Assembly (NCBI GenBank): GCA_016748015.1
Contig: JAAOMT010000239.1
Coordinates: forward strand, 699,940 to 763,939
DNA from: Geosiphon pyriformis uo1
Taxonomy: Eukaryota; Fungi; Glomeromycota
DNA length: 64,000 nt
Direction of reading: 5' to 3'
Position 1 is the stretch's first letter. Every line of letters begins with the position of its first letter. Positions 1 to 64,000 of this stretch are shown piece by piece. Under the pieces are notes generated by a model that searched no databases, was not told where the DNA came from, and was given only the letters and a program-made list of their open reading frames with translations. Position numbers and translations under genes: made by a program.

Positions 1-1162
1 CAAAAAGAAGACATGGGGATTAGATTTTCTCCCGAGCGCCGTCACTTCTTGTTTTCGTCTTGGGTTTTTTACTTGTTGTGACACTCTCTTCTTTATTTAC
101 CTCCTCGCTATCCTTACATTCAGGAGATGGAGATAGAGGGAGAAGATTTATTGAAGGAGGTCGAATGCAAAGTGTGTATCTTGGGGAAGAAAGGAGATGG
201 GAAGAGAAAAAGGTGGATTTATTTCGCGATTTCGAACCTGATAGCATTACTAAACAATTGGTTGGTATTTTTATTGATAGGTGTTCAGCAAAAATTTTCA
301 GGGGTAAAACGAATATAACTGTTCTCCTATATAAATACATGCCAACAAAATTTGAAGAAATGAGAAAACGAAAGTTAATGATAAAACTTAAAATTTGCCT
401 TCAACCTCTCCAACAATGGAAGTTATGGTAGAATTGATGGGTCGAGGGAGAACTTTTTCAAGTTTCCGAAATGACACAAATTAAATTGACCAAGTTCTTA
501 AAAAGTTCAATAGAACAAGAAACAACTTGCACCATGTTAAAAACATTCATGGTTCTTATACATTATTAAAAAAGTTGTCTCTTAACTTTTTTTAAAAGCA
601 ACATTTAAATTATTTGTATGAGTTAAATTAAAATTTTTCTTACAATATATCATCAGGCCGTTCTCAAAGCCGTATTAGGACTCTAATTATTCAAGACTAG
701 GAAGACTGATGCATATCAAAAAAATTTTGTTTTGTCAAATTTCTTTGGGATATTTTTTCTCTTGTCAAAAAATCATTATAAATTTAAATTTTATAGAGTC
801 AAAATTTGATAAAGGCAAAGAAAGAATTTAAAAATATTAAAAAATTATATCAATACCTTTTGAATGGGTTAGTATCTTTAAACCTACTCCTTTGAATCTA
901 AGATAATAACCTACCAGAATCTTTCACTTGTTTCCAAAAAAAAAAAAAAAAGAATTGGTTAAAGTATTTATTTAATAAAGTTAACAAAGTTGCTGATTCG
1001 TTAAAAAAATTTCAAATATATAAATTCTTATTAAGAAATATAATTTATCACATCAATTTATAATGAATATTAAAAAATTTAATTATTTCAAAATTAAAAA
1101 ATTGTTGTAATTTAGAAAAAATACTAATTAAGTATATTATTTGTTAATTTTTAAATTGATCT

Positions 1163-1163
1163 C

Positions 1164-1213
<50 letters not shown>
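1163..1213. repeat. (AAT)n microsatellite
   Basis: Perfect AAT run. Similar runs at ~11510-11552, ~18915-18950, ~20873-20908, ~38975-39006 and ~57350-57380. Confidence 0.95.
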
Positions 1214-1214
<1 letters not shown>

Positions 1215-2161
1215 TTGTTATTGAATCCAATGTGTTTTTTCATTTCAGATATTATTTAACATCCACCTATTTTGATATGCCGTGTTAATTAGAAAAGAAT
1301 AAAGATTAGTGATAATGAACGAGTTATCATGGACTTGGTCATCAATAAAAACAACAATAAGAGTAATCAAATGAAATAAAATAAAATATTCTAAAATCAA
1401 TGTCTTTTTAGCTATAATATCAATAAAAAATATTCAGAAACAATACCTATTCTTAATTTCTTATGTAATTTGTTACGAATACTATAATGTATGTCTAAGA
1501 TGTCATTTTGTGAGGGAGGGTTTTTTTTTTGCACCCCCGAATAAGAAACCATAATTTTATTAATAACATTTACTCTCCTGAATTTTAACAAGGCTCTTTT
1601 ACAAAAGTAATTAAGGGCCTCTTTATTTTTTCCTTTTGAATTCCAAAATGATTAGTATTCCAGTAAATTATTTTTTTTTTTTTCAAAAAATAAGTTGTGT
1701 AATCACAAATTTTTCATTTTCTTAAGAGATTCCTCGTTCGAGTTACCCGATCCCGTCACCTATTTACGCTTTTTAAATTCCCAGAGTCTCCCATCATTAG
1801 TAAGGAAATCGTATTAAACCAAAGAAAGATTAGTTCATTAAATATTTAACTGTCATCCCTTTTGGATGCTTTTTATAATGAATCTAATGATCCTGAGTAA
1901 TTTTTACCCCTCAATCATACTATAAATCATGGGTCATATTTCATGGCGTGAGTTCCTTTCCAAACATAAATGCAACTATTATGGTTCGATAAGGCAATGC
2001 GGCATTTCTCTTACTCAATTCTTACGTCTTTCTAAAATCAATTTTACTAAATTTTTCCCACTCATCATATCAAAAATCACAGAGAAAACATGTCATCTTC
2101 AATTATAAAAGAAGTCGTCATATTGTCCTAAATCTTATTAATTAATAAAAATTCCTCGAAA

Positions 2162-4132
2162 ATGCCACCAAAGAGAAAAGTCGTCGATAAAACTTCTGAG
2201 AAGGGTACCTCGATAACTACCGCAGCTAGTCGCAGTAAGAAATCAGTCAACAACGATAAACAACAAATTACTAATCCTAGTATTGAAGGTGACCATCATC
2301 CAGAAGGTAATAATGATCAAGAAAAGGATCCTCCACAACTAGGTAGTGAAACTCCAGCAATTAAACGTAGGAAAAAAGGAAATAAGGTGGATAAAATTTC
2401 CCCTGCCAGTTCTGATCTATCAACCGGCTCACCACCACAAAAAGAACAAGTAACGAAATCTACCCGGCATTTGACCGGGGTCAACATTAAACGCGGATCC
2501 AGAGGTAGACCAGTGAGAGTATCCGACAAAAAAGAAAAAGATGATGTGAATAATGAATCCCCTTCCACACCATCAGCGTCAGCCGAGGTTACTCATCTTG
2601 AGAATGGTCCACGTGATGATGAATCGCAGCAAGAAGTTGGAAATGATAGAATGACGATTAATGATTTTTCTCAATCTGTGGAAGAATCAAATGAACCAAA
2701 AAATAATCAGGAAACGCAAAACTCTGCTGAAAAGCCAACAAATGTGGCTAGTGAAGAAAAGAATGGTATTCAAGAGCATAAAAAAAATGTGAAACCAGCT
2801 ACAAAAGAATCATCAAATGATTACAGTCAAGTAAGCCAGTATCAAAATCCAAAAGAAAAAAATTCCAACGATGCTGATATAGTAGCAGAAGATAAAGATA
2901 ATAAAAATCAAGCTGCTTCTAAATTAGAGAGAGCTAGAAATTATATGCCTTCTAATGTCCTAGAAAAGGGTCACATTAATTTCTTTTATCGTCCCAAGGT
3001 TTTGGTGTCCAGAATATAAAATTTTTGTTGTGGATTTCGTTACGTAAATATTAAAATCCCTTCTCCCAACATACAAAGATCGACGCTTTCCATCCTGATA
3101 GTCCGGATGGCGTTCAACGTTTGTATATAATGCTATTACCTATTCTCGTTCGCCCTACGTTGGCCGATCCGGTAATTGAGGCTGCTGCGTGTAAAAAATT
3201 AGAAGCAGAGCCAATGGAAAAAAATAACCCAAATTTGGGGAAAACTCGTCTATTGATAATTGGAAGAAAAAAGCTTCCTGAAATTGGAAAACATGCTCGT
3301 TATTGGGCATATGTGGTATGTAAATTTTGTATTAAAATTTTCGAGTTTTAATGTTCGTAGGACTTACTTAATAGTGGCTCTCCTCTATGTTTGGGAAACA
3401 GGATAAAGTGTTTGAGAATTTAGATGATATTAAACAAGTCCTCGGAGAAGGTCATTACAACACTGCTACTAGAGGCGAAAGGATCGTTCAACCATGTAGA
3501 CCCTTGGTACTTTTTTTTTATTCGTTAAATCTCTTGTATATCCATGAGATATAAATTTTTTTTGCTAATTACTAATTAGTTGATGTGCCTAGGGGCGAGG
3601 TGCTTATTCTATCTTGGAGCACGAAGGTCACACGCATTTGGCGTATGTCTTGGAGTTGCCAAGTCAACCTGGTGAAGTTCAACATGCGTTCAACATCAAA
3701 CACGAGGCTAGTTATATCATAACTGTCAAGGTAATTATTGAGCTTTAAATAAATTTTATTCTAATCTATTTATCTAATTTCCCTTTTTAAACTATGGCAT
3801 AGAACCCTGAAATAGCTAACCCAGGATACGCCGGCCTTCCTAATAAGCAAAGAAAGTCATTTCCATCTCATTTGATGGAAAAATTTCAAGGACGCCGATT
3901 CAATCCACTTACCACCACTGAATATCTCGATTATGAAAACTGCGAGATTATACTTATCGGCGCAGATGAGGATATTACTGGTGAATTGGGAGAAACTGGT
4001 GAAAACCTTGAAATTTTGGCCGAGGAAGAAGCTAAGATGATTGAACCATTAAAAGCTAAAGCCTTATTCCAAGAGTTACATTTGGAACCAAAAGATTTCC
4101 CCTCGGAGACGTTGGAGGGGTTCTGGGAGTAG
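2162..4132 (+). CDS. Conserved hypothetical protein: disordered K/E/N-rich N-terminus plus a conserved C-terminal domain; 5 exons
   Basis: GT-AG exons 2162-2998, 3079-3315, 3402-3506, 3593-3730 and 3803-4132 join in frame. Motifs LEKGHINFFYRPK, RLLIIGRKKLP, YNTATRGER, HTHLAYVLELP, VKNP and GRRFNP..LDY resemble a fungal/plant family of unknown function (recognised from memory). Confidence 0.8.
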
Positions 4133-4587
4133 ATTTGGGGGTTAAAGGAATTGGATTGTCAGTGTAAACGAGATATCTCTTCCTTAGCAGATAAAGAGCT
4201 CACGAAGCTTTTATGATTATTCCAATTGTAATTTTTGTCTTGCAATCATTTTACGTGATGTCTTTTTTATTTCTCAAAAGAAGGGCGAATGTAAAATTAT
4301 CGTTTTTAGTTTTTTTAAATGATTCCAATTAAATTTTTTTTAATAGAATCAATATTAATACTAAATTGATTGCGACGAATACATTGGTATTCCAAACTAT
4401 ACAGTTGCTTTCAATATTAAATATGCTCAATTAATATCTGAGAATAAATAAAAGCAAAAAAAAAATTTATTTTAAAGGTAAAACTATGAAAAATATGCAG
4501 AAACTCGTGAATTTAAAATACAAAGGGATCTTCGTAAACCAAACCAATAAAAAATAAATTACTGCTGCTAAACTCAGTGTAATCTAT

Positions 4588-5739
4588 CTAAAAGAATCCA
4601 CCCATTCCATTAAAGCCACCACCCATCATACCGTTCATCCCGTTCATACCGTTCATACCATTCATACCGTTCATACCATTCATACCATTCATGAAACCGG
4701 ATAAATCAAATCCGTTATTATTGTTACCGCCACCACCATTCAATAAACTTGAGAAATCGAATTGATTATTTCCATGATTGGCGTACTATGGAAAAAAAAA
4801 CGGCAAGTTTTTGAAGATTTGAGATTTTTAGTAAATTTTTAAATTATTCCCACAATATAAAAATCTCAAAAACTTACCATTTCGGTGTATATTTTTTGAA
4901 GGTCATTATAATTCGGGGTTTGAACATGTGCTTGATTATTATTATTATTATTTAGATAATTTTCCATATTTATTTGCCCACCACCATTATTAGCATTAGC
5001 ACTGCCTCTGCCACCGCCACCGCCACTGCTATTTGTGGCAGCATTAATACTACTAGCTACATTTAGAAAATTACCCAGAGGGCCATTTATTGGTGCACCT
5101 AACATTTGGTTCATTTTTGCGGCTGAACCTAGTGCTGAAAGGATCGATTTTGCTGACTGTATTGTTGATACTCGTGATGGTGGTGGTGGTGGTGGTGGTG
5201 AAGTTGGAATTGGACTTGGACTTGGATGATGAATTACAATGATTCGTCTCGGTGGTGTTTGTGTAGCTGGATAAAATTGTTGCTGTTGAGGATGTTGGTA
5301 ATTTTGATAATTTTGATAATTTTGATGTTGGGGATTAGGGTTTTGGGTTTTTCGGGGGTCATACTGTAGTGAGAATGAAATGTGTAGAATGAAATGGTGT
5401 AAAATAATTTAGTATGTGAAAAAATAAAGTTCAAGAAAAGAAAGAAAGGAATAAACAAATAAACAAACCCATGTGGTTGTATTAGTTGATTCGTTAATAT
5501 CTATTTGAAAAAAAAATTAATTAGCTCAAAATATTTAATGAATTCAAAGAGAAGGTAAACCTTAGCGAAAAAACCCCCCCCCCCCACTCACAATAAAATC
5601 TTTTATAATTTTCGTCGAACTGAAAAAGTAAGATAATTAAAAAGACCGTTAATATTTATAGGGACTCGATTAAATTTTTCAATGAAAAAAATATACTGCC
5701 TACCTTTTCTTTCCATCCTGAAGGTAAAGGTCCAGCCAT
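4588..5739 (-). CDS. WW-domain protein with Q/P-rich middle and N/G/M-rich low-complexity C-terminus (Wwm1-like architecture), ~259 aa, 5 exons
   Basis: Exons 5739-5704, 5619-5592, 5500-5469, 5363-4878 and 4785-4588 are all GT-AG and give MAGPLPSGWKEKFDENYKRFYYINESTNTTTWYDPR (canonical WW) ... (NGM)x7 MGGGFNGMGGFF*. Largely missed by the ORF track. Confidence 0.85.
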
Positions 5740-5910
5740 TAAAATAATACTATTATGTTTTTTTGAATGGTCAAGATAAATTTGAAATATCAAAGAAGTT
5801 GTGAAGTAATATTTTCTACCCTTTTAAAAAGAGCGAAAAGAAAATAATTATAATGAATCAGAAAATGGAGAACTGGTAGTCATTAATTTATGAAACTAGG
5901 ATCCCCCCTA

Positions 5911-5955
5911 GTGTGGTGTGATTGCGGGTGTGGTGTGATTGCCGGTGTGGTGTGA
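5911..5955. promoter_or_regulatory. 17-bp direct repeat GTGTGGTGTGATTGC(G/C)G x ~2.6 upstream of the WW gene
   Basis: gtgtggtgtgattgcgg-gtgtggtgtgattgccg-gtgtggtgtga lies ~170 bp 5' of the ATG. The regulatory role is inferred. Confidence 0.45.
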
Positions 5956-7991
5956 AGATTTAGAATTAAAAATGAAAACTAAAAAGGAAGTAGATAAATT
6001 TTTTTTCGGCCGCAGAAGCAGAATTTGAAATTTCCATTCCACAGGAACTAACCTAAAAAATATTAATTTTTTTTAACAAAATAAATGGTAAAAGATAACA
6101 TTATTAATTATGTCAAAAAAATTGGTATCATTTCATGGTTTTGGTACGATTTGGCAAAAGAAAAATGTTCTAAATTTTTTAGCTTTTAAATTAATCTTTC
6201 AAAAATCATATATTTAAGATTAAATTGGAAATAATTATTGTGCTACATACTAATACATATTTTTTACAAGACTTTTCAAAATATTTTATTATTGAAAATT
6301 ATTTAAAAAAAAACAATAAAAAATAATTTCTTATTATATTTAAATTAAAAATTAAAAATTAAAAATTAAAAATAAATTTATAGTATTTACTTATAATTAA
6401 TTGAATTTTTAAGTTATAAAAATTGATCAAATTTTTAATATATGTTTTTAATATGTTTTTAATGTTTTTGCAAGTTTTTAATAGAATTTAAATTTAAAAA
6501 TTTTAATATTATTGTTTTAAATTACTTTTTTAATAAGTTTTATAATTGAAAATAATGTTTTTTTTATATTAAAATTTAATTGCTTTAAAGTTTTAATAAA
6601 AATAACAGATTTTTAAATACTATATATTATAAAATAATATAATAATATAATGATAATTTTATTAAATTTTATTGTTAATTTTTAATATTAAAATTAATTT
6701 TATTATTAATTTTAATATTTTTGAATTTTTACTGTTTAATATTGTTAAATAGAAATAGCAAAACTAATTTTTTATTTATTATATTTATATTTATATTTAT
6801 ATATATTATAATAAATTTAGATAAAAAATACTATTATTTTAAACAAATTCTATTATTAATTAATTTTTTAATAATTAATAATTATTTTATAATAGTTATA
6901 AATTATTATAAATTAAAATTTTTTTTTAATTATTTTATCAACTATTTTATTGTTACTTAAAAAATTTTTAATAAAAAAATATGAATCAATATACTACATA
7001 TTTTTTGTTTTTATTTTTTTAAATACTTTTTTGAAAAGTATAATTATAAGTTTTTAAATAAGTTATTTTAATTTTTTTAATTTTTTATGATATAAATAAA
7101 AAATAAAAAATTATAAATAACAGAGTAACTTAAACTGTTATAATAATAAAAATTAATTTTTAATATGTTTTATTCAAATTTATTTTCTCTTAGGTTGAAG
7201 TTTATTAATAAATATATATTATTAATTAAGAATATTAAAATTACTTTAATTTATCAATTTTTTAATTTTCTTTGTTTATCATCTTTAAATTTGAGACTCA
7301 TTGTAAAATTAAATAATTTATAAAACTTCAAATCTTTTAATCATTATACTACTAGTAATAAATTGATTTTATTATATTCTTAATATATTTTTATGAAAAT
7401 CTTATTTACATGCATATATTATTTTATATTAAAATAATATTATAAATTTGAATTAAAATAACGTTAATATTTAAATTTTTAACAGTTAAAATATCATATA
7501 AAAAAATAATTTTTTGTTATAAAAACTACAAAATAAATACATGTATAAATAATTTATAAATTTTTTAAAAAAATAATTATATTAATTAAATCAAAATATT
7601 TAAATAGTTTTTTTTATTTGCTCAAAAAAGTGAGGGTAATTTTCATGCATCACACGAAGCCTAAATCGTTTTTATTAGTATTATTATTGTTGTTGTTGTT
7701 GTTGTGTTGCTATTGTTGTTATTTTATAAAGAAATTGAACTACTCATTTAATTTAGGTAACAATGAGAAACTTGTTTGGCGCCTCTGTGCATTATAGCTA
7801 ATTAGATTTGTAGCGAATCACAGTCTGATGAATAAGGTTAATAAATTGATTTGTTACACTATGTGAAACAATATAAATAAGAACTCGCCTTTAGACAAAT
7901 AACTATAAACGTACTATCAAATAAACCTTTAAAGAAACCCTCTTTGAATAATAACTTATTCACATTTTATCCTTTGTCCGTTATTTATATC

Positions 7992-9260
7992 ATGGAAAAC
8001 AAAGAAATTAAAAGAACGACTCGTCCAGAGGCTCATGATTGCAATGAATGTCAACAGTGTCAACGGTTTATTGAATATACTGGTAATTTTTGTAAAGCAT
8101 GCCAGTTCATGTTTTTCAAAAAACATTATAAAGACTTTTCAAGTGGCAATGAAGAAGTTGATAAAATAATTAAGAATCCAATCTATATTCAATATGATCA
8201 ATCTGATAATTATGGTGAATTGAATTACTATGAATGGATTCCATGGGAGCATTTGTCGAATATCAACGAAATTGCTAGAGGAGGGTTTGGGATAATTTAT
8301 AAAGCAACCCTAATTGATGGATTAATTTATTCAGCAAGTATAAAACATTATGGTTCAATGGAATATAAAACATATAACAAAGGGATGCAAGTAGCAATAA
8401 AAATAATAAAAAAGAACAGTTCAGAAGTGTTTAAAGAGGTAACAAACTATTTATATTTATATATTAATTTAATTCACATTTACCTATTATTTATTTACTA
8501 TATATATTATCTATTTACTTAATCTTTTTTTCACTGTGTTTTGATAGTTAAATATTCAAAGAGCTATATTTATTAATAACAGTGAAGAGTTGTATAATAT
8601 CTCTAAAATATTGGGGATTACGCAAAACGCTGAAACACTCGAGTATGGAATTGTGATGAAGTTTGCCAGACATGGAGATATGCGAAAATATTTGTCAACA
8701 AATTTTCATTATACGAGTTGGTCTAATAAATTTGAGATCGCGATCCGTATAGCTTCTGGACTTGATTCAATTCATTCTTCTGGTATGGTTCATCGTGATC
8801 TACATTCGGGCAACATCCTACAATTTGATAAACACTTGGTAAATATTGGAGACCTCGGATTATGTCAAACTACAAACCATGAAGCAACAACAACAACAAT
8901 AACAACAGAGGAAAAAAAGATATTTGGAGTGATTCCATATATTCCACCAGAAGTTTTAAGAGGAGAAAAGTTTACAACAGCTGGTGATATTTATAGTCTA
9001 GGAATGTTATTATGGGAATTATCAACAGGAAAACCTCCTTTTCATGATTGTCCTCATGACGAAATCCTTATAATGGCTATTTTAAATGGTCAAAGACCTA
9101 ATATTACCTCCCCATTTATTCCACCTCCAATTGCTAAACTCATTAAAANNNNNNNNNNNNNNNNNNNNNNNNNNNNNNNNNNNNNNNNNNNNNNNNNTTT
9201 CTTTTTAAAGAATTAGTCTATTTGCCTGAGAGTAAAAAAGTTGAAGAAAATTTTGAATGA
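7992..9260 (+). CDS. K1: TKL-like protein kinase with Cys-rich N-terminus; interrupted by an assembly gap
   Basis: Exon 1 7992-8438 (CxxCxxC...CxxC, FSSGN, IARGGFG, VAIK); exon 2 from 8548 (HRDLHSGNIL, DLGL, GVIPYIPPE, DIYSLG); last exon 9217-9260. Confidence 0.85.
9149..9197. other. Assembly gap (N run)
   Basis: Ns. Comparison with paralog K6 suggests ~300 bp are missing, more than the 49 N shown. Confidence 0.95.
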
Positions 9261-9639
9261 ATTTTCAATGTGTAATCGTTTAAATGAGTTTAAATAGATT
9301 TAATCTTTTTAATTATAAATCAATCATAATTAGATTAGAATTATATTTTATATTTAGCAAAATTATCTTTTATTAATAAAATTTAAATATATAAATGTAA
9401 CATACTTTTATTTTCCATTTTACCGTTTTAAAAAAAAATTTATAATTATCTTTTAATATTTATAATATTAATTAAAATATTTAACTATTTTGTTTTATAT
9501 TATTCGTGATAAATTAAATTAAATTAAATTAAATTAATTAATTAATTAAAATCAAAATAATCAATAATTAAAGCGCAAACAATAATAATAAATAAATAAT
9601 TACTACAGTGGGAGCGAAAGACTTGTAGCAGACATCCTT

Positions 9640-10265
9640 ATCTCATACTCCTTTATTCCTATATTCTTGTAAGCATTTCTGCCAATACTAACCCTTTTAT
9701 TGTTATAGATCTAGTGGCTTTTTCGGCTGGTGTTTCTAGCAGTGGAGAGACTGGTGTGGGGTCTTGTTCTGTTGTTAAAAAGAATCAATTTTTGCCTATA
9801 TTTATCTATGACAACGCGGACAAGAAGGCCAGAAAGCTCAGTATAACTGCTACCATGGTTGACACTTCTGCTGGCCTCCTGTATTTTGGTACTTTAGGTG
9901 ATGGTAAACACATTTTACATCAGTCCTGGAGAAATGAAGTGGGCAGTGTGAGCAAAGCTTCAGAAGTCGAGGAATTAGAAAATTTAATAATTAAGGAAAC
10001 TCACTATGCTGATTTGGATGACTTGGAGGGTGATAAAGATATGAATGATGTGACATCATGATGCATTCGAACTACTACTTATAATTTAATCAAATTACCA
10101 CCTGTATTTGTTATTGATAGTATATGTGATAACGAAGTTCTGGATCTTTTTTCGCTGATTTCAGTTGCAAAAGATGGCCAGATTCCTTTGCTGGTAAAAG
10201 AAAAAAGAGTTTTTAGTCCAGCTAAGTCATTTACTCTAAATATTGACATGTTAGCTGTTCCTGAA
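9640..10265 (+). mobile_element. 5' fragment of a LINE (ORF1 N-terminus), degenerate
   Basis: Pyrimidine-rich 5' start, S/G-rich ORF, ending in KSFTLNIDMLAV. This matches ORF1 of the full LINEs (KSFALDINLLAV in LINE-B, KFFTLDINFLAI in LINE-A). Confidence 0.7.
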
Positions 10266-10610
10266 AAAAATTTATAGAAGGAAAAACCAGCTCGTTAACT
10301 GGTCTGTTATTAAAAACTTTTGGGCTCTTGGATGAAATGAAGACAATACTAGGATTAACCCAAATATGTTTCTTTGAAAAAACTTTGACTGATGAAAAAC
10401 AAGCCAAAAATAGAAAAAATACTTTAGTGGTCATCAAAGGCAGCTTTTTATTATTACTAGTCATAAAAAAAGCTTCTAAAACATTCTGTCTAGCTGTTTT
10501 TACAACAGAAAGAACTTTTCTGGTTAAAACTTTGTAAAAAGATACCAGTTACAGCATTTTTATTCTTTGCTTTAGTTGTGATCATAAAATTAAGAAGGTA
10601 AGGAGTTTAA
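10266..10610 (-). mobile_element. Probable 5' fragment of a second LINE-type ORF1, opposite strand
   Basis: GC-richer island encoding KHIWVNPSIVFISSKSPKVFNNRPVNELVFPSI, with a CTCCTT 5' start like the other elements. Family assignment is from recall only. Confidence 0.45.
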
Positions 10611-11509
10611 ATTTAACAAATATATTATTATTATGTAAATTATACACAAATTACATATAATAAATTATTTAAATTAATTAAAATTATTTTATTTTACTAT
10701 AATAAACTTTTTATTTAATATTAAATTTAAAAAATCTTTATTAAAAATATTTTTATTATTTAAAATAATTTATATATACTTATAATACACAAATAAGTTA
10801 ATTATATACTATATATTTTTCAATAAATTTTATTTTTGTTTATATTTTTTATTATTTTAATATTATTATTCTTTAATATTATATTTAATTATTTATATTA
10901 ATTTGTGTTTTTACAATTAATATTTAAATTTTTTATAATATATAATATATAATTTTTTATTAATACAATAATTTTTGTAATAATTATTTGGTATTTTTTA
11001 AATATTATAATTATAATTACATATTAATTTTTACATATAATAGTTTTTATTAAAATTATATATATTTTTTTTAAATTATTATTGATTTTTTCAATTATAT
11101 TTAATATATTTTTATAAATATATTAAATAAAATAAAATTTAGAAAATAATATTTTATTTCTTAAAAATAATATTACATTATTTATTAATTTTATTAAAAA
11201 TAAATTAAAAAATTTTTAATTTTAATTAAAACACAAAGCACAAAATATTTTTTATCATAAAATAATTAAATAATTTAGTTTTAAATTTTAATTTACCAAA
11301 TAACAATTAAATTGCCACAAAAAAAAAACTTAATTTAATTATATGATTTTAAAATTACAAAAAATTATGTTTAAGTAAGAATTATTACTACTTAAATACT
11401 TAAAAATTTTGCTTTATAATAATTAAATAACAGTTAAACAAAATATTATAATTTTTTTTTAATATTATAAATATTAACAACTTTTAATTGTTTTAAAAAC
11501 ATTATTTTT

Positions 11510-11513
11510 TTTA

Positions 11514-11552
<39 letters not shown>

Positions 11553-12070
11553 TTATTTTACAAGTAAGATCTAACTTTTATGTACTACAATACAATAAAA
11601 ATATGATCTAAAATAAAAGTCATTTATATATTTTTATATGTAATTAACTATTTAATTAATTAAAACTATATTGTATACTTAATACAACTCTAACATCTAT
11701 AACCAAATCTAAAAAAAAAAAACAAATAGGCTTTTTTAAAACCAAAACCAATTAAATGGCTTTTTAAGCACATCTAATTTCTAAACAATTATTTTGAAAA
11801 CAACAATTACAGAACTCCAAGCCCAATCATTTATTTCTTAAACTTTTAAAAAATGACGTTATTTACGAAATTATTATTAGCTAATAGCCTTAATAGTTAA
11901 ACAGGTTTTAATTTTAGTTAAAGCACAATAACGCCAATACAGAATAGAAAAGCTATCTTTTAACTAAAAGAATTAATCAAATTCTATTTGTGCAATAACT
12001 AAACGATTTAGTTTTCATACCTTGACAAAATATAGTTGAGTTGAAAACTCCACATGGAATACGTGATCTT
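11510..12070 (-). mobile_element. Heavily decayed LINE 3' end with (TAA)n tail
   Basis: (tta)n followed by aagtaagatc (cf. aagtgaggtc at 48938), an AT-shifted 3'UTR, and a GFG / FFF ORF2 C-terminal remnant. Confidence 0.55.
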
Positions 12071-12712
12071 ATAAATTCAATTAAAAAGAATTAAAAAACA
12101 TATTAAAAGTTTTAATAAAATCACTTAATTAAAAGTGGTTATTTAATTTAAAATTATTATTTTGCAATCGGAAAAAAAAGTTTCAATTTAAATAAAGCTG
12201 TTTTTTTTGTTTTATTAATAATGTTTAAAATTAACTTAATATTTTATAATAATGTAAAATTGTTTATTTTTGTTAATTTTATTAAAATAATTAAATATAA
12301 TTTACATATTTTGTATTTTTTCTAATTAATTTTTTTTGTTTTTATAGTTATTTTAATTATTTAATAAAATATAAATTTTTTCGGTTACAATATTTTACAA
12401 TATAATACATTAAATACCTAAATATTTATATATGCATAAAATCAAACCAAAAAAACATAATTATTAACTAAATAACTTTGTTAGTATTTTTAAATTTTTT
12501 GTTATTTTGTTTAAATACATTTTTAACTATTTTTCAAATACTATTTTATTTTTTTATTTTTTTATTTCACAATTAAAACAGTATTACAATACCAATTATT
12601 AATATTTAATTTAAATTTATTTTTAATAATAAATTAATTATTTTGAAGTTTAAATTCATTTAAACATAATAAATAATAAAATAAATAAAATACATAAAAT
12701 TCATTCGAAAAT

Positions 12713-14247
12713 TTATTCAACTTCGTTATTTTCAGGCAAATAGATTAATTCTTTTAAAAAGCAAAATAAAAAGCAAAAAGTTTAGCATATTCAATTTAAC
12801 TAATAACCTAATCAGTCATTTTGAAATTAAATGAACTAACCTTTAGAAAAATGAATCATTTGAGCAGTTAAAGGACGACTTGTATAAACTGCTCCTGTAT
12901 GAATTATTTTCTTATCGTGTTTCATAGTCTTTTTAAGGGGTTGAATGCTTTTTGAAAATTTTATTGTCCTAAAGTATATCCATCTTTTAAATATATTATT
13001 ATACAAATTTCCAAGTTTTCCCGACTTCTTCCAAATTTCTTCAGCAGTAGGACGATTCTTAGAATTAGCATCCCAACACTTTTTAATGAGTTTACCGATA
13101 GAAGGTGGAATAAGGGGTGAGGTAATATTAGGTCTTTGACCATTTAAAATAGCCATTATAAGGATTTCGTCATGAGGATAATCATGAAAGGGAGGTTTTC
13201 CTGTTGCTAATTCCCATAATATCATGGCAAAACTATAAATATCACCCGATGTCGTAAACTTTTCTCCTCTTAAGACTTCTGGTGGAATGTATGGAATCAC
13301 TCCATATATCTTTTTTTCCTTCGTTGCTTTTCCTGTTGTTGTTGCTTCATTGTTTGTAGGTTGGCATAATCCGAGGTCTCCAATTTGTACCGTTCGTGAA
13401 TAATATATTAGGATGTTGCCCGAATGTAGGTCACGATGAACCATACCAAAAGAATGAATCATACTAAGTCCCCAAGCTATACGTTGCGCGATCACTAATT
13501 TATCTTTCCAACTCATATAATGAAAATTTGTTGATAAATGCTTCCGCATGTCTCCATATCGAGCAAGGTGTATCACAATTCCATATTCAAATGTTTCAGT
13601 GTTTTGGGTAATTCCGTATATTTTAGATATATTGTATAGGAAATCGCTATCGTTATTATTGAACATGGTTCTTTGAATATTTAACTATCAAAAAGCGAAA
13701 GAATGATAAATAGATAATCAGATTAAGCATATAAATATAATAAAAATAAACAAGAATGAACCCTTCAAAATAATAATAATAATAATTTGATTACCTCTTT
13801 AAAGACTTCGTTACTATTCTTTGAAGATGATTTCATAAATTTTATTGCTACTTCCATCCCTTTTCCCCATGTTTCATATTCAATTGAACCATGATGTTTT
13901 ATAATATCAAAACGAATAAATCCATCAATAAAGGTTGCTTTATAAATTGTACCGAACCCTCCCTCTCCAATTTTGTTAATATCTGACAAACTCTCCCATG
14001 GAATCCATTCATAATAATTAACTTTACTAAAAGAATGTTCAGTAGGTGAAGTATAGATTGGATTCTTAATTATTTCATCAATTACTTTATTTCCGCTTGA
14101 AAAGTCTTTATAAAGTTTTTCAAAAAATAAGAATTTGCATGCTCCACACTTATTCACTACATTTCGAATGCTCTCTTGACATTCTTCACATAGGTTACAA
14201 TCATGAGCAGCTTCTGGACGAGTTCTTTTAATTTCTTTCTTTTCCAT
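12713..14247 (-). CDS. K2: TKL-like protein kinase, kinase domain intact
   Basis: Exon 1 14247-13795, exon 2 13684-12841; IGEGGFG, VAIK, HRDLHSGN, DLG, PPE all present. The last-exon acceptor is AA rather than AG, but an in-frame AG lies 6 nt upstream. Confidence 0.85.
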
Positions 14248-15724
14248 GGTTTGAGTAAATAAAATGGGAATGAATCTTTAATAGAATTAAAAATTTTGAA
14301 GCTTTTATTAATAGTAAGTTTAGAAACTTTAACACACAGCCATTTCCTGATAAGGAATAGGTTAAAACACGAAAGAATAAGTATGAATTTACTGTTTATT
14401 AATGATATTTTACAGTTGGATTGTAACACATCGACCATTTACAAATAAAACACCTATTTCCTCCATAATCTCAGGAGAGGAACAGAGCTTCATCAAGCAA
14501 TCTCAGGAAGAATTTCCTCCCAAGCGCTATTCTCATTTCTGTCAATTAGAATCCTGAAATTCCGGCATTGTACACTTTAGACCCTATAATCCTCTATGTT
14601 ACCACACTAGCTATAATTCTTGGATGACAACACAAAGACATTGTGGGAAAGGTAATGTGCTCAGCAGAATATTTTCATAATTTGCTTAGTGACTAATGTT
14701 TCAAGATCAAAGATGTCATAAAAATAACATCCACTGGAATCAATGTAATAGAAACCATTAAAACTAATTTTCTTCCAATAAAAACTATTCGTTAAAGAAA
14801 ATCCTCCAGAAATATGTCTTTTAATCTGCTGACATCATCATTGCCTATTGTTGAATTTGATCATCTTGTAGCTATGACGCTTTTTGATGAGTCATATCAT
14901 ATTTTAGACCATCTTACATATATAAAAAACTTATTTTTAGAATCAACGTCCTATTTGAAAATATTAATCATAGTCAGACATCCAAGTTAAGCCTAAATTA
15001 GGAAAAACAGTACAGAAACATATAATTTTGGATTTATGCTTCGAGTGATTTTTAAGAACATATATCATTGCATTCGTAAAATATTACAACCCATTTAGAA
15101 TTTAAAACGCGGTTCAAAATTCTCCCAGATAACAACCAAGGAAAATTTCATCAGAGTTCACTTTGTATTCTCACTCTAAAGCGTAAGTAAAATAGACTCA
15201 AGTGATATCAGAGAAATTGTTCACCTGTACAAGTATATGGATGACCTTATTTAGAAAAAAGACAAACTGGCTGTCTTTATTTCAAAGCATAAGGAATACA
15301 GGGCCTGAAAACTCGACAAAGCAGCCCCCACATGAAAAGAATTGCGCATCTTTAGAGTAAGATCCACAGAAAGGCGATCATACTCTTCATTCGCGAATCT
15401 TCATCTCGCCACAATAGGTTTCTATTTTAAATCAAAATCACAATAGGTTTCTATTCTTGATAAAATGACAAACAGGAAATATTAATTTCTATTCTTAATT
15501 CAGGAAAGTAATTTTATCGGGTATTTTCAAAGAAACTTTTTTATTATTAGACCTTCTATTGGACAAATAACGTTTGATTAAACGTTTGAGTAATTTTGGA
15601 AAAATGTATTTAAAGACACCTTGACCTTTTTCTTTTTGAGGTATCTGAGATTTTAAAGCCAGATATAACAGCTACTTTTAATTCCTTTGAATATTCTTTT
15701 TCTAAATTTAATTTATATTGTAAA

Positions 15725-17603
15725 ATGTCTTCTTTAATTCCTCTTCGTTAACTTGGTAAAACTGGTACCATGATTCCTGCCATTGGATTGGGTTGCATGG
15801 TTAATTCATTTTCATTTTCATTTTTGAATCTGAAATCAATTCGAGTACACACCATTTCTAAATAGGATTAATTATTTGATAATAGGGAATGAGCGAATTT
15901 TATGGAAGTGCTGATGATGCTCAAAGTCTCAAAGTGTTGAAATGTGCCATTGAATTGGGGTGCACTTTTTGGAACACTTCTGATATGTATGGAAAGGGAC
16001 ATAATGAGGTATGTACATATTATTAAAATGTTGAAATTTATTTAAAAAATAATGTGACCAATTATTATTTGGTAAATCTAGGAATTGATTGGCAAGGTAC
16101 TCAAAGAACATCGAAATGAAGTGTTCATTGCAACCAAATTCGGTTTGTTTTTGAATTTTTTTTGATTGGGTTCTTCCATTTCAATTAGGATATTTCCGTT
16201 TTCAAATATTTTTTATTTTTGAAGGTGTTGTTCGTAACGAAATACACAATATCTATGGTACACCTTTTTTTTTTTGTTAACAAGGTCTTTTATTATATCA
16301 GCCAATATGGCCTTTTCATAAAGCCGACTCACCCAATAACCTAAATTACAAGAATCGGGTGACCATATCGATGGTACACCAGAATATGTTCGCGAAGCTT
16401 GTGAAAAGAGTTTGAAGAGATTAGGTGTTGATCAAATTGATCTTTATGTTCAGCATCGGGTTGATCCTCGAACGTAAATATATTAAATTTCGTAATTGCT
16501 AAAATTCAATCTCTTCCGTATATTCTATGAAAGTCTTGTATATCCAATTATTTTGCTTCAATTCCTGCATTTACATTTCTATATAGGCCAATCGAAGAGA
16601 CTGTAAGGGCACTAGCAGAACTCGTGAAGGAAGGAAAAGTAAAATATATTGGATTATCTGAATGCAGCGCAGCTAATCTTCGTCGTGCTTACAAAGTTCA
16701 TCCAATTGCAGCTCTTGAGGTAAAATATCTGATTTTAGAATGGAGGAAAATAAGTTTTATTTCTTCATGATTTTTAACTTTCATCATTTAGATTGAATAT
16801 AGCCCTTGGACTCTTGATATCGAAGAAAATGGAATCCTTGAAGCGTGTAGAGAATTAGGTGTCACGATTATAGCATATAGTCCATTGGGACGCGGGTTCT
16901 TAACTGTAAGTCAAGTTTTAGTTCATTAAGACTCTTAACTCTTTTCTTTTAATCAGTTTGAATAACTTAAAATTTTGCACAAATGGCAGGGACAATATAA
17001 GTCAATAGAAGATTTTGCTCCAGACGATTTCCGAAGAACAAATCCACGTTTTGAAGGTGAAAATTTCCAAAAAAATCTCGAACTCGTAAATCGATTTGAG
17101 ACTTTAGCAAAGAAAAAAGGGATCTCAAACAGTGAACTATGTTTGGCTTGGGTTTTAGCTCAGGTATGAAAAATGGTTATTTGTTTCTCAAATTAGTGAA
17201 AAATATTGTTAAAAGTCTTGAATTTATTTTTACAGGGAGAGGAATTTGTGGTTATTCCGGGAACTAGGAACATCAAGTAAGTTTTTCTCGAGAATTGACT
17301 GTTTATTTGTTTATTTTAAGTTTCCTGAATCTTCTCAAACCTTTTGCCCTTATTATAATTCATCAAAAAAACTTCAGGCATCTTGAAGAGAATGTTGGAG
17401 CCGGAAAGGTACAATTAACACCTGAAGAAATTGCCGAAATTCGGGATGTGATTAATTCTATTAATATTTCTGGGGAACGATATCCTGATATTCTTTTGAA
17501 GGTAAACTTTTTTTGGGCATTGCTTGTTTCGTAAAATTCTGGTATTAATCGTAATGTATTCTTTTATATTTAAAACTTTTAGGCTCTCGATTCAAGAAAT
17601 TAG
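15725..17603 (+). pseudogene. AKR copy 1 (AKR13/YakC-like aldo-keto reductase), 10 exons; TAA at codon 9 plus retro-insertion in exon 4
   Basis: [52 protein letters not shown]>TAA at 15749-15751; a downstream in-frame ATG lies at 15770. Confidence 0.85.
16249..16380 (-). mobile_element. 100-bp polyA-tailed retro-insertion (16265-16364) with 16-bp TSD
   Basis: TSD atatc(t/g)atggtacacc at 16249-16264 and 16365-16380; T11 at 16265-16275; AATAAA upstream of the tail on the minus strand; absent from AKR copies 2 and 3. Confidence 0.92.
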
Positions 17604-17711
17604 AATATTGAAATATAAATAAAACTTTTTTATACTTGAATAGATTAGCCAATTGTAACTTTTCTTCTTGAAAACCTTCCAATTTCGTACCTTGGACGAT
17701 TCTCCGTTTTT

Positions 17712-18148
17712 TTTAAAGACTTTATTACTATTTTTTGAAGATGTTTTTATAAATTTTATTGCTATTTATATCTCTTTTCTCCATGTTTCATATCCCATTA
17801 AATCATAATATTTTGTAACATCAAAACGAATAAATTCATCAATAAAGATTGCTTTATAAATTGTATTGAACTTTTTCTCTCCAATTTTGTTGATAATTGA
17901 AAAACTCTTCTATGTAATCCATTCATAATAATTAACTTTACTATAAGAGTGTTCAATAGGTGGAGTATAGATTGAATTCGTAATTATTTTATTAACTACT
18001 TTGTTTCACTTGAAAGTTTTTCAAAAAATAAGAATTTGCATGCTCTACACTTATTCACTACATTTCGAATGATCTCTTGACATTTTTCACATAGGTTGCA
18101 ATCATGAGCAGCTTCTGGACAAGTTCTTGTGAATTCCTCGTTTTCCAT
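17712..18148 (-). pseudogene. K3: kinase exon-1 relic (close to K2), frameshifted and 3'-deleted
   Basis: MENEEFTRTCPEAAHDCNLCEKCQEIIRNVVNKC; aligns to 13800-14247 with small deletions. Confidence 0.85.
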
Positions 18149-18914
18149 GGTTTGAGTAAATAAAATGGGAATAAGTGTTTAGGAAAATGTTAATATAATT
18201 AAAATTTTTGAATTTTAAATGGGAGGAGTTATTTAAAAAGCTTTTATTAATATTAAGTTTAGAAACTTTAACACACAGCCGTTTCCTAATAAGGAATATA
18301 TTAAAAAATGAAAGAATAAATCTTACCTTTTTTTTTTACATGCTATTTTAAATTATCTTGTTTACATAAATTCATAAATTCATAAATTACCACTCCTTTT
18401 TAAATCACAAATAATTTTTTTAATAATTAAACTTTTTTTAAACTAAAAAAATTCCATGAAAATAAACATGTTTTAATTTTAATTCAAATCAAATAAAATT
18501 TAATAAAAAACAAAAATAATATATGTCAAATTTCAATTATTTTTATATATACTATTAATTAAAATTAGTTTTAATGTAAACTTTAATATTGTAAATTTAA
18601 TAAAAAACTAATAAAAAAAATATAAAAAATTATTACACTTAATTTAATGTTTTAACTAAAATTTAATAAAACTAATTTTGTTTTTTAAAAATTTTTATTG
18701 AATTTTTTTTTTCATAAAAAAAAAATTTCTTATTGATTTAAAACATATAATGTAATCTAATTGTTATTTAATATATATTTAATATATTTATGTCTTATAT
18801 TAAATACAATTTATGTTTTTTCTATATATATAATTAGCTATTTAAACCAAATAAAACTATATTATCTTATACTTAACTATTTGATATTATTATATAAAAA
18901 CAAAACTATTATAA

Positions 18915-18947
<33 letters not shown>

Positions 18948-19169
18948 TAAATAATATACAAAATTTGTTAATTTATGTTTTTTTTTTTAATTTTTTTAAC
19001 AAATATTTTATTTGAAATATTAAATATATATATATATATTAATAATTAATTGTTAAAAAATAAATTAAGCTAAATTAAATATTTAATTATTTAAAATTTT
19101 AATAATAAGCTTTTTTGTAAATATAAATATTTAATAATTAAATAAAAATTAACAAATATTGAAATTTTT

Positions 19170-19280
19170 TTTTACATGCTTGTGATGTAGCCCAACTACA
19201 AATTATTGTCATACGAACTATTTTTTTGTATATATAGACATGGATCATGCACAAACCACACATGATCGCCATTTGATATG
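19170..19280 (-). mobile_element. Short LINE 3'UTR relic
   Basis: T-run, then gcccaac... ggatcatgcac...cacatgatcgcca, resembling the family 3'UTR motif (tcatgc...cacgtgaccagcca). Confidence 0.5.
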
Positions 19281-20059
19281 GAATTTATTAAATAATAAAA
19301 ATTTTAAAAGCAAAAAAAATCAATTATTAAAATTCACAATATAAAATATTAAATTTTTTTATTAAATTTTTTGTATAATATTATTAATTAATTAATTAAT
19401 ATTATTATAAATTTTGAATTAATTAACTAATTGTTTTAAAAATATATATTATAATTCAAAAAATTTTTGGCTTAAATTGAATTCTAAATATAATAAATAA
19501 GCATTATATTAATTTCAATTAATTATATTTATGATTTAAAATTATAATCATGTTGAAAATTTTAATTGAAATTTAATTTTAAACTTTTAATTAGTTTTAT
19601 TTATTTATTTATTTATTATATATATTGATTTAAGTAAAACTACTTTAAAAATTCAAATTTATAATTAACTTCAATTTTTATTAAGAATTTTTTTGGTTAC
19701 ACGATTTAATCCAACTACTAACTATTTTCTTACAACGTTATTATCCCTGAATTTTAAATATTAAATCTCAAATTAATAAAAAAATGGATTCTAATTAAAT
19801 AATTCAAAAATAATAATTCAAAAAAGTAATAAAAATTAACTTAATAAAAAAATTAATTGCAAAAAAAAATTTTCTAAAAGCAAAAAATTACATAAAATTT
19901 ACTAAATATTTATATTAAAAAAATACTATATTAGCAAAAAAAATTTAAATTTTCAAACAAAGCTTAATAAAAATTATACAATTATATAATTTAAATAGAC
20001 CAAAATAAAAGCTTTAAAATAATATATTAAATTATATAATAAATCTTTAATAATAATCA

Positions 20060-20300
20060 ATGTATTTTTTTTTATTTAACATGCTGTGACAAAGTGAGAT
20101 CCTTCCACTACCTAAAACGTAAAACACATGTGTCCTACATTAGGTGTGGATCATGCGCTTTCTTCACGTGACCAGCCACCCGGACTTACGTCAAGACCTC
20201 CCTAAGCACTAAACGAAAAATTACCAGTCGCGTACAAACCACGCGCTACACGACCTAAAATATCTGCAACATCAGAAAAAATTCTTGACCCCTAGATGAA
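20060..20300 (-). mobile_element. 5'-truncated LINE 3' end, little mutated (CpGs retained)
   Basis: ggatcatgcgctttcttcacgtgaccagccac matches the 3'UTRs at ~39555 and ~48995; ORF end ...DILGRVARGLYATGNFSFSA*; T-rich tail. Confidence 0.75.
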
Positions 20301-20872
20301 ATTAATGTTTTTTGATATTTTGTTAAATTATATTGTTTAAAGAAAACTAAAAAATAAAAACTGTTTCTTTGCAATACTGTTTTTTTTTGTTTATAAATTA
20401 ATCTGTATTTATATTTATATTTATATAATAAATTATTTGCTATTTAATTTATTTAATGATTAGTATTAATTATTAATTAATATTATATAATATTAATATT
20501 AAACAAGTATTATAAGCATATTATTGGGTTAAAAAAGAATTATAATATTATTATTTTTGAATTTAGAGTTGTATTAACATTGCAAATCTATTTTTAATAT
20601 TTAATTATTAATTATTTTAAGATTTCTATATTAATTATGTGATGTTTATTTTAATAGTTTATTATTTTTACCAATTTCTTTTCAAATTATTTTGTTTTTT
20701 TGTAGTTTTTATCTATTTTTAAATTTTATAGAATAATAGATTAAAAATAATATAAAGTTTTTATTTTAATAGGTTTTGAATGTTATTATTAAAATTAAAC
20801 TTGTTAAATTACTTTTTTTATTACATTTAAAAATGCCAAACAAAATTAATTTTTTTGTTAAATGTTTTTGTA

Positions 20873-20908
<36 letters not shown>

Positions 20909-21219
20909 TTTAATGCTATTATAACACATTAAGATAAAAAAAAATTTTATGGTCTGTAAAACAAAAAGTGTTTAATATATTAAATTTTAAAAAAAGTGTA
21001 TTTGTTGTAAAAAAGTTTTGATTAGCTAATTACATGTAAAAAATGTATTATTTACATTTATTAACACAAAAAAGCAATAAAAAAATCAAGAAATTAATTA
21101 TAAATTTATTACAAGTTTAAACTTTAAAAAATTTTTATACAAATAATAAAATATACTCTATTATAAAAAGATCAACTAATTAGAATAAAAGTTTATTAAT
21201 TATAAATTAAAAGAACTAA

Positions 21220-22644
21220 CCTTTTGTTTCTTTATTTAATTTTCAAAGTTAAATGACAACTTGTATAAACTTTACCCGAATGAATTACTATCCTTGAACT
21301 ATTAACCGTTTCTTTTACGTAATTTTCTGATTTTAATAACTCTACCCTCTCATTTGAAGACTCAGGCCGATATAGCTTTCCCAGCTCATCCAAGTTTTTT
21401 TTTGAAGCTCATTCAACTTCCAGTAAACTTCTTTAGCAGTAGGACGATTCTTAGGATTAGTATCCAAACACTTTTCGATGAATTCAGCAATTGAAGGTGG
21501 AATAAAGGGGGAGGTAATCTTAGGCCTTTGACCATTCAAGATATCCATCACGAGAAAGCGATCATGAAAGAGAGGAGAAAAAAAAAATATATGGAGTAAT
21601 TCCATACATTTCACCAGAAGTTTTAATAGGAGAAAAATTTACGATAGCTGGTGACATTTATAGTTTTGCCATATTATTATGGGAATTGGCAACAGGAATG
21701 CCCGCTAGTGCTGTTGTTTCCGAATTTAATGTTTCATTGTTTGGTGCTGCTGTTTTATTATTTTTAGGTTGACATAATCCGAGGTCTCTAATATTCACAT
21801 AAATTTCAGGATAATCATAATGTAGGATGTTGCCCGAGTGTAGGTAAGAATGAACCATACCAGCAGAATAAATTATAATAAGTCTTTTGGCAATACTAAT
21901 TGGTATCAATAATTTAATACGCCAAGACATGGAATGAAATTCTGTTGATAAATACTTTCGCATGCCTTCATATATAGCAAATTCATCACAATCCCATACT
22001 CGAGTGTTTCAGGGTTTTGCGTAACTTCTTATATTTTAGAGATATAGTCTTGGTCAACAACATTATTAATAAATATAGCTCTTTGAATGCATACCTATCA
22101 GAAGAGAAGAGAAGAGAAGAGAAGAGAAGAGAAGAGAAGAGAAAATAAATAAATAAATATTTAATTCAATTAATTGAACATTTAAATGATTTTAAATAAT
22201 AATAATAATTTAATTACCTCTTTAAAGAGTTCTTCAATGTTCTGCAAAGATGTTTTTATAAATTTTATTGCTACTTCTTCCCATCCATTTCTTTTATATT
22301 TGATTGAAACATTATGTTTTATACTCCACCCATCAATATACGTTACTCTATAAATTGTACCAAATCCTCCCTCGCCAATTTTGTTGATATTCTTTAAACG
22401 TTCCCAAAGGAATCCATTCATAATAAATTAATTAATTTTATTTACGCAAATAGATTGGAAACTTAATTATTTCATCAAATACTTTATTCCCGCTTGAAAA
22501 GTCCTTGTAAAAATTTAAAAAAAATAAGAACTGGCATATCGCACACTTATTCTCTTTATTATTTTTAATGCTCTCTTAACACTCTTCACACTCGTCGCAA
22601 TCATGAGCTTCTGGACGAGTTCTTTTAATTTCAAGTTTTTCCAT
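21220..22644 (-). pseudogene. K4: kinase pseudogene with stops, frameshifts and an internal 130-bp inversion
   Basis: ATG at 22644; CAA>TAA at ~22577; HRD degraded to HSY; segment 21571-21702 reads as kinase on the + strand; (AGAAG)n in the intron at 22100-22142. Confidence 0.9.
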
Positions 22645-23320
22645 GGTTTAAATAAAATCTGAATAACTATTGTGAGAACGTCAATAAAATAGATCTTTTT
22701 TTTTTATAAAAGCTTTTCTCAATAGTAAGACGGGACTCGTGAAGATAGTTAACAAATCAAAATTAAAAAATCACATTTCATATAATTTTTAATTCTCAAT
22801 ATATTTTTCATATATTATAATTTTTGCTACAATTAACCTATTAAAAAGCTTTTAAATTGCAAATTTTTATTTTTAAAAATATTTATTATGGATTTTTGTT
22901 TTTGATTTATATAAAAATGAAAATGAAAATGAAAATAAATGAAAATAATAATTATGAATAAAGAATTTTCACGCGCATTTTTTTTATTTTAATACATATT
23001 GTTATAAATAAGTTTTAAAACATAATAATAAAACATATTGTTGTTAATTTTTTCTTTGTTTTATAAATTTTTAAAACACTCAAAATTATTTTCCTAATTA
23101 TTATATTTTTATAAGTATCAATATAATGAGTTTATTTAATATGTTTAGAAAAGTTTTTTATTTATAAATGCAAATTATTTAAAATATGAGATCTTCGAAT
23201 TGATGTATCAATAAATATCTAAACATTGTAAAATGTCTATTACAAATATTGCTGTAAATTCTTGAAAAAAGGAAAAACATGTCGAGGCTCTTAACGTAAA
23301 AACATTATTTTATTCTAAAT

Positions 23321-25271
23321 CTACCTTACACTTTTAGCATAATCGATATCCCCTTGCAACTGTCGTAACTCACGTTCACTATCACTCAGATATGTGTCTA
23401 GTATACTCATCTGTGTTTTTAGCGTCTGTATATTATCCTCTAATTCATGAATTGCAGCTCGTTCTTTCTTAATATGTTCTTCGAGCAACGATGATTTGCT
23501 TTTTCCACTGATATCTTTTAAAGCCGATAATTGTTTTTGTTTGTACTCATAAAGTTGTCGAAATTCTGTTTTTACTGCTGAAGAATTGGAAGAAGTAAGG
23601 GCAGTAGTGTAAGTTGATAATGCTTTCTCTTCGGCCCTTTGAAGTTTTTCATTTAATTCCGCTAATTCTCGGAGCAATTGTTCTTCTTCCCTGTTTGTCC
23701 CGCCTCCTAAAATGATAAATTACATATAAATAAAATAATTCGAAAAGTAATAATATTTCAGGATACTTTACCTCTATGAATGGATCTTGGTGATCCCTTA
23801 TTACTTGATGTTGCCCTACGCGTAGTAGATGTAGGATCTAGAGTCTCATTGTAGTTATAATTAAGCTTTCCACGTACCAAAGATGTTTGCAAGGCTTTTG
23901 GTAAAACATTGGGTATTCTTTTTCCTTTGCTTCGCTCATTCAAAATATGCAAAAAAACGAGGCAGGCATCTTTTCCAAGCTTTTGTTCAAAATTAACATC
24001 CACAAGACTCCTAAATAATATGTATTAAGATTTTTCAAAAATGCCAGTTTGAAAAAACATCATTAATATTTGGGAAAAATTTTTGACATTGAACCATGCT
24101 TCTATGCATTCTTCTCTTGGTATTCCAAGTGTTTCATAGAGATCATCGAAAAAAGCAACTAAACAATAAATAAAGAAGATTTCAAACATCAATCGAACTT
24201 TTCCTGAATAGCCAAAAATTATTTACTAACTGATAATTACATCGTACATATCCATGAGGACCCACATGGCTCGAATATTGATTTTCGTAATTGAATTTAT
24301 CAGCGGGCGGCATATACCAATCGAAATCATCAGTCAAAGGGGCCGTCGGAAAATTACCCAACTTTAAATGAGAACAAAATAATATTTATTTACATCAAAC
24401 ATGGGAAAAAATGAAACATAAATACGAAATTCTCCAATACCTGATGTCGTTGAAGGGTAGGCGGTGGGGGTACTGGTGGAGGAATTTGCGAATACTTCAA
24501 AATATTGATAACTATACATTATATTGAATCCTTAAAATTATGAAAAAAAACTCAAGGCAGGGTAAAAATAATAAAACAAAACCTGAAGTTGAGAGGGTGA
24601 TGGAGGTACAGGTGGGGGAACTTGTGAATACTGTTGTTGTTGTCGCTGCTGCTGCTGCTGTTGCTGTTGTTGTGACATTAATCCAATCCCAGCAGAATAT
24701 CCACCACCACCACCACCACCACCACTACTACTACCTCCTCCACTGATAAAATTCCCCCCACCACCTCCAATAAAATTTCCACCACCCTGAATTATGTTTC
24801 CTCGCGAGAATAAGTGAATTTTACTTTGAGGAATAAGATGCGCTGGAAGTGCTGGCGGAACATCAGGGTAAACGCCGGCCAACAAATCATTAACTAATCT
24901 GTACGTAACCGAAAATTCATCAAAATCAAGGTTACCGTCCTTATCTATGTCGCATAGATCCCTGAGCAGAGGGCAAAAGGGAAAATGAATGGGTCTTTGA
25001 GATGGTTTAAATGAAAAAACCAAGGCTTTCAACTTACCATATTTTTTCGAGTTTGTTCACCGGGATATTAGAGTTTACGAGCCATTTGTGTGCTTGGGCA
25101 CCTTTAAATCAACATTATTTTACAAACGGAAAAAGTTAAAAACTGGTAATGAACAAAACCAACTTCATTAAAACAGATGAGAGTCATACCAGTAAGATAT
25201 CCATTAATAGGGCCAAGTTGGGTAAACATGGAAAAATATTGTCGTTTTTCTGCCTCGCTTATACCACTCAT
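23321..25271 (-). CDS. END3: End3-like EH-domain endocytosis / actin-regulatory protein
   Basis: MSGISEAEKRQYFSMFTQLGPINGYLT..LEKIWDLCDIDKDGNLDFDEF (EH1), DFDWYMPPADKFNYE, a second EH-like region (FLHILNERSKGKRIPNVLP) and a C-terminal coiled coil; multiple GT-AG introns. Confidence 0.88.
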
Positions 25272-25578
25272 TTTCAAAAAGATAACTGTTAAAAGAAGGA
25301 AAATTGCAAAATATAAATAGGTTTTGGTGAAGGTAAAATCTGGCATACAAGTAATGTTTCTTATTATTGCCGATGCAACTGTACAGTTGGTCACACTGAT
25401 GATCCAACTTTTTGCTTATTAAAAACTATTTGTGATTTGCTATGTCTTACTTTCTCACTGCTTCTCGTAAAAGTTCAAAACAACCACAAGTTTCCCTTCT
25501 CTTTCAAAATTTTTAGTATTTACCCGTGACTGTTTTGTCAGTGAGGTTTGGGGTAGCGAAAAAGAAAAAGTCAAGAAC

Positions 25579-26239
25579 ATGTCAGATTTGCAACAGTACG
25601 TTGATCGTATCCTTTTTTTTTTGCCAACAAGAGTTGATTGGGCTGTTTTGGAGTATATACTCGATTAGAGTGAAAGGAAATAATTAATATTGATGTGAAT
25701 CGAGCAATAAAGGTTATCATGAAATCTTCCTTTGTGGATTCAAGGATTCATCATACTCTCTTCATAACTGCGCCTCAAATTCCAAATAAATTCCTTGACA
25801 TCTTTTTCACCAAATTATTTCAAGAATCTGTGGAAATTATCACCGTTGATGGGCGCGTTATAGTGGTAAGGATATAAAAATGGTCATAATATGGTTTCCT
25901 TATGAATTATTAACATCTCAATTGCCTTTCATTTGTTGAAGGGAACCTTAAAAGGTTTCGATCAGACGACCAATATTATACTTTCTGGATGCCACGAACG
26001 TGTGTTCTCGGAGACAGAAGGTGTTGAGAAGGTGCCCCTTGGATTGTACATAATACGCGGGGATAATATGTAAGATGAACAATCAAGTTTAACAATCGGA
26101 TTAAGTTTCTTTATCTCATTTCTTAGTTTGTTGAATACTTTGCAGATGCGTTGTAGGTGAACTAGATACGGAACGAGATGAGGCAATTGACTATTCAGAG
26201 ATCAGAGCTCCACAATTACTTGATATGTCAAGACGTTAA
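25579..26239 (+). CDS. LSM8: U6 snRNA-associated Sm-like protein Lsm8, 4 exons
   Basis: MSDLQQYVDQSVEIITVDGRVIV|GTLKGFDQTTNIILSGCHERVFSETEGVEKVPLGLYIIRGDNI|CVVGELDTERDEAIDYSEIRAPQL. Not in the ORF track. Divergent from END3 with ~300 bp between the ATGs. Confidence 0.93.
25607..25824 (+). other. U12-type (minor spliceosome) GT-AG intron in LSM8
   Basis: 5'SS GTATCCTTT, branch site TTCCTTGAC (25791-25799), phase 1, ends ...TTCAAG. Confidence 0.88.
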
Positions 26240-28698
26240 TTTTTTGAAGAAAAAATAAGGCATGGTTTACTAGTTTTTGCTGACAAGATCTTTTTGTAAA
26301 TATATAGATAATCATTATACAAATTTACTGATATTTCTTAACTTGGAGATTTTAAGAAATTTGTGGATTATTTCCTGATTCAAAGAATGAGGTTTAATGT
26401 TAATAGTTTTATCCAAATGGAGACAATTGTGAACTTCCACCAAAATTTATTTTTTAAAATCATTATTCTTGATTGAAATCCTAACAATATCGGTAAAATT
26501 GGGTTTTTCTTGCTTTTACAAAATTTCATTTTAGCTTTGGTTTGGAGGCAAGCATTTTAGGTAGCCTCAGGATTCATTATAATGAAAATTTCCTATTTGG
26601 TCAATTGATTTTTACGTTAACTTTCAAATGAAAAGATTTGCTCATCAATAAAAAAATATTAATCAATTGCTTGATAATTGCTTATCAGGTGCCCTCTTTT
26701 CTGAGTCCCTCAGCATTAGCATATTTTAGTCAGGAATTCAATAGTTTTTTGATGACATGACCGAGGGCACATTTATTATCAATGCAGTAGCTCCCATCAT
26801 CAATGAAGCTTTTGTTCACGGGCACAATCTTCCAGGATATTCTTGCAGTTAACAAAGTCTTAATCTGCCGCATGCAGAGAAGGAGAGCTTCTAGCTACTA
26901 AAGAAGTGCAGGGCAAAAGCGCAAAGAAAAGGTAACAGCAGCCCGTGGCAAACGCTAGAAGACGGAAGGCATCTTCAACCGCACTTTACTAGTTAAGATG
27001 CATCCCAGCTACCTTAAAAGCAGCTATTGAAGTGATGGATGGGCTTGGCGAGATTTGCCTTTAATATTTGGTGGGATGGAGCAGGCTTCGCATCATTATG
27101 AAACAAGATGTATCACGGAACAAAGGGTGGTTAAAACCCATGACGTTTCAACCAAAAACATCTTTTCGATGATGTTTCGGTTATCTGGGCGAACCAAAGT
27201 TTTGTAGAGCCGTCATGTGTTTTGCCATGCCACTGTTTCCTACTTGGTAACAGCGAAGTCGTCACTTGAAAGGAAAAAATACATCAAGAAAACCTTGTAC
27301 ACTTTACATGGTATGTCAAAAAAAACGCGACTGAAAAATATGTACACCATCAAGTATAGAGATTCTTTGTCAGAAGTAAAATAATCTGTTGCAATCTGCT
27401 ATGATCAAGTTAGGCGTACATTGCTTTGCAATATACAATAAATGTGAATTGATTATTTATTAATGGATATTTATACAGTTGGATTCAATAGTGACCAGTG
27501 CCGAGTAAAATATCTATTTCCTGCATGACCTCAGGAGAGGAACAAAGCTTCATCAAGCAATTTCAGGAAGAGTTTCTGTCCATTACAATCCTGAAATTCC
27601 GGCATTGTATACCTCAGACCCTTTAATCCTCTATGTTACCACACTAGCTATAAGTCTTGGATCTATAGACTTCATTTCGGGTGACAACACAAACTCCCAA
27701 CTCCTCGCCCTTGGCCTTGGTTCCAGCAGACTATTTTCCGACAGTCTTTTGTCGCCTTATGATTCCTCATGTCTGACACCTCATAATCTGCTTAGATAGA
27801 CATCCGAGTTAAGCCTAAAATAGTCAAATCATACATGCAAGCAAAAATTACTTTTTTGATAATAGGAAAAACAGTACAGAAACATATATTTTTATTTGAG
27901 CAAATAAATTTAACTGAAAAATCTTGGATTCATGTTTCGAGTGATTTTTAAGCACAAATATCATTGCATTCGTAAAATATTACAACAAGGAAAATCTCAT
28001 CAGAGTTCGATTCAATTTCCCTTTTATTAAGACAGAAAGAGTTGAGGGTTAACTTATAATGGGAAGAGGCTCCTTTAAACTTCGAAACTAAGCCCAAAAA
28101 CAATAAGTGGCTTATCCGTGGAAGATTAAATCTGATGGTAAACTGGCATATTCTTGAAAATCAAAAAATCGGTTTCCTGGGTTTATAAGACACAAAGACA
28201 AGTTTAAAAAACCTAAGCGGAAAGCAATTCTATTGATCTTGGCTGTCTTTATTTAAAAGCATAAGGAGCGCAGGGCCTGACAACTCGACAAAACAGCCCC
28301 CACATGAAAAGAATTGCGCATCTTTAAAGTAAGATCGATCATCCTCTTAATTTGCGAATTTGGCCCAATCTTCATCTCGCCGCCTGGATAAAATCAAGAT
28401 CATAATAGATTTCGATTCTGGATAAAATCGTGATACAGTAGGTTTCTATTCTGGATGAAATCATAAATTGGAAAATATTAATTTCTATTTTCGGGTATTT
28501 CTAAAGAAACCTTTTTATTATTAGACCTTCTATTGGACAAATAAGGTTTGATTAAACGTTTGAGTAATTTTGGAAAATGTATTTAAAGACACCTTGACCT
28601 TTTTCTTTTTGAGGTATCTGAGATTTTAAAGCCAGATATAACAGCTACTTTTAATTCCTTTGAATATTCTTTTTCTAAATTTAATTTTATCTTGCAAA

Positions 28699-30443
28699 AT
28701 GTCTTCTTCAATTCCTCTTCGTCAACTTGGTAAAACTGGTACCATGATTCCTGCCATTGGATTGGGTTGCATGGTTAATTCATTTTCATTTTTGAATCTG
28801 AAATCAATTCGAGTACACACCATTTCTAAATAGGATTAATTATTTGATAATAGGGAATGAGCGAATTTTATGGAAGTGCTGATGATGCTCAAAGTCTCAA
28901 AGTGTTGGAACGTGCCATTGAATTGGGGTGCGCTTTTTGGAACACTTCTGATATGTATGGAAAGGGACATAATGAAGTATGTACATATTATTAAAATGTT
29001 GAGATTTGTTTAAAAAATAATGTGACCAATTATTATTTGGTAAATCTAGGAATTGATTGGCAAGGTACTCAAAGAACATCGAAATGAAGTGTTTATTGCA
29101 ACCAAATTCGGTTTGTTTTTGAATTTTTTTTGATTGGGTTCTTCCATTTCAATTAGGATATTTCCAATTTAACTATTTTTTTTTGAAGGTGTTGTTCGTG
29201 AAACTAATTACGGTTTCGATGGTAGACCAGAATATGTTCGTGAAGCTTGTGAAAAGAGTTTGAAAAGATTAGGTATTGATCAAATTGATCTTTATATTCA
29301 GCATCGGGTTGATCCTCGAACGTAAATATATTAAATTTCGTAATTGCTAAAATTCAATCTCTTCCGTATATTCTATGAAAGTCTTGTATATCCAATTATT
29401 TGCTTCAATTCCTGCATTTACATTTCTATATAGGCCAATCGAAGAGACTGTAAGGGCACTAGCAGAACTCGTGAAGGAAGGAAAAGTAAAATATATTGGA
29501 TTATCTGAATGCAGCGCAGCTAATCTTCGTCGTGCTTATAAAGTTCATCCAATTGCAGCTCTTGAGGTAAAATATCTGATTTTAGAATGGAGGAAAATAA
29601 GTTTTATTTCTTCATGATTTTTAACTTTCCTTATTTAGATTGAATATAGCCCTTGGACTCTTGATATCGAAGAAAATGGAATCCTTGAAGCGTGTAGAGA
29701 ATTAGGTGTTACGATTATAGCATATAGTCCATTGGGACGCGGGTTCTTAACTGTAAGTCAAGTTTTAGTTCATTAAGACTCTTAACTCTTTTCTTTTAAT
29801 CAGTATGATTAACTTAAAAATCTTTCACAAATGGCAGGGACAATATAGACGATTTTGCTCTAGACGATTACCGAATAACAAATCCACGTTTTGAAGGTGA
29901 AAATTTCCAAAAAAATATCGAACTCGTAAATCAATTTGAGACTTTAGCAAAGAAAAAAGGGATCTCAAACAGTGAACTATGTTTGGCTTGGGTTTTAGCT
30001 CAGGTATGAAAAATGGTTATTTGTTTCTCAAATTAGTGAAAAATATTGTTAAAAGTCTTGAATTTATTTTTACAGGGAGAGGAATTTGTGGTTATTCCGG
30101 GAACTAGGAACATCAAGTAAGTTTTTCTCGAGAATTGACTGTTTATTTGTTTAGTTTAAGTTTCCTGAAACCTCTCAAACCTTTTGCACCTTATTCTAAT
30201 TTATCTAAAAATTTCAGATATCTTGAAGAGAATGTTGGAGCCGGAAAGGTACAATTAACACCTGAAGAAATTGCCGAAATTCGGGATGTGATTAATTCTA
30301 TTAATATTTTCGGGGAACGATATCCTGATATTCTTTTGAAGGTAAACTTTTTTTGGGCATTGCTTGTTTCGTAAAATCCTAGCATTAATCGTAGTGTATT
30401 CTTTTAAATTTAAAATTTTTAGACTCTCGATTCAAGAAATTAG
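28699..30443 (+). pseudogene. AKR copy 2; 8-bp deletion in exon 7 causes a frameshift
   Basis: Catalytic D/Y/K/H intact, but caatata[agtctata]gac is deleted after 29847 relative to copy 3, giving TGA at 29892-29894. Confidence 0.85.
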
Positions 30444-30899
30444 AATTATCAACAATATTGAAACTTTTTTATACTTGAATAGATTAGCTAATTGTAACTT
30501 TTCTTCTTTGTTAATAAATAATAAATAGTTAATTAGCTATTAAAAAGCAGTAATGGCATTGTTATAAAATGAAATAAAAACTAAAAAAAACTTTTTTGGT
30601 TAATGTATGCAGGTGTGAGCACAAGAATTAATAGTTTAATGTCTAAAAAGTTGTAATACTAGTAACCTAAAGTTAAAAGTTGATTTTGCCAAATAAACAA
30701 TCTTATTTTATTTTTAATAACAAGATAGAAGTTGTACAATTAAAAAATTAAAATTTCCCAATTTCGCACCTTTGGGCGATTCTCCTTTTTTTTGTAATGA
30801 TTGAAGATTATCTTGCATACATTGTAATCCTTAACTATAATTCTTAATAACTATTTTGTTCACGTGATCCTCGACGAGAGTGATTACGATGTAAAGGTT

Positions 30900-31890
30900 T
30901 AATAGAATTGAAGTAATATGTGTAAAACCTTTAGAAAAATCATTAAATTTACAAAGTTAAAAGATGATTTATATGAACTGCTTTTGGATGAAATTATTGT
31001 TGGAGTTTTTGTTTGTTTGTTTGTTTCCTTATCGTCACCTTCCGCATTTTCTTTTGTGTATTTTTTCGACTCCTTAAACTGTATACTCACGTTTACAGGC
31101 TTATCACAAAAATTTAAAAGTTCTTCCAAAGTTCAACAGTAGAACAATTTTTAGGGTTGACATCCCAACACTTTTCCAAATATTTTAGCAATCGTAATAT
31201 TAAGTCTAATATCATTAAAACAATTTCATCATGAGAAAGCAATCGTGAGGAATATGATAAAAAGGAGCCTTTTCTGTTACCAATTCCCATCAAAACTATA
31301 AATATCCCCGACTGTCAAAAAAAAATTTCCACTTAAAACTTCTGGTTGAATGTATAGAATTACTTCATATATTCCTCTTTTTCTCCTCTGTTGCTATTGT
31401 TTTTTCATTTTTTGATGTTTAATTTTTTGCTGGTTAGATAAATTCCAGGATAATATAGGATGTTACCTAAGTGTAGGTCACGAGGAACCATACCAGCAGA
31501 ATATAGTTCTTTGAATATTTAACTAAATTAAGTAAATAAATAATAATAATTTGATTGCCTCTTTTAAAGATGTCTTTCTTAATTTTATTGCTACTTCCAT
31601 CTCTTTTCCTCATGTTTCATATTCCATTAAACCATGATAATTTATAATATCAAAACGAATAAATCCATCAATAAAGGCTGCTTTATAAATTGTACCGAAT
31701 CTTCCCTTTCTAATTTTGTTGATATTTGACAAACTCTCTCATGGAATTCACTCATAATAATTAAGAATGTTCGGTAGGTGAAGTATAGATTGGATTCTTA
31801 ATTATTTCATCAACTACTTTACTTCCACTTGATAAAGTTTTTTCAAAAAATAAGAATTTGCATGCTTCACACTTATTCACTCCATTTCGA
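30900..31890 (-). pseudogene. K5: multiply deleted kinase relic
   Basis: Fragments of the exon-1 SGxKVVDEIIKNP, RDLHLGNIL, PEV, GDIYSF, WDVNPKN and HPKAV motifs, with large internal deletions. Confidence 0.8.
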
Positions 31891-34370
31891 ATAGGTTAAA
31901 ACACGAAGAATAATCTTAATCCTTTTTTACATGCTATTTTAAATTATCTTGTTTAAACTAATTCATAAATTCATAAATTACCACTTCTTTCTGAATCACA
32001 AATAATTTGCTTAATAATGTAACTTTTTTTTAACTGAAGAATTATATGAAAATAAACATGGTTTAATTTTTCTCAATAAACTCAATATATTCAAATTTTA
32101 TTTAAAATGAATTTGCATAAAAGTTTTAAATTTAAATTTGAAAATAAATTAATTAATTTACTAAAATTGATAACTAGTCAATTTTAAATTAAAGATTTAA
32201 ATAATAATTAATAAATATAAAATAATAACATATATTAATTAATAATAAAAATTAAAAAAGCAATTTATGTTAATTTTAACTCAAGTTTCAATTAATAACA
32301 TCAAATTATTATTATTATTATTATAAATTAGTTAATTATTAATTAAAACATTAAATATATGTAATATAATACAAATATATAAAATAATAATTATATTAAA
32401 CCAATATAAATAATAATATATAAATATATATACTTAAATATAACAACATATAATTGTTAAGAAATTTGTTTTTTAAATTTGTTTTTTTATAATATATATT
32501 TTTAATATAAAATTATATTGTATTTAAACTTATAAATTATTATAAAAAATATTATTTAAAATATTAAAACTACTTAAAAATTTTAAAAATTATTTAATAA
32601 TTAAACAAATATAATTAAATTTTTTAAATATATACTTTTAAAAAACATATCTTTTTAAATAAACTAGTTTTATAATAAAAAAATTATTTTTTTTAATTTA
32701 CTTTAATAAAATTTATAAATAATTTTTAATTTTATATATAATAATATATTTAATTATTATTATTTTTTAAAAAAAACACCAAATATTTAAAAAAATTATT
32801 TTAATTTTAATTTTTTATATAGTTTATTACAATTTTTGTAAATTTTTTTGTTTAAAAATATAGTTTTTTAAAATAATTTACAAAATAATAATTTATAAAT
32901 TATTAATATGTTAAACTTTGATTTTTTTTAAACAAAATCAATATTTTTCTCATTTTCTAAAAATAAAACAAATTAAGCAATTATTTACAACTTATTTACT
33001 TTTAATATAAAATATATATATAATTCTTTTTTTTTAAAAAAATTCAGTGAAATTATTTTTTAATTCGATGAAAAAAAAAATGAATTATTTATTAAAAAAA
33101 AAATTAATTTTTTAAAATGTTTGTTAATTATTATTGTTAAATTAAATTTTTTTAAGAAAAACGATCTTATAATATATAATTTATTTATTTGTTATTTATT
33201 TATTTATTTTATTTATTTACTTATTTATTTACAAATATTGTTTGATGCAAAAATTTGGATATAATACATTAATATAATAAATATCTTTTTTTTTGGAAAA
33301 ATCAATATTAAAATTTTTTTATTATATCCCCAAATGATTTTTGTATATAATAAAATTATTATTGTTGAAATTGTTTTTCTGCATAAATTCTAGAAAATGG
33401 TTTTGATTTTTTGCTTAGTATCATAAAGAATTATTTGAGTTTTTAATTTTTTTGAGATTTATTTTAATTTCTAACAAAGAAAAAATAACGATAAATTTTA
33501 TTCTAAATAAATAAATAAATTGATGACTAATTTAAAAGTTATTATATATATTTAATATAATCAATCAGTTAAAAATAACACTGTGAAAAATCATTTTTGT
33601 TTATTGAAAAAAAAATAATGATGATGAAATTGAAAACTTCAATTTTTAATTGGTTTAAAAATAGTGTTAATCCATCAATATTTTAACGACATAAATAAAC
33701 AACTTTTTAATTAATCTATAATCATATTTAAATTTATGATAAAAATTAATAAACCTACCATTTATTAGTAAATGAAATAAAAGGATACTAAATTAAAATA
33801 TGTTTATATTTCATAATTGCCTTGATTATAACTAATATATATATTACAGTCCTAATTATAATGGCGATAGGCATGCATTTATTGCAAGCGCTTCTTCTTG
33901 AAGCTTTTAGTGAACAGAGGGATAAATAAAAATGATGGCGACGGGAATAAATATAAGATTTGATGATATCAAAAATAAAATTTACGTGTCGGCCTTTTTT
34001 GGAATTTAGAAACACGATAAGTTTTGGCCCTCGCAGAATGTGCATCACACGAAGTGTAAATATTTTTTATTAGTATTGTTGTTGTTATATAAAAGAAATT
34101 GAACTATTCATTTAATTTAGGTAACAAGACAATGTGACAATGAGAAACTTGTTTAGCGTCTCTGTGCATTATAGCTACTTAGATTTGTAGCGAATCACAG
34201 TCTGATGAATAAGGTTAATAAATTGATTTGTTACACGATGCGAAACAATATAAATAAGAACTCGCCTTTAGGACAAATAACTATAAACGTACTATCAAAT
34301 AAACCTTTAAAGAAACCCTCTTTGAATAATAACTTATTCACATTTTATCCTTTGTCCGTTATTTTATATC

Positions 34371-35871
34371 ATGGAAAACAAAGAAATTAAAAGAAAAACT
34401 CGTCTATACGCTCATGATTGCAATGAATGTCAACGTTGTCAACAGATTATTAAATATAATTCATCTAATGATTGTAGAGCATGCCAGCGCATGTTTTTCA
34501 AAAAACATTATAAAGACTTTTCAAGTGGCAATGAAGAAGTTGATAAAATAATTAAGAAACTAATCTATATTCGTAAACATAATGAATTGAATTACTATGA
34601 ATGGATTCCATGGGAGCATTTGTCGAATATCAAAGAAATTGCTAGAGGAGGGTTTGGGATAATTTATAAAGCAACCCTAATTGATGGATTAATATATGTT
34701 GGAAGTATAAAACATCATGGTTCAATGGAATATGAAAGATATAAAAAAGAGATGGAAGTAGCAATAAAAATTATAAAAACAAACAGTTCAGAAGTGTTTA
34801 AAGAGGTAACAAACTATTTATATTTATATATTAATTTAATTCACATTTACCTATTATTTATTTACTATATATATATTATCTATTTATTTAATCTTTTTTT
34901 ACACTGTGTTTTGATAGTTAAATATTCAAAGAGCTATGTTTATTAATAACGGTGGATATAGAAGTTCTTATGTCTCTAAAATATTGGGGATTACGCGAAA
35001 CGCTGAAACACTCGAGTATGGAATTGTGATGGAGTTTGCCAGACATGGAGATATGCGAAAATATTTATCAACAAATTTTCATTCTACGAGTTGGAAAGAT
35101 AAATTAGAGTTCGCGTCTGATATAGCTTCTGGACTTTCTTCAATTCATTCTTCTGGTATGGTTCATCGTGACCTACATTCGGGCAACATCCTACAATTAT
35201 ACGCTAATGTGGTAACTATTGGAGACCTCGGATTATGTCAACCTACAAACAATGAAGCAAAAACAACAACAGAGGAAAAAAAGTTATTTGGAGTGATTCC
35301 ATATATTCCACCAGAAGTTTTAAGAGGAGAAAAGTTTACAACAGCTGGTGATATTTATAGTTATGGAATGTTATTATGGGAATTATCAACAGGAAAACCT
35401 CCTTTTCATGATTGTCCTCATGACCAAATCCTTATAATAGCTATTTTAAATGGTCAAAGACCTAATATTACCTCCCCATTTATTCCACCTCCAATTGCTA
35501 AACTCATTAAAAGGTGTTGGGATGCTAATTCTAAGAATCGTCCTACTGCTAGAGAACTTACAGAAAAGTTTATGGAACTTCGATATTTGTATAATTATAA
35601 TAGGTTTAAAAGATGGATACACTTTGGGAAATCAGATAAACTAAGAAAAATAGCAAAAAATGACTCGACAACAACAAAGATAGCAATTCATCCAGAAGCA
35701 GTTTATACAAGTCGTCTTTTAACTGCTCAAATGGTCAATTTTTCAACAGGTTTGTTTATTTAATTTATAAAATGATTCATTTTATTTGCTTTAATTACAT
35801 ATTTTAACTTTCTTTTTAAAAAATTAGTCTATTTACCTGAGAGTAACAAAGTTGAAGAAAATTTTGAATGA
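34371..35871 (+). CDS. K6: TKL-like protein kinase, apparently intact, 3 exons
   Basis: All subdomain motifs in frame; same exon structure as K1; promoter 34040-34370 nearly identical to 7645-7990. Confidence 0.9.
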
Positions 35872-35997
35872 ATTTTTCATGTGTAATCGTTTAAATAAGT
35901 TTAAATAGATCTAATCATATTTATTTTTTTTTAATCATGATTTTTTAATTTTAATTATTTATATATTTAGCGAAATCATCTTTAATAAAAATATATA

Positions 35998-38724
35998 TGT
36001 CATGAGTTGGAACAGGATTTGAGTTGATTTGGGATTCTAATTCAACTTGAGTTAATTCGGAATCTTTAATTCAACACTGTGTTGATTCCGAATCAACTCA
36101 ACCAATCACATTATTTGGTTAATTGGCCAGTAAAAAGTTTTCCTTTCATTAGCCAATCAAAAAAATCAAAGTTTCGATATTTGACGCGTTTTTTTATGGC
36201 TTCCCAACATCATTTATCATCGATAAATTATGAATGGCTTACTCAAGAAACATTTTCTGATCTTCTTAAAAGCTATTTATTAGCTAGAAGTAAAAAAAGA
36301 TAAGCCAAAACTTTGCTTTCTCAAGATTACATAAACTAATGCATTAAGATATTAAAAAATACTTCTGAAGGAGAAAACTTCGATTTTAAATTAAAGTATT
36401 GGATACGCACTATCTTTTATATTGCACAAGTCGAAAGACAAGATATACTTTATCTTAAAAAACTAGTTTGTCTGAAAGAAAAATTATATGAAAAACTATG
36501 TGAATTTCATTTAGAAATAGGTCATAAAAGAATGAGCAAAACTTATAATGCAGTATAAAATATTAATTTAATTTTTTATATAAATAGATATTAATAATTT
36601 TTTATTTATAGATTAAAGATAAATATGCTTGAATGCCTAAAAATTTAGTAAAACAGTTTTGTTTTTGCTGTACTAAATGTATTATATAATAATCTTTAAC
36701 TCAACCAATAGCTGTAAATCCGATTTTAGCAAAAGACTTTATGTGCCATTTATAAGCAGACTTGGTTGATATGTATAATTGACCAAATAATTCTTATAAA
36801 TATATCTGTCATGTTTGGAATTATTTTACAAATTTTTTTTGAACTGCAGCCCTATTTTTTAAAGAAGCAAAAGAAGTAACAAGCTTTCTTTTTAAACTTT
36901 TTAACACATTTAAATCTCTAATTATTCTTTAAACTAATAATAGAAAAGAGTTTACAGCTAATATAATCAAAAAATTAACAGAAATATGACCAACTATTTA
37001 TATTATAAATGAATACCTAAGACATTCTCAATCTCAAAAATTAATTGAATAAGCAAATAATATACTTTAACAAAAACTTTCAAAATTAATAAAGAATATA
37101 AAAACTAATAATTGGTTGCATAATTTATATTAAATAACATGTAAAAAACATTATTTTTATATTAATTGAATTATTAAACAATAACTAATTTATTTTTATG
37201 TTTAAATACAATAAATACAAAAGTTTTATAATTATTGGCTTTTTACTTTATCAAATAATATTTGGAAAAAAACTTTTCATCAATTATTTTTTTTTTAAGT
37301 TTTTTTTTAAACAATTAATTATGCAAGAATAAAATTTTTTTAATAACTTAAATATAAAGCCAGCTAATAAAAAACCAATTCAACAGAAAATAAAAAGTAA
37401 TAGTAATTAGCAACAAAACAAATTACAGCAACAAAATAATTAGTAATAACAGCAAAATAACTAGTGACAAAATAACCAACAGCAACAACAAAATAATAAG
37501 TGACAAAATAATTAGTAACAACAACAATATAATATATAACAAGATAATTAGCAGCAACAAGATAATAAGTAATAAGATAACCAGCAGTAACAGCAAAATA
37601 ATTAGCAACAAAATAATAAACAACAAAATAACCAGTAGTGGCAACAAGATAACCAGTGACAAAATAATAAACAACAAGATAATTAGTAATAATAGCAAAA
37701 TATCTAATAGTTATAACAAAATAACTGGAAGCAGTAACAATAACTATTAAATCAGTAGCAACAATATAACATAGTAAATAATATTAAAAAAAATTAAGAA
37801 AAATTGAGTCATAAGTAAAAAAACTAAGCAATCTCTTAAAAAATATTGGTATTTACTTTAATAACTTTTATATTTCTTCTGTTATAATTTCAAGAAATAA
37901 GATAATATTTTTTATTATTTGCATTTTTTAATATTATTTTGTATTAATCTCATATTTTTTAATAGAATAATAATAACCAGAATAATATGCTACATAATAT
38001 TATTAATTTTTCTACTAATTATTATAAAATACACCAAATTGCTTATAATCAATATGTTAATAATATTAAAATAATACAAAAAAAAATGCTGTGTAAAAAT
38101 ATAAATTTTATGTGAATTGGAATTTTAAAGATCAATTGTTTAAGTACTAATAGAAAGTTTTTTATCTGTAAAATGATCAAAACTGTTAATAAAAAATCAT
38201 ATAAACTGAGATACAAATTAAGAATATTAAAAAAATTCTTATCACACAATAAAGTTAATACTTACTAAAACTACTAATTTCCAGAATTATGAAAAATACC
38301 AAACACTTTTATTTTTTATATAAAATAATCTTATACCAAAGTTAAAAAAAAAAAACAGATTATCAATACAATTATAAAAAAAACTGTAGAATTAATTATT
38401 GTAATTGCAAAAAAACTGGGATTTTATGTAGTATACAATGTTATAATAATAATAGTAATACTTGTAAAAATTGTAACAAATAATTAGAATTATTAAAATT
38501 GATAATAAAAAAATATGTCAAATATCAAAACTTTAATTTTTTAATTGGTTAATAAAAAGAAAACTTTTTACTGGCCAATTAACCAAATAATGTAATTAGT
38601 TAAGTTAATTCAAAATTAACACTATGTTGAATTAAAAATTTCGAATTAACTTAAGTTAAATTAGAATTTCAAATCAACTTAAATTAATACTAAATAAACT
38701 CAAATTTTGTTTTAACTTATAAAA
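35998..38724 (+). mobile_element. Ginger-type (integrase-like DDE) DNA transposon with ~200-bp TIRs, inactivated
   Basis: Left TIR 35998-36197 starts TGTCATGAG; right TIR ~38505-38724 is its mutated reverse complement; TATA on both flanks. The empty site is seen in the K8 flank (reverse complement of ~63030-63125). Confidence 0.88.
36196..38483 (+). pseudogene. Ginger / KRBA2-like integrase-transposase pseudogene
   Basis: HxxxxH...CxxC zinc motif, ADLVDM, IL*TNNRKEF (LQSDNGREF-like), RHSQSQKLIE*AN, Q/D/N-coding ~21-nt repeats (37420-37770) and Cys-rich end CNCKKTGILCSIQC..CKNC. Many C>T/G>A-type stops. Confidence 0.85.
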
Positions 38725-38973
38725 TATATATAAAGTTAATAATTTGTGATAAGTTATAATAAAAAATTATAAAAAAATAATATACTTTTATGTTATCTTA
38801 TTTTTATTTTTATTATTATTTTTTTAATATTTATAATATTAATTAAAACATTTAACTATTTTGTTTTTATATTTTTTTATATTAATTATAATAATTAAAT
38901 TAAATTTATTAATATTAATATAATCAATAATTAAAACACAAATAACAACAACAAAAACAACAACAACAATAAC

Positions 38974-39006
<33 letters not shown>

Positions 39007-39489
39007 TTTTTATAATATTTAATATAACTTTGTTTTAAACAACATAAGTAAATTTTATTTAAGCCAACATTTTTTAAAAAATGAAATTATTACCAAATTA
39101 ATAAGTAATTGATTTTTTTAACAAAAATTACAATTAAAATTATCTTTTAAATACATAATTTATTTATTATTATATTTAAAAAAATATATTTTTTTTTTTA
39201 TTATAAATAATTTTATATTTAAAATTGTGTTAATTTAAATGATTGATTGATTGATTCATTTAATTATGAACAGAAATTAAATTATTAAAATCCTTAATTT
39301 ATTTATTTAATTATGTTTTCTGGCTAAATAATTATTTTTTACACTATTTTTACTATTAAAAAAATGAATTAAACACAAAAAAATAATTATAAGTAATAAA
39401 TTTAAATTTATTTTTCAAAAAAACATTGAAATTTTTTTTAATAACAATATTAATAACTAATTTTAATATTTATTTATTTTTTTTATTTT

Positions 39490-42400
39490 ATTTATTAATG
39501 AGTACAGCCCAACCAAAGTCTAGAATAAGTTACAAAGAAAAGTAGCCAACTAAACATGATTCACGCATTTGCTACATGTAACCAGCCACTCGAGCCAATC
39601 AAGGCAACACTATACACTTATAGAAACACTAACCCTATAAATAGCATCAGACAAAAACAAGAACCTATTCTTAAAACTGAAACCGACATCAAGAGAATCC
39701 AACACACCAGTAAGATGAACCATGTCAGCTAAAAGAAGCAGAGCACCTGTACCAAGAGCACTGGTCACAACAATATCATCACCAATCAAACCACTTCTCT
39801 CTATGTCAGACCTGAACTTAGTTCTAAAAAGCCAGAGGTTCATCCTATGACTCTTAGCCAAATGACAGACGAAATCCACTACCACAAAGGCCACTTTCTT
39901 CTTGTCATTGAGAGAAACAATGGCCTCATCCATCCAACTCTTGAGAACAAATCCCTTGCAAAAAACCGAATACAAACCAACATCAGACACCCCCAGAGAG
40001 AGATCTTGCAACACAAAAGACGGCAACAGTAGATTAGGACCCATCAGAGTTTTCCACAAACCACCAAAGTCACCCAAAATATCTGACCACACAGAAGCAT
40101 TCTTAACACAAGTAAAGCCATGATTGGAGAGTTCCATATCACCACAAAATAGACATGACACACCAAGGTAATCTTTATTATACAGCCTCTTTCAAACAGC
40201 AACAGGCAACTTGAAATGAACAGCTTTCATGAAATACATATGAAGAGCAGCAGTGGCTCAACACATATTCCCAGAAAGCATATGAGAGTCAGGATACCAA
40301 ACTAGAGCAGTATTATTCCAATTGACAACCAGACCAAACAAACAAGACAAAACCCCTTGGCCAGGACCCACCTCCCACTGAAACTTACAAATGGAACAAA
40401 AAATGTCATGTACAAAATGGCAGGCATTACCAGAAACTGGCCTGCCATCAGTCAGCCATAACATTATCAGCAATGCCAGCATGACCTTTGACTTTGATCC
40501 AGTAGACAGTCAAATCTTTGGATTTAATCAAATCAACCATATGGTGTCTTTTTATTCAGCAACTATTGCGACAATCCAGCTGCAAGAGACCCAATTCGGC
40601 CACACATGCATCAATAGCTGCTTGACTATCTGTGTGCAAAGCCACTGAAACAGAGGCAGAAATGCACTCCAAAGTCAGAGCAACAGCCTGTAATTCAGCC
40701 AGAGTCAAAGACAGCACACCATGTACCTCTACTCCTAAACCTTTGTTCAAGCTAGGAAAATAAGCAGCAGCACCACACGCCACCTGAAACGTACTCAAGC
40801 CTTTAAGAGAACTGTCAGTATAAACATCAATCTCATCAGCCCACAATCCATGAATCTCTTCACAAATATCAGCAAAAGATGTCAAATCTAAAACACTAGC
40901 ACAGACAGAAACTAAACTCACAGGAAGGGGAGCATGCAAACAACTATTCAAGTAAGTGGAGGCCTTCAAAAACCATAAAGGCACGGGGCCTCTAGAACCA
41001 AGTTTTTTCCATCGGCAAAATGTACGCCAACTAACAACAGAACCATTTTTGTTCAGAAGTTGGTTACCATATGCCACACCAGCAATTTTCAAGGAGCAAA
41101 CCACATTGAAATACAAAAGATCACCCAATACCAATGACATTGGGAAACAGCCAGGAAAGCAAAAGACACAGAAAAGCCTGTTATCCAAAGACAGCTTGTT
41201 GTCAAGAAATATACAAACCACATCCACTAGAAAATTGTTTGAAGTGTTCACTTTTAGCTTAACAGGATATTGAAGAGGATTCAGCGGAGTCCAGCACAAA
41301 ACCTGCAAATCCAAAAATCAATGTTCAAACAGTTGACCAAGAATTCCAGAAGAATTTGCAAATTGCACAATAGAAGCTACGTTGCATTTAGCTTGCAACT
41401 GTTCAAAAGATTTCAGTCCATAAAAAGAGAGGTGATACAACACCTCATTGGGAAAGTCTCTCGGCAAATTGGCTTTCGACCTAAGACTTTTTCTAATGAG
41501 AACATCCTATTTTAGACAAACAGCTTTGGAAACAAAACTAAACTGTGTCTGATAACTGACTATGGGCTGCAAAACAGCCAAAACCAGATAAGAGAATTGT
41601 TTATCAGAGACAGCCTTCCAGAGAACCATATTTGAGAAGAACCTAATATCTGAATTGGCTTTGGCAAGACTCGGCTTAGACAAACCATTGGTGGACAAGA
41701 AAATACCCAAATATCGATGACTCACACCAGAATTGGCAACAGCAATAGCCTGGCCGTTAATGGATAAAACAGGAACCCCCATTTTTTTGTTGATAGGAAT
41801 GGCAACTGTCTTCTCATTGTTTATGTTAATGTCATTGATGAGGAAAAACTCGCTGACTACATTAAGAATGTGTTGTATAGAGGCTTGCCCATTTCCCACC
41901 CAAATAGTGTCATCAACAAAGACACCAGCCATGAAAAAAGAAGTCATACTCCCACTAGTCTCAATCCTTTCAGTCTTTGTCACAAAGTTCAAATTGATCT
42001 GATAACTACACAAATGATCTTGTCTCGCAACTTTACATAACAAGAGGTCGTAAAAAATTTTCCATAGAAGAGGTGAGAAAACTTTACCCTGATCCAAACC
42101 ATCAAGAACTTTGTATTTATCAGAAAGGCCAAAATCTGTCATGACTCTGTTAAAGTGATTGTTGTGAATGTTGCCAAAAAACTTGATGAACTTGCCACAC
42201 ATTTTGATACAGTATAAACTAGCTTCCAAATGAGGCCAACCAACAGAGTCATATGCTTTGCACATGTCTTAAAAAACCAGCCAAAGTTCATGGCCTTTTT
42301 CCAAAGCATCCTCCACAATTGAACCCACAGCTGAAATTGGTAACTGAGTGGAAGTGCCTTTGAGGACAGAAAAGTTGTTACCATGGAGAACATCAAACTT

Positions 42401-45400
42401 ATTACAAGCAAGAGAAATCCTGTCTGAGAGAACTTTTGACAGAATCTTTCTGGCCATCTCAATCAATACAATAGGCCGTGTATTTGACAAAACACTATTC
42501 CAATCATAAGGCTTAGGAATCATGGACACCCAGGCCTCTTTCTAATAGACTGGAACATTACCAAAATGCAAACAAGAGTTCAGCAAAGACAACAAACACT
42601 CCAAAACCAAACAGCCAGCATGTTTTCAAAGTTCATTGGTAATACCAGACAAATCAGCAGCTTTGCCATTAGGAAGATTGCTTATAACTGAAGACATCTC
42701 ACACATGGTAATATTACATATGACCAAACTAAAGACACTATCATTAACATAAGCCAAAAAGGCATATTGTTGTGCCCAGAGACCAGACAGGACAGAAAGA
42801 GCATTCTGCTTTCTGGTCCAATTAACCATGATGTTATTTATTTTGAGCTTTATTTCATTAAGTTCCAAAATAAGAGAATCACCAACAACCAAATGGTCTA
42901 AAACAACTTTGCAAAAAGATTGTTCCAAGATGCTCTGAATTATCTCACCTTTGTCCATATTGAACTTTTCCATACACTTATCAATTACGTCTCTGATAGC
43001 AGATCTTTTGGCCACCTCAGATTCATAATATTTGGATTTTCTATATTGCTTTCTAACCTTTGCAAGATGACTTATTAAGCCAGCAGAACCCACATCATCC
43101 CTGACCATACCAAAAACTTTGGAAGCTTCAGAAGGGTCAACTTTAAACCAAGTGTCAGCCAGACGATTAAAGCCTAACATATCATCCAGTCTTAGCACTT
43201 TTAATAACTTGGCAACCAACAGCTCTAACCTGGAAAATTTAGAAAAAAGTCTATTCTTAGCACAATCAAATTCACTATACCAATGTCTTAAAAAAATTTT
43301 TTCAGCAGAAGCAGTCATGGCTTCAGTTAGCACCTCCCACATTCCATCTAAGTTGCCACCATCTTCAGCCATTTTGAACCTATCCAGAGAATCCAAAAGC
43401 GCACATTCAGAAAGTTTTTTAAAATGTGCCCACTTTTTCTCATTAGCATCCTTAATCTTAAACTTCCAGCAATCTTTATTAGCATGCTTGTGGATGCTGT
43501 TCAAACAAGCATCCAGAAGACCACCCAGCCCAATAGACATTGAGACAGCCAAGTGATCCATGTTAAAAAATTCTGAGACAGAACTAACATCATGATCCAC
43601 AACAGCTGAAATCAAAGAGTTACTAACTAGAATATAGTCCAAAATTCTGCTAACACCTCTTGAATTGCTCCAAGTAAGAATTCTAGCTAGAGAGTGGCCA
43701 CCAAAAACATTAACTAAACCCAAACCTAAACATTTTTTAAGACTTGCCCCCTTGACTGAACAGTTTTCATTGAAGTCCTTACCCAAAACAACAAAAGAAC
43801 TTTTGTTGACAGTATCAGCAATGAATGAATTAATAACAGAAGCCTGAGCAAAATAGTTACCACCAGACACACAGGCATAAAGCCCAATGACAGACACAGA
43901 AAGCTTGTTCTTAAACAAAAGACAAATCAAAAGAACTCTGCCCTTCACCTTCTTAACTTTGGAAACATGACGAGTTAGAGAATTGTTCACAAAAATGGCC
44001 ACACCAGCCCCACAAAACCCAACATCCAGACCAAATGTAAAAACCCAAACACCCTCAAACCTTTTCATGATCCATGGTTGTGAACTAAAACACAACTTGG
44101 TTTCTGTAACAATCGAGATCAAACTACCAGATTTCTTATGCCAGTGAAAAATGTCTTTTTGTTTTGCAGGATTGTTCATTCTCCTAACATTACATGTGGC
44201 AATTTTCTAAATAAAACTGGTTATTGTGATGAAGAAATAACTGAAGAACCTGAGCCAGCACACAACTGATCCAACTTAGCCAAAATCAAACCAATAGAGA
44301 TGTCGAAGACAACCAACTTCAATTCCAGACCACCAACTTTGGAAGTCAGGACTTTGGAACTACTTAGACCCAAGAGTGAATTGGTAACACCTGAAGAGAA
44401 AGAAGTAGGCTGGACAAAAAGATCATCAACTGCCATGTCAAAATCCAAGTCAGAGTTTACAACCACAAGAGAAACAGAGGTTGGGAACTGAGAAACAATC
44501 ACAGAAGGAACCATTTGAGAGGAAGGCGCCAAGGGTGCTGAACCAATATTGTCAAAATGAGAAAAAATGTTTAAAATTTGACCAGACAAAAGCTCGACAA
44601 AGCATTCCAGAAGTGCTAAGTGAGCACTCAAAGGAGAATTGATCACAGGTAGAGGGGAAGGTGCTCTACCTGAACTCAAAGCACCAGAAGACAGAGAACC
44701 AGAACCAGAACCAGCACAAAAACCATGAGAGACTAAAGTAACTGAGACCACTTGAGCCCAAGATTTGCCACCAAAGGCAACAGGATGAGAGATTGATACA
44801 TTCTTCTTTGCATACAATTTGGCCAGCTGGTGACAAGTATCTAGGTTGGCAGGCCTTATAAAAAACTTTGAAGATTTGAGAGCTGACGCAACCTCAGCAT
44901 CACATTCCAAGGCAGAATGACCAAACTTCTTACACCATTCACAGCGAACCAAATCCAGCCTAGTCCATGAGAGTTTTACACCACCAAAGATTGGCTCCGT
45001 GTGAAAAGCTGACTCTAAAACCTCATCAGAATCAAAACAAACAACAGCACAGCAGACCCTATTACCAGTCTCCAATAACCAATTTATAACACAAGTTTTT
45101 CCACCAGTCCCTTCAAGAAGATCCCCAAGATTATGAGCAGTAGTTCTCACCGGCAAAGTAAACAAAAGCACCCTGAACTGATCTCTAAAAGCCCAAGTTT
45201 CATGATCGCCCACCACCATAGCCACACGAACCGAGTCTTTACCAATTAGGAAGGACCACCTAACAGCCAAAGACACAGCCTGTTCTAGTTCAGCAAATTC
45301 TACCACAGCCTTTTGCCATAAACCAATTAACTGGATTTTGATCGACTTAATTTCTCCAAACTCAGATACTGCGGCAACGATCATTTTCTTTGGCATATTC

Positions 45401-46222
45401 ATGGGAATTTCTTTGATTACTACAGTCTGATCTGAGCGAATTACTTGTCTCTTAAGATCACTGTTTACAATAATGTTATTTTCTCTGACCAATGACATGA
45501 TCTTTTCCATGCTTTCTGATGAAGTAAACATTGATCAGATGATCCCTTCAAATTTTGAGGGGATAGTGGCCCCCCCAAAATCATTGATTCCTGAAAATAA
45601 TTTTCTTATAACTTGAGTTTTGGCTGTTGCCAATTTCCCTTCTATAGCCAAAAAATTAATGTCCAAAGTGAAAAATTTTTTCACAGCTACTTCCACCTGA
45701 GTTTTAATGATTTTGGGATCAATACATGCCTTATCCAAAGAGAAAGACTTACAGGAAAGAAGAAAAATCTCTTCTTCCTCCTCCATGTCATAATTAATAA
45801 AGTCAAGAAGAGAGCCAATAATCGCACCATTATTGAAACACTTGGCTTGTGGTGTATTCATCTTGGAATCAGATATTCCTTCACTTTCAGAAGCCTTCCC
45901 ATCAGTATTTATGCTATTAAACTGCTCGACTACTTGACCAGACCCATTATCATTGAGAGTTGCACCATTACTTGATAGCTTAGTACCACTGAGAGGTTTC
46001 TTGATCTTATGACTTGAACCACTACCAACTAAACCAGAAGTTGGAACTCTGGTCAACCTTTTTTTAGCACCAGTACCACTTATAGGAGCAGCCAGATCAA
46101 TAACAAAAGGATTTGTTTCTTGTAAAGTGTTGGATGACAGTATGAAATGACAGAAAAAAAACTTCTTTCAAATTATGACTCTTTTTCAAGAATTTGGGAC
46201 AAAGGAGAGAAAGAAGTTTTTT
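39490..46222 (-). mobile_element. LINE-A: full-length non-LTR retrotransposon (ORF1 RRM-like + CCHC; ORF2 APE-RT-RNase H-zinc finger), inactivated
   Basis: CEWCKKFGHSALEC; IATCNV, IVTETKL, LDYILVS (APE); KAYDSVGW, QG..SPLLW, FVDDT (RT); VYTDSS..AELQA..TDSQA (RNase H); CLFCGDMELSNHGFTC. In-frame stops are TGG>TGA/TAG and CAR>TAR. Confidence 0.95.
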
Positions 46223-46574
46223 TTATTTATTATATATAATTATATATAATTAAATAATTAAAAAAATTAAAAACTAAAAAATTAAACTGTATTAATATTA
46301 TTTTTATTTTTTATTAAATTTATATTTTTTATTTAAAAGTGTTTAATTAATAATTAACTAATTTATAGTAATAATTTTAATTTAATACTAATTTTTAATA
46401 AAGATATTATAAAATCTTAAAAATAACAATCTTTTATTATAATATAAATTAAAATTAATTAATTTATATTTAATTCAATAATTATTGTCTACTTAAGTTA
46501 TTTATTAACAATATTAAATATTTATTTTTATAATATTAATTATTTAACTTGATTTTTTTTTATTAAATATTTAA

Positions 46575-47400
46575 TAAATAAAGTCTAATTATTATCTAGT
46601 ACATAGAACCAAACTAAGTGGCTTAAACTAAATACAGTTTATGTTTTTACTATATATAACCAGTCATTTAGACCAAACAAAACAACATTAAATATCTATA
46701 TTAATATATGTATCTTTACTTAGACCAGAAAAAAAAAACATTATTTATATCTACCAAAACTAATTGTAAAAGACTCTATTATACTAAGCAATTAAATTAT
46801 TCTATCTAATAATATAGACATTATACAACAAGGCAAATCTGAAATTATGCTACTATTTTTAACTAATCCAGCTTTTTCTATGTTTACTCTATGCTTTGAT
46901 CTTATAAGTCATAATTTAGTCTAATATAATTTTACTAAACATTCTATATATTTAATAAAAATAAAAACTGTTTTTACTTTTCTATCAAAAACTGTGACAG
47001 CTTTAATATATTAGTCTTTTAACACAAATTCTTTGCAAATTGCCATATACAAATCTATATTTAATGAACATTAAGAAAGCATTTACAAAACAGCAAAAAA
47101 AAATAAACAGCAAGTATTTATTAATGATATTTATTTTTTAAAAGTCTTTACCAAAATTTTTTCCTTTAACTTAATATTAAAAATAAATATTTTATATCTA
47201 TTTTACTTATAAAGCAATTTAAATATGTATTATTTTAAAATAAATTTATTTATTTAGATATCAATAAAATTTTTATTATTTTTAATTTTAAAAATTTGCA
47301 GATTCTTAAATTTTTAAATATGTTTTATTTACAAAATATATAATTTTTGTCTATTTTATTATTATATAAAAAACATATACTGTGTTTTTTTAATTTTAAT
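46575..47400 (-). mobile_element. LINE-C: extremely AT-shifted 3' portion of the same LINE family
   Basis: ttaaactaaatacagtttatg..tatataaccagtcatttagaccaaacaaaacaacatta aligns to the LINE-B 3'UTR; FFFSGL and LYMAICKEF remnants. Confidence 0.7.
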
Positions 47401-47619
47401 AAAACTTTTAAACAAATTAATAACAATATTAATAACTTTTTTATTCGAATTTTTAAAGTAAAAAATTAATTTTTTTGTTAATTAATAAGAAAAAATCTGT
47501 ATTACCAAAAAACTAATAGGTTTTATTAATAATTTTATTACATAATTAAGTTTAATATTTAAAATTTTAAAATTTTTAAATATTATAAAGTTTTTTTTTG
47601 TTTTTTTATTAAACATTTA

Positions 47620-48300
47620 ATAAATATAGACCAGTCAAAATTTAGTATACATAAATAAATTAAGAGTTTATAGTTAAATATAGTTTATGTATTTTTTATA
47701 TATGATTAATCACTTAAGCTAACTAAAACAATATTACTTACTTATAATAACACTAATACTATTAGACAAACCAGAAAAAAACATATACTGACTATGTAAA
47801 CTCCAATTAATAACAACAGTATTGTTAATATCTAATAATTTAATCATATTATCTAATAAAAGCACATATTATAAAGTAAGATATAACAAATTAAATAATA
47901 GTTTAAATATTATAATTAAGTAAATAAACCAATTTGTAACAATTTTAAATAGCATAAATAATGTAAATACAATTGTATTAAAACCAAAAAAAACAGTTTT
48001 ATAAATTAAAATCAAATAATTTAAACTTTAATATTTGTGATAATATTAATATCTAAAAGTTTTTTACTAAATAAAAATTTTTTTTATATACTAATTTTAT
48101 TAATAACAATGTTAAAAGTTTTTTAAAACTTAAAAATATTACAAAAAATTAACAAAATTAGAACTTTATATTATTATTTTTATTAATTAATTTAGTATTA
48201 ATAAAATTATATAATAATTAAACATATTTTTAAAAAATATTAAATATAAATATAATCTGTTTTGTTTTTATAATTGGTTATAATTTATTGAAATAATTAT
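47620..48300 (-). mobile_element. LINE-D: extremely AT-shifted 3' portion of the same LINE family
   Basis: tttatgtattttttatatatgattaatcacttaagctaactaaaacaatatta, then aaaccagaaaaaaacata (MFFSG, as in LINE-B). Confidence 0.65.
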
Positions 48301-48935
48301 GTTAAATAATATAATTATTTATTAATCTGTATCTATTCTAATAAATATATTATTATTATTATTATTGTTGTTGTTGTTATTATTATTGTTATTATTATTG
48401 TTGTTTTTATAATTAAATTAAAAAACTGATAAAAATATCACAAATTAAAAAAAAACTTTATTTTTTAATATTTTTAACTATTTAAACAACAATAATAAAA
48501 TTAATTAAAAATTTTTATAATAGTAATAATAATATTAAAATTAATTTTAATATATTATTTTAAAAAATTTTTAATTAAAAACTAAATTAAATAATATATA
48601 AAATTTATTAATTTATATTTTTGTTTTAAAATTTTTAACTTAATTTATATAATAAGTATTTTGTAATTAAAAATATGTAATAAATAATTAAAAATATATA
48701 ATAAGTAAACAAAAATACAAATTATGCTTAAAATTAACAAATATTAAATTTATTAATTAATAATTTAAGTTATAATTATATTTATTTAAATATTTTAACA
48801 AAATATAATTTAATTATAATTTATTTTATACAATAAAAATATTACATAATAATTATAGTATATTTTTTATATATAATTAATCATCTAAATTTACATTAAA
48901 AATTATATTATATTTTTTATTATTATTATTATTTA

Positions 48936-51900
48936 ATAAGTGAGGTCCACACACAACCTAGCACTATACATCAAAGAAATGATCTAAACTAGGCATGAAT
49001 CATGCACTTTTTACACGTGACCAGCCACTCAGGCCAGTCAGGACAACATTATGCAGCTATATAGACAGAAGCTGAATCACCAATGCCAGAAAAAAACATA
49101 CAAGACTTGCAAAAACCAAAATGCATACCAAAAGCTTCATCAATACCAAGCAAATCAACCACACCAGCGGAAAGCCGTGAAGTCAAACCAGAGACCGAAG
49201 TAAGAGATGAACCATCCAAAAGAATCAGTCTGTGCTTTTCCATATAAACACAGTGTTTGGCCTGAACCAACCAAATCTCATCTCTAAAAGCGAGGCCAAG
49301 AGAACACGCAAAATTAACAACCTCCAAACATGCCACCTTGGGATTATGGAAGATGGAGACAGCTTCACCAAACCATTCATCAAAAACAAAACCCTTATGG
49401 AGGGCCATGGATACTGAGGACCCTGAAACACAAGACGACAACAACTACAACAAAACCGAAGAAGAGACAGAAGAACCAGAAAGTGTTTTCCAAGTGTCCA
49501 TGTGAGAATTCAACAACTGACACTGAGCAGAATCATTGACCTTACAAGAAAAAACATGATCCAACATCTCTACATCACCACAATATAGACACAACACACT
49601 GGAATAAAGTCTATTATAAAGCCGTTTTCGAACAGCCATAGGCAACCGATGATGCAAAGCCTTCATAAAATAAGAGTGCGCATTAGCCAAAATCTTGCTA
49701 GTGAAACTGGTGGTCATATGCAAATCAGGATGCCACACCAAAGAAGAGCAGGACCAATCAACATTAGCACACAAGTTGACAGGCAAAAATTTAGAACCAG
49801 ATTCCACCTCCCAACGTGCATGACACATGGCACAAAAAATGTCACAGACAAAGTGCCTTGAATTGCCAGAGATAATGTTGCCATCAGCCATCAAACAGTG
49901 TTCATTCAGGCGAGGAGGAAAAAACCAGTCAGAAACAGAAACAGCACTGGCAATTACATTAGCATGCTCATTTCTCGAAATCTCAGAATGATCTTTGACT
50001 TTGTGCCAGGTAACTTTTAGGCCCTTACTGTATATAACATTGGCAATGTGCTGACACTCAACCCAACACCAATTACGGAAATCAAGAACCACCAGACCCA
50101 ATTCCGATTTGCAAGCATCCAAAGCAGACTGACTATCCGAAAATAAATGTACATTACTAAAAACAGGAACACACTTGAGAGCCAACGCAATTGCCTGTAA
50201 TTCAGTCATGATAGATGACATCAACCCAAACACGCCAACATCCAAACCCATACCAATGTCCTCGAAAAAAGCCGCAGCACCCACTTCACAGCCAACTGTA
50301 TCCAAATTTCTCAATGACCCATCAGTGTAGACTGATAGCACCCTTGCATTGACTTGTGAAAGACAATCGCAGACAAACACAAAACCAAAAAAACCCAGAA
50401 TGTCCAAGAAACCAATATTAGCAAGAAGAGGGATGTGGGCAGGAGAGGAATCTTCTCCAGCAAGAAACACAGCAGAAAGTCTGAACCACTCAGGAATAGG
50501 GCCACAGGGGTCCAGTTTCTTCCATCGCTTAAATGTGGACCAATCAAAAACAGTACCATAATAATCACAAAGTTGGTCTACAAAGGCCACATAATACCGC
50601 CAAAGCAAGAGGAGACACCTAGAGAAAACTGATTCACCCAAAACAGTCAGCATGGGCATCCCACTATCAGCACGAAAAGAATTGGGAAAAGATCCACCCA
50701 AGGACAATTTGCAATTATAAAGCACGCGAACCAAACCCACCAAAAAATTATTAGAGGCACTAACATGAATGCGAACAGGAGAACTCAACGAATGAATAGG
50801 GTGCCAACATAAAACCTGCAAGTCATGAGACCTATGAAAGAACAAATGTCCCACAATCCCACCAGAGTTGGCAAAATCAATAAGAGAAGCAACCTTGCCT
50901 TTAGACTGAATTTGCAGGAAAGATCTTAAACCATAAAAGGAGAGGTGGTGAATCGAATCACTAGGAAAATCAAGCGGAAGTCCAGATTTAAGCTTTAGGC
51001 CCTTATGAATCATAGCATCCCACTTGTTGCAAATGCCTATAGAAACAAAGCTAAATTGTGTCCTGTAGCTAATTATAGATTGGAGAACTGCTGAAACCAA
51101 ATATAAGAACTGCTTATCTGAGATAGCCTTTCTAAGAACCAAATTTGTAAAAAAATGAACGTCTGAATGTGCCTTAGCTAAACTGGGTTTGGAAAGACCT
51201 TCAGTTGACAAAAATATGCCCAGATACTGATGGAATTCACCTTTTTTGGCAACAGAGATAGGGGAACCACTAATGAAAAGAGCGGGATTTCCAACTTTAC
51301 AATTGATAGAAATAGCTACTGTCTTGTTATTGTTTATTAAGATGTCATTAATCTGAAAAAACTCGCTAGCAACATCCAAAATGTGTTGAGTTGCACTCTG
51401 ACTACTGCCAACCCAAATTGTATCATCAACAAAGGTGCCAGTGGCAAAATAGGAAGAAAGCCCAGTTTGCGATTCGACACGACCACTCTTGGAAACAAAA
51501 TGAGAAATTAGCCTATACCCACAGACACTCTCCTAACACTTGACTTTGCACAAAAGGGGATCATAAAAAATGTGCCACAGGAGGGAGGAAAAAACTTCTC
51601 CTTGATCTAAACCATCATGGACACAATAACCATCTGTCAAACCAAAATCTGTCATGACTTGATTAGTGCAACCTCTGTAAATGCTGCCAAAAAACCGAAT
51701 AAACTTGTCACACATTTTAATTCTGACCAAACACTTCTCCAAATGCTCCCAGCCAACTGAATCATACGCCTTCTTCATATCCTGCAAGACCAGCCAAAGC
51801 TCTCTGTTTTTTTTCAGGGCATTTTCAACAACCAAACCAATTGCAAAAATAGGGGACTGTGTTGTCGTACCTTTCAAAACCAAAAAATTGTCACCATAAA

Positions 51901-54900
51901 GGACATTATAAATGCTGTATGCTGAAAAAATCCTGTCTGAGAGTATTTTGGAGAGAATTTTGTGAGCTGTCTCAATTAGTGTAATAGGATGAGTATTTGT
52001 AAGAACACCTTCCCATTCATATGGTTTGAAAATCATCGAAACCCAAGCTTCTTTCCAAGGGCCAAGAACAAATTCCTCAGACAGGCAAGAGTTCAAAAGC
52101 ACCAAGAGCATATTAAGGACTGAAACATCGCAATGTTTCCAAAGCTCATTTGAGATACCTGAAAAGCCAGCAGTCTTGTCATCCAGCAAATTGGAAACAA
52201 CCCCAAACAATTCATCGAAGTCGATCAAACCTATTACACCAGAAAAAGCTTCGTCAAAAACATAACCCAAAAGACGATACTGGCGAGACTATTTATCATT
52301 AATGTCGAGTACCACCCTTTGCTTTCTAGTCCAGCCTTCCATAATCTTATCTACCTTAGACTTCACAGGAGCAGGATCCAACACCATCTCATCCCCCACC
52401 ACCAAATGATCTAAAACCACCTTGCAGAAAGGTTGTTCCAAAACACTACGTACAGTATGACCTTTGTTCAACTCAAAACTCTCCATTCTTTTGTTAATTG
52501 CCGACTTGATCTGAGATTTTTTTGCACGGTTTGACTCTGACAACTTAGATGAATGGTAAGATTTCCTTATCTTGGCCAAAGCTGAATGAATGGTATTAAA
52601 ATAAGAACCCGAAAGAAAGAGAGACTTCACAACAGAAGCATTAGCAGTATCAATTCCCTTCCATGTGTCAAGTAGAGAAACAAATTCCTTATGAGAGACC
52701 AGATGAGAGACTTTGACAATCTTCGACACCAAAAGTTCTAATTTGTGAAATCTGGATGATACTCTATTATAAACACTGTCAAAACTCTTAAACCATTTTT
52801 TTTTAAAAATGTTTTCAGCCAACAAACACACCACTTGGCGAAGGTAACTCCACATTGTGTCCAGGTTCAAACATATCTTGGCAGCATAAAATTCATCATG
52901 GAACATGGCAGCATTCATTGAAGTATCTTCTTTAAACTTGATCCAATCGGCATCACCAGCATTTACAAAATTGTACTTCCAGCAATCCTTATTCGCCTGA
53001 TTGCGCAATGAGTTCAATTGCACATCCAACAAACCACCAAGACCCACGGAAATAGAAACAGCTTTATGATCAGTGTTAAAATACTCTTCGACACCAGATA
53101 CATCATGACCCAAAATTGCATTAACAAGACTTGACAACACAAACACATAATCAATAATTTTAGCCACCCCACGAGGATTATTTCATGTAGCTTTCCTTCC
53201 AAACATGCTTCTACTCAAAGAGTTGACCAAACCCAAATCAAAGCATTTTTTTAAGCTGGCACTTTTGCAAGAACCATCTTCATTGAAGTCACCACCCAAG
53301 ATGATGAAAGAAGACTCATTTACCGCCCTCACAATCAAAGAATTGATATCATCCGCCTGAGAGAAACGTACTGTCAAAGATGATCCAACATATAGCCCCA
53401 AAATTAATACAGACAGCTTATTTTTGAAGAGAAGCTTAATAGAGAGAAACCGGCCAGGAATGTCTAACACCTTACACACATGCCGAGCCAAGAAATTGTT
53501 TATAATAATTGCAACCCCAGAACCCATGTGACCAGAACTCAAACCAGAAGTAAAAACCCAGACACCAACAAATTTATTCATAATCCAAGGGCAAACCCCA
53601 TCTTTCAACTTAGTCTCAGTAACAATTGAAATCATATTGTTCATTTCTTTATGCCACAAATAATATCCTCCTGTTTTGCAGAATTGTTCATACCCCTAAT
53701 ATTGCACGTGGCAATTTTCCAAATATAACTGGTCATTGAGATAAAGAGAGGACCAAAGGACCTGAACCAGCACACATCTACTCTAACTTTGCCAAAATTG
53801 AACCAATGGAGGCATTGAGAGCAATCAACTTCGATTCTAAAACACCAATTTTAGAAGTCAGCACCTTGGAACTGCTATGACCCAATTGGGAATTATCATC
53901 ACCAGAAGGGAAAAAAATGGGTTGAGTCAAAGGAATGTCTAATACCATGTTGGAATTCAAGTCAGAGTTAGCCACCATGAGAGAACCAGAGACAAACGGT
54001 TGAGGAGTATCCACCAGAGGAATCATATTAGAAGAAGGAGCTAAAGGCACCAAACTGAGATTGTCAAAACAAAGAAGAATGTTTGAAATTTGATCAGATA
54101 AAAGCTCTACAGAGCGTTCCAGACGCGCCAAACGTGTACCCAAGGGGGCATCAACCATAAAGGAAGGGGGAGGGGTATTATCAGAACTCGAAGCACCAAA
54201 GAGCAGAGAACCAGAACCAGAGCCATCAAGAAAAACACGAGAGACTGAAGTAACTGAGACCACTTGGGCCCAGAATTTGCCTCCAAAAGTGACAGGACAA
54301 GAGATTGGAACCTTTTTTTTAGCATATAATTTGGCCAACTGGAGATGAGTATCCAAGTTAGCAGGCTTTTTAAAAGATTTGTGTGACTGAAAATCTGATG
54401 CAACCTCAGCATCACATTCCAAGACAGAATGACCAAACTTCTCACACCATTCACAGCAAACCAAATCCAACCTAGCCCATAAGAGTTTCACTCCACCCAA
54501 GATTGGCTTCGTGTGAAAGACTGATTCCAGATTCAAAACATACTACAGCACAGCGTGTTCTGTTGCCAGTCTCCAATAAACGATTGATGACACAAGTTTT
54601 CCCACCAGCCCCTTTCAAAAGATTCCCAAGGTCATGAGCTGTCGTTCCCACTGGCAAAGTGAACAGAAGCACCCTGAATTGATCTCTAAAAGCCCATGTT
54701 TTACAATCTCCCACAGCCTTGGCCACATGCACAGAATCTTTCCCAATTAGGAAAGACCATTTTGACGCCAACAAATCAGCCTGACTAGATTCGGCAAACT
54801 CCACCACAGCCTTCTGCCATAGCCCAATTAACTGAACTTTGATAGACACTATCTGACCATACTTGGATACTGTGATGATGATTATTTCCTTTGGCATGTC

Positions 54901-55750
54901 CATGGGAATTTCCTTGATTACTACAGTCTGATCTAAGCGAATTCCTTGTCTCTTAAGATCGCTGTTTACTATGATGTTATTTTTCTTGGCCAATGATGCA
55001 GCCTTTTCTATGTTCTCTGATGAAGTAAACATTGATCTGATGATCCCTTCAAATTTTGAGGGAGTAGTGGCCCTCCCAAAACCGTTGATTTTTGAAAACA
55101 ATTTTCTGATCAATTGAGTTTTTACAGTCACCGATTTGTCTTCCACAGCCAAGAGATTAATATCTAATGCAAAGGATTTCCTAACAGCAACTTCCACCTG
55201 AGATTTAACAATCTTGGGATCCAACCACATTTTTTCTAAAGGAATACCAAGAGGAGGGGGGAGAGGACTGCCATCATCATTATTCATGTTATAATCTAAT
55301 AAACCAAGAGAGGAGCCGCAGTCCAAATTATTCTTAACTCTCTTTGCCTTAGGAGTAGTTGCAGCCAAGCCAAGAAGAGAACCATCATTACCACCAGCCA
55401 AGATGCCACCAGTAACACTGTCACCAGAATCACTTTCCATATCTGAGTATTGACTCCCACCAAAAATAGGTTTGGCCAAAGCAGCTTTGTTTCTATTACC
55501 AGACTGGTTCATATGGCGAAGGAAAATTCTTTTTTTTTAAGAGGAAGGACCACCAACAGAACCAGAAGAAGCACCAACAGGAGCTTTCTTATTCGACATA
55601 CTACTGCCAAAAGCAGCTTCCGAGTTCACAATAAAAAGATTATTTGTAAGAGAAATGTTGAAGTACAGCAAATGAAAAACAAAAAAACTACTTTCAAAAT
55701 AAGACTTTTTTTCAGGAATTTGAAATGAAGGAGAGAAAGAGTTTTTTTTT
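48936..55750 (-). mobile_element. LINE-B: full-length non-LTR retrotransposon with RNase H, inactivated; (TAA)n tail
   Basis: Same domain order as LINE-A. ORF1 from ~55599; ORF1 stop / ORF2 start overlap ATGA at 53736-53733; LQDMKKAYDSVGW, FVDDT, VYTDGS, CLYCGDVEMLDHVFSC; several stops and frameshifts. Confidence 0.95.
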
Positions 55751-57348
55751 TTTTATATTATATTAGATATTAAAAATAATTTATTTGTATTTATTTACTT
55801 ATAAAATAATTTAAAATTATATTATTTTAAACAAACTTATTTAATTTAATTTTTTGGATTTTTTTGTTAAATTTACATTAAAGCCAAATAACTTGCATAA
55901 AATTATTATGTAATTAAATATTTTAAATATTTTAAATATTTTTATAGTATTATTATTATTATTAAATACAAATTAATTTTTTTAATTTTAGTAATTTTTT
56001 TTATTATACTAGTTGTAAGTAGTTTAAAAGTTTTAAATTTAAGTTCTATATTAAAAACCAGTTGTTTAATTTGGTATATAACTTATTACTTATAATTAAC
56101 AAAAAATAATTGTTATTAAAAATTTAATAAATTTAATTACAGATTTAATCAAACTAATTAATTTTTGTATTTAAAATTTCAAAAAATTCAATTTAAATTT
56201 AAATTTTTTTTGAATATAATATAATAAAATACAAATTAAAAAATATCTTAAATATAAAAAACTAATTATAATATAAATTGTAAAAAAATTAAATACAATA
56301 AAACAATAATAATTATAATAAAAAATTAAGTTTAAATTTATTACAAGTTTAAAATATTAAAATATTAATCATATTTTATACAATAAATATAAAAATAATG
56401 AAAATAATATAAAATATATTTTATTATCAAAAAAACAATTAATTAAATTATTAACCAATTGTAAATTTAAGATAATTATAATATAATATACTTAAAATAA
56501 ACTGTAATAAAATTAAGCAAATCAAAATATTTTATTATATAACATAAATAAAAATTAATATGACTAAAAGTTAATTAATTTAATTAAATAATATTTTGAT
56601 TATTTATAATTATAATTTATACATAATTTTATAAATTATAGTTTTAAATTATTTTTTTTATTGTTATTTTTTATTAAGAAGTTTTACGAGTGCAGTCCAA
56701 CCATTAAATTATTATTATATTAAAATATAATTAATATTTAAATTTATTGAATAAACTTTTATTTAAAATTACAAATACTTAATATAAGATTATTTTTATA
56801 TAAAAATATAATAAAAAATAATTTACATTAAATTTATTATAAAACCAAAAAATTACAGCATAATTAAAAAAATAAAAAAAAATTTTTTATTTTTTTAAAA
56901 TAAATAATATTTAAATACTTGAGAAAAAAAAATTATTTACTAAATTTATTAAAAAGAATAAAAAATTTTAACAAAAAAAATAAACTTAAAATTATAATAA
57001 ACTTAAAAAAACCAAAAAAATCAAGTTTAGTTTATTAATTATTAATATAATAAGTATATATAATTAATATTATTACTATATAAAATGATAAAAAAAGTTT
57101 TATATAAACAATAATTAATTTTATTAAAAACGTTTTTTACTTTATTTTTTGCCTTTTATTTAATAAATAAAAATTTTATTATAATTATTATTGCTATTAC
57201 TCTTTTTAAAATATATAATAAATAAATAATTAAATTATTTAAAAGTAATTATTCTTTTTTTTCTCAATATTTATTTAGTTAAATTTAAATTATGATAAAA
57301 AGATTTTATTATTGCTTTTTAAATAATTAAAAACTTATTGTAATTCAG

Positions 57349-57382
<34 letters not shown>

Positions 57383-58139
57383 TTTATTTTTAAGATAAAT
57401 GTTTTTTAGTTTGTATTAAATAAAAAATTGTTTTAATTGTTTTAAATTAAAAAAAAAGATGTTTTTGTTTTTTTTATTTTCAATTTTTTGCTTTTTTTTA
57501 ATACTTGTTTTAATTTAGCCAATAACTTAGTAACTTGTTTTTTGGTTTTTTTATTTAGTAAATCTAAATTTAATTTTATATATTAGCTTGTTAAAAAATC
57601 TTTAATCTTAATTAACTAAGAAAATTTTAGCTTTTTTTGTTTAATTTTTGTTCTTTATTTTTTAATTAAATTAGTTAAATTTTTTTGCAATTAATTATTT
57701 TTTAAATCAAGATTTATTTTTTTATATTTATTTAAAAATTCAGTAAAAAATACTTTTCTTTTAAAATTTTTAATAAAATATTTTTTGGCTTTTAAGTTTT
57801 TCTTTTTTTTTATCAAAATTATAATTTTTGTAATTGAATCTTTAAATTTTTTAATTTTAAGTATAGTTAATTGTTGTTATAACTTATTTAAAATACTATA
57901 CAATTTTAATTTGTTTAATTCTTTTAAAATAATAATTTTTTCACTTTTAGTTAATAATTATTCAACTTTTTTTAATATTATAAATAACATTAAGATTAAT
58001 TTTTTTAATAATTTTATAAAAAGTATAGCTATTACTATTATTATTATTATTATTTATTTATATTTCTCAATTTCAACTAATTTTAAGTTAGAAAATTGCT
58101 TTAAATTAACTAATTTTAAAGCAATTTTTAATAGTTAAA

Positions 58140-58860
58140 TTACAATTCATAAAAACATTAGTTATTTAACTATAATTAAAATGTTTTAATTTAGTACAAT
58201 TAACAATTTTTAAATAACTAAGAATTTTCTTTGCAAAAAAGATTTTTTAAGTTTTCTAAATTTTTAATATCTAATTCTTTAATATTATTCTTAGCACAAT
58301 CTAAAATTTTTAATGTTTTACAATCTTGAACTTAATTTTTTCCAAAGTATAACTAATTTTTTTTTTACTATCTAATTATAAACAAAGAAATTATTTGCAC
58401 AATGAATTTTTTCTAATTTTTTTAAGTCTATTACAATCTAATTCTTCTAAATTATAGTTAAAACAATAAATACTTTCTAAATTTTCTAAATGTTTAATTT
58501 CCAATTTTTCAATAGAATTATTATTACAATACAGATATTTTAAAGACAAATTATTGCTTAAATCTAGTTCAACTAATTGATTGTTTGAGCAATACAAACT
58601 CTCTAGTTTGGCTAGTTTAATTATTAACTTTATTATGCCGAAAAGATAATAATTCTAAATTAAGATAATCTTCGATTACAAATTCTTCTAATTGACAATT
58701 ATCAATCCCTAAACTAGTTAAATTAGAATAGTTTTTTTAACTTCTAATTTATTATTCAAATAAGAAAAAACTTTTAATTTCTTTAATTTTACTAATATCT
58801 AGATATTTTATTATTCTGTAAAGTATATAAATTCTGTTTTAAAAATATCATTTATAGAAT
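58140..58860 (-). pseudogene. Decayed leucine-rich-repeat gene
   Basis: LYCSNNQLVELDLSNNLSLKYLYCNNNSIEKLEIKHLENLESIYCFNYNLEELDCN gives ~21-aa LxxLxCxxNxLxxL repeats; frame broken on both sides. Confidence 0.7.
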
Positions 58861-58914
58861 AAAAGTTTAGCAGATAAATTTAACTATTCAATTAAAAAAT
58901 TTATTATTTATAAA

Positions 58915-59180
58915 TTAAATTAACTAATCTTTTTGTTTCTTTATTAATTTGCAAATTTTAAATGACAACTTGTACTATCCTTGAACCATAACTCATTTCT
59001 TTCACGTAATTTTTTGATTTTTGAAAACTCTAACTTCTCATTTGAAAATTCAGTTCCCTAGTTCATTTAAGTTTTTTTTTTGAAGCTTATTCAAATATCC
59101 AGAAAACTTCTTTAGGCAGTAGGACGATTCTTAGGATTAGTATCCCAACACTTTTCGATGAGTTGAGTGATTGAAGTTGG
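58915..59180 (-). pseudogene. K7: kinase C-terminal relic most similar to K4
   Basis: LIEKCWDTNPKNRPTA; aligns with 21215-21500. Confidence 0.8.
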
Positions 59181-59887
59181 GATAGTGTTTGGGGGAAATT
59201 CTTCCTGAGATTACTTGATGGAGATTTGTTTCTCTCCTGAGGTCATACAGGAAATAGGTGTTTTACTTGAAAATGGTCACTATTGATGTGTTACAATCCA
59301 ACTATATAAATATCCGTCAATTACACTTATTCTGTATCGCAAAACAATGTACGCCTAACTTGATCATAGCAGATTACGGTAGATTATTTTCCTCCTGATA
59401 AAGAATCTCTATACTTTGTGGTGTACATATTTTTTTAGTCGGGCGTCTCATTAAAGATTTTTACGCTTTTTTTTGACATACCATGTAAAGTGTACAAGTT
59501 TTTCTTTTCCTTTGAAGTCACGACTTCGCTGTTCCAAAGAAGGAAACAGTAGCCTCTTTCCCACCATAAGTTAACCCTCAACTTGTTCTATCTTAATAAA
59601 AGGGAAATTGAATCGAACTCTGATAAGATTTCCCTTGGTTGTTATCTGGGAGAATTTTGAACCGCGTGTTAAATTCTAAATGAGTTGTAATATTTTACGA
59701 ATCCAATAATTTCTATGGTTAAAAATCACTCGAAGCATGAATCCAAGATTTTTCAGTTAAACTTTATTTGCTAAATAAAAATAATTCGATAATTCGATAA
59801 TTCGTCGTTACTAAAAAAGGAATTTTTGCTTGCATGTATAATCTAACTATTGTAGGAAATTTAGGCTTAACTCGGATGTCTGATTAT

Positions 59888-59990
59888 GGATAAAATCAAA
59901 ATCTCAATAGGTTTCTAATTTGGATAAAATCAAAATCTCAATAGGTTTCTAATTTGGATAAAATCAAAATCTCAATAGGTTTCTATTCTT
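59888..59990. repeat. 34-bp tandem repeat x3 in the AKR upstream region
   Basis: tggataaaatcaaaatctcaataggtttctaatt x ~3; diverged versions at ~15410-15495 and ~28386-28490. Confidence 0.85.
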
Positions 59991-60212
59991 GAAAATAAAT
60001 TTATCGGGTATTTCCAAAGAAAATTTATTATTCTTAGACCTTCTATTGGACAAATAACGTTTGATTAAACGTTTGAGTAATTTTGGAAAATGTATTTAAA
60101 GACACCTTGACCCTTTTCTTTTTGAGGTATCTGAGATTTCAAAGTCAGATATAACAGCTACTTTTAATTCCTTTGAATAATCTTTTTCTAAATTTTAATT
60201 TTATCTTGCAAA

Positions 60213-61985
<1,773 letters not shown>

Positions 61986-63216
61986 AATTATCAACAATAT
62001 GAAATATTTTTTATTACTTGAATAAATTAGCCAATTGTAATTTTCTTCTTAACTTAAATAATTAATAAAATACAAAAGTTTAAAAACCAGATTATAAAAA
62101 ATAATTTTATAATTTGTATTTTTCAGATTATATATATATATACATATTATTGATATTAAAAAATTTTAAGATCATTTATACTAATAAATTTACGTAATAT
62201 AAAACTAATAAAAATAATCACCAAGTTTACAAATCATTCAAATAAAACTTTATTTATTTGTATAATAATAATAATAATTAAAAAAAGTTTAAAAACATAA
62301 TTTTTTACCGATTAAAATACAACTATAAAGCATAAAAAAATATATTTATATATATTAATATTTACTTTAATAAAATTAAATTATTTGTGTGTTATAAGTA
62401 TATATAAACCATTTTAAAATGGTAAAAATATTTTTAATAAAGATTTATTAAAATTTAATGTTAAATAAGAAGTTTATTATAGTAAAATAAAGGAAATTTA
62501 ATCAATTTAAATAACTAGCTATGTGTAGTTTGTATGTAAAAATATTTATTTAAAACTAGTTGTTTAAAACAAATTGAAAATATATAACAGCAGTTTTATT
62601 ATAATATTAAAAAATTATTTAAGTAAAAACAAAAAATATTACCAAATTTAGTGTTAAAAAAAAGTGGTTTAATTTTTTTAAAAGAGCAAGTTATATATAA
62701 AAAATACAACACAATTAAATAGTAAAAGCTTTTTAAATAATAATAAAAAGAGTAGAAAGAAAAAAATAAAAATAATATTAACAATATAAATTAAAATTAT
62801 ACTGAAATAATGAAGTTTATTACTTTTTCTAATAATAAAAATATATATATTTTAATTATTGGTTATTTTAATATTAATTAATTAATATAAATTAAATTAT
62901 TACAATTAGTATGAAAAATTTTAAAAACAAAATAGTTAAAGATCATAATTAATATTAAAAATAAAATCACGGAATTTTTTAATATGGCAAATGGAGATAT
63001 TTTAATTAAATATCTCCATTTGTGTGTGAAAATAAGATGGCATAAAAGTATGTCATTTTCTTTTAATCTTTTATCATAACCCATCACAAATTATTAACTT
63101 CATATTTAAATTTTATTAATAAAAGATAATTTTGCTAAATATAAAATATAATTCTAATCTAATTATGATTGATTTATAATTAAAAAGATTAAATCTATTT
63201 AAACTCATTTAAACGA

Positions 63217-64000
63217 TTACACTCAAAATTTTCTTCACCTTTTTTGACTCTCAGGTAAATAGACTAATTATTTAAAAAGAAAGTTAAAATATGCAATTAA
63301 AGCAAATAAAATGAATCATTTTATAAATTAAATAAACAAACCTGTTGAAAAATTGACCATTTGAGCAGTTAAAAGACGACTTGTATAAACTGCTTCTGGA
63401 TGAATTGCTATCTTTGTTGTTGTCGAGTCATTTTTTGCTATTTTTCTTATGAGTCTATTTGATTTCCCAAAGTATATCCATCTTTTAAACCTATTATTAA
63501 TATTATTAAACTTATACAAAAGGTTAAGTTCCATAAACTTTTCTGTAAGTTCTCTAGCAGTAGGACGATTCTTAGAATTAGCATCCCAACACCTTTTAAT
63601 GAGTTTAGCAATTGGAGGTGGAATAAATGGGGAGGTAATATTAGGTCTTTGACCATTTAAAATAGCCATTATAAGGATTTCGTCATGAGGACAATCATGA
63701 AAAGGAGGTTTTCCTGTTGATAATTCCCATAATAACATTCCTAGACTATAAATATCACCAGCTGTTGTAAACTTTTCTCCTCTTAAAACTTCTGGTGGAA
63801 TTTATGGAATCACTCCAAATATCTTTTTTTCCTCTGTTGTTATTGTTGTTGTTGTTGCTTCATGGTTTGTAGGTTGACATAATCCGAGGTCTCCAATATT
63901 TACCCAGTTTTCCCTTATTTGTAGGATGTTGCCCGAGTGTAAATCACGATGAACCATACCAGAAGAATGAATTGAAGAAAGTCCAATAGCTATATCAGAC
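63217..64000 (-). pseudogene. K8: kinase 3' half (runs off the window) with a nonsense codon
   Basis: HRDLHSGNIL and DLGL present; GVIP*IPPE with TAT>TAA at 63802-63804 (could be a sequencing error). Confidence 0.75.

Follow-up and report, generated by a model that had tools for sequence, protein, structure and literature searches.

RIP-type hypermutation is regarded as a trait of Dikarya, essentially of ascomycetes. Canonical RIP takes as its target any duplication longer than a few hundred bp with an identity over about 80%, prefers CpA (TpG), relies on a RID/Masc1-type DNA methyltransferase (DNMT) and acts premeiotically, in the sexual cycle; in Neurospora, a heterochromatin (DIM-2) branch of the process can spread beyond the repeat. 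The cytidine deaminases APOBEC3A and APOBEC3B, for their part, have a strong TpC specificity. In Zymoseptoria tritici a Dim2-dependent mitotic RIP-like mutation targets CpA and spares CpG (PMC8016269), and the hypermutation of Pucciniomycotina follows strictly the TpCpG trinucleotide, no rid homologue having been found in that group (Horns et al., 2012; PMC3318451). A kingdom-wide screen published in 2025 reported RIP-like signatures in ascomycetes only (PMC12543289), the arbuscular-mycorrhiza literature has no RIP signature detected in either Gigaspora or Mucoromycotina (PMC8647823), and our literature search found no published report of such hypermutation for the fungal group considered here.

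The locus that we compare with these systems lies in a 64-kb stretch of the Geosiphon pyriformis genome (hereafter the window), a genome that is strongly AT-rich, with deserts of 8-14% GC. An inverted repeat of about 205-225 bp encloses here an element of 2,727 bp (35998-38724, forward strand) with TGTCA...ACA-type termini, bordered by TATA target-site duplications (TSDs) that were read directly from the sequence, on the left (35994-35997) within an A-TATA-T target and on the right at 38725-38728. A remnant of an integrase (rve/DDE) core, interrupted by stop codons, was read at 36755-37055 (forward strand), and the homologous ORF of the better-preserved copy L033 (1059-1370) matched PF00665 (rve) at 1e-8, above the cut-off; the N-terminal ORF, in the part where Ginger2/Tdd transposons carry an H2C2 zinc finger, gave no match in Pfam. 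Ginger2 elements have a target preference for RTATAY (Bao et al., 2010; PMC2836005), and the window element shares with Ginger2/Tdd the long terminal inverted repeats (TIRs) with TGTNR termini, the 4-bp TSD in an RTATAY-type target and the Gypsy-integrase-like DDE (rve) transposase, the TIRs of its family slightly exceeding the 50-180 bp quoted for Ginger2/Tdd (PMC2836005). The element is a dead cut-and-paste transposon of this type. The genome contains at least 40 TIR matches and about 30 copies or fragments of its family, every one of the copies seen being broken; TGTCA/TGTTA termini occur at 29 aligned ends, and of eight elements inspected for 4-bp TSDs, seven had them, matching or reverse-complement, while L037 is off by one base. 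On its left the element is preceded by a TKL-type protein kinase gene (34371-35763, forward strand), with about 235 bp between the stop codon and the left end of the element, and on its right the AT-rich stretch is bounded by a high-copy transposon of about 40% GC (39370-46056, reverse strand).

The two arms of the inverted repeat, left at 35998-36198 (forward strand) and right at 38505-38724 (reverse strand), differ sharply in mutation load. When the left arm was aligned to the reverse complement of the right one, the latter had T/A at 28 of the 62 comparable C/G sites (roughly 16 C>T and 13 G>A), while reverse transitions were absent from the 139 A/T sites and the pair was further separated by four transversions and by one 21-bp indel, carried by the right arm. 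A first, sequence-only reading had put the one-way changes at about 30, which this recount bears out, and had assumed arms that were near-identical at insertion, the left one ancestral-like; against the family ancestor, 2/65 C/G sites are changed in the left arm and 31/69 in the right (Fisher P=4e-9), so the left arm is indeed near its ancestral state. The right arm was likewise correctly described as dominated by changes of the TCA, TCC and TGA classes and poor in changes at CpG, which account for 5 of the 28 (5 of the 10 CpG sites available), most changes being non-CpG in absolute numbers. Relative to what was available, changes hit 17/26 TpC, 6/12 CpC, 3/6 GpC and 2/18 ApC sites, so that of the reported survival of ApC and GpC only the ApC part stands. 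TpC was favored over the rest with an odds ratio of 4.3 (P=0.0097) and YpC over RpC with one of 5.8 (P=0.0036), CpA showing no preference (1.07).

The same C>T process was found in about 40 copies of the family, with a per-site rate about 47 times that of T>C. Two independent rules for reconstructing the ancestor agreed on its direction: an unbiased ancestor, built by 2-of-3 majority from the light copies (those with a low C>T load), gave 0.513 changes per C/G site vs. 0.011 per A/T site, transversions amounting to 0.011 per site, and with a GC-favored ancestor nine copies gave 2,734 C>T/G>A changes vs. 160 reverse and 114 C>A/G>T ones. At 88 sites the GC-rich copies carry C/G and the others T/A, the opposite pattern occurring at none. 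A cytosine-specific, one-way change on both strands, first claimed from the TIR pair, is therefore upheld in the family copies as well, reverse changes being nowhere near as frequent. The rate parameter of C>T was 0.14 in light and 0.79 in heavy copies, the latter leveling off at 0.5-0.67 of C lost, and the sites mutated in one copy were for the most part unrelated to those mutated in another (phi 0.1-0.3). At A/T sites, nonetheless, the private divergence of light copies equals that of heavy ones (0.0077 per site): the C>T load does not track copy age, although a small age difference between the two classes is possible, since private counts are only 10-20 per copy. Hypermutation strikes some copies and spares others.

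In the heavy copies mutability was raised by T (odds ratio 2.5) or C (1.9) at position -1, by G at +1 (2.2; here and in the light copies +1 ratios are measured against A) and by a pyrimidine at +2 (about 2), the pyrimidine context extending to both -2 and +2. The mutated fraction was 0.76 at TCG, 0.73 at CCG, 0.70 at GCG, 0.66 at ACG and 0.70 at TCA/TCC, and it fell to 0.40 at ACA and 0.46 at GCA; since TCG stands barely above the other NCG triplets and TCA/TCC, the context effects are broad and roughly additive. A 3' A is about as low as a 3' T (0.525 vs. 0.498), the latter lowering mutability (odds ratio 0.76), and 5' A is the least mutable neighbor. Preference goes to CpG and to C following a pyrimidine (in the order T>C>G~A, about 2-2.5-fold), and CpA has no share in it. 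A bias toward TpC does exist but is modest, well below that of APOBEC3 editing, and CpG is per site at least as mutable as TpC, most changes in heavy copies falling nevertheless at non-CpG sites. The sequence-only reading had proposed a 5'-pyrimidine preference that is neither CpA-directed nor TpCpG-restricted. After normalization for context this preference persists in the TIR pair, in the roughly 40 copies, in the AT deserts of the window, where TpC/ApC drops from 1.27 to 0.56 and CpA/CpT is unchanged, and weakly in a second family (TpC vs. ApC, odds ratio 1.65, P=0.02); as had also been noted, it is not absolute, ApC and GpC sites of heavy copies being still 40-48% mutated. In the light copies +1G is the one conspicuous context (odds ratio 3.1), the 5' base has no effect, and CpG double hits are fewer than expected (7 vs. 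17, P=6.5e-4), in methyl-CpG decay the second strand being protected once its CpG is gone; this restriction to CpG decay suggests a second, background process.

Mutation is distributed unevenly along the copies. From the protected left edge of the window copy (35998-36600) the mutated fraction per 150 bp rises as 0.02, 0.09, 0.23 and 0.26, and past 36600 it is still climbing (0.41, 0.37, 0.46, 0.53); when 10 copies are pooled, the values are 0.10, 0.22, 0.40 and 0.49, followed by a plateau at 0.54-0.65, the gradient at protected ends spanning about 500 bp. One protected end is present in seven of the nine non-light full copies, and in 5/9 elements the TIRs are significantly unequal (P from 7e-4 to 4e-9). 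The TIR asymmetry is thus positional and recurs across the family: at this locus the left TIR escaped because it lies within the protected edge beside the kinase gene, and for this reason 28 one-way transitions separate two TIRs that are equally old. Protected ends usually face DNA of 30-40% GC and mutated ends DNA of 7-17% GC (Spearman rho -0.55, P=0.002), but the heavily mutated ends of L018 and L024 adjoin GC-normal DNA and L033, a light copy, lies between AT-rich flanks, hence end protection does not follow flank GC in any simple way.

On the opposite side the mutation leaks out of the element, into a non-transposon flank at 38729-38930. In an empty-site alignment with the paralogue at 63330-62550 (reverse complement), which as a single paralogue gives the polarity, the first 75 bp of this flank that align have lost 10 of their 17 G/C (binomial P=0.002), with no reverse change and one transversion, and over the right flank G/C is lost at 18 sites vs. 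3 in reverse. The left, kinase-side flank is symmetric (3 vs. 4), with no C>T excess. Two of the paralogues hardly differ from one another on the left flank and align poorly on the right.

Other repeated DNA was spared. Non-transposon duplicates in the same window, 0.9-2.2 kb long and 88-96% identical, have a ts/tv of 0.6-1.2 and symmetric directions, and in a polarized triplet of duplicated segments C>T was only 2.1 times the transversion rate, compared with roughly 50-80 times in heavy transposon copies. Judged by transversion divergence, the spared segments are no younger than the transposon copies. Duplication alone does not set off hypermutation. The family of the neighboring transposon, with at least 40 copies, has kept its GC at 40%. 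Moreover, GC-normal insertions with sharp edges, one of them with perfect 53-bp TIRs, are nested in heavy copies; these younger insertions are untouched by hypermutation, which implies that location inside an AT-rich domain is not sufficient for mutation and that the pattern agrees more with a copy-specific or time-limited trigger than with a standing chromatin domain. A bimodal load, together with young insertions left intact, is in keeping with an episodic action, without showing its timing.

The explanation that we prefer, and to which we give about an even chance, is a one-way, RIP-like but non-canonical cytosine deamination, acting episodically on silenced transposon copies and limited by the chromatin of their neighbors. 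After insertion, one-way C>T hypermutation on both strands removed about half of the C/G over a tract that starts some 300-600 bp inside the left end, crosses the right end and reaches at least 100-200 bp into the host flank. The deamination may have been enzymatic or methylation-dependent, with silenced copies as its presumed episodic target, an RNA guide, pairing or a chromatin mark as its possible trigger and the chromatin state of the neighbors as the probable limit of the mutated domain. The uncharacterized mutator or non-CG methylase inferred in the sequence-only reading is a possible agent. With RIP of Neurospora crassa and other Pezizomycotina the process shares the one-way C>T/G>A change on both strands with half or more of C lost, the inactivation of transposons, the making of AT-rich tracts, the variation by copy and the leakage into unique DNA. 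It differs in that CpA is not preferred, that 88-96% identical non-transposon duplicates are spared, that edge protection is one-sided, that the lineage lies outside Dikarya and that RIP indices are only marginal. The Dim2 system of Z. tritici is similar for C>T in transposon or heterochromatic DNA and for a tie to a DNA methyltransferase instead of to meiosis, which at our locus is presumptive, and a mitotic process of this type would suit a rarely sexual fungus; here, however, the favored sites are CpG and YpC instead of CpA. As in Pucciniomycotina, a RIP-like pattern occurs outside ascomycetes and both a 5' T and a 3' G raise mutability, but TCG barely exceeds ACG, GCG, CCG and TCA/TCC. We infer that in its outcome the process is RIP-like and closest to the heterochromatin/DNMT-linked (DIM-2/Dim2-type) branch, with a presumptive link to methylation and heterochromatin, and it has the look of neither homology-only RIP nor APOBEC-type editing.

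The nearest competitor of this explanation is a homology-triggered RIP with a premeiotic RID-type DNMT, acting in the rare sexual cycles of a mostly clonal lineage with a relaxed, lineage-specific context, such that copies present at a sexual cycle were heavily mutated and later insertions were not. It would account for a load that is bimodal despite similar A/T-site divergence, for the untouched nested insertions and, if divergence stops the process, for the leveling off of the heavy copies; flank leakage is known for RIP, and for Zoophthora, which is outside Dikarya, signals in RIP indices have been suggested (PMC11105155). In line with this competitor and with our preferred explanation alike, the genome has DNMT candidates, one DNMT1-like gene and a short DNMT-only gene (G000:C657:788241-789400); the DNMT loci include C371:423510 and broken copies of the C657 gene. 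Among solved structures the DNMT-only gene is matched best by a bacterial Dcm-type enzyme, DNMT1 and CMT, and it is no more than a candidate for a RID-type enzyme. Long, highly similar duplicates with a normal symmetric spectrum in the same window, a family of at least 40 copies at 40% GC, one end protected and the other leaking where both should behave alike, and the lack of a CpA preference render homology-triggered RIP unlikely. We consider quite improbable that a single-strand DNA cytidine deaminase, AID/APOBEC-like or of another fold, edited transposon DNA exposed in replication, transcription or repair. The comparison with APOBEC3, advanced in the sequence-only reading, holds for the one-way C>T change and for the preferred 5' pyrimidine (T, then C), accompanied by the pyrimidines at -2 and +2; it departs in that the preference is weak, about 2-2.5-fold with RpC still 40-48% mutated, CpG is favored equally, the outcome depends on the chromosomal flank and strands are intermixed with little clustering. 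Strand switches between neighboring mutations were consistently 5-10% under expectation (mean z -1.26, 37 copies), a deficit explicable by pyrimidine-run context, and adjacent CC/GG double hits were 11% above expectation, but the strand-run analysis of the same 37 copies found no long single-strand tracts, and the test was discarded as a sign of single-strand editing, the effect being small. The suggestion that an AID/APOBEC-like deaminase might be found did not prosper: PF08210, PF18778 and PF14441 had no genome match in a six-frame, exon-wise search that cannot prove absence and in which controls were also blank for two of the families, and the only loci of the CDA fold (PF00383), five in the genome, are consistent with housekeeping enzymes. 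Editing of excised transposition intermediates was excluded, because the outcome is flank-dependent and reaches into the flank.

Two further explanations dispense with a targeted enzyme. Ultraviolet lesions at dipyrimidines lead to C>T at YpC and at methylated YCG, and the YpC and CpG preferences do resemble a solar signature that might persist in the silent, poorly repaired chromatin of a soil-surface fungus, the protection on the gene side reflecting better repair there. Nevertheless, C without an adjacent pyrimidine is still 40-70% mutated (ACA, GCA, ACG and GCG, as given above), a 3' T lowers mutability, and the difference of about 50-100-fold in rate over a few hundred bp exceeds repair heterogeneity, which over such distances is usually far smaller; CC>TT doublets were rejected as a UV hallmark, their excess being merely 11%. 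Sunlight damage is, on this evidence, highly improbable. A passive decay, in which a general AT-biased pressure and mCpG deamination acted for longer on older copies with no targeted process, would be in keeping with the very AT-rich genome and its deserts, with the high mutability of CpG and with the double-hit deficit of the light copies, and methyl-CpG decay is indeed present as a background component. As the main cause it is scarcely tenable, and already largely refuted by the TIR, A/T-site and duplicate comparisons: TIRs of the same age differ 15-fold within one element, light and heavy copies are equal in A/T-site divergence, nearby duplicates show nothing like the C>T excess of heavy copies, and the majority of changes are non-CpG. 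Thermal breathing of AT-rich DNA as a self-reinforcing main cause was rejected because 5' A is the least mutable neighbor.

Beyond this locus, Glomeromycotina may possess a cytosine-deamination defense of their own, independent of duplication, guided to individual copies, perhaps by small RNAs or silencing marks, bounded by active genes, directed to CpG and pyrimidine-C and responsible for the 8-14% GC deserts of this genome; we put this forward tentatively, as a proposal that is somewhat more likely to fail than to hold. If true, it would represent a second, mechanistically distinct origin of RIP-like defense outside Dikarya, and it would alter the reading of transposon control, of AT-rich compartments and of gene-island boundaries in an ancient symbiotic lineage. 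The footprint is massive, it has its own context preference, and duplication alone is insufficient as its explanation. Since standard RIP indices flag the hypermutated family copies only marginally, such a signal may have been missed. Paired TIRs or LTRs provide an internal, age-matched control, with which spectrum, edges and leakage can be measured genome-wide.

The family also departs from Ginger2/Tdd elements as described in having a Cys-rich C-terminal tail and an internal tandem array. In the window copy the array (37357-37740, forward strand) consists of 10 copies of a 36-bp repeat (family D1); its length differs between transposon copies, repeat-rich ORFs occur in other copies too, and an 11th D1 member is found at 38892-38995, beyond the element.

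When the left arm of the window transposon was aligned to the reverse complement of its right arm, the right arm carried T or A at 28 of 62 C/G sites and none of 139 A/T sites showed the reverse transition, the other differences being four transversions and one 21-bp indel, so that the counts and mutation classes given by the sequence-only reading proved correct. In this TIR pair the changes fell on 17 of 26 TpC, 6 of 12 CpC, 3 of 6 GpC and 2 of 18 ApC sites, with TpC favored over the rest (odds ratio 4.3, P = 0.0097); 5 of 10 CpG sites were mutated, and CpA was not preferred (odds ratio 1.07 vs. the rest).

The element, bounded by an inverted repeat at 35998-38724 (2,727 bp; inverted-repeat detection and sequence reading), lies in a very AT-rich window, with 30-42% GC in gene-like stretches and 8-14% in "deserts," in which a cluster of TKL-type kinase genes is also present. 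Its family counts at least 40 TIR matches and about 30 copies or fragments in the genome, with TGTCA/TGTTA termini, a 4-bp duplication at both sides of every checked copy (TATA within an A-TATA-T target in the window copy) and, in a better-preserved copy, an rve integrase core (PF00665, 1e-8, Pfam profile search). Termini, 4-bp target duplication and rve integrase are hallmarks of Ginger2/Tdd cut-and-paste transposons (PMC2836005), to which these sequence features assign the element and its family. As the 4-bp duplications are intact, every copy inserted independently and both arms of one element are therefore equal in age. Within the coding region, a 36-bp tandem repeat array (37357-37740) differs in length among copies, and the C-terminal open reading frame of the better-preserved copy (L033:2188-2613) has a Cys-rich, CxC-type tail without a Pfam match, perhaps a module with which this Ginger lineage binds DNA or reads chromatin.

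Across 40 family copies set on one shared coordinate system, GC ranged from 11% to 33%, and C/G loss reached 50-67% in heavily mutated copies as against 9-16% in three light ones. Under a GC-favored ancestor rule, nine copies showed 2,734 C>T/G>A changes vs. 160 reverse changes; with an unbiased proxy, the 2-of-3 majority among light copies, the rates were 0.513 per C/G site vs. 0.011 per A/T site, and transversions occurred at 0.011 per site. C/G was common to the GC-rich copies and T/A to the others at 88 sites, the opposite pattern at none. The direction of change thus holds whichever ancestor rule is used, and the one-way change first described for the two TIRs extends to the whole family. 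Mutated sites were mostly independent from copy to copy (phi 0.1-0.3), which places the changes later than insertion. Private changes at ancestral A/T sites were equal in light and heavy copies (0.0077 per site), while the C>T rate parameter was about six-fold apart (0.14 vs. 0.79, respectively): the C>T load is not clock-like with respect to copy age.

The load is also unevenly spread within copies. Exactly one end was nearly unmutated (0.04-0.16) in seven of nine non-light full copies, with the remainder at 0.5-0.65, and TIR pairs were significantly unequal in five of nine elements. In the pooled profile of 10 copies, the mutated fraction rose in 150-bp steps inward from the protected end through 0.10, 0.22, 0.40 and 0.49 to a plateau of 0.54-0.65; over the first 450 bp the inward-read strand lost C more often than it did G (0.14 vs. 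0.07, 0.25 vs. 0.16, 0.43 vs. 0.36), an excess that may reflect TIR context composition. Flanking GC was usually 30-40% at protected ends and 7-17% at mutated ones, and load and flank GC were negatively correlated over 30 ends (Spearman rho -0.55, P = 0.002), L018, L024 and L033 being the copies that departed from the trend. In the window, a kinase gene stop codon lies about 235 bp before the protected left arm. The empty insertion site is contained in a paralogous copy of the region downstream of the kinase (63330-62550, reverse strand): left of the insertion, differences were symmetric (C/G losses 3 vs. 4, 18 transversions), whereas the first 75 aligned bp of the right flank had lost 10 of 17 G/C, against no change in the other direction and a single transversion (P = 0.002), and about 210 bp had G/C losses of 18 vs. 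3 (P = 0.0015). The mutated tract is therefore offset from the element: toward the gene it begins within the element, and at the opposite end it continues into the flank.

Duplication alone is not the trigger, since duplicates of comparable or greater divergence keep a normal spectrum. Non-transposon duplicates in the window (0.9-2.2 kb, 88-96% identical) had ts/tv of 0.6-1.2 without directional bias; the spectrum was normal, with ts/tv about 1, in the paralogous TKL-type kinase genes (7700-9150, 12700-14250, 21740-22660, 34070-35990 and 63100-64000) and in further duplicated segments (15268-17669, 28240-30525 and 59887-62069). In a polarized triplet of duplicates the C>T rate was just 2.1 times the transversion rate, at a transversion divergence of 0.013 per lineage, equal to or above that of the transposon copies. 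A run of N (9150-9197), a stretch either masked or withheld, lies immediately downstream of one kinase paralogue. The adjoining transposon (39370-46056) is present in at least 40 near-full copies, 87-90% identical, and has kept about 40% GC; its two largest open reading frames (517 and 436 aa, minus strand) had no Pfam match. GC-normal insertions with sharp edges are moreover nested in two heavy Ginger copies. One is a 3.5-kb retroelement copy (L031:745-4264) with very sharp GC edges, alongside which the host element is at a plateau of 0.58-0.67; it belongs to a retroelement-like family (also at 48900-55500) with RNase H and RRM matches, other copies of which show one-way C/G loss, e.g., 76 vs. 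15. The other (L047:643-1951, 1.3 kb, 30-36% GC) has perfect 53-bp TIRs and is apparently a very young, hypermutation-free insertion. Hypermutation hence looks episodic or copy-specific rather than a standing property of AT-rich surroundings.

For sequence context, the heavy and intermediate copies were fitted by logistic regression, with bootstrap over sites and with A as the reference for the odds ratios at every position. The preceding base favored mutation when T (2.5, 95% CI 2.15-3.05), C (1.9) or G (1.2), the following base when G (2.2) and disfavored it when T (0.76), with pyrimidines favored at -2 (about 1.3-1.5) and +2 (about 2); even so, 40-48% of ApC and GpC sites were mutated. Light copies showed a CpG effect only (3.1; 1.07 for a preceding T) and too few CpGs mutated on both strands (7 vs. 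17 expected, P = 6.5e-4), which suggests a background of ordinary methyl-CpG decay with a separate hypermutation added on top. The pattern agrees in two sets independent of the Ginger family, namely the window's other deserts, where TpC/ApC falls from 1.27 to 0.56 and CpA/CpT stays at 1.20, and a second, retroelement family (TpC vs. ApC odds ratio 1.65, P = 0.02; CpA 1.01).

The hypermutation is one-way and lineage-specific, and its preference for a 5′ pyrimidine and for CpG is modest. The sequence-only reading had likened it to APOBEC3 editing; its one-way character and 5′-pyrimidine preference stand, the latter modest, but the process does not look like APOBEC3, given the added CpG preference and the frequent mutation of ApC and GpC. 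Same-strand clustering was weak (mean z -1.26), double CC/GG changes exceeded expectation by 11% only, and an exon-wise search of the genome gave no match to three AID/APOBEC-type Pfam families. Nor is it canonical RIP, whose standard indices flagged heavy copies only marginally. RIP signatures were reported as undetected in Gigaspora or Mucoromycotina (PMC8647823), a 2025 survey confined RIP-like signatures to ascomycetes (PMC12543289), and RIP-index signals were reported, with caveats, in Entomophthorales (PMC11105155). Mechanistically, the closest precedents are a mitotic, Dim2-dependent process in Zymoseptoria, with C>T at CpA (PMC8016269), and the hypermutation of TpCpG described for Pucciniomycotina (PMC3318451); in both, the context differs from that of the Geosiphon case. 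The reading we favor, at about even odds, is an episodic deamination aimed at silenced transposon copies, the extent of which would be limited by the active chromatin of neighbors; we infer a link to methylation or heterochromatin.

Searches for enzymes gave DNMT, Tet_JBP and CDA-fold loci, none of which is singled out as the mutator. Five CDA-fold loci only were found in the genome search, and exon-sized, sub-threshold matches to the Tet_JBP dioxygenase occurred at eight loci (e.g., C727:119977 and C692:1518538), none adjoining the DNMT locus examined. The DNMT-domain loci include one DNMT1-like gene, two DNMT2-like genes and a short DNMT-only gene (G000:C657:788241-789400) devoid of recognizable N-terminal regulatory domains; some 32 kb from this last gene lies a broken paralogue (C657:820713), and additional DNMT pseudogenes are located on C702 and C666.
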